Assembly: GCA_048885925.1 (NCBI GenBank)
Contig: JBHLLG010000010.1
Coordinates: 831-64,830, forward strand
From: Candidatus Hermodarchaeota archaeon
GTDB taxonomy: Archaea; Asgardarchaeota; Lokiarchaeia; Sigyniarchaeales; SOKP01
Direction of reading: 5' to 3'
Length of the DNA stretch: 64,000 nucleotides
Below, one piece after another: positions 1-64,000 of the stretch; position 1 is the first letter of the stretch; each line of letters opens with the position of its first letter. Under the pieces are notes generated by a model that worked only from the letters and a program-made list of their open reading frames with translations, made no database searches and was not told where the DNA came from. The position numbers and the translations under genes were made by a program.

Positions 1-1170
1 CATATCTTCATAGATTTCATTTAAATTTCCTATACAAAATGGACAACTAGTTGTTAATATTTGAGCACCTGTTGAAATGGCTTCAGTTATTCGTTCTTTT
101 GAAATTTTAAGTGCTAATTCTGAAAATTGACTCTTTACACCTCCTCCTGCTCCACAACACCAGGCATTATTCTTATTTCGTTTCATTTCAATCAGATGAA
201 TTCCGGGAATTTTAGAAATTACCTCACGTGGAATATCATAAAGATTCATATGTCGTCCCAGATGGCAAGGATCATGGTATGTTACCTTTATTTCTTCCTG
301 CTCATTTGCTCTAAAAGGAATTTGGTTATTATTAAGCAAATCCACAAGTATCTCTGTAATGTGTTTTACTTCAAATGGTAATTGTTCACCTAATAATTCA
401 GGATAATCTTTTTTCCAAGTTCTATAACATCCAGCACAAGCTGTAAATAAAGTTTTAGCACCCTTATTCTTGAATATTTCAGTGTTTTGTTTAATTATTT
501 CAGTTAAAGATTTTTCATCACCAATGCGTAATGCAATGGACCCACAACATAATTCTTCTTTGGTCATTGCAATTTCTTTATCAGCTGCTTTAAAAATCTT
601 CATCATGCTTCTTAAGGTGTGAGTTTGTCTCAATGGCATTGTGCAACCACCAAAAAACATTAATTCACCATGATCTTTGATTTCAGGGAATTCTTTAATC
701 CATTCAAACTTCTTATTTTTGTATTCTCCATATGGATTTCTTTTCTCATCATCATCTATATATTCAATTAAATTTTGATGTCTTTCGAGAGGAGCGAAAC
801 CCGCTTCGACTAGATCTTTTCGTAATGCTTCCCATACCTTAACATGATCTATCCAATTGGATGTGGGAAGAATAATATAAGGATTCTGGGACATATGGCA
901 TACTTCAGTACAATTTCCACATTCTGAACATTGATATACCCATTCAGCGAGATCTTTGCTTAAAGAAATTTGTCCTTCTAAAAGACTCTTTAAAACATTC
1001 ATACGTCCTCTTGAGAAATAAATTTCAAAAGCTTCTTCTTCCTTTGCCTCTTTAACAGGGCAAGTTAGATATCTCCCAACAGCAGGTCTAATTGCATATC
1101 CACAATCTCCACAACCCATACAACTCATAATAGCTTTCCATTCTTTTTTTAAGTGTTTTAATTCACTCAC
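1..1170 (-). CDS. (Fe-S)-binding CCG-domain oxidoreductase subunit (GlcF/HdrD-like); C-terminus cut by the window edge
   Basis: Absent from the ORF track because it runs off position 1. The reverse-strand translation reads SELKHLKKEWKAIMSCMGCGDCGYAIRP...YQCSECGNCTEVCHM (two Fe-S Cys clusters), then MFFGGCTMP and AWCCGAGGGV...TSCPFCIGNLNEIYEDM (CCG-type Cys motifs). The likely start is GTG at 1170, overlapping the stop of the upstream FAD oxidase by 8 nt; an ATG alternative lies at 1128. Paralogous in layout to 10860..12248. Confidence 0.8.
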   Translation of the reverse strand, partial: MSELKHLKKEWKAIMSCMGCGDCGYAIRPAVGRYLTCPVKEAKEEEAFEIYFSRGRMNVLKSLLEGQISLSKDLAEWVYQCSECGNCTEVCHMSQNPYIILPTSNWIDHVKVWEALRKDLVEAGFAPLERHQNLIEYIDDDEKRNPYGEYKNKKFEWIKEFPEIKDHGELMFFGGCTMPLRQTHTLRSMMKIFKAADKEIAMTKEELCCGSIALRIGDEKSLTEIIKQNTEIFKNKGAKTLFTACAGCYRTWKKDYPELLGEQLPFEVKHITEILVDLLNNNQIPFRANEQEEIKVTYHDPCHLGRHMNLYDIPREVISKIPGIHLIEMKRNKNNAWCCGAGGGVKSQFSELALKISKERITEAISTGAQILTTSCPFCIGNLNEIYEDM

Positions 1171-2689
1171 TTTCTTTATCACCCCAAAAGTTAAATTTTC
1201 CTCTACTTAAAATCATATTTGGATCTAAAGTTTTTTTAATAGATTTCATTATATTATAATATTCTTCAGAATATGCCCCGATATCGACCATAAAACGAGA
1301 TAAAAACTCCCCCATCATATACCACTGAGTTCCATGCTTAATGACTCTTTCTAGAAGAGATTTCCAAAGTTTTAAATTCGTTTCTTCAATAGTTTTATGA
1401 AATTCACCATCATAATATCCCCAAAAAGTAACAAAACCAGATGTAATCTCTACATTATTTCCATCAATTAGGACTACAGGTCCACTCCCTGAAATTGGTC
1501 GAATTTTCGTAATTTTAAAAATCTCCTGCATGTCCTCATTATGTTCAACGTCCCATTGATCAATATCTCGTAAAATTTCTGGAAAGGAATTAATTGGGCA
1601 AAAACATTCAGCTGAGAGTGCTTGCATTGAAGGGAACATTCCCCATAGATTATGATAAAATTGCCAATGCCCTTGCTCTTCATAATGCCATTTAGCTATG
1701 TTTCCATCTGAAATTTCAGAACCTAAACATTCAGATTTAGTGTTTGCAATGATTTTATCCATTTGCTTAATCTTTTCGGCTAATTCAATCTCAGAATTTG
1801 CTTCTATTGTATAAAAAAAGATACCTCGTTTCTTTTTTAAATGTTCCCATAAAGGGAACATTTTCTCTTGTGAACCAAGAGCAATAACTACATCAGTTAT
1901 AAACATCGCATCATAAACATCTATTCCATTCCTTCTAATACCCGTCATTATTTGTGCTGCTGTTTCAGCAGATTTACGCGGCATTAAATATGTTTTATAT
2001 TCGGCAAATTTCGGTTTTGGAAAGACTTGTAAAGAAACTTTTGTCTTTACACCAAAAATACCATTATCTCCGCAGAATAACCCAGTTAAATCTGGACCAT
2101 TACCAAATCTATTAAATGGTAACTTTGAATATTTATTTGCTTGAGAACCTGTTTCAATAATTTCTCCTGTTGGAAGGACTACTTCTAATGATACTAATTG
2201 ATTCGTACAAACACCATATTTAGCACATCCACCTCCACCAACAGAATGATGAGAAATCCCACCGCCTATAGATGCACTCATTCCAGAACCAGGACCCATG
2301 CAACCGGTATAAAGTCCAAATTGACAAAGATATTCATTTAGTTTTCCCCATGAAATTCCTGCTTCAGCTGTAATAATTAGATTTTCCTGATCTAAATTTA
2401 AAATATTATTCATTCTTTTCAAATCTAATACAATTCCATTGTCTCCTATTGGTTTGCTTCCTCCAAATTCACAAATTCCAGCACCACGAGGAATTACAGA
2501 TATATCCTCTTCATTAGCAATTTTAAGTATTTCTGAGATTTCTTGAGCATCCTTCGGTCTTATCACAATATCAGGAATCCCTTGTAAAACGACATCTACA
2601 TTTCGAGAATAAGCATGACGCACATAAATATCATTAGAAATATATTTATCTGATACAATTTTTTCTAACTTTTGATAGATCTCCGACAT
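1163..2689 (-). CDS. FAD-binding oxidoreductase (GlcD / D-lactate dehydrogenase, FAD_binding_4 family)
   Basis: 508-aa ORF. N-terminal FAD-binding pattern RPKDAQEISEILKIANEEDISVIPRGAGICEFGGSKP and SHHSVGGGG. It is followed directly by a CCG Fe-S subunit gene with overlapping stop/start. Confidence 0.85.
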   Translation of the reverse strand: MSEIYQKLEKIVSDKYISNDIYVRHAYSRNVDVVLQGIPDIVIRPKDAQEISEILKIANEEDISVIPRGAGICEFGGSKPIGDNGIVLDLKRMNNILNLDQENLIITAEAGISWGKLNEYLCQFGLYTGCMGPGSGMSASIGGGISHHSVGGGGCAKYGVCTNQLVSLEVVLPTGEIIETGSQANKYSKLPFNRFGNGPDLTGLFCGDNGIFGVKTKVSLQVFPKPKFAEYKTYLMPRKSAETAAQIMTGIRRNGIDVYDAMFITDVVIALGSQEKMFPLWEHLKKKRGIFFYTIEANSEIELAEKIKQMDKIIANTKSECLGSEISDGNIAKWHYEEQGHWQFYHNLWGMFPSMQALSAECFCPINSFPEILRDIDQWDVEHNEDMQEIFKITKIRPISGSGPVVLIDGNNVEITSGFVTFWGYYDGEFHKTIEETNLKLWKSLLERVIKHGTQWYMMGEFLSRFMVDIGAYSEEYYNIMKSIKKTLDPNMILSRGKFNFWGDKESE

Positions 2690-2822
2690 TTCTGTATTCT
2701 CTCAATATATTTTTATAAAAACAATTTATAATAGAAACATTAAATTACTTAAATATATTCCAATTAAAGTTAAAGTAATAGATTCATAAGGAATTCATAA
2801 AAATAAATATATATGGAGCTAT

Positions 2823-2827
2823 AGGTG
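2823..2827 (+). promoter_or_regulatory. Shine-Dalgarno-like AGGTG 6 nt upstream of an in-frame ATT (putative non-canonical start)
   Basis: AGGTG matches the archaeal anti-SD complement. Spacing is comparable to GGAGG/GGTGG motifs upstream of the ATG starts at 10860, 30034, 58736 and 61532. Confidence 0.35.
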
Positions 2828-2833
2828 TAAGAA

Positions 2834-3118
2834 ATTTATTATCGAGGATATATTTTAATTCGTTTAAAGGCAATTGGCACAGAATGGAAAGTTGTTGATA
2901 AATTAATCAATTTAAAATCTACTGAACCAGATGAGGATTGGAAAATCACGTATGTAACACCAATCTACGGAGGTTGGGATGTAATGGTTGAATGTTCTTT
3001 TTCGAAGTTAAGAGATATAGATAAAATTGTTACTTTTTGTAGAATGGATAAAGATCTATCACAGTGGATAGAAGAAACGACTACATTAATGGGTTCCAAA
3101 AATGATTATATGGGTTAA
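2834..3118 (+). CDS. small stand-alone Lrp/AsnC-type ligand-binding (RAM) domain protein; no canonical start codon
   Basis: The open frame runs 2831..3118, bounded by TAA at 2828. It translates to (I)YYRGYILIRLKAIGTEWKVVDKLINLKSTEPDEDWKITYVTPIYGGWDVMVECSFSKLRDIDKIVTFCRMDKDLSQWIEETTTLMGS. This fits the beta-alpha-beta-beta-alpha-beta RAM-domain pattern (aYvLIk...G.yDv.v.v......l..iv...i....gv..t.T). The first ATG/GTG/TTG is the internal VMVEC Met, which would delete half the domain. Confidence 0.45.
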   Translation: MYYRGYILIRLKAIGTEWKVVDKLINLKSTEPDEDWKITYVTPIYGGWDVMVECSFSKLRDIDKIVTFCRMDKDLSQWIEETTTLMGSKNDYMG

Positions 3119-3147
3119 ATTTATTTTATATTTGATTTTGATAAAAT

Positions 3148-3780
3148 TTGGGTCCATTTAATTTGATTAAAGTAAGAAAGTACATGATCCTCGGTAGTTT
3201 ATTAATCATTTTAATTGTTCCAATATTTTTTGGGACATTTTTAAAATATTTAAGTATAAGAGAAATTAATGGTTATATAGTTCTTATTTTTATAATAGGT
3301 ATAATAATACTTTTATTTCTGAGTAAAATTATTGAAGTTTTTGTTTATAATAATGAAAATGTCGAAGTAATTAAAAAACAAGATGTTATGAATGCATTTA
3401 TCAATAGAAATAATAGAGTAATAATTTGGTTCTTCTTTCCAATGATTATAATAATAGAAGAATTGCTTTTTAGATATTACTTATTTGGTGTTTTAATTTG
3501 TTTTTTAAAATTTGAATTAATTGTAGTTATATTAATTTCAAGTTTGGCTTTTTCTCTTTTTCATATACACATCTGGTTTCGTTATAGGAATCTAAATATA
3601 TTTTTGATAAATCTTATTTATCCTTTTTTATTAGGACTTTTCAATAGTTATGTCCTATTAACATTTGGTTTATTACCATGTATAGCAATACATTATACTA
3701 TAGCACTCTATGCATATTATGGTATCTATAAAAGATATTTTAAAGCTTATTCTATAAAAAAGAATAAAAATTGTAGTTAA
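3148..3780 (+). CDS. CPBP-family intramembrane glutamic endopeptidase (CAAX-protease-like)
   Basis: Polytopic hydrophobic ORF with the family motifs EELLFRYYLFG (EExxxR) and FSLFHIH (FxxxH). TTG start at 3148; in-frame ATG alternative at 3184. Confidence 0.8.
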   Translation: MGPFNLIKVRKYMILGSLLIILIVPIFFGTFLKYLSIREINGYIVLIFIIGIIILLFLSKIIEVFVYNNENVEVIKKQDVMNAFINRNNRVIIWFFFPMIIIIEELLFRYYLFGVLICFLKFELIVVILISSLAFSLFHIHIWFRYRNLNIFLINLIYPFLLGLFNSYVLLTFGLLPCIAIHYTIALYAYYGIYKRYFKAYSIKKNKNCS

Positions 3781-3794
3781 ATAAAAAATTCTTT

Positions 3795-5525
3795 TTATTT
3801 TTTCCTTAATAGCTTTTTATCTACTTTTCCCACAGATGTAAGTGGTAATTGTTCCATAATTTCAATTACTTTTGGAACTTTATATTTAGCGAGGTTTTCT
3901 TGAGCGTATTTTAAAATGTCATTTTTAGTTTCTTCAGTGGCTTTAAAACCTTTTTTTAATTGCACATAAAGTTTTACAAATTCCGATCCAGGTCTATCTG
4001 GATCAGGAATTCCCACAGAAGAGCAAAGTTCAATTGACGGATGTTTATTCATTTTATCGTCTACTTCCACGCTAAAAACTTTAAAGCCACTTACATTTAT
4101 CATATCCTTTGTTCGATCAACTATTGTAATATATCCTTCTTCATCCATAACACCAACATCTCCAGAGTAGAACCAACCTTCAACTAGTGCATTCTTGGTT
4201 TCTTCTGGTTTATTCCAATAACCTTTAAATATTTGGGGTCCTCTAATTGCTATCTCACCAGCATCTCCTAAAGGAACTTCGCGAGTTCTATCGGTAACGT
4301 CAACTAACTTAACTTCAGTATTAGGAAAAGGAACACCTACAGTTCCGATTTTCTTTTTTCCTAGATATGGATTCATAGTGACTCCTGGAGATGCTTCTGT
4401 CATTCCATAAGCTTCTACTACTTTTCCCTTACCTACAACTCCTTCAAATTCATTTATACTTTCAGTGGGAAATGGAGCTGCTCCAGATAAATATCCTTCA
4501 AATGAACTTAAATCTAATTTTTTAAAGCGTCGGTTTTGTAAAAGCATAAGATAAAGTGTTGGAACATTATACATAAGAGATACTTTACCTTCATATTCTT
4601 TTAGTTTATTTACCATATAGTTTGTATCTCTGGGATTTGGTACTAATATTTGAGAACAACCTTGAGAAATTGTTTGTAAACAAAATTGCAATCCTGCTAA
4701 ATGAAAGAATGGAAACCCAGAGATATAGAAATTTTTGCCTGGTTTAAGCGCGGGCTCAAACCAATGATTTACAATTTGAATCATTGAGATTAAATTACGA
4801 TGAGTTAAAATAGCTCCTTTGGGAGGTCCAGTGGTTCCTCCTGTATATTGGAGTAATAATATATCATCTGGTTCAATCTTCACATCGGGGGATTTATCAC
4901 CTGAGTACTTCTCTATAATTTCATTATAAGTAAAATATTTAATTCCTTCTATTGGTTCGACTTTCCCATAAGGAATTTTTCCTATTTTTATTAATTGTTC
5001 TTTCATACTAGGTTCTAAATCTAATGGATCACCAGCATTAGTAGTAATCACTACTTTCACATCAGTTTTTCCTGATGAAAGAGCTTTTCCAACCTTTTCC
5101 TCGTAAAAGGAATCAAGCGTAATTATTACTACAGCACCGCAATCCTTTAGTTGATATATTATTTCACTTGGTTGTAAAAGGAAATTCATCCCAGATACAG
5201 TACATCCAGCATAGAAACTCCCAAATAAGCTTATAATAAATTGAGGGAGATTTGGTAAATTTATGACAACTCTATCTCCTTTTTTTACTCCATTTTCGAT
5301 TAAAAAATTCGCAAAACTGTTGATATATTTCTCAGTTTCTTTAAATGTTGCACATGCACCTTGAAAATCAAAACATAAACTATCTGTATAGTTTTTTACT
5401 GTTCTTTTCATCATTTCTGCTAATGAATAGATTTCTATGTCAATCTCCGGCTTTACATGTTTATCATACGATTTTAACCATATTTTTTCTGAATAGGGAC
5501 TGCTTTCCATTATTTTTTCTGTCAA
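3795..5525 (-). CDS. AMP-dependent acyl-CoA synthetase/ligase (long/medium-chain fatty-acid--CoA ligase-like)
   Basis: 576 aa. AMP-binding signature LLQYTGGTTGPPKGAILTHRNL. Also YGMTEA, GDVGVMDEEGYITIVDRTKD and a C-terminal KVDKK. Confidence 0.9.
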   Translation of the reverse strand: MTEKIMESSPYSEKIWLKSYDKHVKPEIDIEIYSLAEMMKRTVKNYTDSLCFDFQGACATFKETEKYINSFANFLIENGVKKGDRVVINLPNLPQFIISLFGSFYAGCTVSGMNFLLQPSEIIYQLKDCGAVVIITLDSFYEEKVGKALSSGKTDVKVVITTNAGDPLDLEPSMKEQLIKIGKIPYGKVEPIEGIKYFTYNEIIEKYSGDKSPDVKIEPDDILLLQYTGGTTGPPKGAILTHRNLISMIQIVNHWFEPALKPGKNFYISGFPFFHLAGLQFCLQTISQGCSQILVPNPRDTNYMVNKLKEYEGKVSLMYNVPTLYLMLLQNRRFKKLDLSSFEGYLSGAAPFPTESINEFEGVVGKGKVVEAYGMTEASPGVTMNPYLGKKKIGTVGVPFPNTEVKLVDVTDRTREVPLGDAGEIAIRGPQIFKGYWNKPEETKNALVEGWFYSGDVGVMDEEGYITIVDRTKDMINVSGFKVFSVEVDDKMNKHPSIELCSSVGIPDPDRPGSEFVKLYVQLKKGFKATEETKNDILKYAQENLAKYKVPKVIEIMEQLPLTSVGKVDKKLLRKK

Positions 5526-5702
5526 TTTTGATCAATTTTATAAATTTTTTTATCAATTATATTTAGTTTTAATAGTATTCTTATTGTCAGATTTATATAT
5601 AAAATTAATTGTAGGATACTTTAAAGAATTTAAAATAAAAATAAATTTAGTAAATGGTTTTAATTTATAGGATTCATTGAATAGGTTTTCTAAAGAATTA
5701 AT

Positions 5703-6569
5703 ATGGAAGTATTTTTTCGAGAATTAACACTTGAAGACATTCCAGCTATTAAGGATATTAGTAAAGATATTTGGGAGGGAGATGATTATATTCCTTATAT
5801 TATTCAAGAGTGGCTTCAAGAGAAGAACTGTATGAATTATGGAACTTTTAAAGACAAAGCTAAAACAGAATTAATAGGATTTGGAAGAGTGAAGTTCTAT
5901 GATAAAGAGATAGCATGGTTAGAAGGAGGAAGAATAAAAGTTACATTTCAAGGTCAAGGAATTGGAAAATTACAGCTTAAATATGCTATTGATTATGCTC
6001 GTAAAATTGGCGCTAAAGTTGCTCAATATGATACTTCATCTGAAAATCTTGCGTCAATTGCGCTGGCAAAATATTTTGGCTTCACTCAGAAAAAGAGTAT
6101 GGATCTTGTTCTTTTGAAATCTGAAAATGTTAAAACTCTTCAGAAAGTCCCTCAGAAATTTGAAGAACTTAAAGCGAATGATGTAAGAGAGATCTATAAA
6201 AATTTTGATAGTGGTCCTGGAGATGAAATTTGCATTGGTTGGTCATTTATTCCATTGAAATTTATAACTGATAAACATGGATCATGGATATATAATAAAG
6301 GTGCAATTTTACAAAAAATAAAACCTGGAAACTCTCAAAATTATGAGCTTCCGTTAGAACAAGAAATTTGGATGATTGTTTATGGAATGCCAAGCGCTGT
6401 GCGAGAACTAGTTGAATACACTATCCAAAACGAGCTCGAAACTAAAAAATCTATAATTTTTGAGGTTTTTTGCAAACCTAATGTAGTAAATCTCATAAAA
6501 GAAATTGGATTTAAATATCCTAAAGATAAACCATTTAGTGTTATTTTATTTGAGAAAAATCTTAACTAA
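5703..6569 (+). CDS. GNAT-family N-acetyltransferase with C-terminal extension
   Basis: Acetyl-CoA-binding motif VTFQGQGIGKLQLKYAIDYARKIGA (Q/RxxGxG/A) in the N-terminal ~130 aa. The C-terminal half is unassigned. Confidence 0.7.
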   Translation: MEVFFRELTLEDIPAIKDISKDIWEGDDYIPYIIQEWLQEKNCMNYGTFKDKAKTELIGFGRVKFYDKEIAWLEGGRIKVTFQGQGIGKLQLKYAIDYARKIGAKVAQYDTSSENLASIALAKYFGFTQKKSMDLVLLKSENVKTLQKVPQKFEELKANDVREIYKNFDSGPGDEICIGWSFIPLKFITDKHGSWIYNKGAILQKIKPGNSQNYELPLEQEIWMIVYGMPSAVRELVEYTIQNELETKKSIIFEVFCKPNVVNLIKEIGFKYPKDKPFSVILFEKNLN

Positions 6570-6637
6570 ATCTCTTTCTTATAAGGAAAAGAATTATTTA
6601 AAAAATAGAGCTATCTAATAAAAAAAAAAGAAAAAAA

Positions 6638-7147
6638 TTATTGGCTTTCAATAGCCATAGAATTTGCATGAAATCCTTTACCACAATGAATACAATAAGC
6701 AGTTCCCTTACTCGATAAATTCTGAAGCATTGAGTCTGAGAATTTATTACCACATTCACTGCAGTAGGCAACTTCCGTAGGTACAACTTGGTAAGTTTTT
6801 TGAACTGGTACGATTGGTTCCTCCTCTTGTATAACTTGAGGTGGATTTTTCTGCTCTTGTGATGGAGTGCAGCATTCAGGTTTGGGTTTTCCCGAAATAG
6901 CATAATATAAAGCTTCAAATATTTTGTAGAAAAGCAATCCAATACCCTTTAAAAGATAATAAACTCCTTTTAGAATATAATATACTAAGTAAGCAACACC
7001 TTTCAGAATATAATAAACAAGAATTACTGCAAGTGTTAATACCGCGAAAACGCCAATCAAAACAAGGACTTGAGCAAAAATCGGTTGTACTAAAAACCAA
7101 TCAACAATTTCTTGCCAAACAACACCAAAAACATAATGTTCATTCAT
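6638..7147 (-). CDS. membrane protein with C-terminal zinc ribbon
   Basis: Hydrophobic N-terminal half, Pro/Gln/Glu-rich linker, and C-terminal CSECGNKF...CIHCGKGF (CxxC...CxxC). The ORFs 6598..6942 and 6915..7100 overlap it in other frames and are treated as shadows. Confidence 0.6.
   Translation of the reverse strand: MNEHYVFGVVWQEIVDWFLVQPIFAQVLVLIGVFAVLTLAVILVYYILKGVAYLVYYILKGVYYLLKGIGLLFYKIFEALYYAISGKPKPECCTPSQEQKNPPQVIQEEEPIVPVQKTYQVVPTEVAYCSECGNKFSDSMLQNLSSKGTAYCIHCGKGFHANSMAIESQ
6945..7018. repeat. three imperfect ~21-nt copies encoding the heptad VYY(I/L)LKG inside CDS 6638..7147
   Basis: Plus-strand copies: ccctttaaaagataataaac, tccttttagaatataatatac, acctttcagaatataataaac. The peptide reads LVYYILKGVAYLVYYILKGVYYLLKG. 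Confidence 0.6.
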
Positions 7148-7307
7148 TTTCTTATCACTCCAAATTATAATTTTTATACTTAATTACAAGGAGATTTCTA
7201 TTAAATTAAAAAAATTTGGAGTCCAATTTTTAAAAGTAATTATCAAAAATTTAAACGAGAAATTGAAAATAAATTAGAAGAAGAAGGCAAAAAATATATG
7301 AGGTTAT

Positions 7308-8717
7308 TTACACTTGTTTTAATTCTTTAATTTTCTTAAATTCTTGCATCATTTTGAATGCTTTTATCGCATATTTTATTTGTGTCATTATTGGAATATC
7401 ATATCCTAAATCGGAGGATAGAGAGGCTTTCTTAAGGAAATCAAAAGTCCATTTAGATCCAAAACATACGCAAACACATGGCTTACTAAATTTTTTAGTT
7501 AATTCTTTAAGGTGCCTAAATTGTATCTTGGCTGTGTTTTCTGCCATTGATCCAAACATTTGAAGTGGCCATCTGGGGACTGAAAAAATGTATAAAATAC
7601 TGTTAACACTTTCATCTTCAAAAAGTGCTTTGATTGATGGCACAAAAGTCTCAAATATAGAAGGACCTAAATCAATCGTCCCTCTAATTGACACCCAATT
7701 TGGAATTACTGATCTTATTGTAGAGATTGTTTGTTCACTCAAATTTGCGAGTCTTAAACCTTGCTTTTCGATTTCATCACAAGCTAAAGCACCAAGACTT
7801 CCTGATCCGGTAATTATAGCAACATTTTTTCCATTAGGTAAAGGTTGATTTGCAAAAACTTGAGCTATATTAAACATTTCATAAAAATTGTTAACTCTAA
7901 AAACTCCAGAGTTTTGTTTTATTAAAGCATCATAAATCTTATCATTTCCTGCCATTGAACCTGTGTGACTATTAACTGCTCTTGAACCACTCTCACTTCT
8001 TCCATTTTTAAGTATTAAAACAGGTTTTATCATCTTTTTAAGAATTTCCCTAAAGTCTTTTCCACGTTTAGTGCCTTCTAAATATAAAGCAATTACTTCT
8101 GTTTCAGGATCTCTATTTAAATATTCAAGTAGATCCACTTCATCAATATCCACTTTATTTCCTATTGTAATCGTTTTGGAAAAACCAATTCCATTATCAA
8201 TCGCCCAATCAATAAATATATTTCCAAGAACTCCAGATTGAGCGATTACAGCAACTTTTCCTATGATTGCTTGATCAAAATCCATATCAGCCGTTGTAAA
8301 TTGATTATTAAAATTAGTTACTCCGATACAATTTGGACCAATAATACGAATTTTTGTCTCTTTAGCAATTCTTTCAATATCTTTTTGAATGTTTATATAT
8401 TTCTCATTTCCCGTCTCAGCAAAACCAGCTGTTTCTATAATTATTCCTTTTACTCCCTTTTCAACACAATCTTTAACAGCTTGAAGAACATATTCATTTC
8501 CAATAACAATTATAGCTAAATCAATTTCTTCTTGAATATCTTTAATATTTTTGTATACTTTATGCCCATGAATTTCTTGTTTTTTAATATTTACTGGATA
8601 AGTTTTAAATTTTGAATGTAATAAATATTTTGTTGTAGCATATCCGAATTTAAAAGTATCTGAAGCTCCAATTATAGCAATTGATTTTGGATTAAAAAAA
8701 ACATTAAGCTCATTCAT
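7308..8717 (-). CDS. ADP-forming acetyl/acyl-CoA synthetase alpha subunit (CoA-binding + succinyl-CoA-ligase-like domains)
   Basis: FFNPKSIAIIGASDTFKFGY (CoA-binding Rossmann start), IGPNCIGV and AVNSHTGSMAG (phospho-His loop region). The track ORF starts at 8774. The ATG at 8717 (MNELNVFFNPKS...) is more plausible because the extra 19 aa are AT-rich, promoter-like sequence (ATTTTAAAT about 20 nt upstream). Confidence 0.8.
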   Translation of the reverse strand: MNELNVFFNPKSIAIIGASDTFKFGYATTKYLLHSKFKTYPVNIKKQEIHGHKVYKNIKDIQEEIDLAIIVIGNEYVLQAVKDCVEKGVKGIIIETAGFAETGNEKYINIQKDIERIAKETKIRIIGPNCIGVTNFNNQFTTADMDFDQAIIGKVAVIAQSGVLGNIFIDWAIDNGIGFSKTITIGNKVDIDEVDLLEYLNRDPETEVIALYLEGTKRGKDFREILKKMIKPVLILKNGRSESGSRAVNSHTGSMAGNDKIYDALIKQNSGVFRVNNFYEMFNIAQVFANQPLPNGKNVAIITGSGSLGALACDEIEKQGLRLANLSEQTISTIRSVIPNWVSIRGTIDLGPSIFETFVPSIKALFEDESVNSILYIFSVPRWPLQMFGSMAENTAKIQFRHLKELTKKFSKPCVCVCFGSKWTFDFLKKASLSSDLGYDIPIMTQIKYAIKAFKMMQEFKKIKELKQV

Positions 8718-8773
8718 GATAATATTTAAAGGATGATTTAAAATGACAAAAAGATAAATTATAAGATTAAACA

Positions 8774-9130
8774 TTGAAATTAAAGATTAAGATTATTAAT
8801 CGCAATAGAAAAAATTCTGAAATCTTAAGGAATGGTGTAAAGGCTTTTAAACCGAATAAAGAGAACAATGAGAATCTCTTTAAAAAACTAACACTTGAGG
8901 GTGATTTAGTTAAATATTTACCTTTAAATAGCGATAAAAAATTGGAAAAACGCATTCTAAACCAAAAAGTTGAATTAAGTAATAAAAAAATGACACTTAA
9001 AGAAATTTATGAAGAGTTTTGGGAATTTATTAATAAAGATAATGATATTTTTCGTGAATTCATTAATCAAGACCATAGACGTAGAAAAACTTCTATGTTT
9101 ACTCATAAAACTGAATGTATGGCCATTTAA
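8774..9130 (+). CDS. hypothetical Lys/Asn-rich small protein
   Basis: ORF only (TTG start). No recognisable motif and low-complexity composition, so it may not be expressed. Confidence 0.25.
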   Translation: MKLKIKIINRNRKNSEILRNGVKAFKPNKENNENLFKKLTLEGDLVKYLPLNSDKKLEKRILNQKVELSNKKMTLKEIYEEFWEFINKDNDIFREFINQDHRRRKTSMFTHKTECMAI

Positions 9131-9352
9131 AATAATATTACTCTTAAAATTAACATTAATTTTAGAACATTTACTCCTTCTCTAAAAATCTATATTGCCT
9201 TTTAGAAATGAATCCTCATTTCTATAAGAAAAAGTCATAGTTTACATGAAAAAGATATAAGAAAATTTAAAATTCAGTACTTAATTTTCCAAAATAATAC
9301 TTTTAATTAAAAAAAAACATAAATATGAAGATTAATTAATAGGTTGGAAAAT

Positions 9353-10840
9353 ATGAGCTATAAAGCTTGTGATAATAAAGATTTAGAAGCAATGATTGGT
9401 ATTGTCGGTAAAGAATATGCTACAAATAATAAAGCTATCACAGCATCTTACTTAGCGAAATCAGTAATGGGTTTGGAATCGCAGATCCCCGATATTGTTG
9501 TGCGTCCAAAATATGTTGAAGAAATACGCAAAATATTAGTATATTGTTCTCAAGAGAAAATAGCAGTAAGTCCTGTTTCTGCAGGATTATCTGGTGGATT
9601 TGCATGTCCAACAATTAAACCTGCTGGAGTTCTTCTCGATTTAAGTAGGATGAAAAGGATTCTAGAAATCGATGAAGAGAATCGATATGCAGTTGTTGAA
9701 CCAGGAGTAACTATTGGAGAACTTTGGGCATATATGCATAAAAGTCATCCCAACTGGGCACCTCCTATACCGGATGGCGCCCCACCAGCATCAACGGTTA
9801 TGGGTGATGCTATTGATAGAGGTTTTGCTCTTTATACTTCGAGCGTAGGACCTCAAGGTGATAATTTTATGTGTGCGGAAATTGTCTTTCCTAATGGGGA
9901 TATCGTACGAACAGGCTCTTGGGCTCTACCTTTTGCTAAACCTTTTTATAAATATGGGTTAGGGCCTGATATTTGGTCAACTATTATGGGTAGCCAAGGA
10001 GCTTTAGGAGTAGTCACAAAAGTTGCAGTTAAGATATATCCTCACCCACCTTATAAAACAGTCATCGTTTGGGGAATGTCGAATCCTTATGATATGCAAA
10101 ATCTAACTCTTGAATTAGGGAAACTGGAATTTGGAATAGCACATCATACTGTTATGGTTCAGGGGGGAAATTACCCTTTAGTAATGACTCGTTGGCCAAA
10201 AGATAAGGTACCTCATGATTACAAGTTCTATGAAGAGCTTGGAATCTCAAAATGGTGGATGAATTGGGAGATTTGGGCTCAAGAGCAAAGCGAATTGGAT
10301 CATGTGGTTGACGTAATCAATAAAAAAGCTGAAGATTTCAAAAATAATCGAGCTAAAGACGGAGCTGCTATGAAACCTCAGGAACTTCATCCTAAACAAA
10401 TTGCTAGTAGATTAAAGAAACCAAATAAAATAGCTGTACCTTACGCATTTTATGAAGCAGGATTCTTATTTATTACGTTCTATACTCCCTGGAATGAATG
10501 TGCACATTTCGCCGAAATGTATACCGAAACAGCTGAAAGATATGGAATTCCACCAACACTTTGGATTGCAAGCATAGAACGTTGTCGACAAGCAATCTGT
10601 ATGCCAATTGTTTGTTTTGATTCAACTAAGCAATCAGATTTAGAAAAAGTCCAAGATATGAATAGAGAAATTACAGAATATAGTTTAAAACAAGGATGGC
10701 TTAATTATCGTCCTGATCCGTATATACATGCGCCTCTAACATATTCCCAGGCTGGGATGTACTGGAAATATTTGAGAAAAATAAAGAAGATTTTTGATCC
10801 TAATATGATAATGCATCCTGGAAGACTTGCGCTTCCATAA
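9353..10840 (+). CDS. FAD-linked oxidase (VAO/PCMH, GlcD-like family)
   Basis: VVRPKYVEEIRKILVYCSQEKIAVSPVSAGLSGGF FAD-binding pattern and GSQGALGVVTKVAVKIYP. The track start is TTG at 9344; the ATG at 9353 is preferred. An Fe-S CCG subunit gene follows 19 nt downstream. Confidence 0.85.
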   Translation: MSYKACDNKDLEAMIGIVGKEYATNNKAITASYLAKSVMGLESQIPDIVVRPKYVEEIRKILVYCSQEKIAVSPVSAGLSGGFACPTIKPAGVLLDLSRMKRILEIDEENRYAVVEPGVTIGELWAYMHKSHPNWAPPIPDGAPPASTVMGDAIDRGFALYTSSVGPQGDNFMCAEIVFPNGDIVRTGSWALPFAKPFYKYGLGPDIWSTIMGSQGALGVVTKVAVKIYPHPPYKTVIVWGMSNPYDMQNLTLELGKLEFGIAHHTVMVQGGNYPLVMTRWPKDKVPHDYKFYEELGISKWWMNWEIWAQEQSELDHVVDVINKKAEDFKNNRAKDGAAMKPQELHPKQIASRLKKPNKIAVPYAFYEAGFLFITFYTPWNECAHFAEMYTETAERYGIPPTLWIASIERCRQAICMPIVCFDSTKQSDLEKVQDMNREITEYSLKQGWLNYRPDPYIHAPLTYSQAGMYWKYLRKIKKIFDPNMIMHPGRLALP

Positions 10841-10859
10841 ATAAAGGAGGTTAAAAAAA

Positions 10860-12248
10860 ATGTCAAAAACAGGAATGGAAAGGCTTGAAGAATTAAAAAA
10901 AGATATTTTTAAATGTATTCATTGCAAAGCATGCCGATTTGCCTATTCTGGAGAACCTAGCAGGAAAGGAATAGGAGAATTTAAAGGTAAACAACAAACT
11001 GTTCTTTATGAAGGTATGATAGATGCTTGTCCTGCAGGTATAGAATATGGTTGGGAAGCGTTCTGGAATGCAGGTAAGATGTGGATTGCAAGATGCATTC
11101 TAAACGACGATTTAGAATTTTCTGAAGAAGTTAGGGATGTTTTAATGCCTTGTATTACATGTGGACAATGTTCAGCTCAATGTGAAAATAAGGTTCGCAC
11201 GGTAGATATTATAGAAGCTCTACGCGCTGCATGTAAAGAGGCAGGGGTCCCTATGATCGAAAAACATCAATTAGTTGAGCGTCTGACTAAGGAATTAAAC
11301 AATCCATATGGTGGAAAAGCAGAAGAACGATTTAAATGGGCAAAAGAAGCTGGTTTAGAGAAATATATTAATAATAAAGAAGCTAAGGTTGGCTATTTTG
11401 TCGGCTGTACAGCAAGTTATAGGCAAATGGAAATAGCCGCGGCAACTTGTAAGATTTTTGAACAGTTAGGGATCAACTTTAAATTAGTTGAGGATGAAGT
11501 ATGTTGTGGAAGCCCATTCTTTAGAGTAGGTGCTGTTGATACTGCTCAAGAGTTAATGAATAAAAATATTGAAGCTTTTAAAAATTTAGATTTAGTGTTT
11601 TTTAGTTGCGCGGGATGTTATAAGACTTTTACAAATGATTATCCTAAATGGTCAGTAGAAGGTAAAATTCCTTTTAAAACTATGCATGCATTTGAATTAA
11701 TTGCTCGACTAATTACGGCAGAAAAAATCAAATTTAAACCAAATAAGAATTTAAAAGAAAAAATAGTTACTTATCATGATCCATGTCATCTTGGAAGGCA
11801 TATAGCCTTAGAAATAGAACAGAGTATAATAGAAGAATCTAAGAATCTAATGATGGATAGTCGAAAAATTAAACAAGCAATTGATGCGTGGTATGAAGTT
11901 CCTCGAATTATATTAAGACAATTGGAACAAGATGTTGGTATTAAGTTTAAAGAGATGTATCGAATAAAACTAGATAGTTTCTGCTGTGGAGCTGGTGGAG
12001 GCGTAAGGGCAGGTTATCCCGATTTTTCATTGAGAACTTCAAGTTTACGATTAGATGAAGTTAATGCGATTGGTGCTGACATAGTTACAACCGAATGCCC
12101 ATTTTGCTATAGGAACCTTTTTGATGCAAATGAGCAATTTAAACATGGTGTATTAGTATACGGCTTAATTCAAATGATTGATGAATTTAAGCTCTTAGAG
12201 ATTAAAGAAAAACCTACATTGGCAGAAATTTTAAAGATGAAGGACTGA
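10860..12248 (+). CDS. (Fe-S)-binding CCG-domain oxidoreductase subunit (GlcF/HdrD-like)
   Basis: CIHCKACRFAY and CITCGQCSAQCE clusters. Two CCG-type regions: YFVGCTASY...VCCGSPF and YHDPCHLGR...FCCGAGGGV...TECPFC. GGAGG lies 9 nt upstream of the ATG. Confidence 0.85.
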   Translation: MSKTGMERLEELKKDIFKCIHCKACRFAYSGEPSRKGIGEFKGKQQTVLYEGMIDACPAGIEYGWEAFWNAGKMWIARCILNDDLEFSEEVRDVLMPCITCGQCSAQCENKVRTVDIIEALRAACKEAGVPMIEKHQLVERLTKELNNPYGGKAEERFKWAKEAGLEKYINNKEAKVGYFVGCTASYRQMEIAAATCKIFEQLGINFKLVEDEVCCGSPFFRVGAVDTAQELMNKNIEAFKNLDLVFFSCAGCYKTFTNDYPKWSVEGKIPFKTMHAFELIARLITAEKIKFKPNKNLKEKIVTYHDPCHLGRHIALEIEQSIIEESKNLMMDSRKIKQAIDAWYEVPRIILRQLEQDVGIKFKEMYRIKLDSFCCGAGGGVRAGYPDFSLRTSSLRLDEVNAIGADIVTTECPFCYRNLFDANEQFKHGVLVYGLIQMIDEFKLLEIKEKPTLAEILKMKD

Positions 12249-12249
12249 A

Positions 12250-12285
12250 TTTTTTACTCCTCTAATTTTTTTTATTTTATTCTTG
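12250..12285 (+). terminator. oligo-T tract (archaeal-type terminator candidate)
   Basis: Runs of T6 and T8 immediately after the TGA stop at 12246-12248. The general AT-richness makes this weak evidence. Confidence 0.3.
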
Positions 12286-12402
12286 TTTCTTTGAAAGTAT
12301 TAGATTTGTTGATTAAACTTATAGGGATATTGAATCACATTTAAAAGCTAAATACACTTAATTTTTATTTAAATAGTTTTATTATCTTGAGAGTGAAATT
12401 TC

Positions 12403-13911
12403 ATGAATCGTAAAAAACTTATACCTATTATTTCAGCAGGAATTATTATTATAATCGTAATAGCATTAATTGTTATATTTATTCCATTTGGAGGAAAACG
12501 AGCAGTAGGTGCAAGAAAAGCAATAATTCTTTCCAGTGCAAATGATTATTATAGAAAAGAGGGAGAACCTGATTTCAATAATGGAGAAGATGGGAAATTT
12601 GACGGTGAACCCTTTCCATCTAAGTGGATAGAAGATTATAAGAACAATAGTTATGGAGGCATTGATAGCTCTATACCTGGTCATAACACTCCTGGAGTAA
12701 TACAATTAATTGTAACTGCTCCTGCTACGCTTAAATATGTTAATACGGAGTTTGTATATAATTGGACGAAATATTATCCATTAATTAAATATGCAGCATA
12801 TAATCTTTCTGCTTGGGTAAATATAACAACTAATATAAACACACCACCAATTTTTCCTGCAATAATAGTACCTTTTACTGGCGCTGGTGCAAGAATAGGA
12901 TTACGATGGATAAATTCTAGCAATGATATTGTAAGAACAGATTGGTCAGAGGGTATATTTGGACCCTTTATAGGTTGGACTTTTCTAAATGTAACGGGTA
13001 TCGCAGATAATTCTACTTTAAACGATATTACCCAACTGCATTTAGTTTTAGCAGTTGAGGGTAATATGACGGGTACTACCATGGTGCTTTTTGATGACAT
13101 TAAAGTAGAATATTGGTTCCCACCTCCAATACCAAGCCCTCCTCCTAGTAATGTAGATTCAGATGGGTTTCCTGCTCAAGCACTCCAAGTATACTGGGTT
13201 CTAAAAAATCATGGATACACTGATGATAATATCTTTCTAATGTTGTATCATACGAATGATAATATAATAGACATAAATGCTAATGATGGAATACCAAATG
13301 ATTTAGTTGGTGCAGTAGTTGATGTAGAGAATGATGATGTGAATGCAAGTAGATTTAAATATGAATTAGACATTTCAAGTTCAGGTTCATTTGCATCCAA
13401 CATTAAACCCAATGATCAATTAATAATTTTTATGACTGATCATGGCTCAAATAAAGTTCTTGGTGGGGGAAATGCTACATTTCATTTTGAAGCAGATGAT
13501 AGCTATATTTCTGAAATGGAATTTTATAATCTTGTAAAACTGATTAATTGTAAACGAATATTGATAAACATTGACAGTTGTTTTAGTGGAAACTTTTTAA
13601 ATCAAGACTCTAACATTGGGTTAAGTTGGTATAATATACCTAATTCGATTCTAGTCACAGCAAGTTCTGATAATCTAGCATGGAGTTGGCGAAATGTCTA
13701 CAATGGAGATGGTTTTGCTGGATCTTGGTTCTTTCATCATTTTTGGAATCAATTAAATCAAAGTCAAACAATAGGATCTGCTTTCGATTTTGCTAAAAAT
13801 TATATTCCGGTAGGGTATGTGAATTCTGTATTCGAAATTCAAAACCCTTTAATACAAGATAATTTAGGGATAAAAGACACATGGTCTTTCACCAATACTC
13901 CTTCACTATGA
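12403..13911 (+). CDS. membrane-anchored extracellular peptidase, C13 (legumain/GPI8-like) family, with N-terminal jelly-roll/CBM-like domain
   Basis: N-terminal TM (IPIISAGIIIIIVIALIVIFIPF). A CBM4_9-like module ends in MVLFDDIKVEYW. The linker is PPPIPSPPPS. The C13 catalytic dyad contexts are LIIFMTDHGS (His-Gly) and ILINIDSCFSGNF (Cys), and LKNHGYTDDNIFLMLYHTND resembles legumain N-terminal strand 1. Many NxS/T sequons. Confidence 0.7.
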   Translation: MNRKKLIPIISAGIIIIIVIALIVIFIPFGGKRAVGARKAIILSSANDYYRKEGEPDFNNGEDGKFDGEPFPSKWIEDYKNNSYGGIDSSIPGHNTPGVIQLIVTAPATLKYVNTEFVYNWTKYYPLIKYAAYNLSAWVNITTNINTPPIFPAIIVPFTGAGARIGLRWINSSNDIVRTDWSEGIFGPFIGWTFLNVTGIADNSTLNDITQLHLVLAVEGNMTGTTMVLFDDIKVEYWFPPPIPSPPPSNVDSDGFPAQALQVYWVLKNHGYTDDNIFLMLYHTNDNIIDINANDGIPNDLVGAVVDVENDDVNASRFKYELDISSSGSFASNIKPNDQLIIFMTDHGSNKVLGGGNATFHFEADDSYISEMEFYNLVKLINCKRILINIDSCFSGNFLNQDSNIGLSWYNIPNSILVTASSDNLAWSWRNVYNGDGFAGSWFFHHFWNQLNQSQTIGSAFDFAKNYIPVGYVNSVFEIQNPLIQDNLGIKDTWSFTNTPSL

Positions 13912-14112
13912 TTAATTATTAATCTAATCTCTTAATTTTTCAAAGATTTTTTTTAAATTTATTTTATTAATATTAGAGGTCAAATTCAAATCTTCTTGAA
14001 TAATCTGACCGCTTCCATTTTTATTCCCTTAAATTTATATTGCAATTAAAATTTATTCTAAATTAATGCAAAAAACATGTAAAAAAGAATTAAACTAAGG
14101 TTTAATAAAAAT

Positions 14113-14748
14113 ATGAAAAGGGCTCTCATTCACTCAATTCTTTTTTTAATACTATTTTTGCCTACTGTATTCATTCATTCTCTTTGTTTCAGAAATTTTT
14201 CAACAGAAGAAAAAACAATTCTTAATACTCATAAATTAATTCGATTTGCTCAAAGTTCTACTAATGATACGATATCCCCTATTATTACATTTATTGAACC
14301 ATCTATGAATAATACTATAATAAAGAAAAAGTCGTACACATTTATTGTAAATATAACTGACGAAAATCCTCCGTCTTATGGCAATGTAACTATACAAATT
14401 TCAAATTATACTAACATTATGTTTACTAGCAAAATGAATAATACTGAAGGCTATTTATGGAGTTTTACCTGGGATAACATCAGTTTATATCCTAACCAAT
14501 ATTATTCAGTTTATATTATTCAAATTTGGGCTAAAGATTCTTCCTCAAATGAAAATATAGGAACGTTTGAAGACTTTTATATTTATTTAAATATACCTAC
14601 TCAGCCTTCAGGTGTAATAACTGTAATAATTTCTCTTGTCATAGTTTCCTTCCTTATAAGCGGAATATTGGTATGTTTAGATAGAAAATTACTTAAAAAA
14701 CCATCTGATAAAAAAAGAGGGAAAATCAAAGGGATATTTGATGAATGA
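14113..14748 (+). CDS. secreted, C-terminally membrane-anchored surface protein (sequon-rich, Ig/beta-sandwich-like)
   Basis: Signal-peptide-like N-terminus (ALIHSILFLILFLPTVFIHS), at least 8 NxS/T sequons, and a C-terminal TM (VITVIISLVIVSFLISGILVC) followed by a basic tail. Confidence 0.55.
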   Translation: MKRALIHSILFLILFLPTVFIHSLCFRNFSTEEKTILNTHKLIRFAQSSTNDTISPIITFIEPSMNNTIIKKKSYTFIVNITDENPPSYGNVTIQISNYTNIMFTSKMNNTEGYLWSFTWDNISLYPNQYYSVYIIQIWAKDSSSNENIGTFEDFYIYLNIPTQPSGVITVIISLVIVSFLISGILVCLDRKLLKKPSDKKRGKIKGIFDE

Positions 14749-14938
14749 ATTTTTTGTATCATTTTGCTTATTTTGAATAAATTATAACACTTAATTTATC
14801 CAAAAATCCATTAAATATCTTTAAATTTCACTAAAATAAACATCCTTAAATATAAAATTTTTAATTCCAAAAGAATAAAAGTTAAAATTTTCATTAATTA
14901 CAAAATATATTATTGCCATTTTTGGGGTCTATATAATA

Positions 14939-17900
14939 TTGATTAATGTGGATGAGAAATCTGCTTACCCTTACATTACAAAATTTAAGAAGGAACCGTT
15001 TAAAACTTTCATTAGGCTAAAAAGTAAAGAAATTAGAAATTTTTATTATAGCGACCACAATAAATTAATTGAGTTTTATAATTTTTTTAATTATAATTTA
15101 TTAAATGATCCAGGAATTAATTTAGAGAATCTTTTCTGGTTTCTTTTATTCAGGAAATTTATCAAAGAAAATAAAAAAGAGAAAAGGGATGAGTTATTTA
15201 ATTTCATAAAAAAATGTGAAATACTTCAGAATGAACAATTAGGATTTAAAGAATCTCCACATTCAGAGAAAATTCCAGATATTTATTCAACATATTTAGC
15301 ATTATCCTCTTTAAAAGCATTAGATTTATTAAAAGAATATTTAGTTTCCAAGGATCATGACCAGATAAAAGGAGAGATTAAAAATTTCATATTGAGCTTG
15401 AAGAAAGGCAATAAATTTTTACATTGTCAAGATAAAGCATGTGTAATTTGTAAAAATATCTCACCAGCAATAACATTATATTATGTTATGGAAATATTTA
15501 CACTTTTGGGAATTGATGTTCGTGTTAATAGAGATCAATTCAGTTCCTACATTGGGGATAAGAAAAGGGATTTCTCTTTGATTTTTAGATTACTTTGCTT
15601 TAAATTCTTAGATCTCGAGTTTGAAGTAAAGGATAAAGAAATCCAATACCTTCAACAACTTCAAAATGAAGATGGAGGTTTTGCATTTAACGAAAATGAT
15701 GAGATTAATTCAACTTTATGGGTGGGCTATCTTCTTGAACTATATTCTTGGTTTATCGATTATAGGCCCTTAAGAACCTATTCTTTTATAAATAACAAAT
15801 TAAAAGAAATATTAAAAATTCAAGATGAATGGAATTCTAAAAAATTAAATGACGCTTCAAAGTTAGTAATTCTACTATCTTTTGTTTGGAAAAAGTTTAT
15901 TGATGAAATTGAAAGGATTTTATTCAAACAATTAGAAAAAGAAAAATATATTGATTTAAACCGATTAAAAATTACATTTGGATTCATAGAACAAATTGAA
16001 GAAATTACCTCATATATTAATCTTAATTATAACTTTAAATTAAAATTTATAGATAATGAAAAAGAATTTAAGAATTATATAGGCAATTTTAGTAATGGAA
16101 AGCAAAAATTCTTCCAAAATTTCTACGATAAACTAAATAATAATAGTGTAATATCACTCACTGGACTTATTAAACAATATAGAACACTTAATTATGAACC
16201 TTTAAAACTAAAAGAGGAAATTTTTCCTATTATACGAGATATGGTTAAAGTTAACCTATTTAAAGGTAAAATTAGAAAGAAAAAAACTTTTTTGGGTTTT
16301 AAAACAAAATATTTATTCTATTTGGATAATCAATTAAAAAGGATAATTGTGTCTAATATTGATATAAATGCGGAAGACATTTTTCAAGAAAAAGAAAGAC
16401 TAGAAGATATTAGAAATGATATTTATAACATGACCTTAAAGTTAAAAAATGTTAGTCATCAGATAAAAGAGGAAATAAACAGCTACCTTATAATTAATGA
16501 AGTTGATTATGCAAAAGAAAGATTGAAATTTACTTTAAGAAATGCATTAATGGAAGCAGGCTTTTTAAATGAAAATATTGAAAACTCATTTAATCAAATT
16601 CTAAAATATATTAATATTCAAGCTAATTTAGGAACTGAAATATCTCAATGGAATAAGAGATATGCGTTATTACAGAAAAAATTGGGAGAGTTAGATCTAT
16701 ATCTCAAGAATAAGATTGAAGAAAAAGAACAACTAAGAAATTTGAATAATATTTTAGATAATCTCAAAGAAAAATTATTCATTATTAAAGAAGATTTAAT
16801 AAAAAAGATGGATACCTTTAGAACCTCTTTTAATGAAAAACTTGAAACAGGATTCGATAATGCTAAATTTAATAGCCTTATACAAGATTTAGATCAAATC
16901 TCCCAGAAAGTGAGAAAATATGACAAAATCATATATAATGTTTCACAGCAGTTTATATCGAAAGAAAAAAAAATTGTTAAGAATCATAAAAAAGTAATTG
17001 CCAATTGGATAAGCATCAAAGAGAAATTTGATAATGAGTTTAAATTTTATACTGATGGATTCCAGTTTTTTAATATCAATTTAAAAAAAATAATAGATAT
17101 AAATAATCAATTAAATGCTGATCTTGAAGATATTGAAGTAAAGGTTAATATAAAAATCAAATCTAATGAATTTCAAGATGCTTTTAATTTTATTAAAAAA
17201 GAATCAGATGCTTTACTAAATCAGAGGATTAATGAAATCAAGGACCTTAAATCTATTATTAATCAAGAATTAAAAAGTAAACAAAAGCTCAATTTACTTT
17301 TTCATCATTTACAGGACAAGTTGGAAAGTTTAGAAATTAATATAATTGAAGTAATAGCAAATCAAACTAAAAATGTAAAGGATAAAATTTTAGAAGAGAG
17401 AAACCGCTCAAGTATAGAAGATTTTGATAATTTTGTTTCTCAAGAGATTATTAATCTCAAATCTAAACTAAATAGCATCAAAAATAATTTAATAAATTTA
17501 TCCTTCTTAAAAATTGAAGATGTTAATAAAGAATTTGATATTATACAAGCTGATTTTAATAAAAGCAAAAAGGAATATTCAAAAAAGTTAAATGATTGCA
17601 TTAAAGCTATCAAGGATTTTAATGAAAAGTCAAAATTAACAATTATACAATGGGAAAAATTCAATGATTTTTTCAATAATGAGATTCCAGTTTTAAAAAA
17701 TAACTTTATTAATCGAATTATTTTAAATGAAATTTATAAATTAACTACTAAGAAAAAAACAAATATCGTTAAATTAACGGATCTAAAAAATGAAACTAAA
17801 TTATCATGTAAAATCCTCATAAACAAATTAAAAGATATGATTGATATTTCGAAGATTAATGCTGAACTTAATGAGCGGGATAAAACAGTTTTGGTTTATA

Positions 17901-19348
17901 CTGATTCCTATTACTTAAATAAAGAACTACAAAATTATGTAGACAATAACATATTAAAATTAAATAGAGAGAGGATAGGTAAGATTTTAGCTCTATATGA
18001 TTCGAGTATTAGAAATCGAACATTGAATGTAAATATGTTAGAATTAAAGAATAGAATTAAGGATTTAAAAATTTTTGACGATGTTATTCCTCAACAATTC
18101 AGTGAAAAAGTTAAAGAACTTCAAGTAAATCAAGAAAGAGACGACTTTATAGAAATTAAAAAAAATTTTGAATCGATTTTAAAAAATAATAAAATAGCTA
18201 TAAATAAAATAATATTTAATATAGACCTCTTTAATAATGTCCAGAATTTCATCAATCAGCAGTTTAATACCCTGAATGCTGAATTGAATCAATTTTTAAT
18301 TAAAATTTTCAAAACCGTAGAGGATACTAATAATTACATAAAAATCCAAGAGACTTTAGAAAATAAAAAGAAATTTTTTAATGAAAATTTTAAGCAATCT
18401 CAAATTAAGATAGAGGAGAAAATCAATTCATTAGTAAGTAAAACAGTTAATTCAGGAAATTTAGAATCTGAGATAAGAGAATTATATGTGAAAGTAAAAA
18501 ATAATTTTTTAGAGGAATATGACAACAAAATCCAAAAAGTTAATGATCGAATTGTTTCATTGAAGAATGAATCATATAGGGAACAAATTACATCTTTAAT
18601 TAATGAAAATAAATTATATTTAAGCCAATTGCTTGGTAATTTAGAAAGAAAAGTAGAAGATAATATAGAAATTAAAGAATTTAAGAAGAGTAATGTAATA
18701 ATCCAGAAAAGAGCTAAAAGTATTGAAATGGAGATAAAAGAGATTAACAAAAAAATTGAGACTTCAATAAAGGATCTTAACAAAAAATCAATTAATTTTT
18801 CTCAAATATCTACATTTATACTCGAAGATTATTATAAATTTATTTCAGAATATTCAGAAATTCTATCTGAAAAAGTAAAAGCTATGGAACGATTAATTGT
18901 AAAATCCTATATCGAAATGACAATTAAAGCTGTATCAAATGAATATTTGACTATTGGATTTTTAAATAATGAATTAAAAATTAAAAAGAAGAATATTCAA
19001 GATCATTTATTATTTCTTATTAGTTCAGGAGAATTAAAGGGCAAATATGATCCTCGTTTTGGAATATACTATGAAAATCCTGAAATATTAGATGAATTAG
19101 ATGCTACTGAATTAGAAGTAATAAAGAGTACTAATTATAAAGTAAGTATGATGCTTCGTCATTTTAAAAATTTTGCTAGTCAATATGGAAGTATTATAGC
19201 CTTTTTTGCTTCAATTATTACCATTTCATATTATTTATTCCTTTTTAGTGGAAATAATCCAGCGGTAATAGCATTGCCCATCATTGCTATCATCTTAATT
19301 TTGAGCCTTTACTTCTTAAGGAAAGAAAAAGAGGAAAAAATCAAATAA
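14939..19348 (+). CDS. giant (1469 aa) tail-anchored coiled-coil protein with N-terminal prenyltransferase/terpene-cyclase-like alpha-alpha-toroid repeats
   Basis: Single uninterrupted ORF with a TTG start. N-terminal ~330 aa carry repeats of the PFTB type: FIKKCEILQNEQLGFKESPH...DIYSTYLALSSLKAL and IQYLQQLQNEDGGFAFNEND...STLWVGYLLEL. A ~1000-aa K/E/N/I/L-rich heptad-like region follows. The C-terminus has two hydrophobic segments (IIAFFASIITISYYLFLF, AVIALPIIAIILILSLYFL) and then RKEKEEKIK. Confidence 0.75.
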   Translation: MINVDEKSAYPYITKFKKEPFKTFIRLKSKEIRNFYYSDHNKLIEFYNFFNYNLLNDPGINLENLFWFLLFRKFIKENKKEKRDELFNFIKKCEILQNEQLGFKESPHSEKIPDIYSTYLALSSLKALDLLKEYLVSKDHDQIKGEIKNFILSLKKGNKFLHCQDKACVICKNISPAITLYYVMEIFTLLGIDVRVNRDQFSSYIGDKKRDFSLIFRLLCFKFLDLEFEVKDKEIQYLQQLQNEDGGFAFNENDEINSTLWVGYLLELYSWFIDYRPLRTYSFINNKLKEILKIQDEWNSKKLNDASKLVILLSFVWKKFIDEIERILFKQLEKEKYIDLNRLKITFGFIEQIEEITSYINLNYNFKLKFIDNEKEFKNYIGNFSNGKQKFFQNFYDKLNNNSVISLTGLIKQYRTLNYEPLKLKEEIFPIIRDMVKVNLFKGKIRKKKTFLGFKTKYLFYLDNQLKRIIVSNIDINAEDIFQEKERLEDIRNDIYNMTLKLKNVSHQIKEEINSYLIINEVDYAKERLKFTLRNALMEAGFLNENIENSFNQILKYINIQANLGTEISQWNKRYALLQKKLGELDLYLKNKIEEKEQLRNLNNILDNLKEKLFIIKEDLIKKMDTFRTSFNEKLETGFDNAKFNSLIQDLDQISQKVRKYDKIIYNVSQQFISKEKKIVKNHKKVIANWISIKEKFDNEFKFYTDGFQFFNINLKKIIDINNQLNADLEDIEVKVNIKIKSNEFQDAFNFIKKESDALLNQRINEIKDLKSIINQELKSKQKLNLLFHHLQDKLESLEINIIEVIANQTKNVKDKILEERNRSSIEDFDNFVSQEIINLKSKLNSIKNNLINLSFLKIEDVNKEFDIIQADFNKSKKEYSKKLNDCIKAIKDFNEKSKLTIIQWEKFNDFFNNEIPVLKNNFINRIILNEIYKLTTKKKTNIVKLTDLKNETKLSCKILINKLKDMIDISKINAELNERDKTVLVYTDSYYLNKELQNYVDNNILKLNRERIGKILALYDSSIRNRTLNVNMLELKNRIKDLKIFDDVIPQQFSEKVKELQVNQERDDFIEIKKNFESILKNNKIAINKIIFNIDLFNNVQNFINQQFNTLNAELNQFLIKIFKTVEDTNNYIKIQETLENKKKFFNENFKQSQIKIEEKINSLVSKTVNSGNLESEIRELYVKVKNNFLEEYDNKIQKVNDRIVSLKNESYREQITSLINENKLYLSQLLGNLERKVEDNIEIKEFKKSNVIIQKRAKSIEMEIKEINKKIETSIKDLNKKSINFSQISTFILEDYYKFISEYSEILSEKVKAMERLIVKSYIEMTIKAVSNEYLTIGFLNNELKIKKKNIQDHLLFLISSGELKGKYDPRFGIYYENPEILDELDATELEVIKSTNYKVSMMLRHFKNFASQYGSIIAFFASIITISYYLFLFSGNNPAVIALPIIAIILILSLYFLRKEKEEKIK

Positions 19349-19391
19349 TTATTAAATTACGCTTTTTGGTAAATTAGAATAAAGTTATTAT

Positions 19392-21545
19392 TTAATTATA
19401 ATCCATAACAAAATGAACTTGATTTTCTAGCTTTTTTAAATATCCTAAGAAGCATGCTTGATTGAAGTGAACATTGAATTTATGTTCCATTATATCCTCC
19501 TCACGTGCAAGTTCTTGAAACTTATTAAAATCTATCTTACCGTTCAAACCATAGGTTTTAACGATATTAATCAAAATTTTTAAATTTTTGTTTAAATACC
19601 TCTTTTTTTTTTTAGAATTTTTCTTTCTAGTGCTTTTTAATTTAATAATTTTTTTCCTAAGGATACTCTCATCAAATTTCAGTAAATCAGATAAAAATGT
19701 TATACCATAGTCTTTAAAGTCTTTGTATTCTTTGCTATTACAGAACTCATCTAATTTAGTAATAATATCTTCTATCGTACGATTTGCGAAGCACATTTGT
19801 TCTATATCTTTCTTTTCTTTATAATTTTTGATATAGTCTAATTCTGAATATTGCTTTCCGTGAAGGGAAAATTCAATTTTTTTACGTTCTAAGTCATTGA
19901 TTAGATTTAAATGGTTCGTATCGGACAAAACTGTTTCCATGGAGCGCTCTTTCCTTCGAGCAACATAATAATAAGGAATGTCAATTGTTTCTTCAGTAAC
20001 AAGTATATAACACCTTCCTGGAGCAGATCTACCGGTTCTTCCACGTCTTTGAATTAGTCTAATTTCTGAAGGTACCGGTTCGAAAAATATAATAGCATCT
20101 ACATTAGGAATATCTAAACCTTCTTCAGCAACACTCGTAGCAATTAAAATATCTATAAGTCCTTGTCGAAATTCTTCTAAAATTTCTATCTGTAAATGTT
20201 GGGGAAATCCATTATCGTCCTTTTTCGTTGCTTGCCCTATGAATTTTTCAATTTTTAGTCTTTCTTTAAATTCAAGCTGTAATGAATTTTTAAGAAATTC
20301 AGCCATCTCTCGATATTGTGTAAAAACTAGAATTTTTTTATTATTAAATTCCTCAATCTCTTCTTTTATTATAGAAATTATTTTTTTTAATTTTGGATGA
20401 GACAAAATATTCTGTTCTTTATTTTGAATTGTCGTATTTATATAATAATAATTCTCAGAATTAATAATTCTTTTAGCAGATAATATATCTTTATTAGCTT
20501 TATATTTTATTTTATCCAAAAACGATTTAAAAAGAGAAATGTCTTGAGTTTCCAATAAATCTTTTGCATGAAGTATAGATATACAACTTGAACAATAAGA
20601 ATATACAGAAGGTATATCAATTTGATTCTCTTTCACAACATCTATAATTCTGGGTGATTTAAAATATAAACACTCATAGAACTCATCTTCTGATAAATTT
20701 AATTCATCTCCATTTTCATAATATAATGATAAAGTGAGGTCGCGTGACATCCCCAAAAAATCCAGTTTTGAATAATATGGTTTATTTGGAGGCAAAAGAT
20801 TACATTTTACAAACCATCTTAAATACTTTTCAAATAAATTATACCAAACAGCACTTAATTCCCTTAATCTAACAGGTAAATCTATTAAATGAATGTATGT
20901 ATCAATATCATGAATGTAATTTTTTACATCTTTATCTTGGCAATTTTTAAAGATAATATTTTCAATATATAAATTATCACATATTTGTTGAATACGTTCA
21001 TAATCCTTTCCTGGTGAGGCAGTTAATCCTAATATTAGTGGATCAGTGCACGTATTAACATATTCCTCTGATATAAAAGTATAGGCATAATTACCTTTAG
21101 TCTTATGAGCTTCATCGAAAATGATCAAAGCTATTTGCTTCAGATCGTATCTGTCCCTCATTAAATCATTTTTAATTACTTGAGGTGTAGAAATTATAAT
21201 CTTCGAGTTTTGAAATAGTTGAATTCTTTTCTCTGGAGAAATTTTTCCTGTAAATATAGTGATTTCTTCTGAATTAATGTCCAACAATTTTATACATGAA
21301 TGTTTATGTTGTGAGACTAAAGGACGTGTAGGAGCGAGAATGATGATTTTAGCCTTTGGATATTTTATTAAACAATTCGATATTAATAAAATACCTATTA
21401 TTGTTTTTCCTAAACCCGTTGGTAAAACAACTAATGAATTTTTATTTTTACAGCTAGACACAATGTTTTTTTGATAATCCCTATAATGAATTTGATTTTT
21501 TTTTAAGAAAGGACCATTTATGTATTGTTCATGCTCTGTTTGCAT
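19392..21545 (-). CDS. Hef/FANCM/Mph1-family SF2 helicase (no ERCC4 nuclease domain evident)
   Basis: Motif I VLPTGLGKT, Ia LAPTRPLVSQH, II FDEAHKTKGNYAY, III LTASPG, V ATSVAEEGLDIPNVD, VI EIRLIQRRGRTGR. This closely follows the archaeal Hef helicase pattern. The C-terminal ~180 aa are basic and lack the GDxnERKxxxD nuclease signature. Confidence 0.85.
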   Translation of the reverse strand: MQTEHEQYINGPFLKKNQIHYRDYQKNIVSSCKNKNSLVVLPTGLGKTIIGILLISNCLIKYPKAKIIILAPTRPLVSQHKHSCIKLLDINSEEITIFTGKISPEKRIQLFQNSKIIISTPQVIKNDLMRDRYDLKQIALIIFDEAHKTKGNYAYTFISEEYVNTCTDPLILGLTASPGKDYERIQQICDNLYIENIIFKNCQDKDVKNYIHDIDTYIHLIDLPVRLRELSAVWYNLFEKYLRWFVKCNLLPPNKPYYSKLDFLGMSRDLTLSLYYENGDELNLSEDEFYECLYFKSPRIIDVVKENQIDIPSVYSYCSSCISILHAKDLLETQDISLFKSFLDKIKYKANKDILSAKRIINSENYYYINTTIQNKEQNILSHPKLKKIISIIKEEIEEFNNKKILVFTQYREMAEFLKNSLQLEFKERLKIEKFIGQATKKDDNGFPQHLQIEILEEFRQGLIDILIATSVAEEGLDIPNVDAIIFFEPVPSEIRLIQRRGRTGRSAPGRCYILVTEETIDIPYYYVARRKERSMETVLSDTNHLNLINDLERKKIEFSLHGKQYSELDYIKNYKEKKDIEQMCFANRTIEDIITKLDEFCNSKEYKDFKDYGITFLSDLLKFDESILRKKIIKLKSTRKKNSKKKKRYLNKNLKILINIVKTYGLNGKIDFNKFQELAREEDIMEHKFNVHFNQACFLGYLKKLENQVHFVMDYN

Positions 21546-21701
21546 ATTATGAATAACTGCAAATTTATTATTTTTAAAAATAACATCGCTGTGAGATTTT
21601 TATAATATTAAATTATCTCATAACTAATAGAAGTTATTTATTAATTCAGAAATAAGTTAATAAATTCCAAGATAAATGAAGATATTTTGTTCTTAATAAA
21701 A

Positions 21702-22706
21702 TTAAACCGGGAAAAATAATATCTCTTTTTTTGTATCTTTCCGATTGATTAAATTCTTTTCTTCCAGCATTTTTAAAGTCAGGACAACCCACCCTCGAGC
21801 GACTTGATGCAAAAATCTACTATCATTAGGATAAATTGCTTTAATTATATTTTTGGGAGATATTCCATTTTCTTTACATTCACGAATGATATTTAGTATT
21901 TGCTTTTCCCGCTCTTTTCTATGGACTAAGATCTCATCAATTCTTTCCATTGGATTTTCAATAGGACTTCCATGGGCAGAGAAAATCAATTTAAGTTTCG
22001 GCAATTTCTGAATTTCCTCAATAGATTTTACATATGCATTAATATTAGAATTTGGAGGACCGAGCCAAGTTGTTATTGATCTCAAGATATTATCTCCAGA
22101 AAACAAAATGCCCTTCTCCTCATTATAAAGAGAAATATGATCTACAGCATGTCCAGGTGATGGAAAAATTTTCCAATTCTCACCATTGATTATGATCTCT
22201 GTGTTTTCTTCAAGAATTTCGTCAGGATTGTCTATATAACAAGCTCCATATATACGTTGGTAAAATAACCTTGAACCGATATTTCTTAAAAAATTAATTA
22301 GTTTACGAGATTTTTTTTTTCTGATTCTCAAATAGTCTTCATAAGCATCAGTTTCAAAACTTTTAATGAAGCTTTTCTTATTCTTTATAATTTCTGCGCT
22401 TTTTTTTGTTATCATTACCTTTATTCCTAAAACATCTCGTATTCGTTTTAAACCACTGAAGTGATCGGGATGGCAATGAGAAACAAGGATTCGAGTGATC
22501 TTAAAATCTTTATTTTGTTCCTTGAAATAGTTCTTAATTCTATTCACTTCTTTTATTAAATGTTTTACAGCTCTCTTGGTTCCATATCCTGCATCATAGA
22601 TTATTGCATCAGCACCAGCTAGGACATATATATTTTCAGGTGGCTTTATTGTACCAAAAGCACCTTTTTCCTTGATCAAAAAGATTCCCGGGTAAACTTC
22701 CTTCAC
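21702..22706 (-). CDS. MBL-fold metallo-hydrolase
   Basis: HxHxDH motif as VSHCHPDHFSG, then PSPGHAVDHISL and FSAHG. Confidence 0.85.
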   Translation of the reverse strand: MKEVYPGIFLIKEKGAFGTIKPPENIYVLAGADAIIYDAGYGTKRAVKHLIKEVNRIKNYFKEQNKDFKITRILVSHCHPDHFSGLKRIRDVLGIKVMITKKSAEIIKNKKSFIKSFETDAYEDYLRIRKKKSRKLINFLRNIGSRLFYQRIYGACYIDNPDEILEENTEIIINGENWKIFPSPGHAVDHISLYNEEKGILFSGDNILRSITTWLGPPNSNINAYVKSIEEIQKLPKLKLIFSAHGSPIENPMERIDEILVHRKEREKQILNIIRECKENGISPKNIIKAIYPNDSRFLHQVARGWVVLTLKMLEEKNLINRKDTKKEILFFPV

Positions 22707-22897
22707 AATTCGTATAAATTTGCAAAATATTTATTGTTTGGTTTTATTTAGATTATGATCTAATTATGTTATGTTTTTTCTTTATTAATTTTAACATTAA
22801 ACAACAAAAAATGGATTCCATTTAAATTAAAGAATTACTTCATTTACTTTATATTTAACATTTGAATGAAATTCAACCAAATTGATTATGATTTAAA

Positions 22898-23335
22898 ATG
22901 TATTGTCCTAAATGTGGTTCAAAAGTAGCTGATGAGGCAAAATTTTGCACTTTTTGTGGAGAACCCATTGAAGGTGAACGTATTCCTGAAAGTCAACCTA
23001 TCCAACCAACCCCATCAACACCACCATCCTATCAGGATTCATTACCAACTCCAGTGAAAAAATCGACAACTAGTGGCGGTATTGCACTTGGTATTATAAT
23101 TGCCTTAATAGTGGGTGGGGTTTTAATATATTTTGGATTTAGATCACTAGTTGGAGGCTATGCCTATACCACGGGATTAACCATGTTAATTATTGGTATT
23201 ATTTTTATGAGTTTCATATGTTGTTTTTGTAGTGGTTGTAGTAGTGGAAGACGTCGCGGAGGTTATTACGGTGGTGGTTGTGACTGTAGCGGTTGCGATT
23301 GTGGTGATTGCGACTGCGGAGGGTGTGATTGTTAG
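22898..23335 (+). CDS. zinc-ribbon membrane protein with C-terminal (x-G-C-D-C)4 Cys/Asp repeat
   Basis: N-terminal MYCPKCGSKVADEAKFCTFCGEPI, a Pro-rich linker, two TM segments, then the tail CCFCSGCSSGRRRGGYYGGGCDCSGCDCGDCDCGGCDC. Confidence 0.65.
   Translation: MYCPKCGSKVADEAKFCTFCGEPIEGERIPESQPIQPTPSTPPSYQDSLPTPVKKSTTSGGIALGIIIALIVGGVLIYFGFRSLVGGYAYTTGLTMLIIGIIFMSFICCFCSGCSSGRRRGGYYGGGCDCSGCDCGDCDCGGCDC
23272..23332 (+). repeat. four tandem 15-nt units encoding xGCDC
   Basis: ggt tgt gac tgt agc / ggt tgc gat tgt ggt / gat tgc gac tgc gga / ggg tgt gat tgt. Confidence 0.7.
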
Positions 23336-23428
23336 AAAATATATTATTAATCCTCATTGTTTTTAATAAACCTTAAAGTAAGTTTATAATACTCCTAAAA
23401 TTCTCTTTTATAAAAATTAAATAAAAAG

Positions 23429-23902
23429 ATGCAGCAACAGGAACAAAATCGTCATAATAATAAAAAAAAAATAATTCATTGGTTGGCTCATCATAATCCA
23501 AACCGAGAAGATTTCAATAATCATGTAATTTATATTTTTAGCTATGCAATTTGTATAGGATGTTCTGCTTTTATTTTGGGTGCGGGTGTTGCTTTAATAA
23601 TTGGTAATATATTTTATGATTATATTAGTAATTTCATCAGCTTTCCTATTATTTTCTTAACTTTTTTAATTTGCTGGCTCCCCTCAATTTTCCAATATTC
23701 AATTCAAGCTATAAAAAGGAAACCACTTACCAATCGATTTTTAAAATTTCTTATTCGCTTTCTTTATCCATTAGGTAGTATCATACTCATATTTAATTCG
23801 CCACTATGGGGATTTATTATTGCAATTCCAGCAGGTTTATTAATAATAGTTATAAGAAAGATATTTTATAAAAAAAAGGAACTCAAGAGTAAAAAGATTT
23901 AG
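23429..23902 (+). CDS. polytopic membrane protein (DUF2085-like?)
   Basis: Four predicted TM helices. YAICIGCSAFILG resembles the CxxC-G motif of DUF2085 membrane proteins, but this is a weak assignment. Confidence 0.5.
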   Translation: MQQQEQNRHNNKKKIIHWLAHHNPNREDFNNHVIYIFSYAICIGCSAFILGAGVALIIGNIFYDYISNFISFPIIFLTFLICWLPSIFQYSIQAIKRKPLTNRFLKFLIRFLYPLGSIILIFNSPLWGFIIAIPAGLLIIVIRKIFYKKKELKSKKI

Positions 23903-24627
23903 CTTTTATTATGCTTTTTCAATTGTTTTTTTAACCTCTTGAGAAGTTCATCGGTAGTGAGAGTATTTGTAAAGAATAGTTCCATACCTCTTAGGGCAGC
24001 ATTATGTATAGTTGGAGACCATGCTGCACATGCATCATCAATCACATAAACGTTAAATCCTAAATCAAATGCGGTTCTTGCTGTATTTTCAACACATATA
24101 TTCGTAACTACTCCTACAATTATTACTGTATTAATTCCTAAATTTCTTAATTGATGCTCAAGATCTGTTGAACTAAATGTTCCATTAGTTGTTTTAAGTA
24201 TAACTATATCTTCTGTTTCTGGTTTTAATTCAGGGATAATTTCTGAAGTAATTTCTTGGATAGATGGGAATATGTATTTTCCAAACATATTTTCGAAGAT
24301 TTCATTATATGTACGCACATTATTTGCATAATCATTACGATCTTTTCTACGAGAAGCAAATCTGGTATAATATATAGGGATTTTATTTTCTCTAAAGAAT
24401 TTTAACAATAGCTTAATATTTGGAATCACTACTTCATCAACTTGTTTTATAAAATATTGAATTAAACCAGGAATTGATTTTTCAAAGGATTCTACCATAG
24501 CAGAGGTTCTCTTTACTTGATAATCTTGCATATCAATAATTAAAAGAGCGCTTTCACGAGGAATAATTGGCGGGGCAAATCCTCTTTTAAGTTTTAAATA
24601 TTGATCAATTTTTTCTTCTATATCCAA
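23899..24627 (-). CDS. isochorismatase-family cysteine hydrolase
   Basis: ALLIIDMQ (Asp) and VIIVGVVTNICVENTARTAFDLGFNVYVIDDACAA (catalytic Cys context). Confidence 0.85.
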   Translation of the reverse strand: MDIEEKIDQYLKLKRGFAPPIIPRESALLIIDMQDYQVKRTSAMVESFEKSIPGLIQYFIKQVDEVVIPNIKLLLKFFRENKIPIYYTRFASRRKDRNDYANNVRTYNEIFENMFGKYIFPSIQEITSEIIPELKPETEDIVILKTTNGTFSSTDLEHQLRNLGINTVIIVGVVTNICVENTARTAFDLGFNVYVIDDACAAWSPTIHNAALRGMELFFTNTLTTDELLKRLKKQLKKHNKS

Positions 24628-24946
24628 TTTATATCACATGTAATTTTTATAAATAATATTCATCGTAAAACAATTTAATAATTCTTATTATATCAAATTT
24701 CAATAGGATAAATTTTCAGAAAAAGTTGAGACACATTATACTAACTCAAAGCTGATTCTTTTAGTTATGAATAAAATGAAAAGTTAGAAAAGAAATATTT
24801 TTAAAGATTTTGTTAGAAATTTGATTAATTAGAAGAAGTTGTAAGATTATAAAATATGGCTTTTATAATAAAATTAAGAACTATCTTTTCTTTTAATAAC
24901 ATATTAGTTAACATTTAAATTTTATAATGGAAAGAGGATTATTGTC

Positions 24947-27925
24947 ATGGGTAAGGAACAGAAAAAATTGGCTAATATTTTTAGATTACTCAAAAAGATG
25001 ATTGAAGAAAATGAAGATTATAAAAGAGAAATCTATAATGAAGGCACAGGGATGAACTTTAATTCAAGAATTCTGTTTACAATTGAAGGAAATGAAACTG
25101 ATTATGTTGCCATTATTTTTAAGGATGGTAATATTGAGATTTTTGAAGAAAAGATTGAAGACCCATCAGTTAAATTCATATTCAAAACGGCCAGAGGTTT
25201 AGGAAAATTAAGCCGAGCATCTTCCCAAGAAATTGTCTATTCTCTTTTAAATAATAAAATCCAATATATTGGAAGCTTAAGTGATGTAACTAAATTTTTC
25301 TTTCTATTAAGTTATATACTCCTTAAACAAAAGGATGATTTTGATAAAAGGCAGGCTGAGAGAAAAAAACCAGAACTTTTACCGTTTGAGGATTTTACAG
25401 ATTGGGATAGCGCTACAAAACAAATGACACACAAATACTTAGGCTACAAGGTTGATAATGTAAAATATTTAGATGATCCCTATTTGAGCAAATACAACCT
25501 AAAAGACTTTAAGCGATTAAATTATCTGAAATATTGTCGTTTCAACACCCAAGTAGAAGTATGTCCTGAACGAGCTAAGCTTATCACAGAATTTGCTAGA
25601 AAAGAGGGTTACACACCTGAAGATGGCAATAAAGATCATCCCGAATTAAAAATGGGAAAAATAATTAATTATATTCTTTCCAATAAGGAAGCTTCCATCC
25701 AAGATTGGGATTATTTACCGGGTATTTCGACATCAAAACAGAGAGGAGCGTTAATTTACCCAGAATTTGGAGCAATAATTTTCTGGCCTGAACTATATTC
25801 AGCAGATTCCAGAGAACTTTATCCGCAATTAATTACACAAGAGACTATCGATATTCTTAATACAGAAGTCTTCCCATATTGGGCTGACCGTTGTTTAAGA
25901 GAATACACAAGGCAAATGACTGGAAATCAGCTTTCCCAACAATTAGACGAACTTTTTGTTTTTTATTTTATGTGGAAGACACAGGCTATTTCACACACAA
26001 TTCCTGGCTTTGAGACTTTCTTTAAAAGAGGTCTTGACGATCTTATTCAGGAAGCTAAGAAAAAAGAAGAAGAGATTAGCGAACAAGCTAAAAAGGATTT
26101 TTATAAAGGAATTCAATTAGCTTGTCAAGGTGTATTAACTTATGCTAAAAATTTAGCAAATGTAGTTGAACAAAAAGCAGCCGAAATAGTTGAAAGTAAT
26201 GCATCAGAGCAATCAATAAAAAGAAAAAGTGAATTAAAAAACATATCACACATTTTACATAATATTCCTGCGAAACCACCTGAAACACTTGAAGAGGCGA
26301 TAATTTCGCTTTGGATTATGTGGATAGCATTAACTATGGAAAACGCTCATATGGGATTATCGCTTGGTAGATTAGATAAGTTACTACAACCATTTTTCAT
26401 TTCAGATATGGAAAAAATCGAATCTGAAGAGGAGAAAGAAGAATATATAAAAAAAGCAGTTGAATTGATAGGGAGCTTTTTTCTACGGTGTTCAGACCAA
26501 GAACCCTTACTACCAGATATAGGAAATTATTTGTTTGGAGGTAGTGGTCAAGATTTTGCTATTACAGTTGGAGGTGTAGATTCAGAAGGAGCTTCGGCAG
26601 TTTGTGATATGACTTTCATCATTCTTAAGGCTGCAGAAATGCTCTCCATTCGTGATCCTAATCTAAACGCGAGATATTATCCTGGAATAAATTCAAAAGA
26701 ATATTTAGATAGATTATTAGAGGTGAATATAAATACACATGCTACTCCAAGTATTCACAATGATATCCAGATGATTAAAGCACTTACAAAAGTTGGATTT
26801 AAATTAGAAGATGCGAGAGGATGGGCTGCTACTGGATGTGTTGAACCGACTATATGTGGAAAACACTTCGGTCATACAAATAGTATGATGTTCAATGCTG
26901 TTGCTGCTATGGAAATGGCATTAAATAATGGATATCATCCTGTTGTAAGCATGAAGCGAAGAATTGGTCCTGAGACAGGAGATGTTGCTCAATTCCAAAA
27001 CTTTGATGCATTTTTAAATGCATATAAGGAGCAACTTCACTTTTTAGTTGAAAACAGTGTAGAATGTAATAATAATCTCGGTAAAGCGCACCAACTCTTA
27101 CATCCGTCACCTTTGCTAAGTTCTTTATTTGAGGGTCCTATGAAAAAGGGAAATGATTTAGTAAACGGTGGAGCAATTTATAATACTTCTGGAGTTGCTG
27201 TGATAGGCATCGCGGATATAATTGATTCTTTAAAAGTAGTTAAAACTCTTGTATACGATAAAAAAGAAATTGATTTTATAACTTTAAATGAGCATGTTAA
27301 AAATGATTTTTCTACTCCTGAAGGAGAATTATTGCTAAAAAGAATAAAATTAATCAAAAAATTTGGTACAGGTGATAAAGAAACGATCGAAATCGGTCAA
27401 AATGTAATAGATTTTCTTTACAATGACTTTTATTCACACAAGAATTATCGCGGGGGTCGTTATTTAACAGGATTTTGGAGTATGAGCAACCATGTGGCTT
27501 TTGGCACACTCTCAGGAGCTTTACCGAATGGTCGAAAAGCTAATAAACCGTTCACTCCCGGGTTAACCCCAACACCAGGAGGAAAAGATTTACTAATTCA
27601 AAATATACAATCTGTTGCAGCATTAGACACAGATAAAATGCCAAACAATCTAGCCTTTAATATTAAATTAATACCAAATGCAAATGATTTACATGAAGAA
27701 ACATTAAATCATTTTAATGGATATACCTCGAGTTATTTTGATTTAGGTGGAATGCAGATTCAATTTAATGTAGTGAGTACAGATACTTTAAAAGATGCTA
27801 TGGAACATCCCGAGAATTATGGTTGGTTAATTGTACGAATTTCAGGATATAATGCTTATTTCACGCAATTAAATAAGTACTTACAATTAGAGTTAATTGA
27901 ACGGCAAGAATTCGCAACTCATTAA
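24947..27925 (+). CDS. glycyl-radical enzyme (PFL2/glycerol-dehydratase-like eliminase class) with N-terminal SCP2-like extension
   Basis: Gly-radical fingerprint VRISGYNAYF near the C-terminus. Thiyl loop ATGCVEP, with Glu two residues after the Cys. The usual GRE N-terminus (CPERAKLITEF) begins only around residue 200. Residues ~35-130 show an SCP2-like pattern. Confidence 0.9.
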   Translation: MGKEQKKLANIFRLLKKMIEENEDYKREIYNEGTGMNFNSRILFTIEGNETDYVAIIFKDGNIEIFEEKIEDPSVKFIFKTARGLGKLSRASSQEIVYSLLNNKIQYIGSLSDVTKFFFLLSYILLKQKDDFDKRQAERKKPELLPFEDFTDWDSATKQMTHKYLGYKVDNVKYLDDPYLSKYNLKDFKRLNYLKYCRFNTQVEVCPERAKLITEFARKEGYTPEDGNKDHPELKMGKIINYILSNKEASIQDWDYLPGISTSKQRGALIYPEFGAIIFWPELYSADSRELYPQLITQETIDILNTEVFPYWADRCLREYTRQMTGNQLSQQLDELFVFYFMWKTQAISHTIPGFETFFKRGLDDLIQEAKKKEEEISEQAKKDFYKGIQLACQGVLTYAKNLANVVEQKAAEIVESNASEQSIKRKSELKNISHILHNIPAKPPETLEEAIISLWIMWIALTMENAHMGLSLGRLDKLLQPFFISDMEKIESEEEKEEYIKKAVELIGSFFLRCSDQEPLLPDIGNYLFGGSGQDFAITVGGVDSEGASAVCDMTFIILKAAEMLSIRDPNLNARYYPGINSKEYLDRLLEVNINTHATPSIHNDIQMIKALTKVGFKLEDARGWAATGCVEPTICGKHFGHTNSMMFNAVAAMEMALNNGYHPVVSMKRRIGPETGDVAQFQNFDAFLNAYKEQLHFLVENSVECNNNLGKAHQLLHPSPLLSSLFEGPMKKGNDLVNGGAIYNTSGVAVIGIADIIDSLKVVKTLVYDKKEIDFITLNEHVKNDFSTPEGELLLKRIKLIKKFGTGDKETIEIGQNVIDFLYNDFYSHKNYRGGRYLTGFWSMSNHVAFGTLSGALPNGRKANKPFTPGLTPTPGGKDLLIQNIQSVAALDTDKMPNNLAFNIKLIPNANDLHEETLNHFNGYTSSYFDLGGMQIQFNVVSTDTLKDAMEHPENYGWLIVRISGYNAYFTQLNKYLQLELIERQEFATH

Positions 27926-27959
27926 ATTTCCCTTTAAAATTAATATTACTCGAATTAAT

Positions 27960-28853
27960 ATGGAAACTTTAATTGTAAATGTTAAAAGAAATTCATTGGA
28001 TGATGGTCCTGGCATTCGAACTGTAATTTTCTTTAAAGGTTGTCCACTTTCTTGCATTTGGTGCCAAAACCCAGAAACTAAATCACCATCTCAAGAAATT
28101 TCATTTGATAAGGAAAATTGTATTGAATGTAAAAAATGTTTTGAAGTTTGTAGTAATAACGCAATTAGTTTCTTGTATAAATATCGTATAAATAGGAATA
28201 AATGTAATTTATGCGGTAATTGCATTGAAGTCTGTCAAAATGAGGCGCTAAAATTTGCTGGTAAAAAGTACGATATAGAAACACTCTATAAAAAAATAAT
28301 TCGAGATAAACCTTTTTATGATAATTCGGGAGGTGGTGTCACTTTTTCAGGAGGTGAGCCTACTTTTCACATAGAATACTTGAATAAACTATTAAAAAAA
28401 CTTAAGAAAGACAATATACATATTTGCCTTGAAACTTGCGGTTATTATAATCGTGAAAATTTCAATAACTTAATCTTACCTTATTTGGATTTAATATATT
28501 TTGATTTAAAGGTTTTCGATCCAAAGATACATATAAAATATTGTAGTGTTTCTAATGAGAGAATATTCCAAAATTTTGAAGAATTAATTAAAAAGAATCA
28601 AGTTGAGGTTTTACCACGAATTTCATTGATACCAAAAATTACAGCAACTAAAAACAACCTATTGAAATTAGCTAATTATTTAAAAGGCAAGAATATAAAG
28701 AAAATTAGTCTTTTACCTTACAATCCTTTATGGATTTCTAAATCTGAGACCATTGGAAAAAAGGCAAAATATACACGCTCAAATTGGCTCAATCAAAAAG
28801 AAAAGATAGTTGTTAAGAAAATTTTTTCTAATTTTAAATTTCGAGAATTCTGA
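27960..28853 (+). CDS. glycyl-radical enzyme activating protein (radical SAM)
   Basis: GPGIRTVIFFKGCPLSCIWCQNPE (CxxxCxxC), two ferredoxin-type clusters (CIECKKCFEVC, CNLCGNCIEVC) and GGVTFSGGEP. The track start at TTG 27897 overlaps the GRE; the ATG at 27960 (METLIVNVKR) is preferred. Confidence 0.9.
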   Translation: METLIVNVKRNSLDDGPGIRTVIFFKGCPLSCIWCQNPETKSPSQEISFDKENCIECKKCFEVCSNNAISFLYKYRINRNKCNLCGNCIEVCQNEALKFAGKKYDIETLYKKIIRDKPFYDNSGGGVTFSGGEPTFHIEYLNKLLKKLKKDNIHICLETCGYYNRENFNNLILPYLDLIYFDLKVFDPKIHIKYCSVSNERIFQNFEELIKKNQVEVLPRISLIPKITATKNNLLKLANYLKGKNIKKISLLPYNPLWISKSETIGKKAKYTRSNWLNQKEKIVVKKIFSNFKFREF

Positions 28854-29004
28854 ATTCCAGTTTGAAAAATCACATATAAAGTAGAACTATGAGTGTGTCT
28901 TACACTTGAATTCATTGATTTTGCTTTCACATTATATGCTAATAGCATTCTATTAATAAAAAAAGTAATCTGTCTATGATTCTAATATAATAAAGAGTGG
29001 AAAT
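28818..29004. repeat. direct repeat copy 1 (last 11 codons of the activase gene plus downstream intergenic region)
   Basis: Aligns by eye at roughly 85% identity with 29784..29994. Example blocks: aaaattttttct..aaatttcgagaattct, tatgagtgtgtcttaca and ttctaatataataaagagtggaaat. Confidence 0.8.
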
Positions 29005-29047
29005 TCAAAATGGAATTAACAAAAAAAAAAATTGAATGGTAGTTAAT

Positions 29048-29605
29048 TCACTTAAATTTTATGTATTTATGTCCTTTATCTTCAAGAATTTTTAATAATA
29101 AATCTCTAAATACTGATTCTACATTCTGTCCTGTTTTTGATGAACATTCAATATATTTATGGAATTTATATGATCTCATCATGTCTACCACGTCATCTTT
29201 TTTACAAACCCTTTGTTGTTCAAGATCTAGTTTACCACCAACCATTATCAGAGGTATATATCTAACTGTCTTACCAAATTCTGGAAGCCATTCATTTAAA
29301 GCAATTAAACTTTCATAATTAGTAAGATCAAACATAAAAATTCCTCCAGATGAACCTCGAGCATAACTTGATATCAGGAATTTAAACCTCGTCTGACCAC
29401 CAAAATCCCATATTTGAAGTGTTATTGTTCCATTCTCTATCTCTAAGTATTTAACATGTATTGATGCCCCAAGAGTCGATTGTATATTTTCATGAAATAG
29501 ATTTGTCATATAACGATCTACCAATGTTGTCTTTCCAACAGCTTTATCCCCGAAAATACAAATCTTGTATGCAAATTCTAGCTCATTTTGTCTATTTCCT
29601 TCCAT
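29048..29605 (-). CDS. Ras/Rab-like small GTPase
   Basis: G1 GDKAVGKT, G3 WDFGGQ, G4 GGKLD (NKxD variant), G5 ECSSKTGQNV. 185 aa with no C-terminal Cys (ends KYIKFK). Confidence 0.85.
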   Translation of the reverse strand: MEGNRQNELEFAYKICIFGDKAVGKTTLVDRYMTNLFHENIQSTLGASIHVKYLEIENGTITLQIWDFGGQTRFKFLISSYARGSSGGIFMFDLTNYESLIALNEWLPEFGKTVRYIPLIMVGGKLDLEQQRVCKKDDVVDMMRSYKFHKYIECSSKTGQNVESVFRDLLLKILEDKGHKYIKFK

Positions 29606-29783
29606 TTTTAAACAAATTTCATTTTATTTATGAATATTAATGTATTAGATCTATAATATAGGTTATACTTTTGTGTCTTAAATATTTTAATAAATAACAT
29701 TCTATTTAAATTCAATTAGCTCAATTTTTTTTGAAAATAGATATATGACTTCATTTACAACTCATATTTTAATATAATATTAA

Positions 29784-29994
29784 AAAATTTTTTCTGGTTA
29801 TAAATTTCGAGAATTCTAATTCCAGCCTGAAAAATCTAATATATAATAGAATTATGAGTGTGTCTTACATTAGAATTTATCAAATTTGCTTCCATATTAT
29901 ATGCAAATAGCTAGATATATAAAGAAAAATTACACATTCTATTATAAAAAAAAGTAATCTGTTTATAATTCTAATATAATAAAGAGTGGAAATA
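29784..29994. repeat. direct repeat copy 2 (retains a degenerate activase 3'-end remnant KIFSGYKFREF*)
   Basis: Same blocks as copy 1, plus a 24-nt insertion (tagatatataaagaaaaattacac). The remnant reading frame ends in TAA where copy 1 has TGA. Confidence 0.8.
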
Positions 29995-30033
29995 AATATA
30001 TCTAAAAAAAAATAGACATAAGAGAGGAGTAGA

Positions 30034-30834
30034 ATGGGGGATCGTCTGAAGGATAAGATAGCTATAGTTATTGGAGCAGGACAGCAACCGGGAGATACAA
30101 TAGGTAATGGAAGAGCAATTTCAATTCTTTTTGCTCGTGAGGGTGCCAAAGTAATGCTTGTTGACCAGGATCTTAATTCTGCTCAAGAAACAAAATTGAT
30201 GATTGATAAGGAAGGTAATGAATCATTCACATTCAAAGCCAATATTGTAAAAGAGGATGATTGTCGGCAAATAGCTGAGAAATGTGTTGAGTTATATGGT
30301 CGAATTGACATTCTTGTCAATAACGTTGGTATTGGAGAGGGAGATAACAAATTGGTAAAATTAAGCGAAGACATATGGGATAAAATTTTTAATACAAACC
30401 TAAAAGGAATGTTTTTCACTTGTAAGTATGTATTACCTATAATGGAGAAACAAGAAAGCGGTTCTATTATCAATATATCTTCTATCGCAGCTATTTGTGC
30501 CACATCTCTAGCAGCTTATAAAATATCAAAATCAGGAGTTAATTCTTTAACTCATCAACTAGCCATGAAATATGCTAAGAAAGGAATCCGTATTAATGCC
30601 ATCATGCCTGGATACTTAAATACACCCATGGCCATTGAAGGACTTTCAAGAGCGAGAGGGATAAGTAAAGAAGATTTAATCAAATATAGAAATAATATGG
30701 TCCCACTAAAAGGGGGAATGGGAGATGCTTGGGACACTGCTTATGCCGCTCTTTTCTTGGCTTCTGATGAGGCAAAATTTATCACTTCAATTGTACTCCC
30801 AGTTGACGGCGGTCAAAGCTCAAGAATAGGATAA
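30034..30834 (+). CDS. SDR-family oxidoreductase (classical short-chain dehydrogenase/reductase)
   Basis: Cofactor motif VIGAGQQPGDTIGNGRA, NNVG, and catalytic S...YKISK (YxxxK). GGAG lies 5 nt upstream of the ATG. Confidence 0.9.
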   Translation: MGDRLKDKIAIVIGAGQQPGDTIGNGRAISILFAREGAKVMLVDQDLNSAQETKLMIDKEGNESFTFKANIVKEDDCRQIAEKCVELYGRIDILVNNVGIGEGDNKLVKLSEDIWDKIFNTNLKGMFFTCKYVLPIMEKQESGSIINISSIAAICATSLAAYKISKSGVNSLTHQLAMKYAKKGIRINAIMPGYLNTPMAIEGLSRARGISKEDLIKYRNNMVPLKGGMGDAWDTAYAALFLASDEAKFITSIVLPVDGGQSSRIG

Positions 30835-30894
30835 TATAAAGGAAAGTAATGTATTACTGTTATTTTTTAAAAATAATTATAGTAATCAAATTAA

Positions 30895-30899
30895 GGTGA
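30895..30899 (+). promoter_or_regulatory. Shine-Dalgarno-like GGTGA 7 nt upstream of in-frame ATT 30907 (putative true start of the CMD gene)
   Basis: The in-frame stop at 30892-30894 is immediately followed by GGTGA aaaaaca ATT. The conserved N-terminal CMD motif lies between this ATT and the first ATG. Confidence 0.4.
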
Positions 30900-31041
30900 A
30901 AAAACAATTACTAAAAAAGCAGAAGAATTCCCTAAACAAAGAGAAAGTATTGATCGAGAAAGGGTAAGGCTTACAAAACCTAGAGTTTACCCATTAAACG
31001 AATCTGAATGGGATGAAGAGGTTAAATCCATCTTAGAACCA

Positions 31042-31524
31042 ATGATAGATGAAGAAAGTGGTCGTGTGATAAATATTTTTAAAACTCTAGCTAGACATGA
31101 AAAGTTACTCAAACGGTGGCTTGTATTTGCTAGACATGTTTTGTTTAAATCTTCTCTCCCTACAAGGGAAAGAGAGATCCTCATACTTCGAATTGGTTGG
31201 CTTTGCAAGTCAGAGTATGAATGGGGTCAACATGTCAAGATCGGAAAAGAAAGTGGGCTTACTGATGATGAAATTAAAGGAATCATAAAGGGTCCAGACT
31301 CAAAAGGATGGGATAGATTTGATGCAACTCTATTAAGAGCTGTTGATGAGCTTTATTATGATTCTTTTATTAGCGATCCAACTTGGAAGACACTTTCCGA
31401 GAGGTATAATACACAGCAACTTTTAGATTTGATTTTTACTGTTGGTCAGTATAATCTAGTAAGTATGACACTAAATACTCTAGGTGTTCAATTGGAAGAG
31501 GGCACTAAAGGTTTTCCTAAGTAA
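31042..31524 (+). CDS. carboxymuconolactone decarboxylase (AhpD-like) family protein; real start probably upstream (ATT 30907)
   Basis: NIFKTLARHEKLLKRW...SEYEWGQHVKIG family pattern. The in-frame upstream sequence RLTKPRVYPLNESEWDEEVKSILEP matches the usual N-terminal R(I/V)xPLxxxEWDxE segment but contains no ATG/GTG/TTG. Confidence 0.8.
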   Translation: MIDEESGRVINIFKTLARHEKLLKRWLVFARHVLFKSSLPTREREILILRIGWLCKSEYEWGQHVKIGKESGLTDDEIKGIIKGPDSKGWDRFDATLLRAVDELYYDSFISDPTWKTLSERYNTQQLLDLIFTVGQYNLVSMTLNTLGVQLEEGTKGFPK

Positions 31525-31596
31525 AAAAAATATTTATGAGTTATAAATATAATAAAAAAAAAGAAATATTGAGATTTTTTGTTGAAATAAACTACA

Positions 31597-31806
31597 TTAG
31601 AAATATTTTATTGCTAAAAGGATGTCGTCCTTTGTAACTTTCTTTCTCTTGGCATGCTTTGTGAGAGCTAAGGCAGTTTTTGTTATCTTTTCAGCAGATT
31701 GACCCATCCAATCTACTAATTCATCAACTGCGTCTCGAGCGACGATAATGGCACCATTGTGCTTCATTAACCTTCGAATAGGACTCCAACTAATATATTC
31801 GGACAT
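31597..31806 (-). CDS. archaeal histone (HMf family, histone fold)
   Basis: 69 aa: MSEYISWSPIRRLMKHNGAIIVARDAVDELVDWMGQSAEKITKTALALTKHAKRKKVTKDDILLAIKYF. The track start at GTG 31821 itself contains the GGAGG SD for the ATG at 31806. Confidence 0.9.
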   Translation of the reverse strand: MSEYISWSPIRRLMKHNGAIIVARDAVDELVDWMGQSAEKITKTALALTKHAKRKKVTKDDILLAIKYF

Positions 31807-32339
31807 TTTATATTCCTCCACTTTTTAATTGTTTGTTATTATTTTTATTGAAATTTATTATTAATTAAGAGTTAGTTATATAGATATTAATCTTTTACAT
31901 ATTTAAAGATTTTTATTCTTGCTTAATTTTATGGAGAATAAATTGAAAAAAATTGAACGACAAAATTCGAAATCGCAGAAATGATCAATTTCGTGCAACT
32001 TTAACTAATATATTTCTTTTTACGGAATTTGCTATTCTATTAAAGTTTGGGATTTTTTTTATTGTATTTGCTTAAACTTTTTACTATTTAATGATGAAGG
32101 GCAATAATGAAAGAGAAAAAAGAAAAATAATCAAATTCTGACACGTTGGATCGTTGAAATTTTTAAAATTTTAATTGTCGCTTTCTTACATAATTGTGAG
32201 TGTTAGAAGAATTGACGTTAGGATCCTTGGCGAATTCGCTCATTGGGAATAAAAATGATGATACAATATAGCTCAAATTAAAATATTTAATAAACAAAAT
32301 AGATTACAAATCAGATAATATTATTTTAATTATAAAATA

Positions 32340-32798
32340 CTACTTATATCTTGGTAGGTCTTTAGCTTCTTGATAATATGACTCAACGCCTATTTCTTTC
32401 ATTCTATTATTCATTTGGATCCATCTTCGCTTAAGATGGTCATCAAAATTAGTTTTCTCACAAGGAAATTCATCACATTGAAAACAAAAGTCAATTCCTT
32501 TAGTTTTATAGCAATCCCTTACTCCACAGTCTGGATAAAGGCATGATCCTTTCCTACATCCAGGGCAATTCTCTTCAGTGAAATAATGAAGTAATGCTTT
32601 GAAAGAAGGATATTCTTTAAAGATAGGAAGGAATGATGAAAAACGCTCAGCAAAGACATCGAATGAACCGAGTAGATCTTTTAAATTTAAACTAGTTTCT
32701 CTTATTATTCCATTTGAGTTAGCAAAACATTTATAACAATTAAGCCCACACGGGGCTAAAATATTTAATATTTCTTTATATTTCATTTTCTTTTTCAA
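32340..32798 (-). CDS. DUF3795-like Cys-rich protein
   Basis: CGLNCYKC...CPGCRKGSC...CGVRDC...CFQCDEFPC arrangement, typical of DUF3795. Confidence 0.7.
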   Translation of the reverse strand: MKKKMKYKEILNILAPCGLNCYKCFANSNGIIRETSLNLKDLLGSFDVFAERFSSFLPIFKEYPSFKALLHYFTEENCPGCRKGSCLYPDCGVRDCYKTKGIDFCFQCDEFPCEKTNFDDHLKRRWIQMNNRMKEIGVESYYQEAKDLPRYK

Positions 32799-32805
32799 AA
32801 TTTTT

Positions 32806-34284
32806 TTAATATTTATTTTTTAAATTAATATTCTTAATGTTCTTTTTCCATAATTTGTGTCGCTCTTTTTTATTTAGAATTAAACTTCTTAATTTACTCG
32901 CAGAATAATTTTTTAAAGCATTAATAATTCGTATAACTGCTCGAGTGAGTGGTTCAAAACTTTCTTGGTGGATTTTATCCAATGTATCAGCAGGATCGAT
33001 TAGATATGGAGGGGCTGCTAACAAAGATATGAAAGGAACATTTTCAGGATGGTAAAAATATCCATCAGTAGGTATTCTATCACTTCCTGGAGGAAATCCG
33101 TCAGGAGGAAGTAAAATAGAGCGCTTTAAATCTTCTTTTATAATTGCATCGTGAACAATTTTTTCAAGAGGTAAAATTCGACTTATAAACCACCAGCGTA
33201 CTGTAGGATCATCTAATGGAATAAGAGTACCATTTTCGCTTTTTACATCGCGGGCAACATGTTCTAAATGAATTCCAACAATAACTTTTTTTAATAATTC
33301 TTTATTTTTTTCTACAAATGTTATAGTTCCCTTTCCTCCAGCCATATGTGCACAATTCAATAAAAACATTAAATTAAACGGACGATCCTCTTTTGGTATT
33401 TGAGACCAATATTGTGCTTGAGCTAAAACGAGAGCAATCCCTGAGGCATCTTCTACTGCCGAATTCCAAGGACCATCATGGTGGCTTCCTATAACAATCC
33501 ATTCATCAGACATTCCTGGTAATGTGCCTATGACATTATGAGAATTAACTTCAGAGATATTAGCTTCGTATGACATCTTAGCTCTCACTGTACCTTTTTC
33601 CATTAACTTTAGAATAATTTTTCCACTATCTCCACTAACATATACACCAGGAAATTCTCGTTTAATAGCATCATAAGGAAAATAATATTTATCAGTTTCC
33701 CATGGATATCCAGATAGAATTCCGATGATTCCAGCTGTTTTATTATTGAAAGCAGGATCTAATATTGCTCGCATTTTATAATCAAATGGAGCGGTTTGCT
33801 CTAAAGTTTCAAACTCATTCATCGGATCGTAATACCGATCTACTCCAGATAATGAATTTAATGCTCGAACTGGGAACTTAAGTAGGTTTAAATTATGAAC
33901 TCCTATTTTTTCTGAAATTGGGGACTTATTGGAAATCATAGACAATTCAGCTTCAAGACCACTTGTTGGTGTAGTATATGGAATTGGAAAACATGGAATC
34001 TCAAATACTTCCTTAGGACTATCAATTAACCAAAATCTAAGTTTTGCTTCACTAGCTTCCCATTTTTTTATAATTACTGATTCAAGAGCTATATTTTGTA
34101 AGCCCATGGTTTCAAAATGGTATTTCACCCAGTTTTCTACCCAATAATCAGCAGGATATCCTGGACGCCTAATACCTTGATGGAATATTTCGGTAATCCA
34201 TGCCATCATTTCAACCATTGTTGGTACAAGTTCATTTTTTATTGTATTCATGATTTTTTTGTTAATAGAGAGTCTAATTTCCAA
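32806..34284 (-). CDS. M28-family peptidase-like protein with PA-domain-like insertion (divergent active site)
   Basis: GIRRPGYPADYWVENWVKYHFETMGL N-terminal pattern and VIGSHHDGPWNSAVEDASGIALVL (H...D motif). The position of the canonical GAEE(x)G motif reads NCAHMAGGKG. Confidence 0.7.
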   Translation of the reverse strand: MEIRLSINKKIMNTIKNELVPTMVEMMAWITEIFHQGIRRPGYPADYWVENWVKYHFETMGLQNIALESVIIKKWEASEAKLRFWLIDSPKEVFEIPCFPIPYTTPTSGLEAELSMISNKSPISEKIGVHNLNLLKFPVRALNSLSGVDRYYDPMNEFETLEQTAPFDYKMRAILDPAFNNKTAGIIGILSGYPWETDKYYFPYDAIKREFPGVYVSGDSGKIILKLMEKGTVRAKMSYEANISEVNSHNVIGTLPGMSDEWIVIGSHHDGPWNSAVEDASGIALVLAQAQYWSQIPKEDRPFNLMFLLNCAHMAGGKGTITFVEKNKELLKKVIVGIHLEHVARDVKSENGTLIPLDDPTVRWWFISRILPLEKIVHDAIIKEDLKRSILLPPDGFPPGSDRIPTDGYFYHPENVPFISLLAAPPYLIDPADTLDKIHQESFEPLTRAVIRIINALKNYSASKLRSLILNKKERHKLWKKNIKNINLKNKY

Positions 34285-34328
34285 ATTAAGAGTTATTTAA
34301 ATAAATTAGAATGGAAATTTTAATATTT

Positions 34329-35318
34329 CTACCAAATATACTGTGAATAATTACAGGAATTGCACTTTATCTCTTTTCCTTTTTTGGGAAAATAGGGAAG
34401 AATAGCTCCACAGGATTTACACTCTAAATCATGAATTTGATCAAGAGAAGTTATAATATCATGTACCAAAATTTGCTCCTTAAATTCATCAGAAAATAAA
34501 GTTAAAAAGGAGATAAGTGCATATTGGTTCTTAGAAGAAGCGATTATTTCTACTTTACCTGATGTAACTTGACCTATTAATAATACATCAGTTCTAGATT
34601 CCAATTCAGATCCAAAACACCATAGAATTTTTTTTTTTGGATCTTTTGCTATTAATTGTAGATTATTCTTTAAAAAAATATGTTCTAATAAGTTGAAATA
34701 TAGATCAGGATCAACCTTTCCACTTATTCCAACACCCATACTTTTAATAGCTCTTTTCATTCCTGGGATTTGAGAAAATTCTCTAATATATGAACTCGGA
34801 ATTATTTTCGGATTGATTGTTATTTTATCTAGAAAAAGTTTTGATGGTTCAGAATTTATCACTCTAACAAAATCTTTACTATTAACATATGTGACTATAG
34901 TTCTTATTTCTCCATTAAGTCCTAGTGATAAGGGACTAAAATGTAAACTAATTTGTCGTGTGCTTTTTTCATTTAATTCATCAAATTCAATGGTTATCTT
35001 AGATACATTTTTATCTTCAATTGGTTCAGGTATGTATAGAGTAGGAGGATAACTTCTATATAGTGTTAAAAAGTTTGAATATCCGATTTTTATTTTCACT
35101 TCAGATATTGGAGCTAAACTCTGATTAGTTATTATAAACGAATATCTGTAGTGAGCGCCATATGGTTGAAGTTCAGTAATAAGTTTTATTTTATCTTCTT
35201 GATCAATTTTTTCAAAAGTGTATCTATCAATTACTTCACTTTGATAATCCTCTTTAGTTTTAAATATAACCAACTTATGAACCTTATCGTTGAATTTCTC
35301 TCTCTCTTCTTTTGACAT
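34329..35318 (-). CDS. hypothetical protein: beta-sandwich-like N-terminal half, alpha/beta C-terminal half, terminal zinc ribbon
   Basis: C-terminal CKSCGAILPYFPKKGKEIKCNSCNY. No enzyme motif recognised. Lies 44 nt upstream of the M28-like gene on the same strand. Confidence 0.55.
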   Translation of the reverse strand: MSKEEREKFNDKVHKLVIFKTKEDYQSEVIDRYTFEKIDQEDKIKLITELQPYGAHYRYSFIITNQSLAPISEVKIKIGYSNFLTLYRSYPPTLYIPEPIEDKNVSKITIEFDELNEKSTRQISLHFSPLSLGLNGEIRTIVTYVNSKDFVRVINSEPSKLFLDKITINPKIIPSSYIREFSQIPGMKRAIKSMGVGISGKVDPDLYFNLLEHIFLKNNLQLIAKDPKKKILWCFGSELESRTDVLLIGQVTSGKVEIIASSKNQYALISFLTLFSDEFKEQILVHDIITSLDQIHDLECKSCGAILPYFPKKGKEIKCNSCNYSQYIW

Positions 35319-35446
35319 AATTTTTTAAATAGATTTCAACTTATGGATATCTGAATTGAAAGTAAAAGACCCAGATAATTAATAAAATTATACTCTGATT
35401 TATAATTTTTTTTAACTTATATTAATTTACTAGACTTGAATGTAAT

Positions 35447-36139
35447 ATGATAGAAAAAGAGAACATATTTGAAGAGCTAAATCCGTTATTTGATAGTCCT
35501 ACAATTAAACCTTCATTCAAGAAGGTTCATGTGGTTTTAGCTTTATGCGTCTTTGAGGAAAATAAGGATGGAATTGGGAGATATCGTCTTCAAAAAGAAT
35601 TGGAAATCGGCTCTGGAACAGCAAAATCTCTCATAAAAAAATTGAATAGAGATGTAAATTTTATCACTGTTTTAACAGATAAAAATATAAGAAAAGGTCA
35701 TATTCTTACCAAAGTTGGTTTAGATTTTGTAAAAAAGCTGAAAGAGAAATTTCACCTAATAGGTGACGGAGATCCATTAGTATTAAAAGAAATTGTAATA
35801 AAACCAGAAGGAAATTACTCTTATCTTAGTTATGTGAGGGATGTTGCTGATAAGATCTCAAATGGAATTGATCAAAGGGATGCTGCTATTAAAATTGGAG
35901 GTGTTGGTGCAACATGCTTATTGTATGATGGGAAAGATTTAATATTTCCATCCCTATTACTTTCACAGAATAAAAAAGAGCAAATGAAAGTTGAAGATGA
36001 TGTTTTGGCATACATTTCAACACATCTAAATAATAAAAATCTCAAATTAAAAAAAAATGATGTAATTATTATAGGTTTAGGCGAGACTACAGAAAAAGCA
36101 AGATTAGCCGCTCTAAATGCTTCATTAACATTATTATAA
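35447..36139 (+). CDS. winged-helix N-terminal domain protein (DUF4443-like?)
   Basis: GIGRYRLQKELEIGSGTAKSLIKKLN looks like a wHTH. The C-terminal domain with IKIGGVGATCLLYDG is unassigned. The family name comes from memory only. Confidence 0.5.
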   Translation: MIEKENIFEELNPLFDSPTIKPSFKKVHVVLALCVFEENKDGIGRYRLQKELEIGSGTAKSLIKKLNRDVNFITVLTDKNIRKGHILTKVGLDFVKKLKEKFHLIGDGDPLVLKEIVIKPEGNYSYLSYVRDVADKISNGIDQRDAAIKIGGVGATCLLYDGKDLIFPSLLLSQNKKEQMKVEDDVLAYISTHLNNKNLKLKKNDVIIIGLGETTEKARLAALNASLTLL

Positions 36140-36158
36140 AAAAAGGAGATTTTAAACC

Positions 36159-36680
36159 TTGAAATTTGAAAAAGATATTATTCTTTTTATAAGTAGTAAT
36201 ATTTTTGAGAGAATGAAAAACTGTGTAAAAAATACACACCCAAATGAAGCGTTTGGGTTAATTCTCGGCCCTAAACCTAGAGAAGTTTTATTAAATACTA
36301 AAGATGAATTTCAATATCACTATTTTGGTGAAAAATTTGAATGTATTGAATCAAGTGAAAAGTCTCCAGTCTCTTTCTTGATAGATAATACTATTAAATT
36401 ATATGAAATTATGGATAAATCAATGAAAAAATATGATAGAAGAGTATTGAGCATTTTTCATTCACATCCCTCAGGAAATCAGCCCAGTGGGTCTGATATC
36501 AAGAATATGAAGTTCTTAGATAGTGCCTATAAAAAACTATATAATTCTTCATATAAATTAAGAATAGGATTTAAAAATCAAATATGGCTGATAATGGATT
36601 CTTCGAATTATGATTTAAATGGCTTTATTTATCTCGAAGGTGAGATTCTACAAATCGTTGTAAAGATAAAACAAGAATAA
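36159..36680 (+). CDS. JAB1/MPN/Mov34 (JAMM-like) metalloprotease
   Basis: NEAFGLILG (Glu) and FHSHPSGNQPSGSD, a HxHx6-SxxD pattern one residue shorter than the canonical Hx H x7 S xx D. TTG start with GGAG 9 nt upstream, 19 nt after the preceding gene. Confidence 0.75.
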   Translation: MKFEKDIILFISSNIFERMKNCVKNTHPNEAFGLILGPKPREVLLNTKDEFQYHYFGEKFECIESSEKSPVSFLIDNTIKLYEIMDKSMKKYDRRVLSIFHSHPSGNQPSGSDIKNMKFLDSAYKKLYNSSYKLRIGFKNQIWLIMDSSNYDLNGFIYLEGEILQIVVKIKQE

Positions 36681-36693
36681 AATTATTTAACAG

Positions 36694-37335
36694 TTATTGG
36701 ACTTGTTTATAACCCTCTTTGTCAATAGTACATAATTGGAGTTGGTATCCAGAACCCGCATCCCGCTCCTTAGAACTGGATATAGCTGTTTTTAAAAGAT
36801 TTATACCATCAGTTTTAGACATATTTGATTTCCAATCAGCTTCCAGTACGCCAAGACTGAAGGGACTACCACTTCCAAATGAAATATATTCTTTCTCTTC
36901 ATAGAGAGTACCAAGAAGATCAATCCCGTAAAGTTTACCAGATTTTTCTTTTAGGGAATAACCTCCGATTAACATCATACTTAAAAAGTATGTTCTACCT
37001 GAAAAAAGTATATTACGACAAATGCTAGCTACGTATTTTGGTTCTGGTACTTTTCCCTCTTCAACCTCTTTTAACCTTGATAAAGCACGTAGCTGGTTTA
37101 CGACATACTGGCAATCTGCTACGCCACCAGCTATAGTAGCTGCTGTATATTGATTTATTTCAAATAATTTTTGAGCTTGTTTAGAGGCTACAAAATATCC
37201 CCCTGTAGCTTGGCTTTCTGTACCCATAACAACGCCATCTTTTATTAATATTCCTACTGTTGTTGTACCAGTTTGAAGTATTTTTTCGATTTCTTCTTGA
37301 TCCAATTGTCGGATATTACTATTATTTTCCATCAT
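36694..37335 (-). CDS. psmB: 20S proteasome beta subunit
   Basis: Propeptide followed by G/TTTVGILIKDGVVMGTESQAT (Thr1 nucleophile context). 213 aa. Confidence 0.9.
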   Translation of the reverse strand: MMENNSNIRQLDQEEIEKILQTGTTTVGILIKDGVVMGTESQATGGYFVASKQAQKLFEINQYTAATIAGGVADCQYVVNQLRALSRLKEVEEGKVPEPKYVASICRNILFSGRTYFLSMMLIGGYSLKEKSGKLYGIDLLGTLYEEKEYISFGSGSPFSLGVLEADWKSNMSKTDGINLLKTAISSSKERDAGSGYQLQLCTIDKEGYKQVQ

Positions 37336-37510
37336 TTTGCTAAAAAGTAGAATTATTAATAAATTATAGCTAAATTAATGTTATATGTTAAATAAAAATT
37401 ATGTGTATATTTATTTTACTTTAATAAATCATAATTAAAAGGAATTTTAAAAAAATTTTAAAGAAATAGTTCTTTATATTAACTATTAAATTGGATTAAA
37501 GTTAACGATA

Positions 37511-37891
37511 ATGGCACGATCTCAAGCTAGATCAAAAAGAAGGTATACCGGAAAGAAATATAAATATTTCAGGAAAAAAAGGAAAAGAGAGCTTGAACGC
37601 CCGACTATAGATACTGAAGTAGCTCCATATCGTGTTAAAAAACAAAGAACGATGGGTGGAAATTTTAAACTTAGATTATTTTCAGATCAATTTATTAATG
37701 TAACTGATCCTAATACTAATAAGACTTCAAAAGTTCGAATATTAGGCTTTAAAAGTAACGATGCTTCAAAAGATTTGAATCGTAGACATGTACTCACGAA
37801 AGGAGCCGTTGTAGAGACCGAATTAGGCAATGCTAGAATCACCAGTCGTCCTGGTCAACATGGACAACTCAATGCTGTGCTTGTAAAATAG
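37511..37891 (+). CDS. rps8e: 30S ribosomal protein S8e
   Basis: MARSQARSKRRYTGKKYKYFRKKRKRELERP... is the characteristic basic N-terminus. 126 aa. Confidence 0.9.
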   Translation: MARSQARSKRRYTGKKYKYFRKKRKRELERPTIDTEVAPYRVKKQRTMGGNFKLRLFSDQFINVTDPNTNKTSKVRILGFKSNDASKDLNRRHVLTKGAVVETELGNARITSRPGQHGQLNAVLVK

Positions 37892-37985
37892 AATATATTA
37901 AAAGTATTATATATAGTTTAGAAATGTAAATAACTTCACATTTTAATATTTCTAAGTTCCTTAATTTTGATTAAAAAAATAGAGA

Positions 37986-38357
37986 TCATTCTTGGATCTT
38001 AATATTTTTAACATTCGCTTTTTTCCCTTCAATTATTTCGGTATTATTGCTTCCACAATTAGAACATGCGAATAATTGAAGTCCTGTTAATTGGGCTTCT
38101 TGAGTTAAAGACACTTCTGAAATTTTACTACATTCTCGACATTTTATCTTACCAGGGGTCACTTTAATGGTTAAAGTTGCACCCTCTGCTATTGAACCTT
38201 TAGTTGCCATCTCAAAAGAACGTTTGAGAAGCTCAGGAACAATAAGAGTTAACTCGCCAATTTCTAATAAAACTTCAGTTATTTTCTTTGCATTATACTT
38301 TATTGCTGTAGCTTCAGCTACCTTAAAAATGTCATATGCGAAAGCAAATTCATGCAT
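37986..38357 (-). CDS. hypA: hydrogenase nickel-insertion metallochaperone HypA
   Basis: MHEFAFAYDIF N-terminus (MHE Ni site) plus CRECSK...CSNCGS zinc motif. 123 aa. Confidence 0.85.
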   Translation of the reverse strand: MHEFAFAYDIFKVAEATAIKYNAKKITEVLLEIGELTLIVPELLKRSFEMATKGSIAEGATLTIKVTPGKIKCRECSKISEVSLTQEAQLTGLQLFACSNCGSNNTEIIEGKKANVKNIKIQE

Positions 38358-38368
38358 AATTGAAAAAC

Positions 38369-38665
38369 TTAAGGATTTGTTTGTAATTTTCTAATTTCTT
38401 TGGCAACTTCAAGAATTACTTTATCCTTTTTTTTGCCTTTTGTATCAATTAAAATTCTTCCGGGATCATCCCACCAAGTTCTCGAGTATTTATAGTTTCT
38501 CTCAATTTCAGCGTTATAACCTAAATTTCGTGCAGCTTTCGCAATGTCCTCCAAATTAATTTTTTCTATTGCAAATTTTCGAGGAATACGTCTACCATTA
38601 CTTCGACTTCTTTTTGCATCAAAATATTGTGGCCAAAAAATTAAAAATGGTTTTCTCGATCTCAT
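38369..38665 (-). CDS. srp19: signal recognition particle protein SRP19
   Basis: FLIFWPQYFDAKRSRSNGRRIPRKFAI...DIAKAARNLGY. 98 aa. Ends 11 nt upstream of hypA. Confidence 0.85.
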   Translation of the reverse strand: MRSRKPFLIFWPQYFDAKRSRSNGRRIPRKFAIEKINLEDIAKAARNLGYNAEIERNYKYSRTWWDDPGRILIDTKGKKKDKVILEVAKEIRKLQTNP

Positions 38666-38900
38666 AAAGACTAAAATAAATACAGTTTGTAATGAGAATA
38701 ATATGAATTAAAACTCTTTAAGTAATTTAAAAATTATTGGTATAATTTAAAAAAACCTTGATTATTAAGAATAAAACTTTTTTAGATGCTTAAATTTTGT
38801 TATCCATATCAGCTTAGATTGTTTATTTAATTTCTTACATATCTCTCTATTAAAAGCGAGAATTAATTTGATAATTAAAAAACAGAACCAATTTATTAAA

Positions 38901-39004
38901 GGGAGGGTAGTCTAGCCTGGTATGATACAGTAAGATGTTATATCTTACAGCTTAAGACTTGGCTGGGGGCCAAGTGGTCGGGGGTTCAATTCCCCCCTCT
39001 CCCA
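38901..39004 (+). tRNA. tRNA-Pro (anticodon GGG) with a ~30-nt non-canonical intron near the D-stem/anticodon-stem junction
   Basis: Acceptor GGGAGGG/CTCTCCC plus A73. D loop AGCCTGGTA. Anticodon arm CTTGG-CTGGGGG-CCAAG (U33, G37). Variable loop TGGTC. T arm GGGGG-TTCAATT-CCCCC. 104 nt in total, so ~30 nt (about 38928-38957) must be removed. No encoded CCA. Confidence 0.8.
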
Positions 39005-39131
39005 TTTAAAAAAATTTAATCATTCTCAACATATTTTCAGTAGTATAAATTACTTTTCTTTGAGTATCTGAATCTTTTTTATTATGAATTATTATAAATT
39101 ATTCAAAAATTAGTAGAGTGGATAAGAGAGG

Positions 39132-39350
39132 TTGTTAAAAATTATAGAAATGGAGGAATTACAGGATTATGAATGGACGAATGATTGGAATACCATCGTA
39201 GAGCTATTTGATGTGATTAATAGATTGAAAAATTTATTTAATTGCTTGGGTGTTTCATATCTTCGAGAAGTGGAGCAGAAAATATTAGTATTAAATCTTG
39301 AAAAATATATTTGTTCACTTCAAAACTACATAATTGAAAAATACTCTTAA
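39132..39350 (+). CDS. hypothetical small protein
   Basis: ORF only (TTG start, 72 aa). Confidence 0.25.
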   Translation: MLKIIEMEELQDYEWTNDWNTIVELFDVINRLKNLFNCLGVSYLREVEQKILVLNLEKYICSLQNYIIEKYS

Positions 39351-39482
39351 TTTCTTTTTAAGAGAATAATAAATACCTTTTTCATTACTTATTAATGAAA
39401 ACTTATTTTTTTTGTTAAAATTTATAAATTGTTCTATCTATTTTTTGATAAAAAATCTATAAAAAAGAAATATGTGTTAAAA

Positions 39483-39785
39483 ATGGTATGGGACAAGTTA
39501 CAAGCATCAGATAAATTTATGTGTGTTATGGCAATTATTGGTGGAATTGTTGCTCTTCTAGAATCAATGTTACATTTGATAAACTTCTTTGAAATTTGGA
39601 GCTTTGGAATTTATTATGAGATTATTGCCGTTGTTTTAGCAATCCTCGTTATTTTGTTAGGAATAAAGCCAATACATTATACTCCTGCTATTTTGGGAGT
39701 TTTAGGAATATTATTAATTATCTTCGGAACTTGGATTGGTGGAATAGTTGTAATCCTTGCTATGCTTATAGGAGCTCTAAGTTAA
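39483..39785 (+). CDS. small membrane protein (3 TM)
   Basis: Hydrophobic segments CVMAIIGGIVALL, IIAVVLAILVILLGI and LGVLGILLIIFGTWIGGIVVILAMLIGAL. ATG 39483 is preferred over the track start at TTG 39429. Confidence 0.45.
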   Translation: MVWDKLQASDKFMCVMAIIGGIVALLESMLHLINFFEIWSFGIYYEIIAVVLAILVILLGIKPIHYTPAILGVLGILLIIFGTWIGGIVVILAMLIGALS

Positions 39786-39850
39786 ATATAAAATTTTTTT
39801 TCTATTTTTTATAAGATTGGGAGCTGCACATCTATTTTAACAATTAAAAG

Positions 39851-40705
39851 TCACTTCGTAAGTGCAAGAGCCAGCAATAAAGCACCCTGGATTTCTGAAA
39901 CCATACCTACTCTTGAAGTATCAATTATAATATCTTTTAAGCCCATATATATAGCCCCATATGCTTTTCCTCCTCCTAAATGGACTAGCGTACGATAGAT
40001 CAAATTTCCAGAAATTCCATCTGGGGCAATGATTAAGTTTGATTTATTATTGATAGCATTTTCGATTAAAATTTCATCATTGGAAATATCTGTATTTTGA
40101 AACTTTTTTTTTGACTGTTCAACAACTTTTTCCGCTATTTTAATTGATTCATCAACCTTATTATCCCTCCCCAAATCACTTTTCCTGCCTCCACTTAAAA
40201 TACTAATTTTAGGTATAATTTTGAGAGTTTTGAATTCATTTATTGCGTATTCTAAAAATCTGAGTTTTTTATCTAAAGTATTACATTCATCAATACCTAC
40301 TGGGCCAAAAAAGAATTGATGCCCTTGATATGTTTCTAATAATGCTAATCTATTAGTTTCATCGATCTTTAGACTTCTTTTAAAATTCTCTAAGAATTTA
40401 CTTGAGCTTAATGAACCCCTAACTATTGCTCCTATTTTATTTTTGTTTAAAAATTCAAAAATATTTAACTCGGGATTATTAGAATCAATAAAATTAATTT
40501 CAAAATCAGCAATATTTCTCGATTGAATACTCTCAACATATTGTTTTTTCCCAAAAATAGAGATTTTAGAGTTAAATTCTTCTATATGATTTATACAAGC
40601 ATCCAATATCTTTTGATTATGAAGCTCCGAATCACCAAAACCTATTCCTATAATTTGGCTCTTAGTTTTAGCCATTGATTGGAAAATTTGTAATATATTC
40701 ATCAA
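39851..40705 (-). CDS. PTA_PTB/PlsX-superfamily protein (phosphate acyltransferase-like; possibly MtxX-like)
   Basis: IIGIGFGDS near the N-terminus and LIIAPDGISGNLIYRTLVHLGG near the C-terminus, cf. the P-D-x-x-x-G-N motif of this superfamily. Confidence 0.5.
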   Translation of the reverse strand: MMNILQIFQSMAKTKSQIIGIGFGDSELHNQKILDACINHIEEFNSKISIFGKKQYVESIQSRNIADFEINFIDSNNPELNIFEFLNKNKIGAIVRGSLSSSKFLENFKRSLKIDETNRLALLETYQGHQFFFGPVGIDECNTLDKKLRFLEYAINEFKTLKIIPKISILSGGRKSDLGRDNKVDESIKIAEKVVEQSKKKFQNTDISNDEILIENAINNKSNLIIAPDGISGNLIYRTLVHLGGGKAYGAIYMGLKDIIIDTSRVGMVSEIQGALLLALALTK

Positions 40706-40743
40706 GACTACTTTTAATAGAATATTATTATAATTTGAAAAAT

Positions 40744-41856
40744 TTAGCTGAAAATAAAAGGTATAAGTATTGTTATAGTATTATAAAATCCATGTGTTAT
40801 TATAACGGCTATTAGGTTTTCTCCACGCCATTGATAAAGAAAACCTAGGAGTAAAGAAATTGAGAAAAATGGAAAGAATGATAAAAGAAAAGAAACTATC
40901 AGATCTAAGGTAGACTCAAACATTAGAAAAAGTCCTAGTAGGTGAATAATAGAAAAAATAAAAGCAGTAATGATTAAACCCCATCTTTTTCCTAGATTCC
41001 TTACCAATCCTTTTTGCATGAATCCTCTAAATAAAATCTCTTCAGAAGTGCCTACTACAAAAATCATTACTAATGAGAAGACTAATAAGCCTAATATATC
41101 AGATGGTATAATATAATTTTCAACACTATCGAACTCAGAGACTATTTCAATTCCTAAAATGTATTCTAAAAAGCTTTCAATTATTAATGATACAGTAAAA
41201 ACTAAAAAAAAACCAATTACCGCAAATCCTAATCCGATTAAAATTTCTTTAAATTTTTGCTTTTTATCAAAATTTTTAAATGTAAATCCCAATAATGTGA
41301 ATCTATTCTTTATAGTTGGATTTTGGAGATATTTCCCTACATAAAATAAAGGAATTATCATAAATATCAATTCAAATAAGGTACTCAGTATAATAAAATA
41401 AGAATTTGAAATTAAATCATAAAGAATATCTAAATCAAAAGAAATGGAAGCAATAAGCACAAAAAATCCAAATACTACAAAATTCATAAGAAGAAATGAA
41501 CCTAAGGGAATCCCTATAGAAGTTGTAGTCCCCCACAATCGTTTATCTATTGTGTTAATTATATCATCATCGGAAATTTTTTCGGGACCATAAAAAGTTA
41601 TTGGTGTTAAAGAACTGGGATACTGTGATGCTTGAATGTAAGGATTAGTTTCCTTTTTTGGAAGGAAGTTTTTATGTTGCTTAAGATACTTAAGATTAGT
41701 TCCACACCTTACACAAAATTGTAAGTTTTGAATTTTAGGAATTTTATTCCCACAAACTGGACAAAAAGACCATTCATTTTCATTTAATACAGATTTATCT
41801 TTTGAATTTCCAGATTCATGATTTTTATCAGATTCAGGGACTTGCTTTTCATTCAT
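40744..41856 (-). CDS. zinc-ribbon-fused CPBP-family intramembrane protease
   Basis: N-terminal CPVCGNKIPKIQNLQFCVRCGTNL. A polytopic domain carries SEEILFRGFMQKG (EExxxR), FSIIHL (FxxxH) and ITHGFYN. Confidence 0.8.
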   Translation of the reverse strand: MNEKQVPESDKNHESGNSKDKSVLNENEWSFCPVCGNKIPKIQNLQFCVRCGTNLKYLKQHKNFLPKKETNPYIQASQYPSSLTPITFYGPEKISDDDIINTIDKRLWGTTTSIGIPLGSFLLMNFVVFGFFVLIASISFDLDILYDLISNSYFIILSTLFELIFMIIPLFYVGKYLQNPTIKNRFTLLGFTFKNFDKKQKFKEILIGLGFAVIGFFLVFTVSLIIESFLEYILGIEIVSEFDSVENYIIPSDILGLLVFSLVMIFVVGTSEEILFRGFMQKGLVRNLGKRWGLIITAFIFSIIHLLGLFLMFESTLDLIVSFLLSFFPFFSISLLLGFLYQWRGENLIAVIITHGFYNTITILIPFIFS

Positions 41857-41934
41857 TATTAAATTAGAGAAATAAATTAAATTAGAAAAAATTTTACATT
41901 TTTAATAATAATAAATCAGAAAAGAAATTTTAGA

Positions 41935-43851
41935 TCATACTAAAACGCGTATGTGATTGTAAATCCTTGAAAGGTCAAATTCACTATAAAAAATACCATA
42001 AGTTTTGATTGGGAAATATTGATATGGGAATAATTCTTCCTCTTGCTCAACTTCCAATTCAAATTTCATTGAAGGCATCCAAAATGTTTTATTAATATGT
42101 TGGTATTCAACCATTACCATATACAAGAACGTACCTGTTTTTATTGGAGTTATTTTTGTTTTAACTACTCTACTTTTATTTGCTTTTAATTTTTTTATAA
42201 CAGTATATTTCAATTTTGATTGAATTGTTTTTGGCATAAAGAAGTAAATCTTAATATCTTTAATATCTGATAAATTAGGATTTTCAATTATAACTTTAAT
42301 TGTTTCAGATTGATTTACTTTTAATTTCTTATTTTCTATTGTAATATCTATGAAAAGAGGATATTGCAAGGCATTTTTGTCCAAATTGAAGCTTAAATCA
42401 ATAAGTCTTTGAAGATTAGGTTTAAAATCAATACTAAACTGATTTCTTTGTTCTTCTAAAGATAATATATTTTTAGTTCTTAAATCTTGGAATTCCTGCA
42501 ACATCTTATTAATATATTTTAAAATGAATTTATCAAATTTAGAGTGTTTGTTTGAAATGAAGGAAAGAACTTTTTTGTAATATTCTGATTCAAGATTTCT
42601 AATAATAGGTTTTTTGAAGATTTCATTAATGAATTTTTTCAACGATTCATCTAATTCAATTAAATCTTTATGTTCTATTTCAAATCTCTCAATAATTTTT
42701 TCATTAAAAATATCATTCTGTATAAAATCACCTAGATTGTTTAAACTTTCAATAGATTCAGAGTTATAAATATTGAAAGCGTTTGTTATCATAGTTTTAA
42801 ACAGAAGGTTTAACTTTTCAACATTTTTGTTTTTATTGTCTATAAATTCAGCGCGATATGATTCAAGGTATTTAATCAATTTCCCTGAATGCAATTTTAA
42901 AAGATTCCTTTGGTATTTCTGATATTTTTCAGAAATATCATTAATCCAATTTTTTAAATTATTTAGTTTTTCGAGATTTTCTTCTGTATTAAGTACTATA
43001 TCTACTTCTGGGGGATCTATTAATGAAAAAGGGGAATTAACTTTCACTTTTTCCAGTAATACACTGGTTTTACGTTCTAGTTGATATATCATTTCAATTT
43101 GTGAGTATAAATTATATATAACAATATCTTTCTCTTTAATTTTATTTAATCTGTCAAGTAGAGAATCTAAATCATTTGAAAAATGTTTTGGGTTCTTATT
43201 TAAAATTCCTCTTAATATTTTCACGAAAGTTGTGAGAATAACATATATTTCCTTTTTTTCATTATTTTCTAAGGAATCACTCTCTAATTTAGTAACATTG
43301 AAAAAGTCAATAATATTTTGGTAATTTTTTTCAGCCAATTTATAATATTTAGCACAATATTCAGTATCTAATGAAATTTTTGCCAAGTAACTATAATATA
43401 ATCCTAATAACGATTTATTTATTATATAAGAGAGATCTTTATATTTTTGAAATTCATTTTTAGTTTTCGCATTATTTATATGAATTAATAAAAATTTATC
43501 AATAATAATTTCAAAATTACCTGAACACCGAATTAAATTGAATAATTTTGAGTGATCAATCTCAATGGTGTCTAATTTAGTAACAATAAGATGTCGATAT
43601 TCTTTAAAATTAGAATTTAATTCCCTAAAATATGATCTGATCGAATTTTTTCTTCTTTCCAATTCAGCAAACTTTATCTTTCTTTCATTTTTTACCGATG
43701 TGACATTTAGAATTTTTTCCAAATAATATTTAAAGGAATATACTGATTCCATATAGAAAGTTTTGGCTTCACAATAAGGACACTGGGCTATGGAGCCTTT
43801 AACAAAAGGTAATGAAGTACCACATTTTTTACAAGGAAGATGGGATATCAT
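41935..43851 (-). CDS. hypothetical 638-aa protein: N-terminal zinc ribbon, long helical region, C-terminal beta-sandwich-like domain
   Basis: CKKCGTSLPFVKGSIAQCPYCEAKT, then ~450 aa of helical K/E/N/L-rich sequence. The C-terminal FIDITIENKKLKVNQSETIKVIIENPNLSDIKDIKIYFFMP...TGTFLYMVMVEY resembles CARDB-type beta-sandwiches. Confidence 0.6.
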   Translation of the reverse strand: MISHLPCKKCGTSLPFVKGSIAQCPYCEAKTFYMESVYSFKYYLEKILNVTSVKNERKIKFAELERRKNSIRSYFRELNSNFKEYRHLIVTKLDTIEIDHSKLFNLIRCSGNFEIIIDKFLLIHINNAKTKNEFQKYKDLSYIINKSLLGLYYSYLAKISLDTEYCAKYYKLAEKNYQNIIDFFNVTKLESDSLENNEKKEIYVILTTFVKILRGILNKNPKHFSNDLDSLLDRLNKIKEKDIVIYNLYSQIEMIYQLERKTSVLLEKVKVNSPFSLIDPPEVDIVLNTEENLEKLNNLKNWINDISEKYQKYQRNLLKLHSGKLIKYLESYRAEFIDNKNKNVEKLNLLFKTMITNAFNIYNSESIESLNNLGDFIQNDIFNEKIIERFEIEHKDLIELDESLKKFINEIFKKPIIRNLESEYYKKVLSFISNKHSKFDKFILKYINKMLQEFQDLRTKNILSLEEQRNQFSIDFKPNLQRLIDLSFNLDKNALQYPLFIDITIENKKLKVNQSETIKVIIENPNLSDIKDIKIYFFMPKTIQSKLKYTVIKKLKANKSRVVKTKITPIKTGTFLYMVMVEYQHINKTFWMPSMKFELEVEQEEELFPYQYFPIKTYGIFYSEFDLSRIYNHIRVLV

Positions 43852-44035
43852 TGAGCGTATCCTTATTAATTATTTATTTTTGTTATATTGTAACTAATGG
43901 ATTTTTTATTATAAAAATAATATCGTTCTAATTTATAGTATCATAATATCTTGATGTATTATTAAATATGAAATTAAATAGAATTGATAACCAAATCATA
44001 TAATAATAATTTTGTTTACTAATAGAATTGAAAAA

Positions 44036-45799
44036 TTAATGAGTAAAATAACAATAGAGCCGTTCCTTTTCTATTCTTATAGGGTTGACAAAACCGTATC
44101 TTTCAAATTGAATTGTCTTATTTATAGGTATATTTAAAAGATTAATTTCACCATTACCATGCGATTCTACTCCGTCAGGTTTTAGGATTACAACTTTTAT
44201 GTTTTCGTCCTTAGGTACCCAATGAATAATTGAAAAATCTCGATCCAATTCTTTGCTATGAAATTTAGCTCTTATTTTCTTCTCATTGAGATTTATTAAG
44301 TCTATTTTAACATTTATTAAATCCTTTAATCTTATTATTTGATTTTTTACTAATTTCATCGCATCGTTTGATGCTATCAATAAATTTAGCATATTTTTAT
44401 CATCTATTAAACATTTTATTTTTCTTGTTCCTTTTTCCGGGTTTGAAGGATGTAATAATGGTTCAGCAATTAATTCTTTAAAAGGAACATTAGTAATAAC
44501 AATTGAAATTGGATTCTCTACAAAAAAATAACGGTTAGAAACAGGATCAATTATGTCTTGATTTTTTGAATACAACCAATTTACTGAGAATGTGATTCCT
44601 GTTAATGACATTCCAAGATCCAGTAATACTTCAGTGATGGCTTCAGGTCGTATTCCCCTTTTTCTAAGAGATTGTAAACTCCAAGTTCGAGGATCGTCCC
44701 AACCGTCATAATTTCCTCTCTGAATATTATTTCTAGATTCAGTTTTACTTAACTTCATATCAGCGAAATTGATTCTTCCATAATGTAAAAATTCTGCTTT
44801 TTCCCATTTAAAGTGATTCCATATGAATTCCTCAATAAAATCTTCTTTTACTAAATCAGCTCCTCTTAAGATGTGGGTTACTCCAATAAGATAATCATCA
44901 ATTGCCCATGAAAATTCCAACATTGGCCATACAGTATATTGATTATCAACTCTAGGATGAGTTGCTTCAGATATTCTCATAATTATTTGATCTCGTAAAG
45001 CTGGATCTTTTTGATTCATACCTGTTTTTAATCTTACTACTGCATCACCTTCATTATATTTTCCATTAAGCATTGATTTCCATTCATCTAAATTCTTGTC
45101 AATTGAATGATTTCTGTGGGGACAGTTTTTCTTTTGATTCTTAAATTTTTCTCTAAATTCATCAGCAGTACAAAAGCAGACATAGGCTATATTATCTTTA
45201 ATTAACTTTTCACAGTATTCATAAAAGATTTCTAGTCTATCGCTTTTATAATAAATTTTATTATATTTTATACCTAGCCATTCTAAACCATCTTCTATTA
45301 AATGATAGGCTTCAGGTAAAACATATTTTGCTTTGGGACTGTCCCTTAAGGATTTAGGGCTCCCAATTGTATCATCATAGAATAAAATGAGTTCACCATT
45401 ATGCCTTTTTACATATTGGTCATTTAATATAATCATTCTTGCATTTCCTATATGTAATGCTCCACTTGGATAGGGGGCTAAACGCATAACAACCTTTTTA
45501 AATTTAGTGAGATTAGGTAGCTCCGGTAATTCTTTTTTTTCTTCTATTGCTTCTTTTTTATCTAATGCGTGAGAATCTAATTGTAATAACTTATTTTTTT
45601 GTTCCTCAATGTCCAATTCTAAAATTTCTTCAATAATTTGATCCAAAACAGGAAGAATAACCTTGGTTTGAGACTTTAAATCAGGTCTTGTCGCCATAAG
45701 TTTTCCCATTATTGCTTTTTTATCGGGTTTCCCGTTAAATTTTACTGCGTTCTTCAAACCACTTAACCAGAGAATCCTTTTTATATCTTCATCCTTCAT
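44036..45799 (-). CDS. gltX: glutamate--tRNA ligase (archaeal/eukaryotic type)
   Basis: HIGH motif as RLAPYPSGALHIGNARMIILN, KMSKS as MKLSKTE. The N-terminal LKNAVKFNGKPDKKAIMGKLMA segment is typical of archaeal GluRS. Confidence 0.9.
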   Translation of the reverse strand: MKDEDIKRILWLSGLKNAVKFNGKPDKKAIMGKLMATRPDLKSQTKVILPVLDQIIEEILELDIEEQKNKLLQLDSHALDKKEAIEEKKELPELPNLTKFKKVVMRLAPYPSGALHIGNARMIILNDQYVKRHNGELILFYDDTIGSPKSLRDSPKAKYVLPEAYHLIEDGLEWLGIKYNKIYYKSDRLEIFYEYCEKLIKDNIAYVCFCTADEFREKFKNQKKNCPHRNHSIDKNLDEWKSMLNGKYNEGDAVVRLKTGMNQKDPALRDQIIMRISEATHPRVDNQYTVWPMLEFSWAIDDYLIGVTHILRGADLVKEDFIEEFIWNHFKWEKAEFLHYGRINFADMKLSKTESRNNIQRGNYDGWDDPRTWSLQSLRKRGIRPEAITEVLLDLGMSLTGITFSVNWLYSKNQDIIDPVSNRYFFVENPISIVITNVPFKELIAEPLLHPSNPEKGTRKIKCLIDDKNMLNLLIASNDAMKLVKNQIIRLKDLINVKIDLINLNEKKIRAKFHSKELDRDFSIIHWVPKDENIKVVILKPDGVESHGNGEINLLNIPINKTIQFERYGFVNPIRIEKERLYCYFTH

Positions 45800-46142
45800 T
45801 TAAAGTATACATCTTATCAATTTCATGAAATAAGTTTAATAATGATAAATAGTTCATGGTTCAATAAACCATTGAGTTAAGTAAATTTTTGCTTTTTACT
45901 AAGCTTTTTCTTTTCTGCAATTTACCATTTTACTTTTTAATTTAAAAATAATATCTCTTAGTAATTTAAATAATTTCAAATTGAAAAGTCTTTTAACTAT
46001 TTCAATTGTTAAATCCCTAATATTATGGCTATTTTTGATTAAGTTTAAACTTATTAAATTAACTTTTTTGTAAGTTTAATGTTTTTAATGAAATGAATTC
46101 AATATATTATTGACGATTATAAATTTGTAGAAAAATTACACT

Positions 46143-48305
46143 ATGACAAAAATGAAAAAGCGGAATAATCTTAAAATGTCATCATCGGAAAGAGATTGGT
46201 TTCATTTATGGCGTATACCTAGACTAATGATTTTTGGATTTGGTATTGTTACTCTTTTTTGGTATTTTTGGTGTGTTATTGGTTTAATTATCGGAGTTCT
46301 TTATTTCTTTTTCCTAAAAGACAAAGCATGGAAACGAAATGGAATAGTATTAGCTTGTGCAGTTGGTTTTGTCACGTTAATTGTTTATTTCTATAAAGAA
46401 ATTGCTCCACTCATGGTTGCAATTTGGTTTAACGTAATTTTTATCAGTTCTTATTTAGTATTATTAATTATTTTAGAGATTCTAAAAAGAAAAAAAATAA
46501 CACTTAATAAAGTTCTTCAATGGTCTCGAAGGTATCAGAAATTATCAAAAAAAAAGCGCCAAATAACAGAATTAGTAATTCTACTAATTCCGATAAGTTT
46601 ATGGACCTCAGTTAGTATTGATCTCAGAGTTATGTTTGATAATAGACCTAAACTTTTATGGGTAAATGCACCATCTATGGTCAAACTTAATACAACTTTT
46701 GAGATTACGGTAGAGGCTTGGGATTTCTTTGAACGTTTAAGTGCAATCTATAAGGGAAAAGTAGAATTCTCCATAAAATCATTTAATTTTACTGATTATA
46801 CTCTTATAATAAATCCTAAAGCAAATTTACCGGAAGCATACACATTTACGGGACAAATGTTCGGTTCTGACATTGCTTATCAGATTAAAGATGGAAAGGA
46901 TAATGGAATACATGTGTTTCAAGCAAGTATTCTTACACCAGGCTTTCATTATATTTTAGTAAATGATAGTATAACTAAAAATACTTATTATAGCAATCCT
47001 ATCATTGTTAAAAATTTCACATCTTCAGAACCATTCATCGTTTGGGGAGATATCCATACTCATTCTCAACTCTCTGATGGTACAGGTACACCAGAAGATT
47101 CATTTTACTTTGCGAAACAAATAGCTCGCCTTGACTTTAATGCATTAACAGATCATGGTGAACTAATGATGTTTAATCCATTATCACTCAATCATCTTGA
47201 ATCATCTACCAACGCTGCTTATGAACCAAATAAATTTGTCACTTTTCATGGAATAGAATGGACTTGTGTTGAGACAGGTCATTATGTTTGCATTTTTAGC
47301 GGTAATTCATTGTTGAAATCACCCATACTTGATTCATATTTTACAATTAAATCATCTAATGCTTTATGGAATGCTCTGGATGAATTTACATCAAAATATG
47401 GAGTTCGAGCTCTTGCATTACCACATCACACCACCAAAGAAGCATATATTCAGGATTGGACTTATAATAACCTAAAGTATGTTAAATTAGCAGAAGTATC
47501 TTCTGTACATGGAGAATTTTTATTTGAACAAAGACATCAATTAAATTATGTTGGTGCTATTGATAAACCTCCAAAATATACAAATGGATCATCAATTATT
47601 GATGCATTTACCATGGGGTATAGAATGACTATGTATATTTCTAGCGATGAACATGATGGTCATCCAGGTCATAGTTTAAGTCATACAAGAGCATATATAG
47701 GACATCAACGACCTTTCAGTTTATGGCATACCCGAAATGAACATCCGTATCCAGGAGGATTAACTGCGGTTTATGTTAATAACCTTACAAGAGAAGGTGT
47801 TTTCACTGGTTTAGAAAATCAAAGAATATTTGCTAATTCTGATCATGGACGCCCAATCCTTATTTTTAGAATAAACGGTACTAATGTCGGAGATGGCTCA
47901 ACATTCATCGCAAATAGTCAATCTGAATATAGAGGAATCAATGTTTTTTTAGCTCAAGATGGAGCCCCAGTTGCACGAAAATCTAAAGCAGCATCAGTGA
48001 CAAGCAATTGGATTCCGAATTGGAATGCAAATATTGAAATTATAAAGAATGGAAATTTATGGTATACTGAAAAAATATCTTCTCCTATAATTAATATCTC
48101 AATAATTGATAAAGATAAAATTATAGGAACATCCTATGAAAATAGTTGTATTAAAAGAGGAGATAATTATTACATAAATCAATATAGTAATAATCCAATT
48201 GATCCAAGCACATTAAATACAGGTGGTTTTGATTATTATTTAATTCGAGTTGTAGGAGAGAATGGAAGAATATCTTACGCTGGACCTATATGGGTTGAAT
48301 ATTAA
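46143..48305 (+). CDS. membrane-anchored DUF3604/PHP-like metal-dependent phosphoesterase-fold protein
   Basis: About 5 N-terminal TM helices, then VWGDIHTHSQLSDGTG...ALTDHGE and ALPHHT, SSDEHDGHPGH metal-ligand-like motifs. Confidence 0.6.
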   Translation: MTKMKKRNNLKMSSSERDWFHLWRIPRLMIFGFGIVTLFWYFWCVIGLIIGVLYFFFLKDKAWKRNGIVLACAVGFVTLIVYFYKEIAPLMVAIWFNVIFISSYLVLLIILEILKRKKITLNKVLQWSRRYQKLSKKKRQITELVILLIPISLWTSVSIDLRVMFDNRPKLLWVNAPSMVKLNTTFEITVEAWDFFERLSAIYKGKVEFSIKSFNFTDYTLIINPKANLPEAYTFTGQMFGSDIAYQIKDGKDNGIHVFQASILTPGFHYILVNDSITKNTYYSNPIIVKNFTSSEPFIVWGDIHTHSQLSDGTGTPEDSFYFAKQIARLDFNALTDHGELMMFNPLSLNHLESSTNAAYEPNKFVTFHGIEWTCVETGHYVCIFSGNSLLKSPILDSYFTIKSSNALWNALDEFTSKYGVRALALPHHTTKEAYIQDWTYNNLKYVKLAEVSSVHGEFLFEQRHQLNYVGAIDKPPKYTNGSSIIDAFTMGYRMTMYISSDEHDGHPGHSLSHTRAYIGHQRPFSLWHTRNEHPYPGGLTAVYVNNLTREGVFTGLENQRIFANSDHGRPILIFRINGTNVGDGSTFIANSQSEYRGINVFLAQDGAPVARKSKAASVTSNWIPNWNANIEIIKNGNLWYTEKISSPIINISIIDKDKIIGTSYENSCIKRGDNYYINQYSNNPIDPSTLNTGGFDYYLIRVVGENGRISYAGPIWVEY

Positions 48306-48309
48306 ATAT

Positions 48310-48978
48310 TTAATTGACTTCTAAAACTAGCAAATTTTTTATATCATTAATATTAATCCCAGATAAATCACTTACTACTAGATCAGCATTAAGAAGCTCT
48401 TCTTTATCATGAGTAGTAGTTAGAGCTATTGATTTCATATTTGCTCTTTTCGCAGCTTCGATACCTACAGGAGCATCTTCAATGACTAAGCAATTTTCAG
48501 GTTTAACATTAGCGGTTTTAGCAGCGATAAGAAAAACATCAGGTGCTGGTTTCCCATTCTTAATCTCTGTAGCCGTTATTATTACATCGAAATATTCTTT
48601 AATTTTTAAACTAGTTAATAACAATTCCACATTTTCTTTTGGACCGCTAGAACCAACTGCTAATTTAAAGCCATTTTCTTTAAGTTCATTAATTAGATTA
48701 ATTACGCCGGGCAATGGTTCCAGTTTCTCTTGAACCATCTCACGATAATATTTTTCTTTAAGATTTGCCCATCTTATGACATCTTTGTCATTAGTTTCTG
48801 GACCGACCAATTTACGAGTAATTGGGAAAGATTGTTGACCAAAAGTGGATTTAAAAAATTCTTTTGTAATCTCCATTCCAATTTCATTTGCTAATTTTAC
48901 CCAACTCTCAAAATGAATTGGACCTGTATCAGCTAGTACTCCATCCATATCGAATATTACACAATACGCATGAAACAT
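48310..48978 (-). CDS. HAD-superfamily hydrolase (beta-phosphoglucomutase/phosphatase subfamily IA)
   Basis: VIFDMDGVLADT (DxD motif I), VGSSG (motif II), K...EDAPVGIEAAKRANM (motifs III/IV). Confidence 0.85.
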   Translation of the reverse strand: MFHAYCVIFDMDGVLADTGPIHFESWVKLANEIGMEITKEFFKSTFGQQSFPITRKLVGPETNDKDVIRWANLKEKYYREMVQEKLEPLPGVINLINELKENGFKLAVGSSGPKENVELLLTSLKIKEYFDVIITATEIKNGKPAPDVFLIAAKTANVKPENCLVIEDAPVGIEAAKRANMKSIALTTTHDKEELLNADLVVSDLSGININDIKNLLVLEVN

Positions 48979-49055
48979 AATTGATGCAAATAAATACTAT
49001 TAGATAAAAATTATAGGGTAAAATATATTTTAAGAATTACATAACAATTATCAAT

Positions 49056-49183
49056 GGCCCGGTAGTCTAGCTAATACTAAGAATTTATCTTTGAATCTGG
49101 AATGGATGGGGCGCTGGCTTGCGGTTTTAATATGATTTAAAGTAAAAAGCCAGAATGCGAGGGTTCAAATCCCCCCCGGGCCA
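49056..49183 (+). tRNA. tRNA-Arg (anticodon GCG) with two introns: ~30 nt in the D loop and 23 nt at the canonical 37/38 site
   Basis: Acceptor GGCCCGG/CCGGGCC plus A73. D stem GTCT/GGGC. Anticodon stem CTGGC/GCCAG with loop TTGCGG[23-nt intron 49125-49147]A. Variable loop AATGC. T arm GAGGG-TTCAAAT-CCCCC (one A.C mismatch). The D-loop region is 40 nt long (about 49072-49101 in excess). 128 nt in total. Confidence 0.8.
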
Positions 49184-49220
49184 CTATTTTTTAAACCTTT
49201 TATTATTGTTTTATTTAGAA

Positions 49221-49991
49221 TTACTCGATATATTCTAAGATCTCTGAAATGCTATTAATTGTTCTTAGATCATTAATATTTAACTCTTTTTCGAATGGGA
49301 ATTTATATTTTCTTTTAAGTAAAATTGATTGTAAATTAGCTCGTTGAGCGCCAATTATATCTGCATATTCATCTCCACACATTATAACGGAATTTCCTTG
49401 ATTTTTTAAACCCATCTTCTCGAGTGTATGATAGAAAATGTCTGGATCTGGTTTTCGCTTTCCAAATTTAGCAGATGTAATAACTACATCAAAAAATCTA
49501 AATAAATCATGCTTTTCTAACATATTTTTTATCGTTCTGTGATTTGGGTGATTAGATATTAAAGCAATTTTCAATTGTTTCATTTTTAATGTCTCTAATG
49601 TTTCTCTAGTTTTTTCAAAAGGTTGCCATTCCTCTTCTTCACATGAATGATATATTTCAGCTAATCGTTGATATGTATTTTCTGTTAAATTACTCAAATT
49701 ATTTATTATTTCCTCTTCTTTTAGTGATTCCAAAACATTTTGGAAGATCATTGACGTTGGAAACTCAATTTTTGTTTTAATACTTTTTCTAAAGAAGTCT
49801 TGCCTTTTTTTACCAAACAGATTAAGAAAGATTTCGGAGTTAAGTTTTTCATTCCAAACCTGCTTTTCTTTTAAAATATCAATTGACTTTAATAATCCTT
49901 TTTTAAAACATTCATAATATCTTTCAACAGAAGGATTATCAAAATAGAACAATGTGAAGCCAAAATCAAAAATAACTCCTTTAATCATCAT
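49221..49991 (-). CDS. HAD-superfamily hydrolase
   Basis: VIFDFGFTLF (motif I, second Asp replaced by Gly/Phe context), ISNH (motif II), K..PDP...GDEYADIIGA (motifs III/IV). Confidence 0.7.
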   Translation of the reverse strand: MMIKGVIFDFGFTLFYFDNPSVERYYECFKKGLLKSIDILKEKQVWNEKLNSEIFLNLFGKKRQDFFRKSIKTKIEFPTSMIFQNVLESLKEEEIINNLSNLTENTYQRLAEIYHSCEEEEWQPFEKTRETLETLKMKQLKIALISNHPNHRTIKNMLEKHDLFRFFDVVITSAKFGKRKPDPDIFYHTLEKMGLKNQGNSVIMCGDEYADIIGAQRANLQSILLKRKYKFPFEKELNINDLRTINSISEILEYIE

Positions 49992-50118
49992 CGTGTTAAT
50001 ATTTATAAAAATATAATCTCAATTTTAATTTATCTGAATTAAAAGGTAAGTAAAAGGAGTTTCGTTTCTGTTAAATACTTAATAAAAAACAAATTATTAT
50101 CATAGATAATTAGTAATA

Positions 50119-50664
50119 ATGATAGATAATATGTCTATAGATAAATGGCTCTCTGAAAAAGATTTAAAAGAAGAAAAAATTAAAAGAGAGAGAGCTTTTA
50201 AGCGACTTACGAAGGAAGAAGTTCAGGAGTTAAAAAAAAAGAAAATTAGAGATATAGCCAAGAAGGAAGAACAAAAAAACAATCAAGATTCAGAAGATGA
50301 AAAATTTTTACATAAGATTATTGAATTTAGAGAATGGTTAAACCAGAGAACTTATCTTAAAGGAGATATAGAGAAAATTGAAACATGGATAAAAAATTTG
50401 TATTTAACAATTAAATTTGAGATTAAAGAAAAGCCAAATTCAATAGATTATGATGTAAAAAAGAAATTAATTGAAAAATATAAAGAAATTCCACCAAAAT
50501 TTCTAGATGAAAAAACGAGAATAGCATTGAATAAAAGAATTCATGGAACAACAAGAACAAGCTCAGATAACTATTATTTAAGAAAATTAAAAAATAATAT
50601 TTCAGAAAAACTCAAGGAAGCAAAATATTATGAAATTTTAGATAAATTATTTGAAATATTATAA
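50119..50664 (+). CDS. hypothetical Lys/Glu-rich protein
   Basis: ORF only. Helical charged composition. Confidence 0.4.
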   Translation: MIDNMSIDKWLSEKDLKEEKIKRERAFKRLTKEEVQELKKKKIRDIAKKEEQKNNQDSEDEKFLHKIIEFREWLNQRTYLKGDIEKIETWIKNLYLTIKFEIKEKPNSIDYDVKKKLIEKYKEIPPKFLDEKTRIALNKRIHGTTRTSSDNYYLRKLKNNISEKLKEAKYYEILDKLFEIL

Positions 50665-50751
50665 AACTCCGAGGAAAATTCAAAATACTTTTTATTTTAT
50701 CAATGTTTATATTTTTTATAGTAAAAATTAGACACCTCGTAAATCAAATAA

Positions 50752-51840
50752 ATGTGGCTCATTTGTCCTATTGCTGGTGTGGGTAAAAGACTTCAACCGT
50801 TCACTTATTCTAAGCCAAAGGCTTTTTTGAAAATAGCGGGAAAGAGATTAATTGATCACATTTTAATAAAGTTAAAGAGCTCTTTTCCAAAGGGAACAAA
50901 CATATGTTTTATTGTTGGTTATAAAAAGAGACATATAACTGAATATCTAAAGAAAAATCATTCAGATTTTTTTAACCTCCACTTTTTAGAACAAAAACCC
51001 CTAGGATACGAAGCAGATGCTCCATTCTTCAGTGGACTTGGTGACGCCGTATTACTAGCTAAAACTATTGTCGAAAATGATGACTGCTTTATATTTTTGA
51101 GCGATAGATATCCACTAGAAGATTACTCACAAATTTTATTGAATTTTCATCAAGATATATGTGACGGAATTATAAATGTAAGACAAGTAGAAAATCCACA
51201 ATTTTATGGTGTAATTGAATTAGATGAAAATGAAACTGTTAAAAGTATCATTGAAAAACCAGAAAAACCTAAATCTAATTATGCTGTATCGGGGGCATAT
51301 CTATTTGGCATGAGTATAACCCCAAGATTATTTGAGCTATTAGAAGATCAAAGTAAAATCCCTTTAGAAAATGGTCAAGAGCATACTATCACACCAATTA
51401 TCCAACAGCTAATTGAAGAGGGTTTTAAATTCAAAATTAATGAAATGAAAAAAGATATATTAGATTTTGGTCGACCTGAAAGCTTAATAACAGGTAATCG
51501 TTTATTATTAGAAGAAACTAAAATACAAGACCCAACTTATGAAAAAATGTATCAATCTGGTAACATCATTGATTCAAAAATAGTCCCTCCTGTTTTTATT
51601 GGGGAAAATACTAAAATTTTTAATTCAGTTATAGGTCCGAATGTATCTATTGGAGATGATGTAGTTTTAGAAAAATGCATTATATCGGAATCTGTAATTG
51701 GAGATGAAGCAAATTTAAGTAAAATTATTTCCTCAGAGAGTATTGTTGGAGATTATACTATACTGGAAGATTTGATTAAGAAACGTATTACTATTGGAGA
51801 TTCCTCGTATATTACTACTTCTAACATGAAATCATTTTAG
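50752..51840 (+). CDS. sugar-phosphate nucleotidyltransferase with C-terminal left-handed beta-helix (GlmU/RmlA-like architecture)
   Basis: ICPIAGVGKRLQPFTYSKPKAFLKIAGKRLIDHI (GxGxR(L) NTP-transferase motif). Hexapeptide-like repeats VIGPNVSIGDDVVLEKCIISESVIGDEANL. Confidence 0.8.
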   Translation: MWLICPIAGVGKRLQPFTYSKPKAFLKIAGKRLIDHILIKLKSSFPKGTNICFIVGYKKRHITEYLKKNHSDFFNLHFLEQKPLGYEADAPFFSGLGDAVLLAKTIVENDDCFIFLSDRYPLEDYSQILLNFHQDICDGIINVRQVENPQFYGVIELDENETVKSIIEKPEKPKSNYAVSGAYLFGMSITPRLFELLEDQSKIPLENGQEHTITPIIQQLIEEGFKFKINEMKKDILDFGRPESLITGNRLLLEETKIQDPTYEKMYQSGNIIDSKIVPPVFIGENTKIFNSVIGPNVSIGDDVVLEKCIISESVIGDEANLSKIISSESIVGDYTILEDLIKKRITIGDSSYITTSNMKSF

Positions 51841-51957
51841 AAAAAAAGTAAGAAAATTCATATTTTTTGTTTTTAATAATTCTCCCGTAAATCATTTTTT
51901 AAGCACTATTTACAATAGGGGTAAATAGAACGTTAACTTAGGAATCTAAAAAGCATA

Positions 51958-53394
51958 CTAATGTTTATAATTGATTTTTGGTCTTTTATCTTGCCAAGGA
52001 GCAACTTCTTCAAAGGCTTTTGAGACTTGAAAGACAAGTGCATCATCAAACCTTTTTCCTATTATTTGCATTCCAATTGGTAATCCCTCACTAGACCAAC
52101 CACATGGAATAGATGCTGCCGGCAAACCTGTTAAATTAAATGCAGGTGTGAAAGCATACCATCCTGCATGCGATACTGCTTTTCCCTTTATCTTATCAAC
52201 ATGTACTTTACCTAGTTCAAATGCTGGGACTGCGGTAGTAGGAGTAATTAGAATATCATAATTTTTAAAAAACTTATACATTTCTTCATCTATTCCGAGT
52301 CTCTGATCCCATGCCATTTGGTAAGCAATTCCAGGAGTGGTTAATCCAATAGTAATTTGTTTTACAAAGCCGGGTGTAATTCTATCTCTCCATTCCTCTA
52401 ATTTTTTACCATAATCATAAGCAGCACCAATGCATGCAAAAGAATAAAAAGCATTATTAACCTTTTTTAGCTCAACGTTTGCCTTCTCAGTAACCCAACC
52501 GAATTGTTCTAATTTTCTGATCGATTCTAAAACAGCTTGCTCAACTTCATCTTCAATCACTTTCGTAACACCTAAGCTAAGTGAATATCCAATTTTTAAT
52601 TTCGGTAGTTTAGATTTTATAGCTTCAGTATAATCAATGTTATCTTCTGGTAACGACTGTCTATCTGCACTATGGGGCCCTTTTAATACATTAAACATCA
52701 ATGCAGCATCTTTTACAAATCTTGTAATTGGCCCATAATGATCTATTGTATAGAAGTTAGTTCCTCTTCTAGGATATTTAGGAATTTTTCCATAAGTTGA
52801 TTTGAATCCAAAAACACCACATAGACAACTTGGAACTCTAATCGATCCACCTCCATCGGAACCTAGTGATAAGGGGCTTATTCCAGCTGCCGTAGCGGCT
52901 GCCGCACCACCTGATGAACCTCCAGATGTTCTTTCAATATTCCATGGATTCTTTGTTTCTCCAAAAACTAAATTATCTGTAATAGTTACATGACCAAATT
53001 CAGGAGTATTTGTTTTCCCTAAAAGAATAATTCCCGCTTTTTTCAATCTTTTTACCGCAACCTCATCCACTTCCGGGACAAAATTCTCATATAATTTTGA
53101 TCCATACGTAGTCCTTATTCCTTTTGTTAGCATAAGATCCTTAATACTAGTTGGGATTCCGTGTAGTAATCCCAATTTATCACCTCTTTTCACAGCCTTA
53201 TCAGCTTCTTTAGCCATATCTCTAGCTAAGTCGAATGTTGTGGTGCAATAAGCGTTAATAATTGGATTAATCTTTTCAATTCTTTCGATTATTAGTTCAG
53301 TAATTTCGATAGAAGATAATTCTTGTGTTTTGATTTTTTCTCCCATTTCGAAAGCCGACATATAACATATTTCTTCTTTATTCATTCTTAGCAT
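51958..53394 (-). CDS. amidase (amidase-signature family, GatA-like)
   Basis: AS signature GGSSGGAAAATAAGISPLSLGSDGGGSIRVPS with the Ser-cisSer-Lys context (KDLMLTKG). Confidence 0.9.
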   Translation of the reverse strand: MLRMNKEEICYMSAFEMGEKIKTQELSSIEITELIIERIEKINPIINAYCTTTFDLARDMAKEADKAVKRGDKLGLLHGIPTSIKDLMLTKGIRTTYGSKLYENFVPEVDEVAVKRLKKAGIILLGKTNTPEFGHVTITDNLVFGETKNPWNIERTSGGSSGGAAAATAAGISPLSLGSDGGGSIRVPSCLCGVFGFKSTYGKIPKYPRRGTNFYTIDHYGPITRFVKDAALMFNVLKGPHSADRQSLPEDNIDYTEAIKSKLPKLKIGYSLSLGVTKVIEDEVEQAVLESIRKLEQFGWVTEKANVELKKVNNAFYSFACIGAAYDYGKKLEEWRDRITPGFVKQITIGLTTPGIAYQMAWDQRLGIDEEMYKFFKNYDILITPTTAVPAFELGKVHVDKIKGKAVSHAGWYAFTPAFNLTGLPAASIPCGWSSEGLPIGMQIIGKRFDDALVFQVSKAFEEVAPWQDKRPKINYKH

Positions 53395-53525
53395 TTCCTT
53401 TTTTTATGTTTTAATATAAATAAATTTGATGAGATCTTATATAAAGCTCTATCAACAAATATTTAATCAAGATAGGAATATTATATCATATTTGGTAAAA
53501 GAATGATAAGCATAGGCATAAATAA

Positions 53526-55172
53526 ATGCAAAAAATTCACCTAAAAAAACTAGAAAAATTTTGTGGTAGAGAAGGTCCACTTGTCTTAATAATAATGGAT
53601 GGAATAGGTCTTGGAAGAAAAGATCAAAGCAATGCTTTCTATTTAGCAGATACTCCATTTTTAGATAAGTTACAAAAAGAATGTCCTAAAAAGAAATTGT
53701 ATATAGAGTTAAAAGCTCATGGAACTGCTGTTGGTCTACCTACTGATGATGAGATGGGAAATAGCGAGGTTGGACATAATGCAATAGGTGCAGGTAATGT
53801 TATCAAACAACGGGCAATGTTAGCAAAAGAAGCAATTCAATCAGAGAGGTTATTTAAATCCGAGAAATGGTTGGATTTAGCAAATGGTATTATTGATAAT
53901 AATAAAACGCTTCATTTTATAGGTCTATTATCGGACGGTTATGTACATAGTCATATTTCTCATCTAATTGGATTATTAAGGGGTGCTGCAGCCTCAAATA
54001 TTAAAAAAGTAAGAATTCATACATTATTCGATGGAAGAGATGTTCCCCCTCAATCAGCTTTATTATATATCGAAGAATTAGAACAAGAATTAAATAAAAT
54101 AAATGCAGACGGAGTACATGATTACCGAATTGCCTCAGGTGGAGGAAGAATGCGTGTTACTATGGATAGATATAATTCAGATTGGCAGGTTGTTAAAAGG
54201 GGTTGGGAAGCTCACGTAGGGGGGATACCAGAAAAATTTCCTTCATATAAAGGGTATTTCCTATCTGCAATAGAAGCTATAAATCAAGCAAGAAGTATCG
54301 AGCTAGATATTATAGATCAATTTCTTCCATCTTTTGTTATAGTTAATGAAAAGAAAGATCCCATTGGTAAAATGGAAGAAGGTGATGGAGTTATATATTT
54401 TAATTTCCGGGGAGATCGAGCCATTCAGATTTCAAGAGCCTTTGATGAAGAAAATTTTAATGAATTTAAGCGCGATTATTATCCTCACGTTCAATATTAT
54501 GGATTATTACAATATGATGACAAATTAAATATTCCTAAAAACTACTTTATCGAGCCTCCAAAAATAGATAATACTATTTCTGACTATTTATCTTTAGAAG
54601 GGATAAGTCAGTTTGCGATTGCTGAGACTCATAAGTATGGTCATGTAACTTACTTTTGGCGGGGTAATAGAGATGTTAAAATTAAAGGAGAAGATTGCGT
54701 AGAAATTAAATCAGATCCTTCTGAAACCATAAAAGATCAACCAAAGATGAAAGCATATGAAGTAAGAGATGAATTGATTAAAGCTATTATCTCTGGTAAG
54801 TATAAGTTTTTAAGAGTTAATTTTGCTAATGGGGATATGGTGGGTCATACAGGTGTTAAGAGTGCTGCTATGATCGCTGCAGAAACTGTTGATGAATGCG
54901 TAAATGAAATAGTTAATACTGTTACAGCACTTAAAGGGATTGCAGTAGTTACAGCAGATCACGGAAATTTAGATGAGATGGAGGAGTTCAAAACAGCTCA
55001 TACTTTAAATCCTGTTATGTTTACTATAATAGACTCTGATTATAATAATGAATACATAATAAATGATAAGGTAAAAGACCCCGCTTTAGGGAATATTGCT
55101 GCTACGATATTGAATTTATTAGGTTATCATAAACCAGAGAACTATTTAGATTCATTGATTAAATTTATCTAA
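53526..55172 (+). CDS. gpmI: 2,3-bisphosphoglycerate-independent phosphoglycerate mutase (GpmI type)
   Basis: LIIMDGIGLG, MGNSEVGHNAIGAG (catalytic Ser context), NFANGDMVGHTG and TADHGN. 548 aa. Confidence 0.9.
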   Translation: MQKIHLKKLEKFCGREGPLVLIIMDGIGLGRKDQSNAFYLADTPFLDKLQKECPKKKLYIELKAHGTAVGLPTDDEMGNSEVGHNAIGAGNVIKQRAMLAKEAIQSERLFKSEKWLDLANGIIDNNKTLHFIGLLSDGYVHSHISHLIGLLRGAAASNIKKVRIHTLFDGRDVPPQSALLYIEELEQELNKINADGVHDYRIASGGGRMRVTMDRYNSDWQVVKRGWEAHVGGIPEKFPSYKGYFLSAIEAINQARSIELDIIDQFLPSFVIVNEKKDPIGKMEEGDGVIYFNFRGDRAIQISRAFDEENFNEFKRDYYPHVQYYGLLQYDDKLNIPKNYFIEPPKIDNTISDYLSLEGISQFAIAETHKYGHVTYFWRGNRDVKIKGEDCVEIKSDPSETIKDQPKMKAYEVRDELIKAIISGKYKFLRVNFANGDMVGHTGVKSAAMIAAETVDECVNEIVNTVTALKGIAVVTADHGNLDEMEEFKTAHTLNPVMFTIIDSDYNNEYIINDKVKDPALGNIAATILNLLGYHKPENYLDSLIKFI

Positions 55173-55235
55173 ATTAGGTCATAGTAAAGATTATAAAATT
55201 AGGGAAAATTTCAATAAATATTTTTTTCCAAAATA

Positions 55236-56753
55236 TTAATAGACTTTCTTTTTAACATTTGGAGCTCCCTTGATGAATAAATTTTTACTGTTTTCCAACG
55301 AACCATTATAGATGATTTTACTTTTTACCATTTCTTTAGGAGGATATTTTATACCTGGTGGATATGAACTATCTTTCCAACCTCCTAATGCTGTGCTAAT
55401 ATTGGCTTGCATAGGTTCAGAATTTATATATAAACTTCCTGCTTGTAATTCTTTAGAAAATCTTTCTATATTTTCAGATGGAGTGTAAACCACAGCTCTC
55501 ATGCCATAATTAGAATGATTTGCAAGAAATATTGCATCATCAAGGCTCTCTGCTTTTGTAATACTTCTTACAGGACCAAATGCCTCTTCCCTCCATAAGA
55601 ATGGAGCTTTATTAAACTCAAGAATATTTTCTCTAGGAATTTCTACTAAGGTTGGCTTATAAAATAATCCATAAGATTTTCCTGTATCAATTTTTTCTGC
55701 ACCACATAGGACTTTGACACCTTTATGCTTAATAGCTTCTCCAACCATAACTTCCATCATCATTAATATACGCCTAGAGCCAAGTGGCCCTAGATCAGTT
55801 GTAGGATCTCGAGGATCACCCATTTTCAATTTATCAATCTCTTTTAGGAGTAATTCAAGATATTCGTCATAAATATCTTTATGTACAATTATTCTTTTCA
55901 TTGAGAAGCATTGTTGGCCTGAATTTGTGTAGGATGCAATTATATTCCATTTAGCGACCAATTCTAAATTTACACCTGGCATAACTATTCCTGCATCATT
56001 ACCGGCACACTCGAATACAAAATTTTTAAAAGGTTGGGTTATCATATTAACACCTAGATACTTCTGAGTATTTTCTTTTAAAAAATCGGCATAATCAATT
56101 AAAATCTGCTTTGCTGTATGAGATGCTGCCACACAAACAATGTTTTTAACTAAATTTGATTCAATAAATATTTTAGTTGCAAAATCACCTGGACTAATAA
56201 CTAAATCATAAGCATCATTAAAGGGAAAATCGCTTTCTTTGATTCTGTCAATGCAAAATTTCATTGTTAATGGGCATGCAGTAGAAGGTTTTATTATAGC
56301 AGGATTACCCGTCATAAAACTGGCTCCCCAGTAGTACATTGGGAGACTCATTGGTGTATTACGGGGAGTTATACCAATAGTTAATCCCATTGGTTGATAT
56401 TTTAATAGAGATATTAGCCCACTTTCTAGATCACGTTGTTCCCTATCCTGTACTAAATCAATAAACCAATCGACATAACTATACCCTTTTTCAATTATGG
56501 AAAATTCCCATTCAGAGTATTTAACGGGAAGCCCACCTTCATCAACTATGATATCTTTGATTTTTTTCTTGTTTTTTACCAAAACAGAAGCAATATCTTT
56601 TATAACCTCAATTCTCTCTTCCATTGTAGTATTTAAAAGCTTATATTCCCATTGAGCTGTCCTTTTTATTTTTTCATTTATTGTTTCCACTGTATCAGCT
56701 TCAAGGGAATCTATCAACTCTCCAGTATATTTATTTAAAATATCCAATTTCAT
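55236..56753 (-). CDS. aldehyde dehydrogenase family protein
   Basis: FECAGNDAGIVM (Glu of the ELGGK-equivalent motif), NSGQQCFSMKRIIV (catalytic Cys) and EEAFGPV. Confidence 0.85.
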   Translation of the reverse strand: MKLDILNKYTGELIDSLEADTVETINEKIKRTAQWEYKLLNTTMEERIEVIKDIASVLVKNKKKIKDIIVDEGGLPVKYSEWEFSIIEKGYSYVDWFIDLVQDREQRDLESGLISLLKYQPMGLTIGITPRNTPMSLPMYYWGASFMTGNPAIIKPSTACPLTMKFCIDRIKESDFPFNDAYDLVISPGDFATKIFIESNLVKNIVCVAASHTAKQILIDYADFLKENTQKYLGVNMITQPFKNFVFECAGNDAGIVMPGVNLELVAKWNIIASYTNSGQQCFSMKRIIVHKDIYDEYLELLLKEIDKLKMGDPRDPTTDLGPLGSRRILMMMEVMVGEAIKHKGVKVLCGAEKIDTGKSYGLFYKPTLVEIPRENILEFNKAPFLWREEAFGPVRSITKAESLDDAIFLANHSNYGMRAVVYTPSENIERFSKELQAGSLYINSEPMQANISTALGGWKDSSYPPGIKYPPKEMVKSKIIYNGSLENSKNLFIKGAPNVKKKVY

Positions 56754-57787
56754 AATATCATCCTAATTCCAATTTTTTTTTTATTTTTACCATTAGATTT
56801 TATAAAATTCTGATACCACTCAACAGTATGACTTAGACCTTCTTTCAGAGGAGTGATGTGATATCCCAATTTTTCAATGGCACTTTTCGAAGAAAATGCC
56901 CAATTATATTTCATTCCTATAATCATATCGGGAGTTATATAAGGTATTCTCTTTTTGAATAATTTTGCCTTAAATCTGCATAAGTGCCCATATATAACAC
57001 CAGCCCACATTGGGAGGGTTCTAGGTTTTTTAGTTTCAGCTAATTCAGCAATTAAATTAATAAAATCTCTCATTTTTATATTTTCACCCCCTAATACGAA
57101 AGATTGCCCCAATAAATCTTTTTTTTCAAGTACACTCACCATTCCTTCAATGACATCATCAATATATGTCATACAAAAGTAAGATTGACCTTTACTTGGT
57201 AAACCTAAAAATTGTTCTGCTACAATATCGAATACCATCTCGCCATAAATATTAAAATCCCCAGGACCAAATATAAATCCTGGATAGAATATTATCGTTT
57301 TAAGACCTTTTTTAATATACTCCTTTATTTTTTCACGTCCCAGATATTTAGTTCTTTCATATTCATTTATAAAAAAATCAACATGAGGAAAATTTTCATT
57401 AGTCGGTTCCGTTGTTCCTTTAGGATTTGGTCCAAGTGCTCCAAAAGAACTCATATAAAAAAGAGTAACATCTTTTTCAATAGCAACTTTAGCAATATTT
57501 TCTGATCCTCTAACATTAATGTCATAAAAACTATTTTTATCTTTTGCCCATATTGAAACTTGTCCTGCTAGATGATAAATTAAATCGATGTTATTTATGG
57601 CATTATGCAGACTATTAATCTCTCGAACATCTCCAATAACATATTCGATATTATTTAAATTTTGAAATGGTTCGATATTGCTACTTTCTCTTATTAATAA
57701 TTTTAAGTTATGCCCTAAGCTGTGTAACCTTTCGACTAAAGGAATTCCTATAAAACCGGTGCCACCTGTTATTAAAATATTTGCCAT
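56750..57787 (-). CDS. NAD(P)-dependent epimerase/dehydratase/reductase (extended SDR)
   Basis: ILITGGTGFIGIPLVERL (GxxGxxG) and YERTKYLGRE (YxxxK). Its stop overlaps the ALDH start by 4 nt (ATGA). Confidence 0.85.
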   Translation of the reverse strand: MANILITGGTGFIGIPLVERLHSLGHNLKLLIRESSNIEPFQNLNNIEYVIGDVREINSLHNAINNIDLIYHLAGQVSIWAKDKNSFYDINVRGSENIAKVAIEKDVTLFYMSSFGALGPNPKGTTEPTNENFPHVDFFINEYERTKYLGREKIKEYIKKGLKTIIFYPGFIFGPGDFNIYGEMVFDIVAEQFLGLPSKGQSYFCMTYIDDVIEGMVSVLEKKDLLGQSFVLGGENIKMRDFINLIAELAETKKPRTLPMWAGVIYGHLCRFKAKLFKKRIPYITPDMIIGMKYNWAFSSKSAIEKLGYHITPLKEGLSHTVEWYQNFIKSNGKNKKKIGIRMIL

Positions 57788-58013
57788 AGGTCAAATGCTA
57801 AAATATCAAAAACTAAATTTAAAATAATAAAAGGTTTCATTTTATTAAAGTAAGATCTTGCCGATTCTGAGGTTTTACATCTTTTAATATTAGGAATCTT
57901 CGGAATAATAATAATAAATTACCTTATCGATTTTAAACGATATTTATTAAAAAATCTCAATTATTATATCTTAGAACACCTATATTTTTAATTAAAAAGT
58001 TAAAGGCTATAGA

Positions 58014-58571
58014 TTGAAAAAGAAACAAAAGATTTTTGATAATTTTTATTCACAATTGGATTTACCATTTTTAGAGACAGATGAAGCATTTCTAAATGAC
58101 ATTTTCGAAACGCTCAGAGCTAATTTTAATTTAGGTAAAAGGTCTAATCAAAAATTTATAGATTTAGGTTCGGGGAATGGAAGCGTTGTAATCTATGCCG
58201 CATTAAATTACAATATCAAATCCTATGGTATTGAAATTAATCAAAATTTAATTAAAGAAGCAAAAAATCGCAAAAAATCATTGAATAAAGAAGGTTTATA
58301 TGAAAAGGGGATTTTTACGAAAATTAAATTTAGATTAGGAGATTTTTTTTCATATAACTTAAAAAAATATGATTTCATCTACATTTATTCACTACCCCCT
58401 ATGCAAAAATATCTCAGACATTTATTTAACACGGCAAAAAAAGGAGCAGTTATTATTTCACATAAATATAAACTTGAAGATTTTGACCTTTATTTAAAAT
58501 GTGAATATGAATTGACCCATGATAAAAAAAAAGATGTAGTTTTTACGTTTTTTTATAAAAAAATTGCATGA
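58014..58571 (+). CDS. class I SAM-dependent methyltransferase
   Basis: Motif I FIDLGSGNGSVVIYAA and the post-I acidic residue (YGIEIN). TTG start. Confidence 0.7.
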   Translation: MKKKQKIFDNFYSQLDLPFLETDEAFLNDIFETLRANFNLGKRSNQKFIDLGSGNGSVVIYAALNYNIKSYGIEINQNLIKEAKNRKKSLNKEGLYEKGIFTKIKFRLGDFFSYNLKKYDFIYIYSLPPMQKYLRHLFNTAKKGAVIISHKYKLEDFDLYLKCEYELTHDKKKDVVFTFFYKKIA

Positions 58572-58735
58572 GAGAGTACGTAGCTATTATTGAATATAAA
58601 TCATTATTATTTTGAATAATGATACTTTGGCTTTTGATATATCACTAAAAAATATATTTTTAAATAAAATCAAAATAAATTAATATATAATTCCGTAAGC
58701 GAATTTTTTTTTTAACTTAAAGGTGGAATATTGTA

Positions 58736-59437
58736 ATGGCAATTGTTTTCGAAGGTTTGTTGGAAGGATTAACTGCTTCTCTAATAGTTTTTTCCTCAGT
58801 TATTTTTGGATTGTTTACTCTCTATAAGTCAATAAAATTAAAAGCAAAATTACTTACAATAGCAGGTATCGTCATGATATTCGTTGGTTTTCTATGGCTT
58901 GGTCCTACTATTGATTTTTTCTTAAAATTAATCACAAATGAAAATATTGAACCAAGAAATATTTATGTGCTTCTGAGTTATACATCGGTAGCGCCAGCTT
59001 TATTTTTTTCTATGTATCTAGGTGGTGAACTAGTAATACCTAAATATAAATGGTTGCTTGTAGGAATTTTTATAGTTTTAGGTGGAATATTTGAATATTT
59101 TCTTTATTTTGATACTGTAAACTCTTTTGAATATATAGATGTTCAAATAACTGATGGTTTGATTGATGCGAGTTTCAATAGAGGACATCCAACATTTATT
59201 ATGGTAGCTGTATTTTTAGTATCTGCATTAGTATTCTTGGGAATAGGAATGGCAATAAAAGCAAAACAAGCTACAGGAACATTGAGAAGAAAGTTTACTT
59301 ATTTATCGATTGGTTTTATAATTTTTGTCATATGTGGAGCTTTAGATTCGATTCTTCCAGTTGGAATCTTTCTTGGAGTAGTAAGAGTGGTGATGGCAAC
59401 ATTTTCTATATGGATGTGGCTCGGCTTAAAGACCTAA
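58736..59437 (+). CDS. polytopic (about 7 TM) membrane protein, function unknown
   Basis: Seven hydrophobic segments. GGTGG lies 9 nt upstream of the ATG. Confidence 0.55.
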   Translation: MAIVFEGLLEGLTASLIVFSSVIFGLFTLYKSIKLKAKLLTIAGIVMIFVGFLWLGPTIDFFLKLITNENIEPRNIYVLLSYTSVAPALFFSMYLGGELVIPKYKWLLVGIFIVLGGIFEYFLYFDTVNSFEYIDVQITDGLIDASFNRGHPTFIMVAVFLVSALVFLGIGMAIKAKQATGTLRRKFTYLSIGFIIFVICGALDSILPVGIFLGVVRVVMATFSIWMWLGLKT

Positions 59438-59530
59438 ACATTTGTTTGGCAGGATAAGTTGATGGGTTTAAAAAATACCCTCATAATATTTTTTTTTTAT
59501 TTCTTTTGGATAATCTATTCAAAATGACTA

Positions 59531-59890
59531 TTAGGATTTAGTAAGTTGAGTTACAGTTTTTTTTAAGTATAGCTTCATGAAATATCTTTGATTAGCACAG
59601 AAATTAAGTTTCTGCGAGTTAGTTAGATCTTGACAATTGGATAATATTAAATGAATATCATTTGAAATAGCTAAATATTCATTTTTTGATTTATTTAAGT
59701 CATATTGAGATGCAGAAAAGGAGTTATTATTAATTTCATTAAGAGATTTTTCATTATTCTCATTAATATTTTCATTGAATAAGGTATTTTTATATTCAAT
59801 AAGAGTAGAAATTAATAGATTTGAAATAAAATTGAATGATTCTTTTGAATTTATATGCTCAAATAACTCCGAGGCTAATTCAGAAATCAC
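59531..59890 (-). CDS. hypothetical protein
   Basis: ORF only (GTG start). The frame stays open about 45 codons further upstream without a canonical start codon. Confidence 0.3.
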   Translation of the reverse strand: MISELASELFEHINSKESFNFISNLLISTLIEYKNTLFNENINENNEKSLNEINNNSFSASQYDLNKSKNEYLAISNDIHLILSNCQDLTNSQKLNFCANQRYFMKLYLKKTVTQLTKS

Positions 59891-60387
59891 ATTATTATGT
59901 AAGTTTTGATATTCACTCTTATTGAAATCGTTCAGTTCTAATAAAGTTGGGTTTTTTTCCGCAGAGATTTCAGAGAAAGGTTTGATATTAAATCCTTTTG
60001 AAATTATCTTTCATCTCGGAGATAGTTCAATTTATAAAAAGTAAAATCAATTTTGTATTTAAAAAAAAAGCCTCTCTGAATTTAGTGGAAATTTAAGCAG
60101 TTATTTGTTGTAATAACTCAAAATGAAAAATGTACATGAAATAACTATTCTTTTAAAATAGTTTTATAGATTCTGAGAATTTATTATTATTAATTTTATA
60201 AAAACAAATAAGTACTTATTCTATAAAAGTAGTGAATAATTATGTTTATTTTTCCAACAATTTTTCTAATTTTTGGGATTCTCAGTATGCTATTCTTCCC
60301 AATAAATAAAGAAAAGTATGATAAAATAACAGAAGAGGCTAGAAAATTACATTCCGAGAAAAAAGAAAGAGTAAAATCTATCTAAAT

Positions 60388-61413
60388 TTAAATATGTAAA
60401 TAAAATTCAGGTGGATTTAATTCTTTAAATTCATCAGTGTTTAGTATCAGGTGTCTTCTAATATCAAAGCAAGCATGACATTTTGAAATATAACCTTCCT
60501 TTTTATGATTATATTCGAATTTATCAACTGCAAATTCATAGAGATCCTCAAAAGTTCCTATAATTAAAGATTTTAAAATAGGATAATCATCGAGATTAAT
60601 CCCTTCAGTACAAAGTAAGTTTAAATCTCTAATATTGCCCCAAGAAAGTCCACCACAATATCCCGGTATATAATTTCCATAATTATCAAAATGACAATGC
60701 CAATTTCGCACTAATTCTGCGGTGCAATTCTCATTAAAAAAGTAATGTATTGGATATTTTTTATATAAATTTTGGAGTGTATAAGCAGCTCGTCCTATTT
60801 TAAGTAACTCAACTCTTCTTTTTAGATCATCTATACTAATTAATTGGAGATAATTCTCAAGAGGAACTTTTTGTTTAATATTTAATTCTCTAAATTGAGC
60901 ATAATAATATAATTGATATATCATAAAATTTTCTTGAAAGACCTCCATACTCCATTTTATTGCACGTTCAGTATATTCAAAAGGTACAAATTCTAGAATG
61001 AAAGGATTTACACTAATTAAAATTCCGTTAAGTCCTTTTTTTTTCAATTCAAATAGTCTTTCTTTTGTTATACCATCATTTTTGCACCAATAACAATTCG
61101 TTTCTACAAACATCGATGGAATATTTAGACTTTTACCAATCTCTATTGCTTTTAATAAAAGCTCATAATTGAGAAATGGTTCTCCCCCAGTAAAATGAAT
61201 CCCATAATTGAGACTTATATTATCAGAACCATATGGAGATTCTTGTATTGTATTTGATAATTGAATTAAAGTTTCTATCAAATCTTGTTCGTTAATCCAA
61301 TTATCATTCCATTTAGGAGAACCAAAGTACATGCAATGTTTACATTTGCAACTACACTTATAAGAAAGGATTAATCCTCCAGATTTAGGTTTAGGGATAA
61401 AAAAATTTTTCAT
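60388..61413 (-). CDS. radical SAM protein
   Basis: LSYKCSCKCKHCMYF contains CxxxCxxC, and HFTGGEPF is a GGE-like SAM motif. Extra C-terminal Cys residues (CHFDNYGNYIPGYCGG, SKCHAC). Confidence 0.8.
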   Translation of the reverse strand: MKNFFIPKPKSGGLILSYKCSCKCKHCMYFGSPKWNDNWINEQDLIETLIQLSNTIQESPYGSDNISLNYGIHFTGGEPFLNYELLLKAIEIGKSLNIPSMFVETNCYWCKNDGITKERLFELKKKGLNGILISVNPFILEFVPFEYTERAIKWSMEVFQENFMIYQLYYYAQFRELNIKQKVPLENYLQLISIDDLKRRVELLKIGRAAYTLQNLYKKYPIHYFFNENCTAELVRNWHCHFDNYGNYIPGYCGGLSWGNIRDLNLLCTEGINLDDYPILKSLIIGTFEDLYEFAVDKFEYNHKKEGYISKCHACFDIRRHLILNTDEFKELNPPEFYLHI

Positions 61414-61531
61414 TTTACCAAGAGTTACTCTTGATTTGTATAATTTATTTATATTATGATTTCAATATTCAATTTAAAATTTAAAAAAATTTATAAATTA
61501 CATTTTAAAAGATATAAGGAGGTATTCATTT

Positions 61532-61726
61532 ATGCCAAATATCACAATAGATGGACCTAAAATCGAAAATCTGGAAGCAAAACGTAATTTAATTAAAGAA
61601 ATTACTATTGCTGTTGAAAAAGCTTATAACATTCCAAAAGAACACATTATAGTTGTTATTAAAGAAAATTTACCGGAAAATGTTGGTATTGGGGGAATTT
61701 TAATTTCTGATAGAAGAAGAACTTGA
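61532..61726 (+). CDS. 4-oxalocrotonate tautomerase-family protein
   Basis: 64 aa starting MPNITIDGPKIENLEAKRNLIKEITIAVEKAYNIPKEHIIVVIKE (Pro1, beta-alpha-beta). GGAGG lies 9 nt upstream. Confidence 0.85.
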   Translation: MPNITIDGPKIENLEAKRNLIKEITIAVEKAYNIPKEHIIVVIKENLPENVGIGGILISDRRRT

Positions 61727-61813
61727 TTTTAAAATATGATTATTAAATTAAACCCCTTCTAAACTTTCAAAAATGATTAATAAAAAAAGAAAAAATGTAA
61801 GATTAAAATAAAT

Positions 61814-62395
61814 TTAAAGTTTGGATCCACAATTAGGGCAGAAACTTCCAGCTGATTCTAGTTTATGACCACAATAAACACAGAAGTTTTTACCCTCTGA
61901 TAGTAAAGGTTCATCAATTTTTTTAGGTGGTGGAACATAGTCAGTTGCGGGAGTATATGTTATAGTTTGGCCTAAAATAATTTGTCCTGAATCAGGATCA
62001 AAACTATACTTTATCATTCCTCTATTTCTTAGATCTGCTAACACACGTAGTAAAACACTTGGCTTCATCCCAATCTCCAATGCGATATGTTCAAGTTTAT
62101 ATGTTCCCTGAAAATTTCGTTGAGCAAGGGCATTTTTAACGACTTGTTTATACTTATAATTCCTATATAGTTGCTCAAATCCCCCAATGAAAATGAAAAA
62201 AGCAGGTATAAAAAGCCAAAACCCCCAGCTACCAAGTCCGATAAACGGAATATCGAAAGCTAGAAAAAACAAGGATAATATGGCAACAAAAAGAAAGACT
62301 ATAGCAACGGCAAATGTTCCAATAGCCGCCTCATAAGATTCTTTATAGTAATATCTCATTTTATATTTATCTTTAACTTCGCTCATTTCTATCAT
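61814..62395 (-). CDS. membrane protein with winged-helix-like domain and C-terminal zinc ribbon
   Basis: Two TM segments, YKLEHIALEIGMKPSVLLRVLADLRNRGMIKYSFD (wH-like), a PPPKK linker and CVYCGHKLESAGSFCPNCGSKL. Confidence 0.55.
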   Translation of the reverse strand: MIEMSEVKDKYKMRYYYKESYEAAIGTFAVAIVFLFVAILSLFFLAFDIPFIGLGSWGFWLFIPAFFIFIGGFEQLYRNYKYKQVVKNALAQRNFQGTYKLEHIALEIGMKPSVLLRVLADLRNRGMIKYSFDPDSGQIILGQTITYTPATDYVPPPKKIDEPLLSEGKNFCVYCGHKLESAGSFCPNCGSKL

Positions 62396-62683
62396 TTCAA
62401 TTTTTGAATAATAGCTTTTATTATAAAAATCAAAAAGAAACTATGTTAATAATTCTTGAATAGTCCAATTTTTATAAAGTTGATTATAATAAAAAATCCA
62501 CGTTATAAATCATCTAAAAAAAAAGAGAGAGTAGTTTTGAGAAGAGTTTTTTCGAAGGGAAATGAGATTAGCGAATGATTTAATTAGAAAATCTTCTCAA
62601 TGCTCTCTTTCAAAGGAGAAAATTATTCTAAAAAACATTCATGTTTCTGAATTTTTATATTTAAACTTATGATATTTTTTCAT

Positions 62684-63199
62684 TCAGTAGCGAATTTGAT
62701 CTAAAATATCATCAAAATAAAAAACATTTTTTTGACCAGCTTCATCTATTAAAGCTCGTGAAATTGATTTCTTGAAACTCCAGATTTCTATTTCTTTTTG
62801 TAATTCTTTTAATTTTATAACAACATCGAGAAAATCTGAATCTCCACTTACTAAGATTGCTTTGTCATATGAATCTTCCTCAGCTAATTCTACGATATCT
62901 TTATAAATAAAAATATCAATACCTTTCTGTTTTTTTTTCCCAGTTGGGGAAATACTTACTGGTTTTGGTTGAATTATAAAACCTTTAGCTTTAAGATATT
63001 TCAAAAAATTGATTTTTTTTGGTAAAATTTTATCAGGGATTCCCATATACATAAAAATTCCGATTAAATGATGATTTTGAGTTAAAATTTCTTTTAATTT
63101 TATGTAATTAATTCTGATATTCAAAATTTCGAGATTATGGAATATATTAGCATGATCGATGAAAATGATAACTCTTTTCTTTTCGAGAATTTGTCGCAC
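62684..63199 (-). CDS. NYN/LabA-like (PIN-fold) domain protein
   Basis: VIIFIDHANIF, KGIDIFIYKDIVELA and AILVSGDSDF (conserved acidic residues of NYN). Confidence 0.8.
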   Translation of the reverse strand: MRQILEKKRVIIFIDHANIFHNLEILNIRINYIKLKEILTQNHHLIGIFMYMGIPDKILPKKINFLKYLKAKGFIIQPKPVSISPTGKKKQKGIDIFIYKDIVELAEEDSYDKAILVSGDSDFLDVVIKLKELQKEIEIWSFKKSISRALIDEAGQKNVFYFDDILDQIRY

Positions 63200-63369
63200 T
63201 TTTAGAATCCCTTTTTTGTATTATATATTTTAATAATCTGAAATTAATGAGACAATAACATTTCTAATATTTAGTATAAAAAGGGATAGAATTTGTAATG
63301 ATTCAGACACAAATATTTAAGAAATTATTGATGATCCATATGGGAGTAAATATTGTACAGATTACAAAT

Positions 63370-64000
63370 TTAATTGGAACCAGTTAATTCTTTTAACCAA
63401 CTAGAATTGTTAGAGAATTTCTGATAATTTTTTTTATTTCCAAAATCTCCTCTAAATTGATTTTTTTCCATTTTAATAACTGAAATTCTCCAATTTCTTT
63501 TATTCATCCCAAGCTTCATGGCATCTATCAATTCAATTTCGCCTCGTATAGAAGGTTTTACAATCTTTAGAATATCAAAAATTTCTTTTGAAAAAATGAA
63601 AATTCCGCAATTATTTAAGCTAGATTTAGATGTACCTTTTGGTGGCTTTTCTACAATATCAACTAAATAATCATTTTTACAATAAATAGCTCCACCCTTA
63701 TATGGATCTTCTGCGTAATTAGCAACTAATATAAAATCCTGTTTCTCTTCTTTAAATAAATTAATTACTTCTTTATATGTTTTATATGGCACTAAAATAT
63801 CTCCCCAAACTAAATAAAAATGAGATTCTTGGATCAAATTTTCACATAATAAAACTGCGCCACCTGTACCATTAAGATTTTTTTGTTCTACATATTCAAT
63901 TTTTATCCCCCATTTTTTTCCATCCTCAAAATATTTAATAACCTGTTCTTTTCGATACCCTACCACTATAATTATGCTTTTAATCCCAGCATAGATTAAT
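63370..64000 (-). CDS. sugar-phosphate nucleotidyltransferase; N-terminus lies beyond the window end
   Basis: VGYRKEQVIKYFEDGKKWGIKIEYVEQKNLNGTGGAVLL...GDILV...VEKP. The frame stays open through 64000 (..IKSIIIVVGYRKEQ), so the track Met at 63966 is internal. Confidence 0.8.
   Translation of the reverse strand, partial: LIYAGIKSIIIVVGYRKEQVIKYFEDGKKWGIKIEYVEQKNLNGTGGAVLLCENLIQESHFYLVWGDILVPYKTYKEVINLFKEEKQDFILVANYAEDPYKGGAIYCKNDYLVDIVEKPPKGTSKSSLNNCGIFIFSKEIFDILKIVKPSIRGEIELIDAMKLGMNKRNWRISVIKMEKNQFRGDFGNKKNYQKFSNNSSWLKELTGSN

Follow-up and report, generated by a model that had tools for sequence, protein, structure and literature searches.

A putative membrane-anchored modular scaffold with a toroid head and PCI-type winged helices in Lokiarchaeia

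The window, a 64,000-nucleotide stretch of archaeal DNA, carries on its forward strand a gene for a protein of 1469 residues with the domain order basic N-terminal peptide, toroid, two winged helices (wH1 and wH2), rod, PCI/DDRGK1-type winged helix (wH3), rod, PCI-type winged helix (wH4), hairpin and basic tail:

14939..19348, + strand: whole gene, 1469 codons and stop, TTG start, ~175 kDa, pI 9.1
14939..15028, + strand: basic N-terminal peptide, aa 1-30, K-S-A-Y-P-Y-I-T-x-F-K-K-E-P-F, candidate docking motif (conservation)
15056..15943, + strand: prenyltransferase-beta-like alpha/alpha toroid, aa 40-335, ~12-13 helices (Pfam, PDB profile, AF2, Foldseek)
15422..15451, + strand: H162-C163-x4-C168-x2-C171 in the loop of toroid repeat 2, candidate zinc knuckle (64 orthologues)
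15947..16054, + strand: wH1, aa 337-372, compact winged-helix-like module that may be incomplete (DSSP assignments in the AF2 model: E337-339, H340-347, H353-363, E368-372)
16094..16354, + strand: wH2, aa 386-472, winged helix whose wing is long and basic (DSSP assignments in the AF2 model: H386-399, E404-406, H407-415, H424-437, E442-449, E456-464, E468-472)
16370..17755, + strand: helical rod 1, aa 478-939, nine helices (AF2, heptad scan)
16550..16597, + strand: M-E-A-[DG]-F-L-N-E-N-I-E-N-S-F-N, aa 538-553, candidate interaction site (conservation)
17765..17896, + strand: wH3, PCI/DDRGK1-type winged helix, aa 943-986 (DSSP, Pfam, PDB profile)
17903..18934, + strand: helical rod 2, aa 989-1332, with a highly conserved block at aa 1009-1040 (AF2, conservation)
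18944..19072, + strand: wH4, PCI-type winged helix adjoining the membrane, aa 1336-1378 (Pfam PCI)
19187..19333, + strand: C-terminal hydrophobic hairpin, TM1 aa 1417-1436, loop S-G-N-N-P, TM2 aa 1441-1465 (Kyte-Doolittle, AF2)
19334..19348, + strand: last residues of the basic cytoplasmic tail RKEKEEKIK, and stop (translation)

The initial annotation described a single uninterrupted 4.4-kb reading frame of about 20% G+C; the frame is indeed one intact gene, with a measured G+C content of 23.2%. The TTG start is supported by orthologues that begin with ATG and align with the protein from its first residue. The gene is real and under purifying selection: 1469 open codons would arise at the frame's own composition with a probability of ~1e-69, dN/dS is 0.13-0.18, the same colinear full-length frame is present in 63 of 80 fetched loci, and read coverage in the best DNA run is even, with 0 insertions or deletions reported. 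These values set the frame apart from AT-rich noise, give no indication of a frameshift and refute an artefact, be it a chance frame in an AT-rich stretch or several genes fused by misassembly, which has nothing beyond the low G+C in its favor and next to no probability. None of the contigs from three metatranscriptome runs of a related study matched the locus.

More than 120 full-length orthologues share 47-98% identity with the protein, and their length is fixed across Lokiarchaeia (1440-1500 aa), which agrees with a defined modular fold. The family is strongly conserved in at least 148 Lokiarchaeia species genomes, Helarchaeales included, whose titles all name Asgard archaea or an uncultured archaeon, except for one contig that is probably mis-binned. 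Among 1.84 billion cluster representatives, only 48 clusters match at E <= 1e-10; those not cut short measure 1390-1500 aa, and those looked up are named Promethearchaeota, Lokiarchaeota or Helarchaeota. Among the species genomes and the clusters looked up, we found no full-length orthologue from outside the class. The family is specific to Lokiarchaeia, with a fixed domain order throughout. In agreement with the earlier remark that no described prokaryotic family with this exact combination was known to its author, NCBIfam holds no model for it, source records name its members only 'hypothetical' or 'prenyltransferase/squalene oxidase repeat-containing', and we found no paper describing it; the family appears to be undescribed so far.

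PFTB repeats had been proposed for the first ~330 residues, and several lines of evidence agree. Pfam PF00432 scores 27.9 bits on the window's protein (cut-off 26.5) and 36.6-51.4 bits on three orthologues, and profile-based comparison of the family with the PDB recovers RabGGTase beta (E = 2.7e-5). The AF2 model of residues 1-480 (pLDDT 84.9, pTM 0.81) folds aa 40-335 into an alpha/alpha toroid, and the top 22 Foldseek matches of this model are all protein prenyltransferase beta subunits (best E = 5.8e-5, TM 0.60), with those of RabGGTase, GGTase-3 and FTase as the best. In structure, the nearest folds are those of prenyltransferase beta subunits and class II cyclases.

The head is nevertheless probably non-catalytic for prenyl transfer. 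The prenyltransferase zinc triad is absent from the 64 orthologues and the PDB profile alignment: Tyr or Trp stands where RabGGTase beta has its zinc ligand Cys240, and no Cys or His past residue 220 reaches a majority among the orthologues. The cyclase DxDD motif occurs in only one of the 64. The toroid has a Cys/His motif of its own, in which H162 and C168 are retained in 100% of these orthologues, C163 in 98% and C171 in 69%, the last being replaced by Asp, Glu or Asn in ~30%. This motif persists in Helarchaeales relatives of 16-25% identity, and two divergent, otherwise complete members (P0150 and P0154) lack the whole loop. The four residues may bind a metal; the geometry of the cluster is read from secondary structure alone.

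Such a near-invariant cluster could mark an active site, which would count against a purely structural head. The protein might accordingly be an active membrane-tethered isoprenoid enzyme, with zinc on these residues serving thiol alkylation or isoprenoid diphosphate chemistry, and with rods and winged helices positioning the toroid at the isoprenoid-lipid membrane. Prenyltransferases and LanC-type cyclases activate thiols with zinc bound to Cys and His, and the closest folds together with the persistence of the motif argue in the same direction. However, the canonical Asp/Cys/His site is not conserved, DxDD is missing, C171 is replaceable, the loss of the loop in two members fits a dispensable structural knuckle, and no alpha-subunit-like gene lies nearby. 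We therefore regard this enzyme as unlikely; the head probably binds a ligand, be it a peptide or an isoprenoid, without catalyzing prenyl transfer.

Winged helices had been recognized before, although as three modules; the models contain four. wH2 is consistently basic (mean net charge +6.3 in 55 orthologues), whereas wH3 and wH4 are near neutral in the same set, and wH1 matches no recurring family in the orthologue Pfam scan. wH4, the example given by the initial annotation, is of PCI type: Pfam PCI matches it in 63 of 64 orthologues (best 8.4e-7), and three orthologues exceed the cut-off (26-29 bits versus 22), while the window's own copy falls below it at 19.1 bits. wH3 is matched by Pfam PCI in 15 of the 64 (best 2.8e-5) and by Pfam DDRGK in 13 (best 4.2e-6), and DDRGK1 winged helices make up the five top PDB matches of its profile (best E = 0.0018). 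The DDRGK scores inspected are all below the Pfam cut-off (25.1 versus 27.8 bits), and the likeness to DDRGK1 is consistent though weak. A Foldseek search with aa 470-1469 ranks PCI subunits from the proteasome lid, eIF3 and CSN first, with weak scores (E about 5e-3, TM below 0.2). The eukaryote-typical PCI/DDRGK1 type of the winged helices had escaped the earlier reading. In the proteasome lid, CSN, eIF3 and DDRGK1-UFL1, PCI-type winged helices are surfaces for protein-protein docking and oligomerization, not sequence-specific DNA readers, and those of the Lokiarchaeia protein probably act likewise.

These matches also raise a more specific idea, an archaeal counterpart or forerunner of the DDRGK1-UFL1-type membrane adaptor, in which the arrayed PCI-like winged helices would bring a large cytoplasmic machine, for example the ribosome, to the membrane without UFM1. 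DDRGK1 and UFL1 have been suggested to originate in Asgard archaea, with UFM1, UFC1 and UFSP2 restricted to eukaryotes (Picchianti et al.; PMC10183829). The DDRGK1 hits of wH3, the PCI type of wH4 and the basic wH2 are compatible with such an adaptor. Besides the sub-threshold scores, however, the similarity spans only ~50 residues of one winged helix, the anchor sits at the opposite end from that of DDRGK1, and no UFL1-like region recurs (PF09743 in 1 of 64 orthologues, E = 0.022), which leaves the idea improbable.

The gene lies among housekeeping and metabolic neighbors in conserved synteny, and no conserved same-strand or operon partner was found around the locus. Its conserved downstream neighbor encodes a Hef-type repair helicase; this gene is convergent and hence not co-transcribed. 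Winged helices are common DNA binders, and the charge of wH2 and the proximity of Hef would suit a protein that uses its four winged helices to tether the chromosome or another nucleic acid to the membrane. Yet wH3 and wH4 are near neutral and of a type that usually contacts proteins, Hef is convergent, and the Pfam scans show no strongly recurring DNA-binding HTH family, so that we give this tether little credence.

In the AF2 model of aa 470-1469 (pLDDT 78.6), long (59-77 aa) and short (28-36 aa) helices alternate over short loops across the middle region, a pattern that resembles spectrin. The helices of rod 1 (~41, 28, 77, 30, 65, 36, 71, 32 and 45 residues) fit about four three-helix repeats, and those of rod 2 (~37, 27, 59, 34, 72, 36 and 45 residues) about three. 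Neither rod matches spectrin or another Pfam family, and none recurs in the orthologue Pfam scan. Weak in-register similarity between rod 2 and the end of rod 1 plus wH3 (hhalign P = 0.003) suggests an old duplication. About 1000 heptad-like residues had been noted here: strong heptad windows do cover 8.9% of the region versus 0.7% in shuffles, in a patchy manner, but the prediction gives helices of 28-77 aa and not one long coiled coil. Together, the rods would probably form about seven spectrin-like three-helix repeats and, with ~5 nm for each repeat, keep the head some tens of nanometres away from the membrane; both the three-helix packing and the rod length derive solely from secondary structure.

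The two hydrophobic C-terminal helices and the short basic tail were called correctly at the outset; strict tail-anchoring was not, as the anchor is a two-helix hairpin with no single tail-anchor helix. The hairpin is retained in all full-length divergent relatives (16-25% identity), and the tail has a mean charge of +2.8 in 55 orthologues. The Kyte-Doolittle scan and the orthologue N-termini reveal a hydrophilic N-terminus without a signal peptide. Since the hairpin lies within the last 53 residues, it is probably inserted after translation, leaving both termini and ~1415 residues in the cytoplasm. This conforms to the proposed layout of globular N-terminal head, long helical middle and C-terminal anchor with a cytoplasmic bulk. 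Of the suggested golgin, tether or cytoskeleton-linker topology, head, helical middle and membrane anchor stand, but the continuous coiled-coil rod and the single-helix tail anchor do not. The AF2 model does not support a golgin-like rod, as its helices fold back on one another every 30-75 residues. An extracellular surface or S-layer-type protein on a C-terminal anchor, like many archaeal 'prenyltransferase/squalene oxidase repeat' proteins, is very improbable: the upstream genes do encode surface-type proteins, namely a type I membrane protein of 211 aa with abundant N-x-S/T and a C13 peptidase anchored in the membrane, and secreted C3 and alpha-2-macroglobulin have toroid domains, but the N-terminus lacks a signal peptide, the hairpin with its basic flanks places both ends inside the cell, and PCI winged helices, like a conserved Cys/His cluster, typically belong to cytoplasmic proteins.

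Two conserved, poorly modeled segments are the likeliest partner-binding sites. The N-terminal peptide (mean net charge +4.3 in 55 orthologues) has invariant K7, Y10, P11, Y12, T14, F16, K17, K18 and F21 and is disordered in AF2, with pLDDT below 50 over aa 1-19. The aa 538-553 motif, with invariant A540, F542, N544, N546, I547, E548 and F551, is among the most conserved of the protein (0.85 over aa 541-560) and lies at a helix break (pLDDT below 50 at residues 78-91 of the aa 470-1469 model).

We favor, with a probability of about 0.5, a cytoplasmic membrane-anchored modular scaffold or tether specific to Lokiarchaeia. The four winged helices of PCI/DDRGK1 type move the closest analogy of this scaffold from golgins to PCI-/DDRGK1-type membrane adaptors and spectrin-repeat linkers. 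Its head shares the alpha/alpha toroid and PFTB signature (PF00432) with prenyltransferase beta subunits, its best matches in sequence and structure, at only ~12% identity; unlike them, it has a different Cys/His motif in place of their zinc site, is fused to ~1100 more residues and a membrane anchor, and has no evident alpha subunit. With PCI subunits of the proteasome lid, COP9 signalosome and eIF3 (PF01399), it shares the PCI signature in wH4, less clearly in wH3, and in both a winged helix following a helical arm. However, it combines several modules in a single membrane-anchored chain, its arms are long antiparallel helices instead of TPR-like solenoids, the structural scores are weak, and nothing points to a complex like the lid, CSN or eIF3.

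DDRGK1 (UFBP1), which serves the UFM1 ligase UFL1 as its adaptor at the ER membrane, is likewise membrane-anchored and largely helical with a PCI-like winged helix, but has ~300 aa and an N-terminal anchor, as opposed to 1469 aa and a C-terminal hairpin. Spectrin-repeat linkers (nesprin/KASH; bacterial EzrA) similarly combine a globular head with a rod that has a membrane anchor on one side, and the long/short alternation with a 105-117-aa period is as expected of their tandem three-helix repeats. This likeness concerns a possible mode of working: neither sequence comparison nor Foldseek matches the protein to spectrin, nesprin or EzrA, a toroid takes the place of the CH domain, a KASH peptide is missing, and the anchor of EzrA is N-terminal. 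Golgins and other tail-anchored coiled-coil tethers are also large, cytoplasmic and mostly helical, with a C-terminal anchor and no signal peptide; in contrast to them, the Lokiarchaeia family lacks a continuous predicted coiled coil, is anchored by a two-helix hairpin and keeps a fixed length and domain order, with toroid and winged helices interspersed.

The giant gene encodes a 1469-aa protein whose anatomy is established by the comparisons described here and whose function we infer throughout. We propose that it acts as a cytoplasmic, membrane-anchored scaffold or tether, a reading to which we assign a probability of roughly 0.5. According to this proposal, a C-terminal hairpin would hold the protein in the membrane, helical rods would set its domains apart, winged helices of the PCI/DDRGK1 type would, by analogy, bring in partners or drive oligomerisation, and the toroid head together with a conserved N-terminal peptide would bind a ligand. 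Winged helices of this type act in that way in the proteasome lid, CSN, eIF3 and DDRGK1-UFL1.

The N-terminal peptide (aa 1-30) is basic, carries the conserved motif K-S-A-Y-P-Y-I-T-x-F-K-K-E-P-F and is not ordered by AF2. It precedes the toroid (aa 40-335), for which the initial annotation had proposed a prenyltransferase-like fold. In agreement, the window protein matches Pfam PF00432 with 27.9 bits (cut-off 26.5), three scanned orthologues reach 36.6-51.4 bits, and a PDB search with a profile of the family finds RabGGTase beta (E = 2.7e-5). The AF2 model of residues 1-480 (pLDDT 84.9, pTM 0.81) contains a toroid region with 12-13 helices, and the top 22 Foldseek matches of this model are all beta subunits of RabGGTase, GGTase-3 or FTase, followed by class II terpene synthases and the C3d thioester domain. 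The best match has E = 5.8e-5 and a target-normalised TM of 0.60 at about 12% identity, with a high RMSD of 6-10 Å. By sequence and fold, the head is a member of the PF00432 prenyltransferase/terpene-cyclase alpha/alpha toroid superfamily.

Membership in this superfamily raises the alternative that the giant protein is an active zinc-dependent isoprenoid enzyme, which we regard as doubtful. In archaea, homologues of both prenyltransferase subunits, alpha and beta, are common and of unknown activity, and the Rab-like GTPases of Asgard archaea have no prenylation cysteines (PMC4915359). The Asp/Cys/His zinc site of the catalytic beta subunits (D238/C240/H290 in RabGGTase beta) is not kept in the head: beyond residue 220, no position has a majority Cys or His among 64 orthologues, and in a repeat-level alignment D114 corresponds to Asp238 while the position of Cys240 is occupied by Tyr or Trp. 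By its zinc site, the head does not qualify as a catalytic protein prenyltransferase beta subunit. Nor does it qualify as a class II terpene cyclase: the DxDD motif is absent from the window protein and present in only one of the 64 orthologues. The CGEQ motif is also absent from the head, and no alpha subunit (PPTA repeats) was found among the scanned neighbours of the giant gene. The repeat-2 loop of the toroid instead carries H162-C163-x4-C168-x2-C171, with H162 and C168 present in 100%, C163 in 98% and C171 in 69% of the 64 orthologues. All four residues are kept in Helarchaeales relatives, and the loop is missing from two divergent, otherwise complete family members. The motif is probably a structural zinc knuckle.

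Four winged-helix modules (wH1-wH4) follow the head, where the initial annotation had rightly noticed such modules, counted three and missed their PCI-type signature. This signature is clearest in wH4 (aa 1336-1378), where 63 of the 64 orthologues match Pfam PCI (PF01399), the best at 8.4e-7. With the cut-off at 22 bits, three orthologues lie above it (26-29 bits) and the window copy lies under it (19.1 bits). wH3 (aa 943-986) is matched by PCI in 15 and by DDRGK (PF09756; best 4.2e-6) in 13 of the 64 orthologues. Judged by these profile matches, the giant protein holds PCI-type winged helices. A Foldseek search with the model of the C-terminal part (aa 470-1469) lists PCI subunits of the proteasome lid, eIF3 and CSN first, as weak matches (E 5e-3 to 0.1, TM below 0.2); in such subunits a helical-repeat arm leads into the winged helix. 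A PDB profile search with the whole of this region returned nothing significant.

The DDRGK match of wH3 that we inspected scores 25.1 bits, under the cut-off of 27.8, and a search of the PDB with the wH3 profile places DDRGK1 winged helices in all of the top five positions (best E = 0.0018, 8b9x). The resulting link to DDRGK1 is suggestive and below threshold. As a special case of the scaffold or tether reading, the giant protein could be a docking adaptor resembling DDRGK1/UFL1, which we consider unlikely. According to a published claim, the origin of DDRGK1 and UFL1 lies in Asgard archaea, where they would have functioned independently of UFM1 (PMC10183829). A more speculative extension, which we advance with little confidence, is that this single-chain, membrane-anchored array of PCI/DDRGK1-type winged helices represents the archaeal stock of eukaryotic DDRGK1/UFL1-type ER adaptors, or of PCI scaffolds generally; it might serve as the docking site of a large cytoplasmic machine on the membrane of Lokiarchaeia, where the head would read or modify a ligand.

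The two remaining modules are a compact wH1 (aa 337-372) and wH2 (aa 386-472), a canonical winged helix with a long wing that is consistently basic (mean charge +6.3). Neither yielded a reproducible Pfam family or a significant match in a PDB profile search. A basic winged helix would fit a protein that tethers nucleic acid, a role that we judge decidedly improbable for a chain whose matched modules are of PCI and DDRGK type.

Between the winged helices, the protein had been read as a coiled coil, in place of which the structural model shows helical repeats. The AF2 model of aa 470-1469 (pLDDT 78.6, pTM 0.36) is almost all helix, interrupted by short loops; the low pTM is expected of an elongated chain. 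The longest predicted helix spans 77 residues, turns recur every 28-77 residues, and the heptad signal of the middle region (aa 478-1332) is above that of shuffled sequences and patchy. Rod 1 consists of helices of 41, 28, 77, 30, 65, 36, 71, 32 and 45 residues and leads into wH3, and rod 2 of helices of 37, 27, 59, 34, 72, 36 and 45 residues leading into wH4. Spectrin repeats are tandem three-helix bundles of about 106 aa, and spectrin-type three-helix repeats in tandem yield exactly such an alternation of long and short helices, because each repeat's last helix is continuous with the first one of the repeat that follows. The helix period of the rods (105-117 aa) is near that of spectrin. From helix lengths alone, we infer a packing in which the rods would comprise about four and three three-helix repeats, respectively. 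Pfam scans of both rods in 64 orthologues returned scattered coiled-coil noise and no Spectrin match, and spectrin is absent from the top 50 Foldseek matches of aa 470-1469. Profile comparisons within the protein gave weak similarities (R1 versus R3, P = 4.5e-5; rod-plus-winged-helix units, P = 0.003; wH3 versus wH4, P = 0.0027) with alignments in register, which at most suggest an old duplication of a unit made of a rod end and a winged helix. The motif F-L-N-E-N-I-E-N-S-F-N (aa 542-552), among the most conserved of the protein, lies at a poorly modelled helix break.

The protein ends in a pair of hydrophobic helices (aa 1417-1436 and 1441-1465), with S-G-N-N-P as the linker between them, and a basic tail; the pair is kept in all full-length divergent relatives. 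The tail anchor of the initial annotation thus holds for its C-terminal position and for the lack of a signal peptide, and gives way to a two-helix hairpin within the last 53 residues in place of a single helix. A hairpin places both ends of the protein on the same side of the membrane, and its basic flanks indicate that this side is the cytoplasm. The following genes lie directly 5' of the giant gene and encode surface-type proteins:

12403-13911, + strand: Peptidase_C13 (legumain-like) surface-type protein of 502 aa with an N-terminal anchor
14113-14748, + strand: 211-aa surface-type protein rich in N-x-S/T sites, with a hydrophobic segment at the N-terminus and an anchor at the C-terminus

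Of 80 loci, only 38 showed the gene for the 211-aa protein and only 44 the peptidase gene. With the topology pointing to the cytoplasm, a surface role for the giant protein itself is very improbable.

The gene order in Lokiarchaeia is GlcD-like, GlcF-like, (C13 peptidase), (211-aa membrane protein), giant gene, convergent Hef helicase and MBL hydrolase, with Hef adjoining the giant gene in 65 of the 80 loci. None of the conserved neighbours, namely the GlcD/GlcF-like oxidoreductase pair on the 5' side and the convergent Hef and MBL hydrolase on the 3' side, suggests a pathway shared with the giant gene. The window is otherwise ordinary chromosome, encoding GluRS, iPGM, an amidase, an aldehyde dehydrogenase, acyl-CoA enzymes and a PFL-like glycyl-radical enzyme (992 aa; 24947-27925, + strand). 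The overlapping 318-aa ORF that follows the latter (27897-28853, + strand) may by position be its activating enzyme. In a 145-aa protein (22898-23335, + strand), a zinc ribbon at the N-terminus and a hydrophobic middle precede an unusual C-terminal tail of C-D-C-G/S repeats (CDCSGCDCGDCDCGGCDC). A 638-aa ORF without a Pfam match at E <= 1e-4 (41935-43851, - strand) sits in the window's second low-G+C stretch (42001-44000, 23.2%) and may be another lineage-specific protein. An Rfam tRNA match (49056-49183, + strand; 36.2 bits) has a length of 128 nt that implies an intron, consistent with an archaeal genome; ARAGORN, set to its bacterial mode, reported no tRNA across the whole window.

The giant gene spans 1469 codons in one uninterrupted frame that opens with TTG (14939-19348, + strand), the intact ORF initially described. 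Its G+C content is 23.2% against about 29% for the window, and since about one stop per ten codons is expected at this composition, the chance of 1469 open codons is about 1e-69. The TTG start is supported by orthologues with ATG starts that align from residue 1. Codon-level comparison of four orthologues gave a dN/dS of 0.13-0.18; the gene is clearly under purifying selection. The best DNA run for the locus covers the gene evenly, with no insertions or deletions reported. Together, the chance estimate, the dN/dS and this coverage rule out a chance ORF or an assembly chimera, leaving the artefact reading a negligible probability. In this best run, the sediment metagenome X1, many single-base variants and alternative unitig joins in 12000-22000 indicate several co-existing strains of the organism, and the joints listed at the locus stem from these strain variants. 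Three metatranscriptome runs of a related study contained no contig on the locus and are uninformative as to expression. Two antisense ORFs inside the gene (17440-17676, - strand, 78 aa; 18400-18783, - strand, 127 aa) are taken to be by-products of biased codon usage.

More than 120 full-length orthologues (47-98% identity, 1460-1521 aa) were found in a search of 5.8 billion proteins, their named sources being Asgard-labelled MAGs, and among GTDB species, each represented by one genome, at least 148 genomes contained relatives. A filter-free search of 1.84 billion representatives with the profile of residues 1-480 recovered only 48 clusters at E <= 1e-10; all those not cut short measure 1390-1500 aa, and the weaker matches consist only of ordinary prenyltransferase-repeat proteins about 330 aa long. 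The profile of wH4 and the hairpin matched nothing in the 5.8-billion-protein set beyond fragments of the same family. The most distant members (16-25% identity) are labelled Helarchaeota or Promethearchaeota. Some MAGs of one study, labelled Thor-, Hod-, Odin-, Hermod- or Heimdallarchaeota, carry orthologues of 56-64% identity. At the following loci, from MAGs labelled Thor-, Hermod-, Odin- or Hodarchaeota, the orthologues show 47-64% identity to the window protein:

L009, L011, L020, L025, L027, L028, L043, L057, L067 and L069 (JBHL* assemblies)

As these orthologues lie in the same gene order where flanks are available, we treat the phylum labels of this submission as unreliable. A contig binned as 'Candidatus Nanopelagicaceae bacterium' (L040, DATKTW010000086.1) carries the giant gene at 47% identity with the same GlcD-like and GlcF-like neighbours (87% and 77% identity), and is probably a Lokiarchaeial contig in the wrong bin. 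The family thus appears confined to the class Lokiarchaeia, including Helarchaeales, and widespread there, and the giant protein is among the largest conserved proteins of the class. Literature searches found no published description and NCBIfam has no model for it, in line with the initial impression of novelty; it is a real, class-wide, undescribed family that joins known folds in a new combination.

Few cultivable organisms are as closely related to eukaryotes as Lokiarchaeia, and the question on which the giant protein bears is how their membrane, protrusions and cytoplasm are organised. It joins modules typical of eukaryotic machinery, namely a prenyltransferase-beta fold, PCI/DDRGK1-type winged helices and possibly spectrin-like rods, in a striking architecture relevant to eukaryogenesis. 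If it is a membrane scaffold, it would offer a concrete handle on membrane-cytoplasm organisation in Asgard archaea and would make the claim of an Asgard origin of DDRGK1/UFL1 testable (PMC10183829). A catalytic head, if true, would bear on whether prenyl chemistry on proteins or lipids at membranes is older than eukaryotes.

The initial comparison with golgin-like tethers survives in part, without the golgin-like coiled coil and without strict tail-anchoring. Golgin-type tethers are built on a long continuous coiled coil, whereas the giant protein has helical repeats instead. Tail-anchored proteins have one transmembrane helix; the giant protein has two and is tail-anchor-like in position only. 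DDRGK1, finally, is a protein of about 300 aa with an N-terminal anchor, in contrast to the 1469 aa and C-terminal anchor of the giant protein.

Follow-up and report, generated by a model that had tools for sequence, protein, structure and literature searches.

An SCP2-like extension ahead of the catalytic core of a glycyl radical enzyme (GRE) raises the question of which substrate, and which radical chemistry, such a protein serves. The example considered here lies in a 64,000-nucleotide stretch of DNA (the window), in which a Lokiarchaeon encodes a two-gene GRE system comprising an oxygen-sensitive enzyme of 992 residues, probably a dehydratase or lyase (24947-27925, + strand), and a radical-SAM activase. 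The length of the 992-codon frame, in DNA of about 29% G+C, and the strength of its matches to the Pfam families PFL-like (PF02901, residues 196-853, E=2e-142) and Gly_radical (PF01228, residues 870-973, E=7e-24) exclude a chance feature. The sequence features on which an earlier note based its description of the locus are all present where it placed them, including the normal GRE N-terminus near residue 200 (CPERAKLITEF occupies residues 206-216 and the PFL-like match begins at 196); the N-terminal stretch that it quoted corresponds to residues 42-117, and the internal methionine of MTHKYLG to residue 160.

The activase is listed as an open reading frame with a TTG start (27897-28853) that overlaps the GRE gene. 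The true start is likely to be the ATG at 27960, since the resulting product of 297 residues has the length of the activase in relatives L001 and L004; an activase of this size follows the GRE gene in both of these and in L092. The protein passes the cutoff of NCBIfam TIGR02494 (glycyl-radical enzyme activating protein, PFLE_PFLC; 284 bits against 174), matches Pfam Radical_SAM, Fer4_12 and, twice, Fer4, and carries the radical-SAM motif CPLSCIWC (28041-28064) followed by two ferredoxin-type four-cysteine clusters (CIECKKCFEVC and CNLCGNCIEVC), bearing out the CxxxCxxC motif and paired clusters reported previously. By sequence it is an activase of the kind that installs the glycyl radical, here predicted on Gly967.

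Table 1. Features of the GRE locus, in window coordinates
Feature	Position	Strand	Basis or remark
TATA-like TTTATAAT, candidate expression signal	24921-24928	+	Letters read directly; consensus resemblance
GAGG, Shine-Dalgarno-like motif, candidate signal just 5' of ATG	24934-24937	+	Consensus resemblance
Candidate expression signals (TATA-like and GAGG)	24921-24938	+	Both kept in L001 (91% identical)
SCP2-fold N-domain of GRE, residues 1-135	24947-25351	+	AF2, Foldseek, family Pfam matches, dN/dS
Linker, residues 136-170, charged and variable, contains Met160	25352-25456	+	Family alignment, pLDDT, dN/dS
GRE catalytic core, residues 171-992: ten-stranded barrel and glycyl radical domain	25457-27925	+	Pfam, structure matches
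Ser349-His350-Thr351, invariant	25991-25999	+	112/112 family members
Cys loop TGCVEP, residues 629-634, with thiyl-radical Cys631 and Glu633	26831-26848	+	G630-C631-V632-E633-P634 in 112/112
Glycyl radical motif VRISGYNAYF at residues 963-972, with Gly967 as the radical site	27833-27862	+	(Near-)invariant in family
Activase of the GRE, a radical-SAM protein of 297 aa	27960-28853	+	TIGR02494 and Pfam

The N-terminal domain

The reading of the extension as an SCP2 domain stands as regards the fold, but not as a family match of the window sequence itself, which gives no hit to Pfam SCP2 (PF02036) and whose sole N-terminal match, to DUF7884, is below the cutoff (E=0.0034). The assignment rests instead on other family members, on the family profile and on the predicted structure. 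Pfam SCP2 is matched by 14 of 41 family N-termini (best E=6e-8), and the best four PDB matches of the family N-terminal profile are sterol carrier protein 2 proteins (E=0.007-0.02). The AF2 model of the domain (pLDDT 88) comprises helices and five strands in SCP2-like order, and its best 45 Foldseek matches in the PDB are all of SCP2 fold, headed by UbiJ-SCP2 (6h6p; E=3.7e-6, TMt 0.74), so that structure prediction, as the earlier note had proposed, recovers this fold for residues 1-135. In the full-length model (pTM 0.91) the N-domain retains a pLDDT of about 82-94, whilst the linker has the lowest values of the N-terminal part (about 68 at residues 150-160).

Translation from the first ATG, rather than from Met160, is supported by a dN/dS of 0.10 for residues 1-135 relative to L001 (linker 0.13, core 0.07) and by conservation of the domain, which is present in all full-length family members found (112 aligned proteins, 32 loci). 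On modelling and alignment, residues 1-135 are an SCP2-fold domain under purifying selection, joined to the core by a linker whose length and sequence differ between family members.

Foldseek recovers the same alpha/beta fold (E 4e-6 to 3e-3) in UbiJ-SCP2, in the SCP2-like module of peroxisomal MFE-2 and at the C-terminus of the alkylsulfatases SdsA1 and Pisa1, at identities to the window domain of 9-17%. In these systems the module is attached to a catalytic domain, as in the window GRE, although here it is N-terminal and its partner is a GRE. The SCP2 modules of all four proteins bind or recruit hydrophobic substrate; SCP2 folds are not lipid carriers in every case. An N-terminal SCP2 domain and linker, of 170 residues together, is found in no solved or reviewed GRE, and our literature search found no published characterisation or description of the SCP2-GRE family.

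Distribution and the split sister clade

The architecture, of about 990 residues, is coherent across Loki-, Hod- and Sigynarchaeota and many anaerobic bacteria, with Desulfoluna and Acididesulfobacillus among the cultured members and further copies in Smithella, Desulfatibacillaceae and Desulfobacteraceae. The Asgard copies group together in a single clade that is nested within the bacterial ones, and the notion of an archaeal oddity has to be abandoned.

In a sister clade the parts are encoded separately: a GRE of 800 aa comes first, followed by an SCP2 protein of 170 aa and then by the activase. Of the stand-alone SCP2-like homologues, the three looked up (L091, L089, L090) all lie directly 3' of the GRE gene, with the activase next in L091 and L089; the L090 contig ends just past the SCP2 gene. 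The 800-residue GRE of L091 aligns to the window GRE from residue 175 onwards and, at 40% identity as against about 28% to any characterised GRE, is the nearest relative beyond the fused family. Fusion in one clade and adjacency of separate genes in its sister argue for a functional partnership between SCP2 module and GRE.

That partnership might be structural or regulatory, with the module stabilising the large subunit, or gating the glycyl radical domain and substrate channel, and with a substrate that may be small and polar. This reading, modelled on the beta, gamma and delta small subunits of the benzylsuccinate and methylalkylsuccinate synthases, we regard as unlikely. Its appeal is that known GRE accessory subunits have roles in solubility, in gating of the channel and in controlling how the radical is installed (PMC13450708), that HPAD gamma, BSS beta/gamma and MASS beta/gamma/delta are, like the stand-alone SCP2 of the split clade, small genes in a GRE operon, the SCP2 module being either fused or placed between GRE and activase, that H350, D536, H640, H643 and T644 furnish polar invariant residues in the pocket, and that the neighbourhood contains no consistent lipid pathway. 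However, these HPAD, BSS and MASS subunits are HiPIP-like [4Fe-4S] or rubredoxin-like, and the small subunits covered by a 2026 review of GREs are all of Fe-S type (PMC13450708), whereas the SCP2 module has neither such a fold nor metal-binding Cys motifs, and its partner is a GRE of Cys-x-Glu type where theirs is a decarboxylase or an X-succinate synthase. Its best 45 structural matches are, moreover, all SCP2-fold binders of lipids or hydrophobic ligands or the substrate-recruiting domain of alkylsulfatases. Since the known accessory subunits all come from GREs with hydrophobic substrates, gating would in any case be no argument against a hydrophobic substrate.

The catalytic core

The core resembles the B12-independent glycerol and 1,2-propanediol dehydratases, the choline TMA-lyase CutC and the hydroxyproline dehydratase HypD in its barrel fold, GCVEP loop and C-terminal glycyl radical domain (26-29% identity; Foldseek TMt 0.91-0.94; 318-324 bits in a PDB search). 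Cys631 and Glu633 align with Cys489 and Glu491 of CutC, with GCVEP in both, placing the protein in that branch of the GRE superfamily, marked by Cys-x-Glu, to which 1,2-eliminases and isomerases belong. The loop that the earlier note took as the mark of a 1,2-eliminase is therefore present, but the CXE motif is retained by GRE isomerases also (PMC13450708), so that an eliminase is likely rather than proven.

In alignments His350 falls opposite CutC Asp216 and the 'ISH' histidine of Archaeoglobus PFL2 and, judged by its position, is probably the counterpart of glycerol dehydratase His164. A catalytic role has been described for the latter (PMC13450708). Like the 1,2-eliminases, the window GRE has a histidine at the dehydratase acid-catalyst position, and as with them the neighbouring gene encodes an activase bearing two additional clusters of ferredoxin type. 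Unlike them, it has different residues at substrate-contacting positions (M469, D536, T644, M648), a glycyl motif reading RISGYNAYF, and no association with a microcompartment. Measured against the published fingerprint RVxG[FWY]x6-8[FL]x4Qx2[IV]x2R (PMC13450708), the window sequence (R964-I-S-G967-Y...L975...Q980..L983..R986) shows two conservative deviations (V to I, and I/V to L). Active-site positions at which CutC has polar residues are Met/Ala/Leu here (M469, M647, M648); Asp536, and His640 and His643 near the Cys loop, are invariant, as is Thr644 (His640 and His643-Thr644 being kept in the 112 homologues), so the pocket is more than just hydrophobic.

An isomerase akin to HplG, YbiW and PflD, using Cys-x-Glu to rearrange or open a hydroxylated substrate with no net loss of a leaving group whilst the SCP2 module bound the apolar part, would share the CXE motif (PMC13450708), and HplG and the PflD proteins of E. 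coli and Streptococcus are significant PDB matches (254-301 bits), YbiW being weaker (224 bits), with TMt 0.90-0.94 for all four. These scores are nevertheless lower than those of the eliminases given above, and the invariant His350, together with a gene for an aldehyde oxidoreductase that immediately follows in one cultured species and suggests an aldehyde product, makes this alternative distinctly improbable.

Activation of hydrocarbons by fumarate addition, with an alkane held by the SCP2 module, is a further conceivable role, and one that PFL-like enzymes of Asgard archaea have been proposed to play. Smithella, Desulfatibacillaceae and Desulfobacteraceae, in all of which the family is present, are lineages known to degrade hydrocarbons anaerobically, and an alkane-binding module would make sense for a synthase of alkyl- or arylalkyl-succinates. 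In addition, PFL-like GREs from Asgard archaea, Hermodarchaeota among them, have been annotated as Ass/Bss homologues (PMC8163825). We consider such a role very improbable. The solved benzylsuccinate synthase (149 bits) and methylalkylsuccinate synthase MasD (190 bits) match with TMt 0.79-0.83, compared with about 320 bits and 0.91-0.94 for eliminases, and Glu633 and His350, both invariant, are characteristic of eliminases and isomerases. Neither in the window nor in those relatives that were examined is the GRE flanked by genes for HiPIP-like or rubredoxin-like small subunits, and the activase, at 199 against a cutoff of 496, misses the BssD equivalog. Low similarity, absent Fe-S subunit genes and the missed BssD cutoff thus disfavour membership of the X-succinate synthases (Bss/Ass/Mas).

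Within NCBIfam the GRE reaches no curated subfamily or equivalog threshold (characterised set CutC, HypD, glycerol/propanediol dehydratase, HpfG/HpsG and IslA), scoring 387 against a cutoff of 1100 for HypD, 377 against 1050 for CutC, 336 against 1000 for HpfG and 316 against 1000 for HpsG; the broad PFL2-3 subfamily TIGR01774 is likewise missed (478 against 678). The only structurally characterised archaeal PFL-like GRE, PFL2 of Archaeoglobus fulgidus (PDB 2f3o), whose function is debated (PMC13450708), shares the fold, 'ISH' motif and Cys-x-Glu loop, but differs in having 776 residues, no SCP2 domain, 26% identity and a position in another clade.

Proposed reaction and gene neighbourhood

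The mechanism that we consider most likely, as the best joint explanation of these features and with about an even chance of being correct, is a 1,2-elimination by radical chemistry, acting on a substrate that is amphipathic and bound by the SCP2 module. The Cys631 thiyl radical would abstract a hydrogen adjoining a substrate hydroxyl, Glu633 would deprotonate that hydroxyl, and His350 would aid departure of the neighbouring leaving group, most likely OH (i.e. dehydration), to give an aldehyde or ketone. The SCP2 module would grip the hydrophobic tail and pass the polar head into the buried active site, much as SCP2 domains fused to alkylsulfatases and peroxisomal beta-oxidation enzymes hold hydrophobic substrate. 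The family probably acts on a greasy, putatively hydrophobic substrate; vicinal diols with a long chain, alkyl- or acyl-glycerols and similar alcohols derived from lipids are candidates.

A more specific and rather unlikely proposal is that SCP2-GREs are oxygen-independent radical dehydratases or C-O lyases acting on the headgroup (glycerol or diol) of ether lipids, monoalkyl- or monoacyl-glycerols or long-chain diols. If true, no glycyl radical enzyme before SCP2-GRE, whether fused or split, would have been known to work on a lipid, its SCP2 module would represent a new class of GRE substrate-delivery subunit, and sediment anaerobes, Asgard archaea included, would gain a route to degrade or remodel otherwise recalcitrant membrane lipids.

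The pathway context is thin, because the survey of family loci found no conserved neighbour beyond the activase, which alone is universal, and, in bacteria, TetR regulators (upstream in 12 of 29 loci). The SDR and CMD genes that the earlier note had taken for original partners are not conserved: in L001, the closest relative at 91% identity, the activase is followed directly by a histone gene, and none of the other family members surveyed has an orthologue of the window SDR next to it. Sporadic lipid genes near relatives (SCP2, PapA-type condensation, PEMT, GDSL lipase, DAG-kinase, patatin) could be coincidence; with TetR and the residues M469, M647 and M648 they hint faintly at a hydrophobic substrate. 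In Acididesulfobacillus an aldehyde:ferredoxin oxidoreductase is encoded immediately downstream, two further loci have one nearby, and SDR, NAD-epimerase-type reductase and AMP-ligase genes lie near a few loci, which weakly suggests a product of aldehyde type.

The enzyme, its activase and its N-terminal domain

Glycyl radical enzymes (GREs) perform chemically hard reactions without oxygen, and new GRE clades have repeatedly brought new chemistry, as for choline, hydroxyproline and sulfonates. The GRE motifs quoted in the earlier note are all present at the positions it gave in the 992-aa ORF of this AT-rich window (G+C ~29% around the locus). The next gene encodes an activase that scores 284 bits against TIGR02494, the curated glycyl-radical activase model (cutoff 174), and its CxxxCxxC motif and two ferredoxin-type clusters, also noted earlier, were confirmed. 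The two genes form a GRE and activase pair, in which the GRE is a divergent member of the Cys-x-Glu branch. Mechanical ORF calling puts the activase start at TTG 27897, overlapping the GRE end by 29 nt, but the product in relatives is 297 aa long, matching a start at ATG 27960, and these sequences indicate ATG 27960 rather than TTG 27897 as the probable start. The closest relative of the window is a locus (L001) in the 'Candidatus Lokiarchaeia archaeon' MAG GCA_044240345.1, with a 91% identical GRE and synteny extending over helicase, metallo-beta-lactamase, two small membrane proteins, GRE, activase, histone, DUF3795 and peptidase M28 genes.

ATG 24947 is the first in-frame start following a stop, homologues start at the same place, and a TATA-like TTTATAAT and a GAGG motif lie upstream, both kept in L001. 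A start at Met160, which would remove the N-terminal domain, was rejected because purifying selection acts on this domain and the SCP2-GRE family as a whole conserves it. In a comparison of the window with L001, residues 1-135 have a dN/dS of 0.10, the linker 0.13 and the core 0.07.

The earlier note had read an SCP2-like domain in this extension from its sequence pattern. A Pfam SCP2 search of window residues 1-200 gave no match, and Pfam and NCBIfam returned only sub-threshold DUF7884 and Csx26 for this region; the assignment was therefore made through homologues, a profile and the predicted fold, all of which bore it out. Every ~990-aa homologue, whether from archaea or from bacteria, keeps the extension. 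When 41 diverse N-termini were scanned individually, 14 matched Pfam SCP2 (best E=6e-8) and two the SCP2-like Alkyl_sulf_C, and a precomputed SCP2 domain already exists on two homologues. A profile built from the 41 N-termini gave sterol carrier protein 2 as its best four matches in the PDB (E=0.007-0.02). The AF2 model of residues 1-200 (pLDDT 88) has helices and five strands in SCP2 order, and in a Foldseek search against the PDB its top 45 matches were all SCP2-fold proteins, among them UbiJ-SCP2 (E=3.7e-6, TMt 0.74), Archaeoglobus AF1534, insect, yeast and human SCP2, MFE-2 SCP2L and the alkylsulfatase C-terminal domain.

In the full-length AF2 model (pLDDT 90, pTM 0.91) the N-terminal domain is confidently folded, with weakness at residues ~150-160 only. 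None of the solved GREs covers this domain, the TMq of the full-length model against structures stalling at 0.74-0.75, and the pTM of the full chain does no more than suggest that the domain has a fixed position in the predicted structure. That the module plays a structural or gating role seems unlikely.

Features of the window, of its GRE and of loci in which GRE and SCP2-like genes are separate
Feature	Position	Strand	Remark
Small zinc-ribbon protein gene	22898-23335		
Isochorismatase-family gene	23899-24627	-	upstream of GRE; absent from L001
GRE gene	24947-27925	+	992 aa
PFL-like	GRE residues 196-853		Pfam E=2e-142
Gly_radical	GRE residues 870-973		Pfam E=7e-24
His350	CutC Asp216		HMMER alignment
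Met469	CutC Thr334		HMMER alignment; Ala in most members
Asp536	CutC Phe395		HMMER alignment
Thr644	CutC Thr502		HMMER alignment
Met648	CutC Tyr506		HMMER alignment
Direct repeat, copy 1	28816-29004		last ~38 nt of activase gene and downstream spacer
Extra DNA relative to L001 13911-14093	28860-31596		~2.7 kb, between activase and histone genes
Small GTPase gene	29048-29605	-	Ras/Rab-like; Pfam Ras E=2e-39
Direct repeat, copy 2	29782-29993		relic of activase 3' end, directly upstream of SDR gene
SDR gene	30034-30834		in extra DNA
CMD/AhpD-like gene	31042-31524		in extra DNA
Histone gene	31597-31821	-	
L091 operon	L091 2440-6315		GRE (800 aa), SCP2-like protein (173 aa), activase (299 aa), in this order
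L089 SCP2-like gene			stand-alone, between GRE C-terminus and activase N-terminus
L090 SCP2-like gene			stand-alone, after GRE C-terminus

Fused and split forms and their distribution

Searching 1.84 billion representative proteins with the N-terminal profile gave 556 matches, which include, besides fragments of the fusion, stand-alone proteins of ~140-175 aa that align with the SCP2 part only. The genes for these proteins that were placed on contigs (three of three; L089, L090 and L091 in the table) lie directly after a GRE gene. The L091 GRE shares 40% identity with residues 175-989 of the window protein, keeps ISHT and GCVEPT..G..FGHT, and is nearer to the window GRE than any characterised GRE is; the fusion junction falls exactly at the variable linker. 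Since the same two parts occur either fused or as adjacent genes, which is classical evidence of joint function, the SCP2 module and the GRE probably work together. The split forms come from metagenomic contigs, and their stand-alone proteins (166-173 aa) have an additional ~40-residue N-terminal helix region.

The earlier note had presented the architecture as an archaeal finding, but the same arrangement occurs in many bacteria. Full-length homologues with 42-91% identity come from Lokiarchaeia/Promethearchaeota, Hodarchaeota and Sigynarchaeota and, among bacteria, from Acididesulfobacillus acetoxydans, Dehalococcoidia, Spirochaetota, Deltaproteobacteria, Bacillota and Actinomycetota. GTDB species genomes were scanned with the C-terminal alignment around the family-specific ISGYNAYF; of the at least 80 loci returned, about half were ordinary PFLs found through a second pattern, and only loci with the family motif were used. 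The matches listed include no archaeal loci and add Smithella/Smithellaceae, Desulfoluna butyratoxydans MSL71, D. limicola ASN36 (a complete genome), Desulfatibacillaceae, Desulfobacteraceae, Bacteriovoracaceae, Leptospirales, Binatia, Myxococcota, Vicinamibacteraceae, Anoxymicrobiaceae and Oscillospiraceae, and every intact ORF with the motif among them carries the N-terminal domain (32/32 loci). In three bacterial MAG loci (L031, L040 and L044) the fused gene is split into at least two ORFs, with the N-terminal domain in a separate frame, reflecting either frameshift pseudogenes or assembly errors.

In a crude neighbour-joining tree, calculated without support values, all Asgard sequences form one clade nested among the bacterial ones. 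A Lokiarchaeal JGI contig (L092 6791-18141) encodes two tandem SCP2-GRE paralogues, both 991 aa long, which share 58% and 70% identity with the window protein. After them come a single activase, a third GRE (875 aa, 31% identity) that lacks the SCP2 domain, and an MFS transporter; the one activase is apparently common to the three GREs. The clade is common in Asgard archaea, where tandem paralogues sometimes occur, and also among anaerobes of sediments and the subsurface.

Throughout this large, coherent and uncharacterised clade, the SCP2-fold module is conserved, under selection and always either fused to the GRE or encoded in its operon, and this constant partnership points to a new mode of substrate presentation to a GRE. 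Databases name the SCP2-GRE proteins only 'pyruvate formate lyase family protein' or 'formate acetyltransferase', and literature searches on GREs with SCP2 or sterol carrier domains, and on Asgard or Lokiarchaeota GREs, found no published description of the architecture. According to a 2026 review of GREs, which makes no mention of a sterol-carrier or fused domain, all characterised PFL-like GREs are bacterial (PMC13450708).

Catalytic core and candidate chemistry

The core (~188-989) is roughly equidistant from CutC, propanediol dehydratase, A. fulgidus PFL2, glycerol dehydratase and HypD (318-324 bits, 26-29% identity, TMt 0.91-0.94 for these five solved GREs), and much more distant from the solved structures of benzylsuccinate and methylalkylsuccinate synthases, HPAD and PFL. 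The window GRE reached no equivalog threshold in an NCBIfam scan and lies below even the broad PFL2-3 subfamily cutoff (478 vs 678 bits). X-succinate synthase chemistry, which would place the enzyme with those more distant synthases, is highly improbable, being disfavoured by the similarity scores, by the motif pattern and by the lack of Fe-S small subunits; GRE small subunits are described only for HPAD, BSS and MASS, and all are HiPIP-like Fe-S or rubredoxin-like (PMC13450708).

An alignment of 112 full-length homologues has S349-H350-T351, G630-C631-V632-E633-P634, H640 and H643-T644 invariant, together with V963, R964, S966, G967, Y968, Y971 and F972 of VRISGYNAYF, the remaining I965, N969 and A970 of this motif being nearly invariant; D536 is nearly so (106/112). 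Window residues were paired with those of CutC by HMMER alignment (table), using an offset derived from the GCVEP and D216 landmarks. His350 shares with A. fulgidus PFL2 an 'ISH' motif, and its counterpart, CutC Asp216, marks the position that we take to be occupied by His164 in glycerol dehydratase. From this alignment and the assumed His164 correspondence, we infer that the window GRE is eliminase-like, most probably of the dehydratase type. Glycerol dehydratase uses Glu435 to deprotonate the C1 hydroxyl and His164 to protonate the C2 hydroxyl as it leaves (PMC13450708). The CXE motif is retained in 1,2-eliminases and GRE isomerases alike (PMC13450708), and GRE isomerase chemistry, with which that motif would also agree, is regarded as improbable.

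For the preferred eliminase reading, we infer a radical 1,2-elimination on an amphipathic substrate, in which Cys631 would carry the thiyl radical, Glu633 would act as the base and His350 as the acid, the SCP2 module would hold the apolar part of the substrate, and an aldehyde or ketone would be formed. Members of the clade have cultured hosts (Desulfoluna butyratoxydans, D. limicola and Acididesulfobacillus acetoxydans), so that this hypothesis is directly testable.

Gene neighbourhood

SDR and CMD genes, proposed earlier as the natural downstream partners, were rejected as such: in L001 the histone gene comes straight after the activase, and the GTPase, SDR and CMD genes of the window (28.9-31.5 kb) have no counterpart there, the sole match to the window SDR (33%) being an unrelated SDR in a Promethearchaeota MAG locus (L004). 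Across 29 loci the only recurrent neighbours are the activase (+1) and an upstream TetR regulator, the latter in 12 loci, all bacterial (immediately upstream in ten, one gene further in two). Counting Pfam domains in 130 ORFs that neighbour the GRE at 21 bacterial loci gave the same pattern, with AOR, SDR and NAD-epimerase in two loci each.

In Acididesulfobacillus an aldehyde:ferredoxin oxidoreductase gene follows the activase at a distance of 13 nt; two more loci have one nearby, and an AMP-ligase gene is present in three. Lipid-related neighbours are scattered: L004 has two stand-alone SCP2 genes together with genes for PEMT and a PapA-type condensation enzyme, and other relatives have a GDSL lipase (L005), a DAG-kinase-like protein and patatin (L006) and an acyl-CoA dehydrogenase (L007). 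These neighbours give weak hints at the chemistry. An association with MFS transporters (L001, L004, L005 and L092) was rejected, the window having none and the four being 23-27% identical to one another or not detectably related.

The two L004 proteins (144 aa each; 1418-1852 and 5728-6162), encoded upstream of the SCP2-GRE and adjoining the genes for the PapA-type condensation enzyme and the PEMT-like methyltransferase, each match Pfam SCP2 as well as Alkyl_sulf_C, and their similarity to the GRE N-domain profile is weak (E~1e-4). In the window, the small GTPase gene is flanked on both sides by copies of a direct repeat of ~190-210 nt that are 77-93% identical in pieces, and it looks as though an insertion or duplication placed this gene between the activase and the SDR. 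Further upstream, the small protein encoded at 22898-23335 combines an N-terminal zinc-ribbon (CPKCG...CTFCG) and two predicted membrane helices with a striking Cys/Gly/Asp-rich tail, CDCSGCDCGDCDCGGCDC, and has a homologue at the equivalent place in L001.
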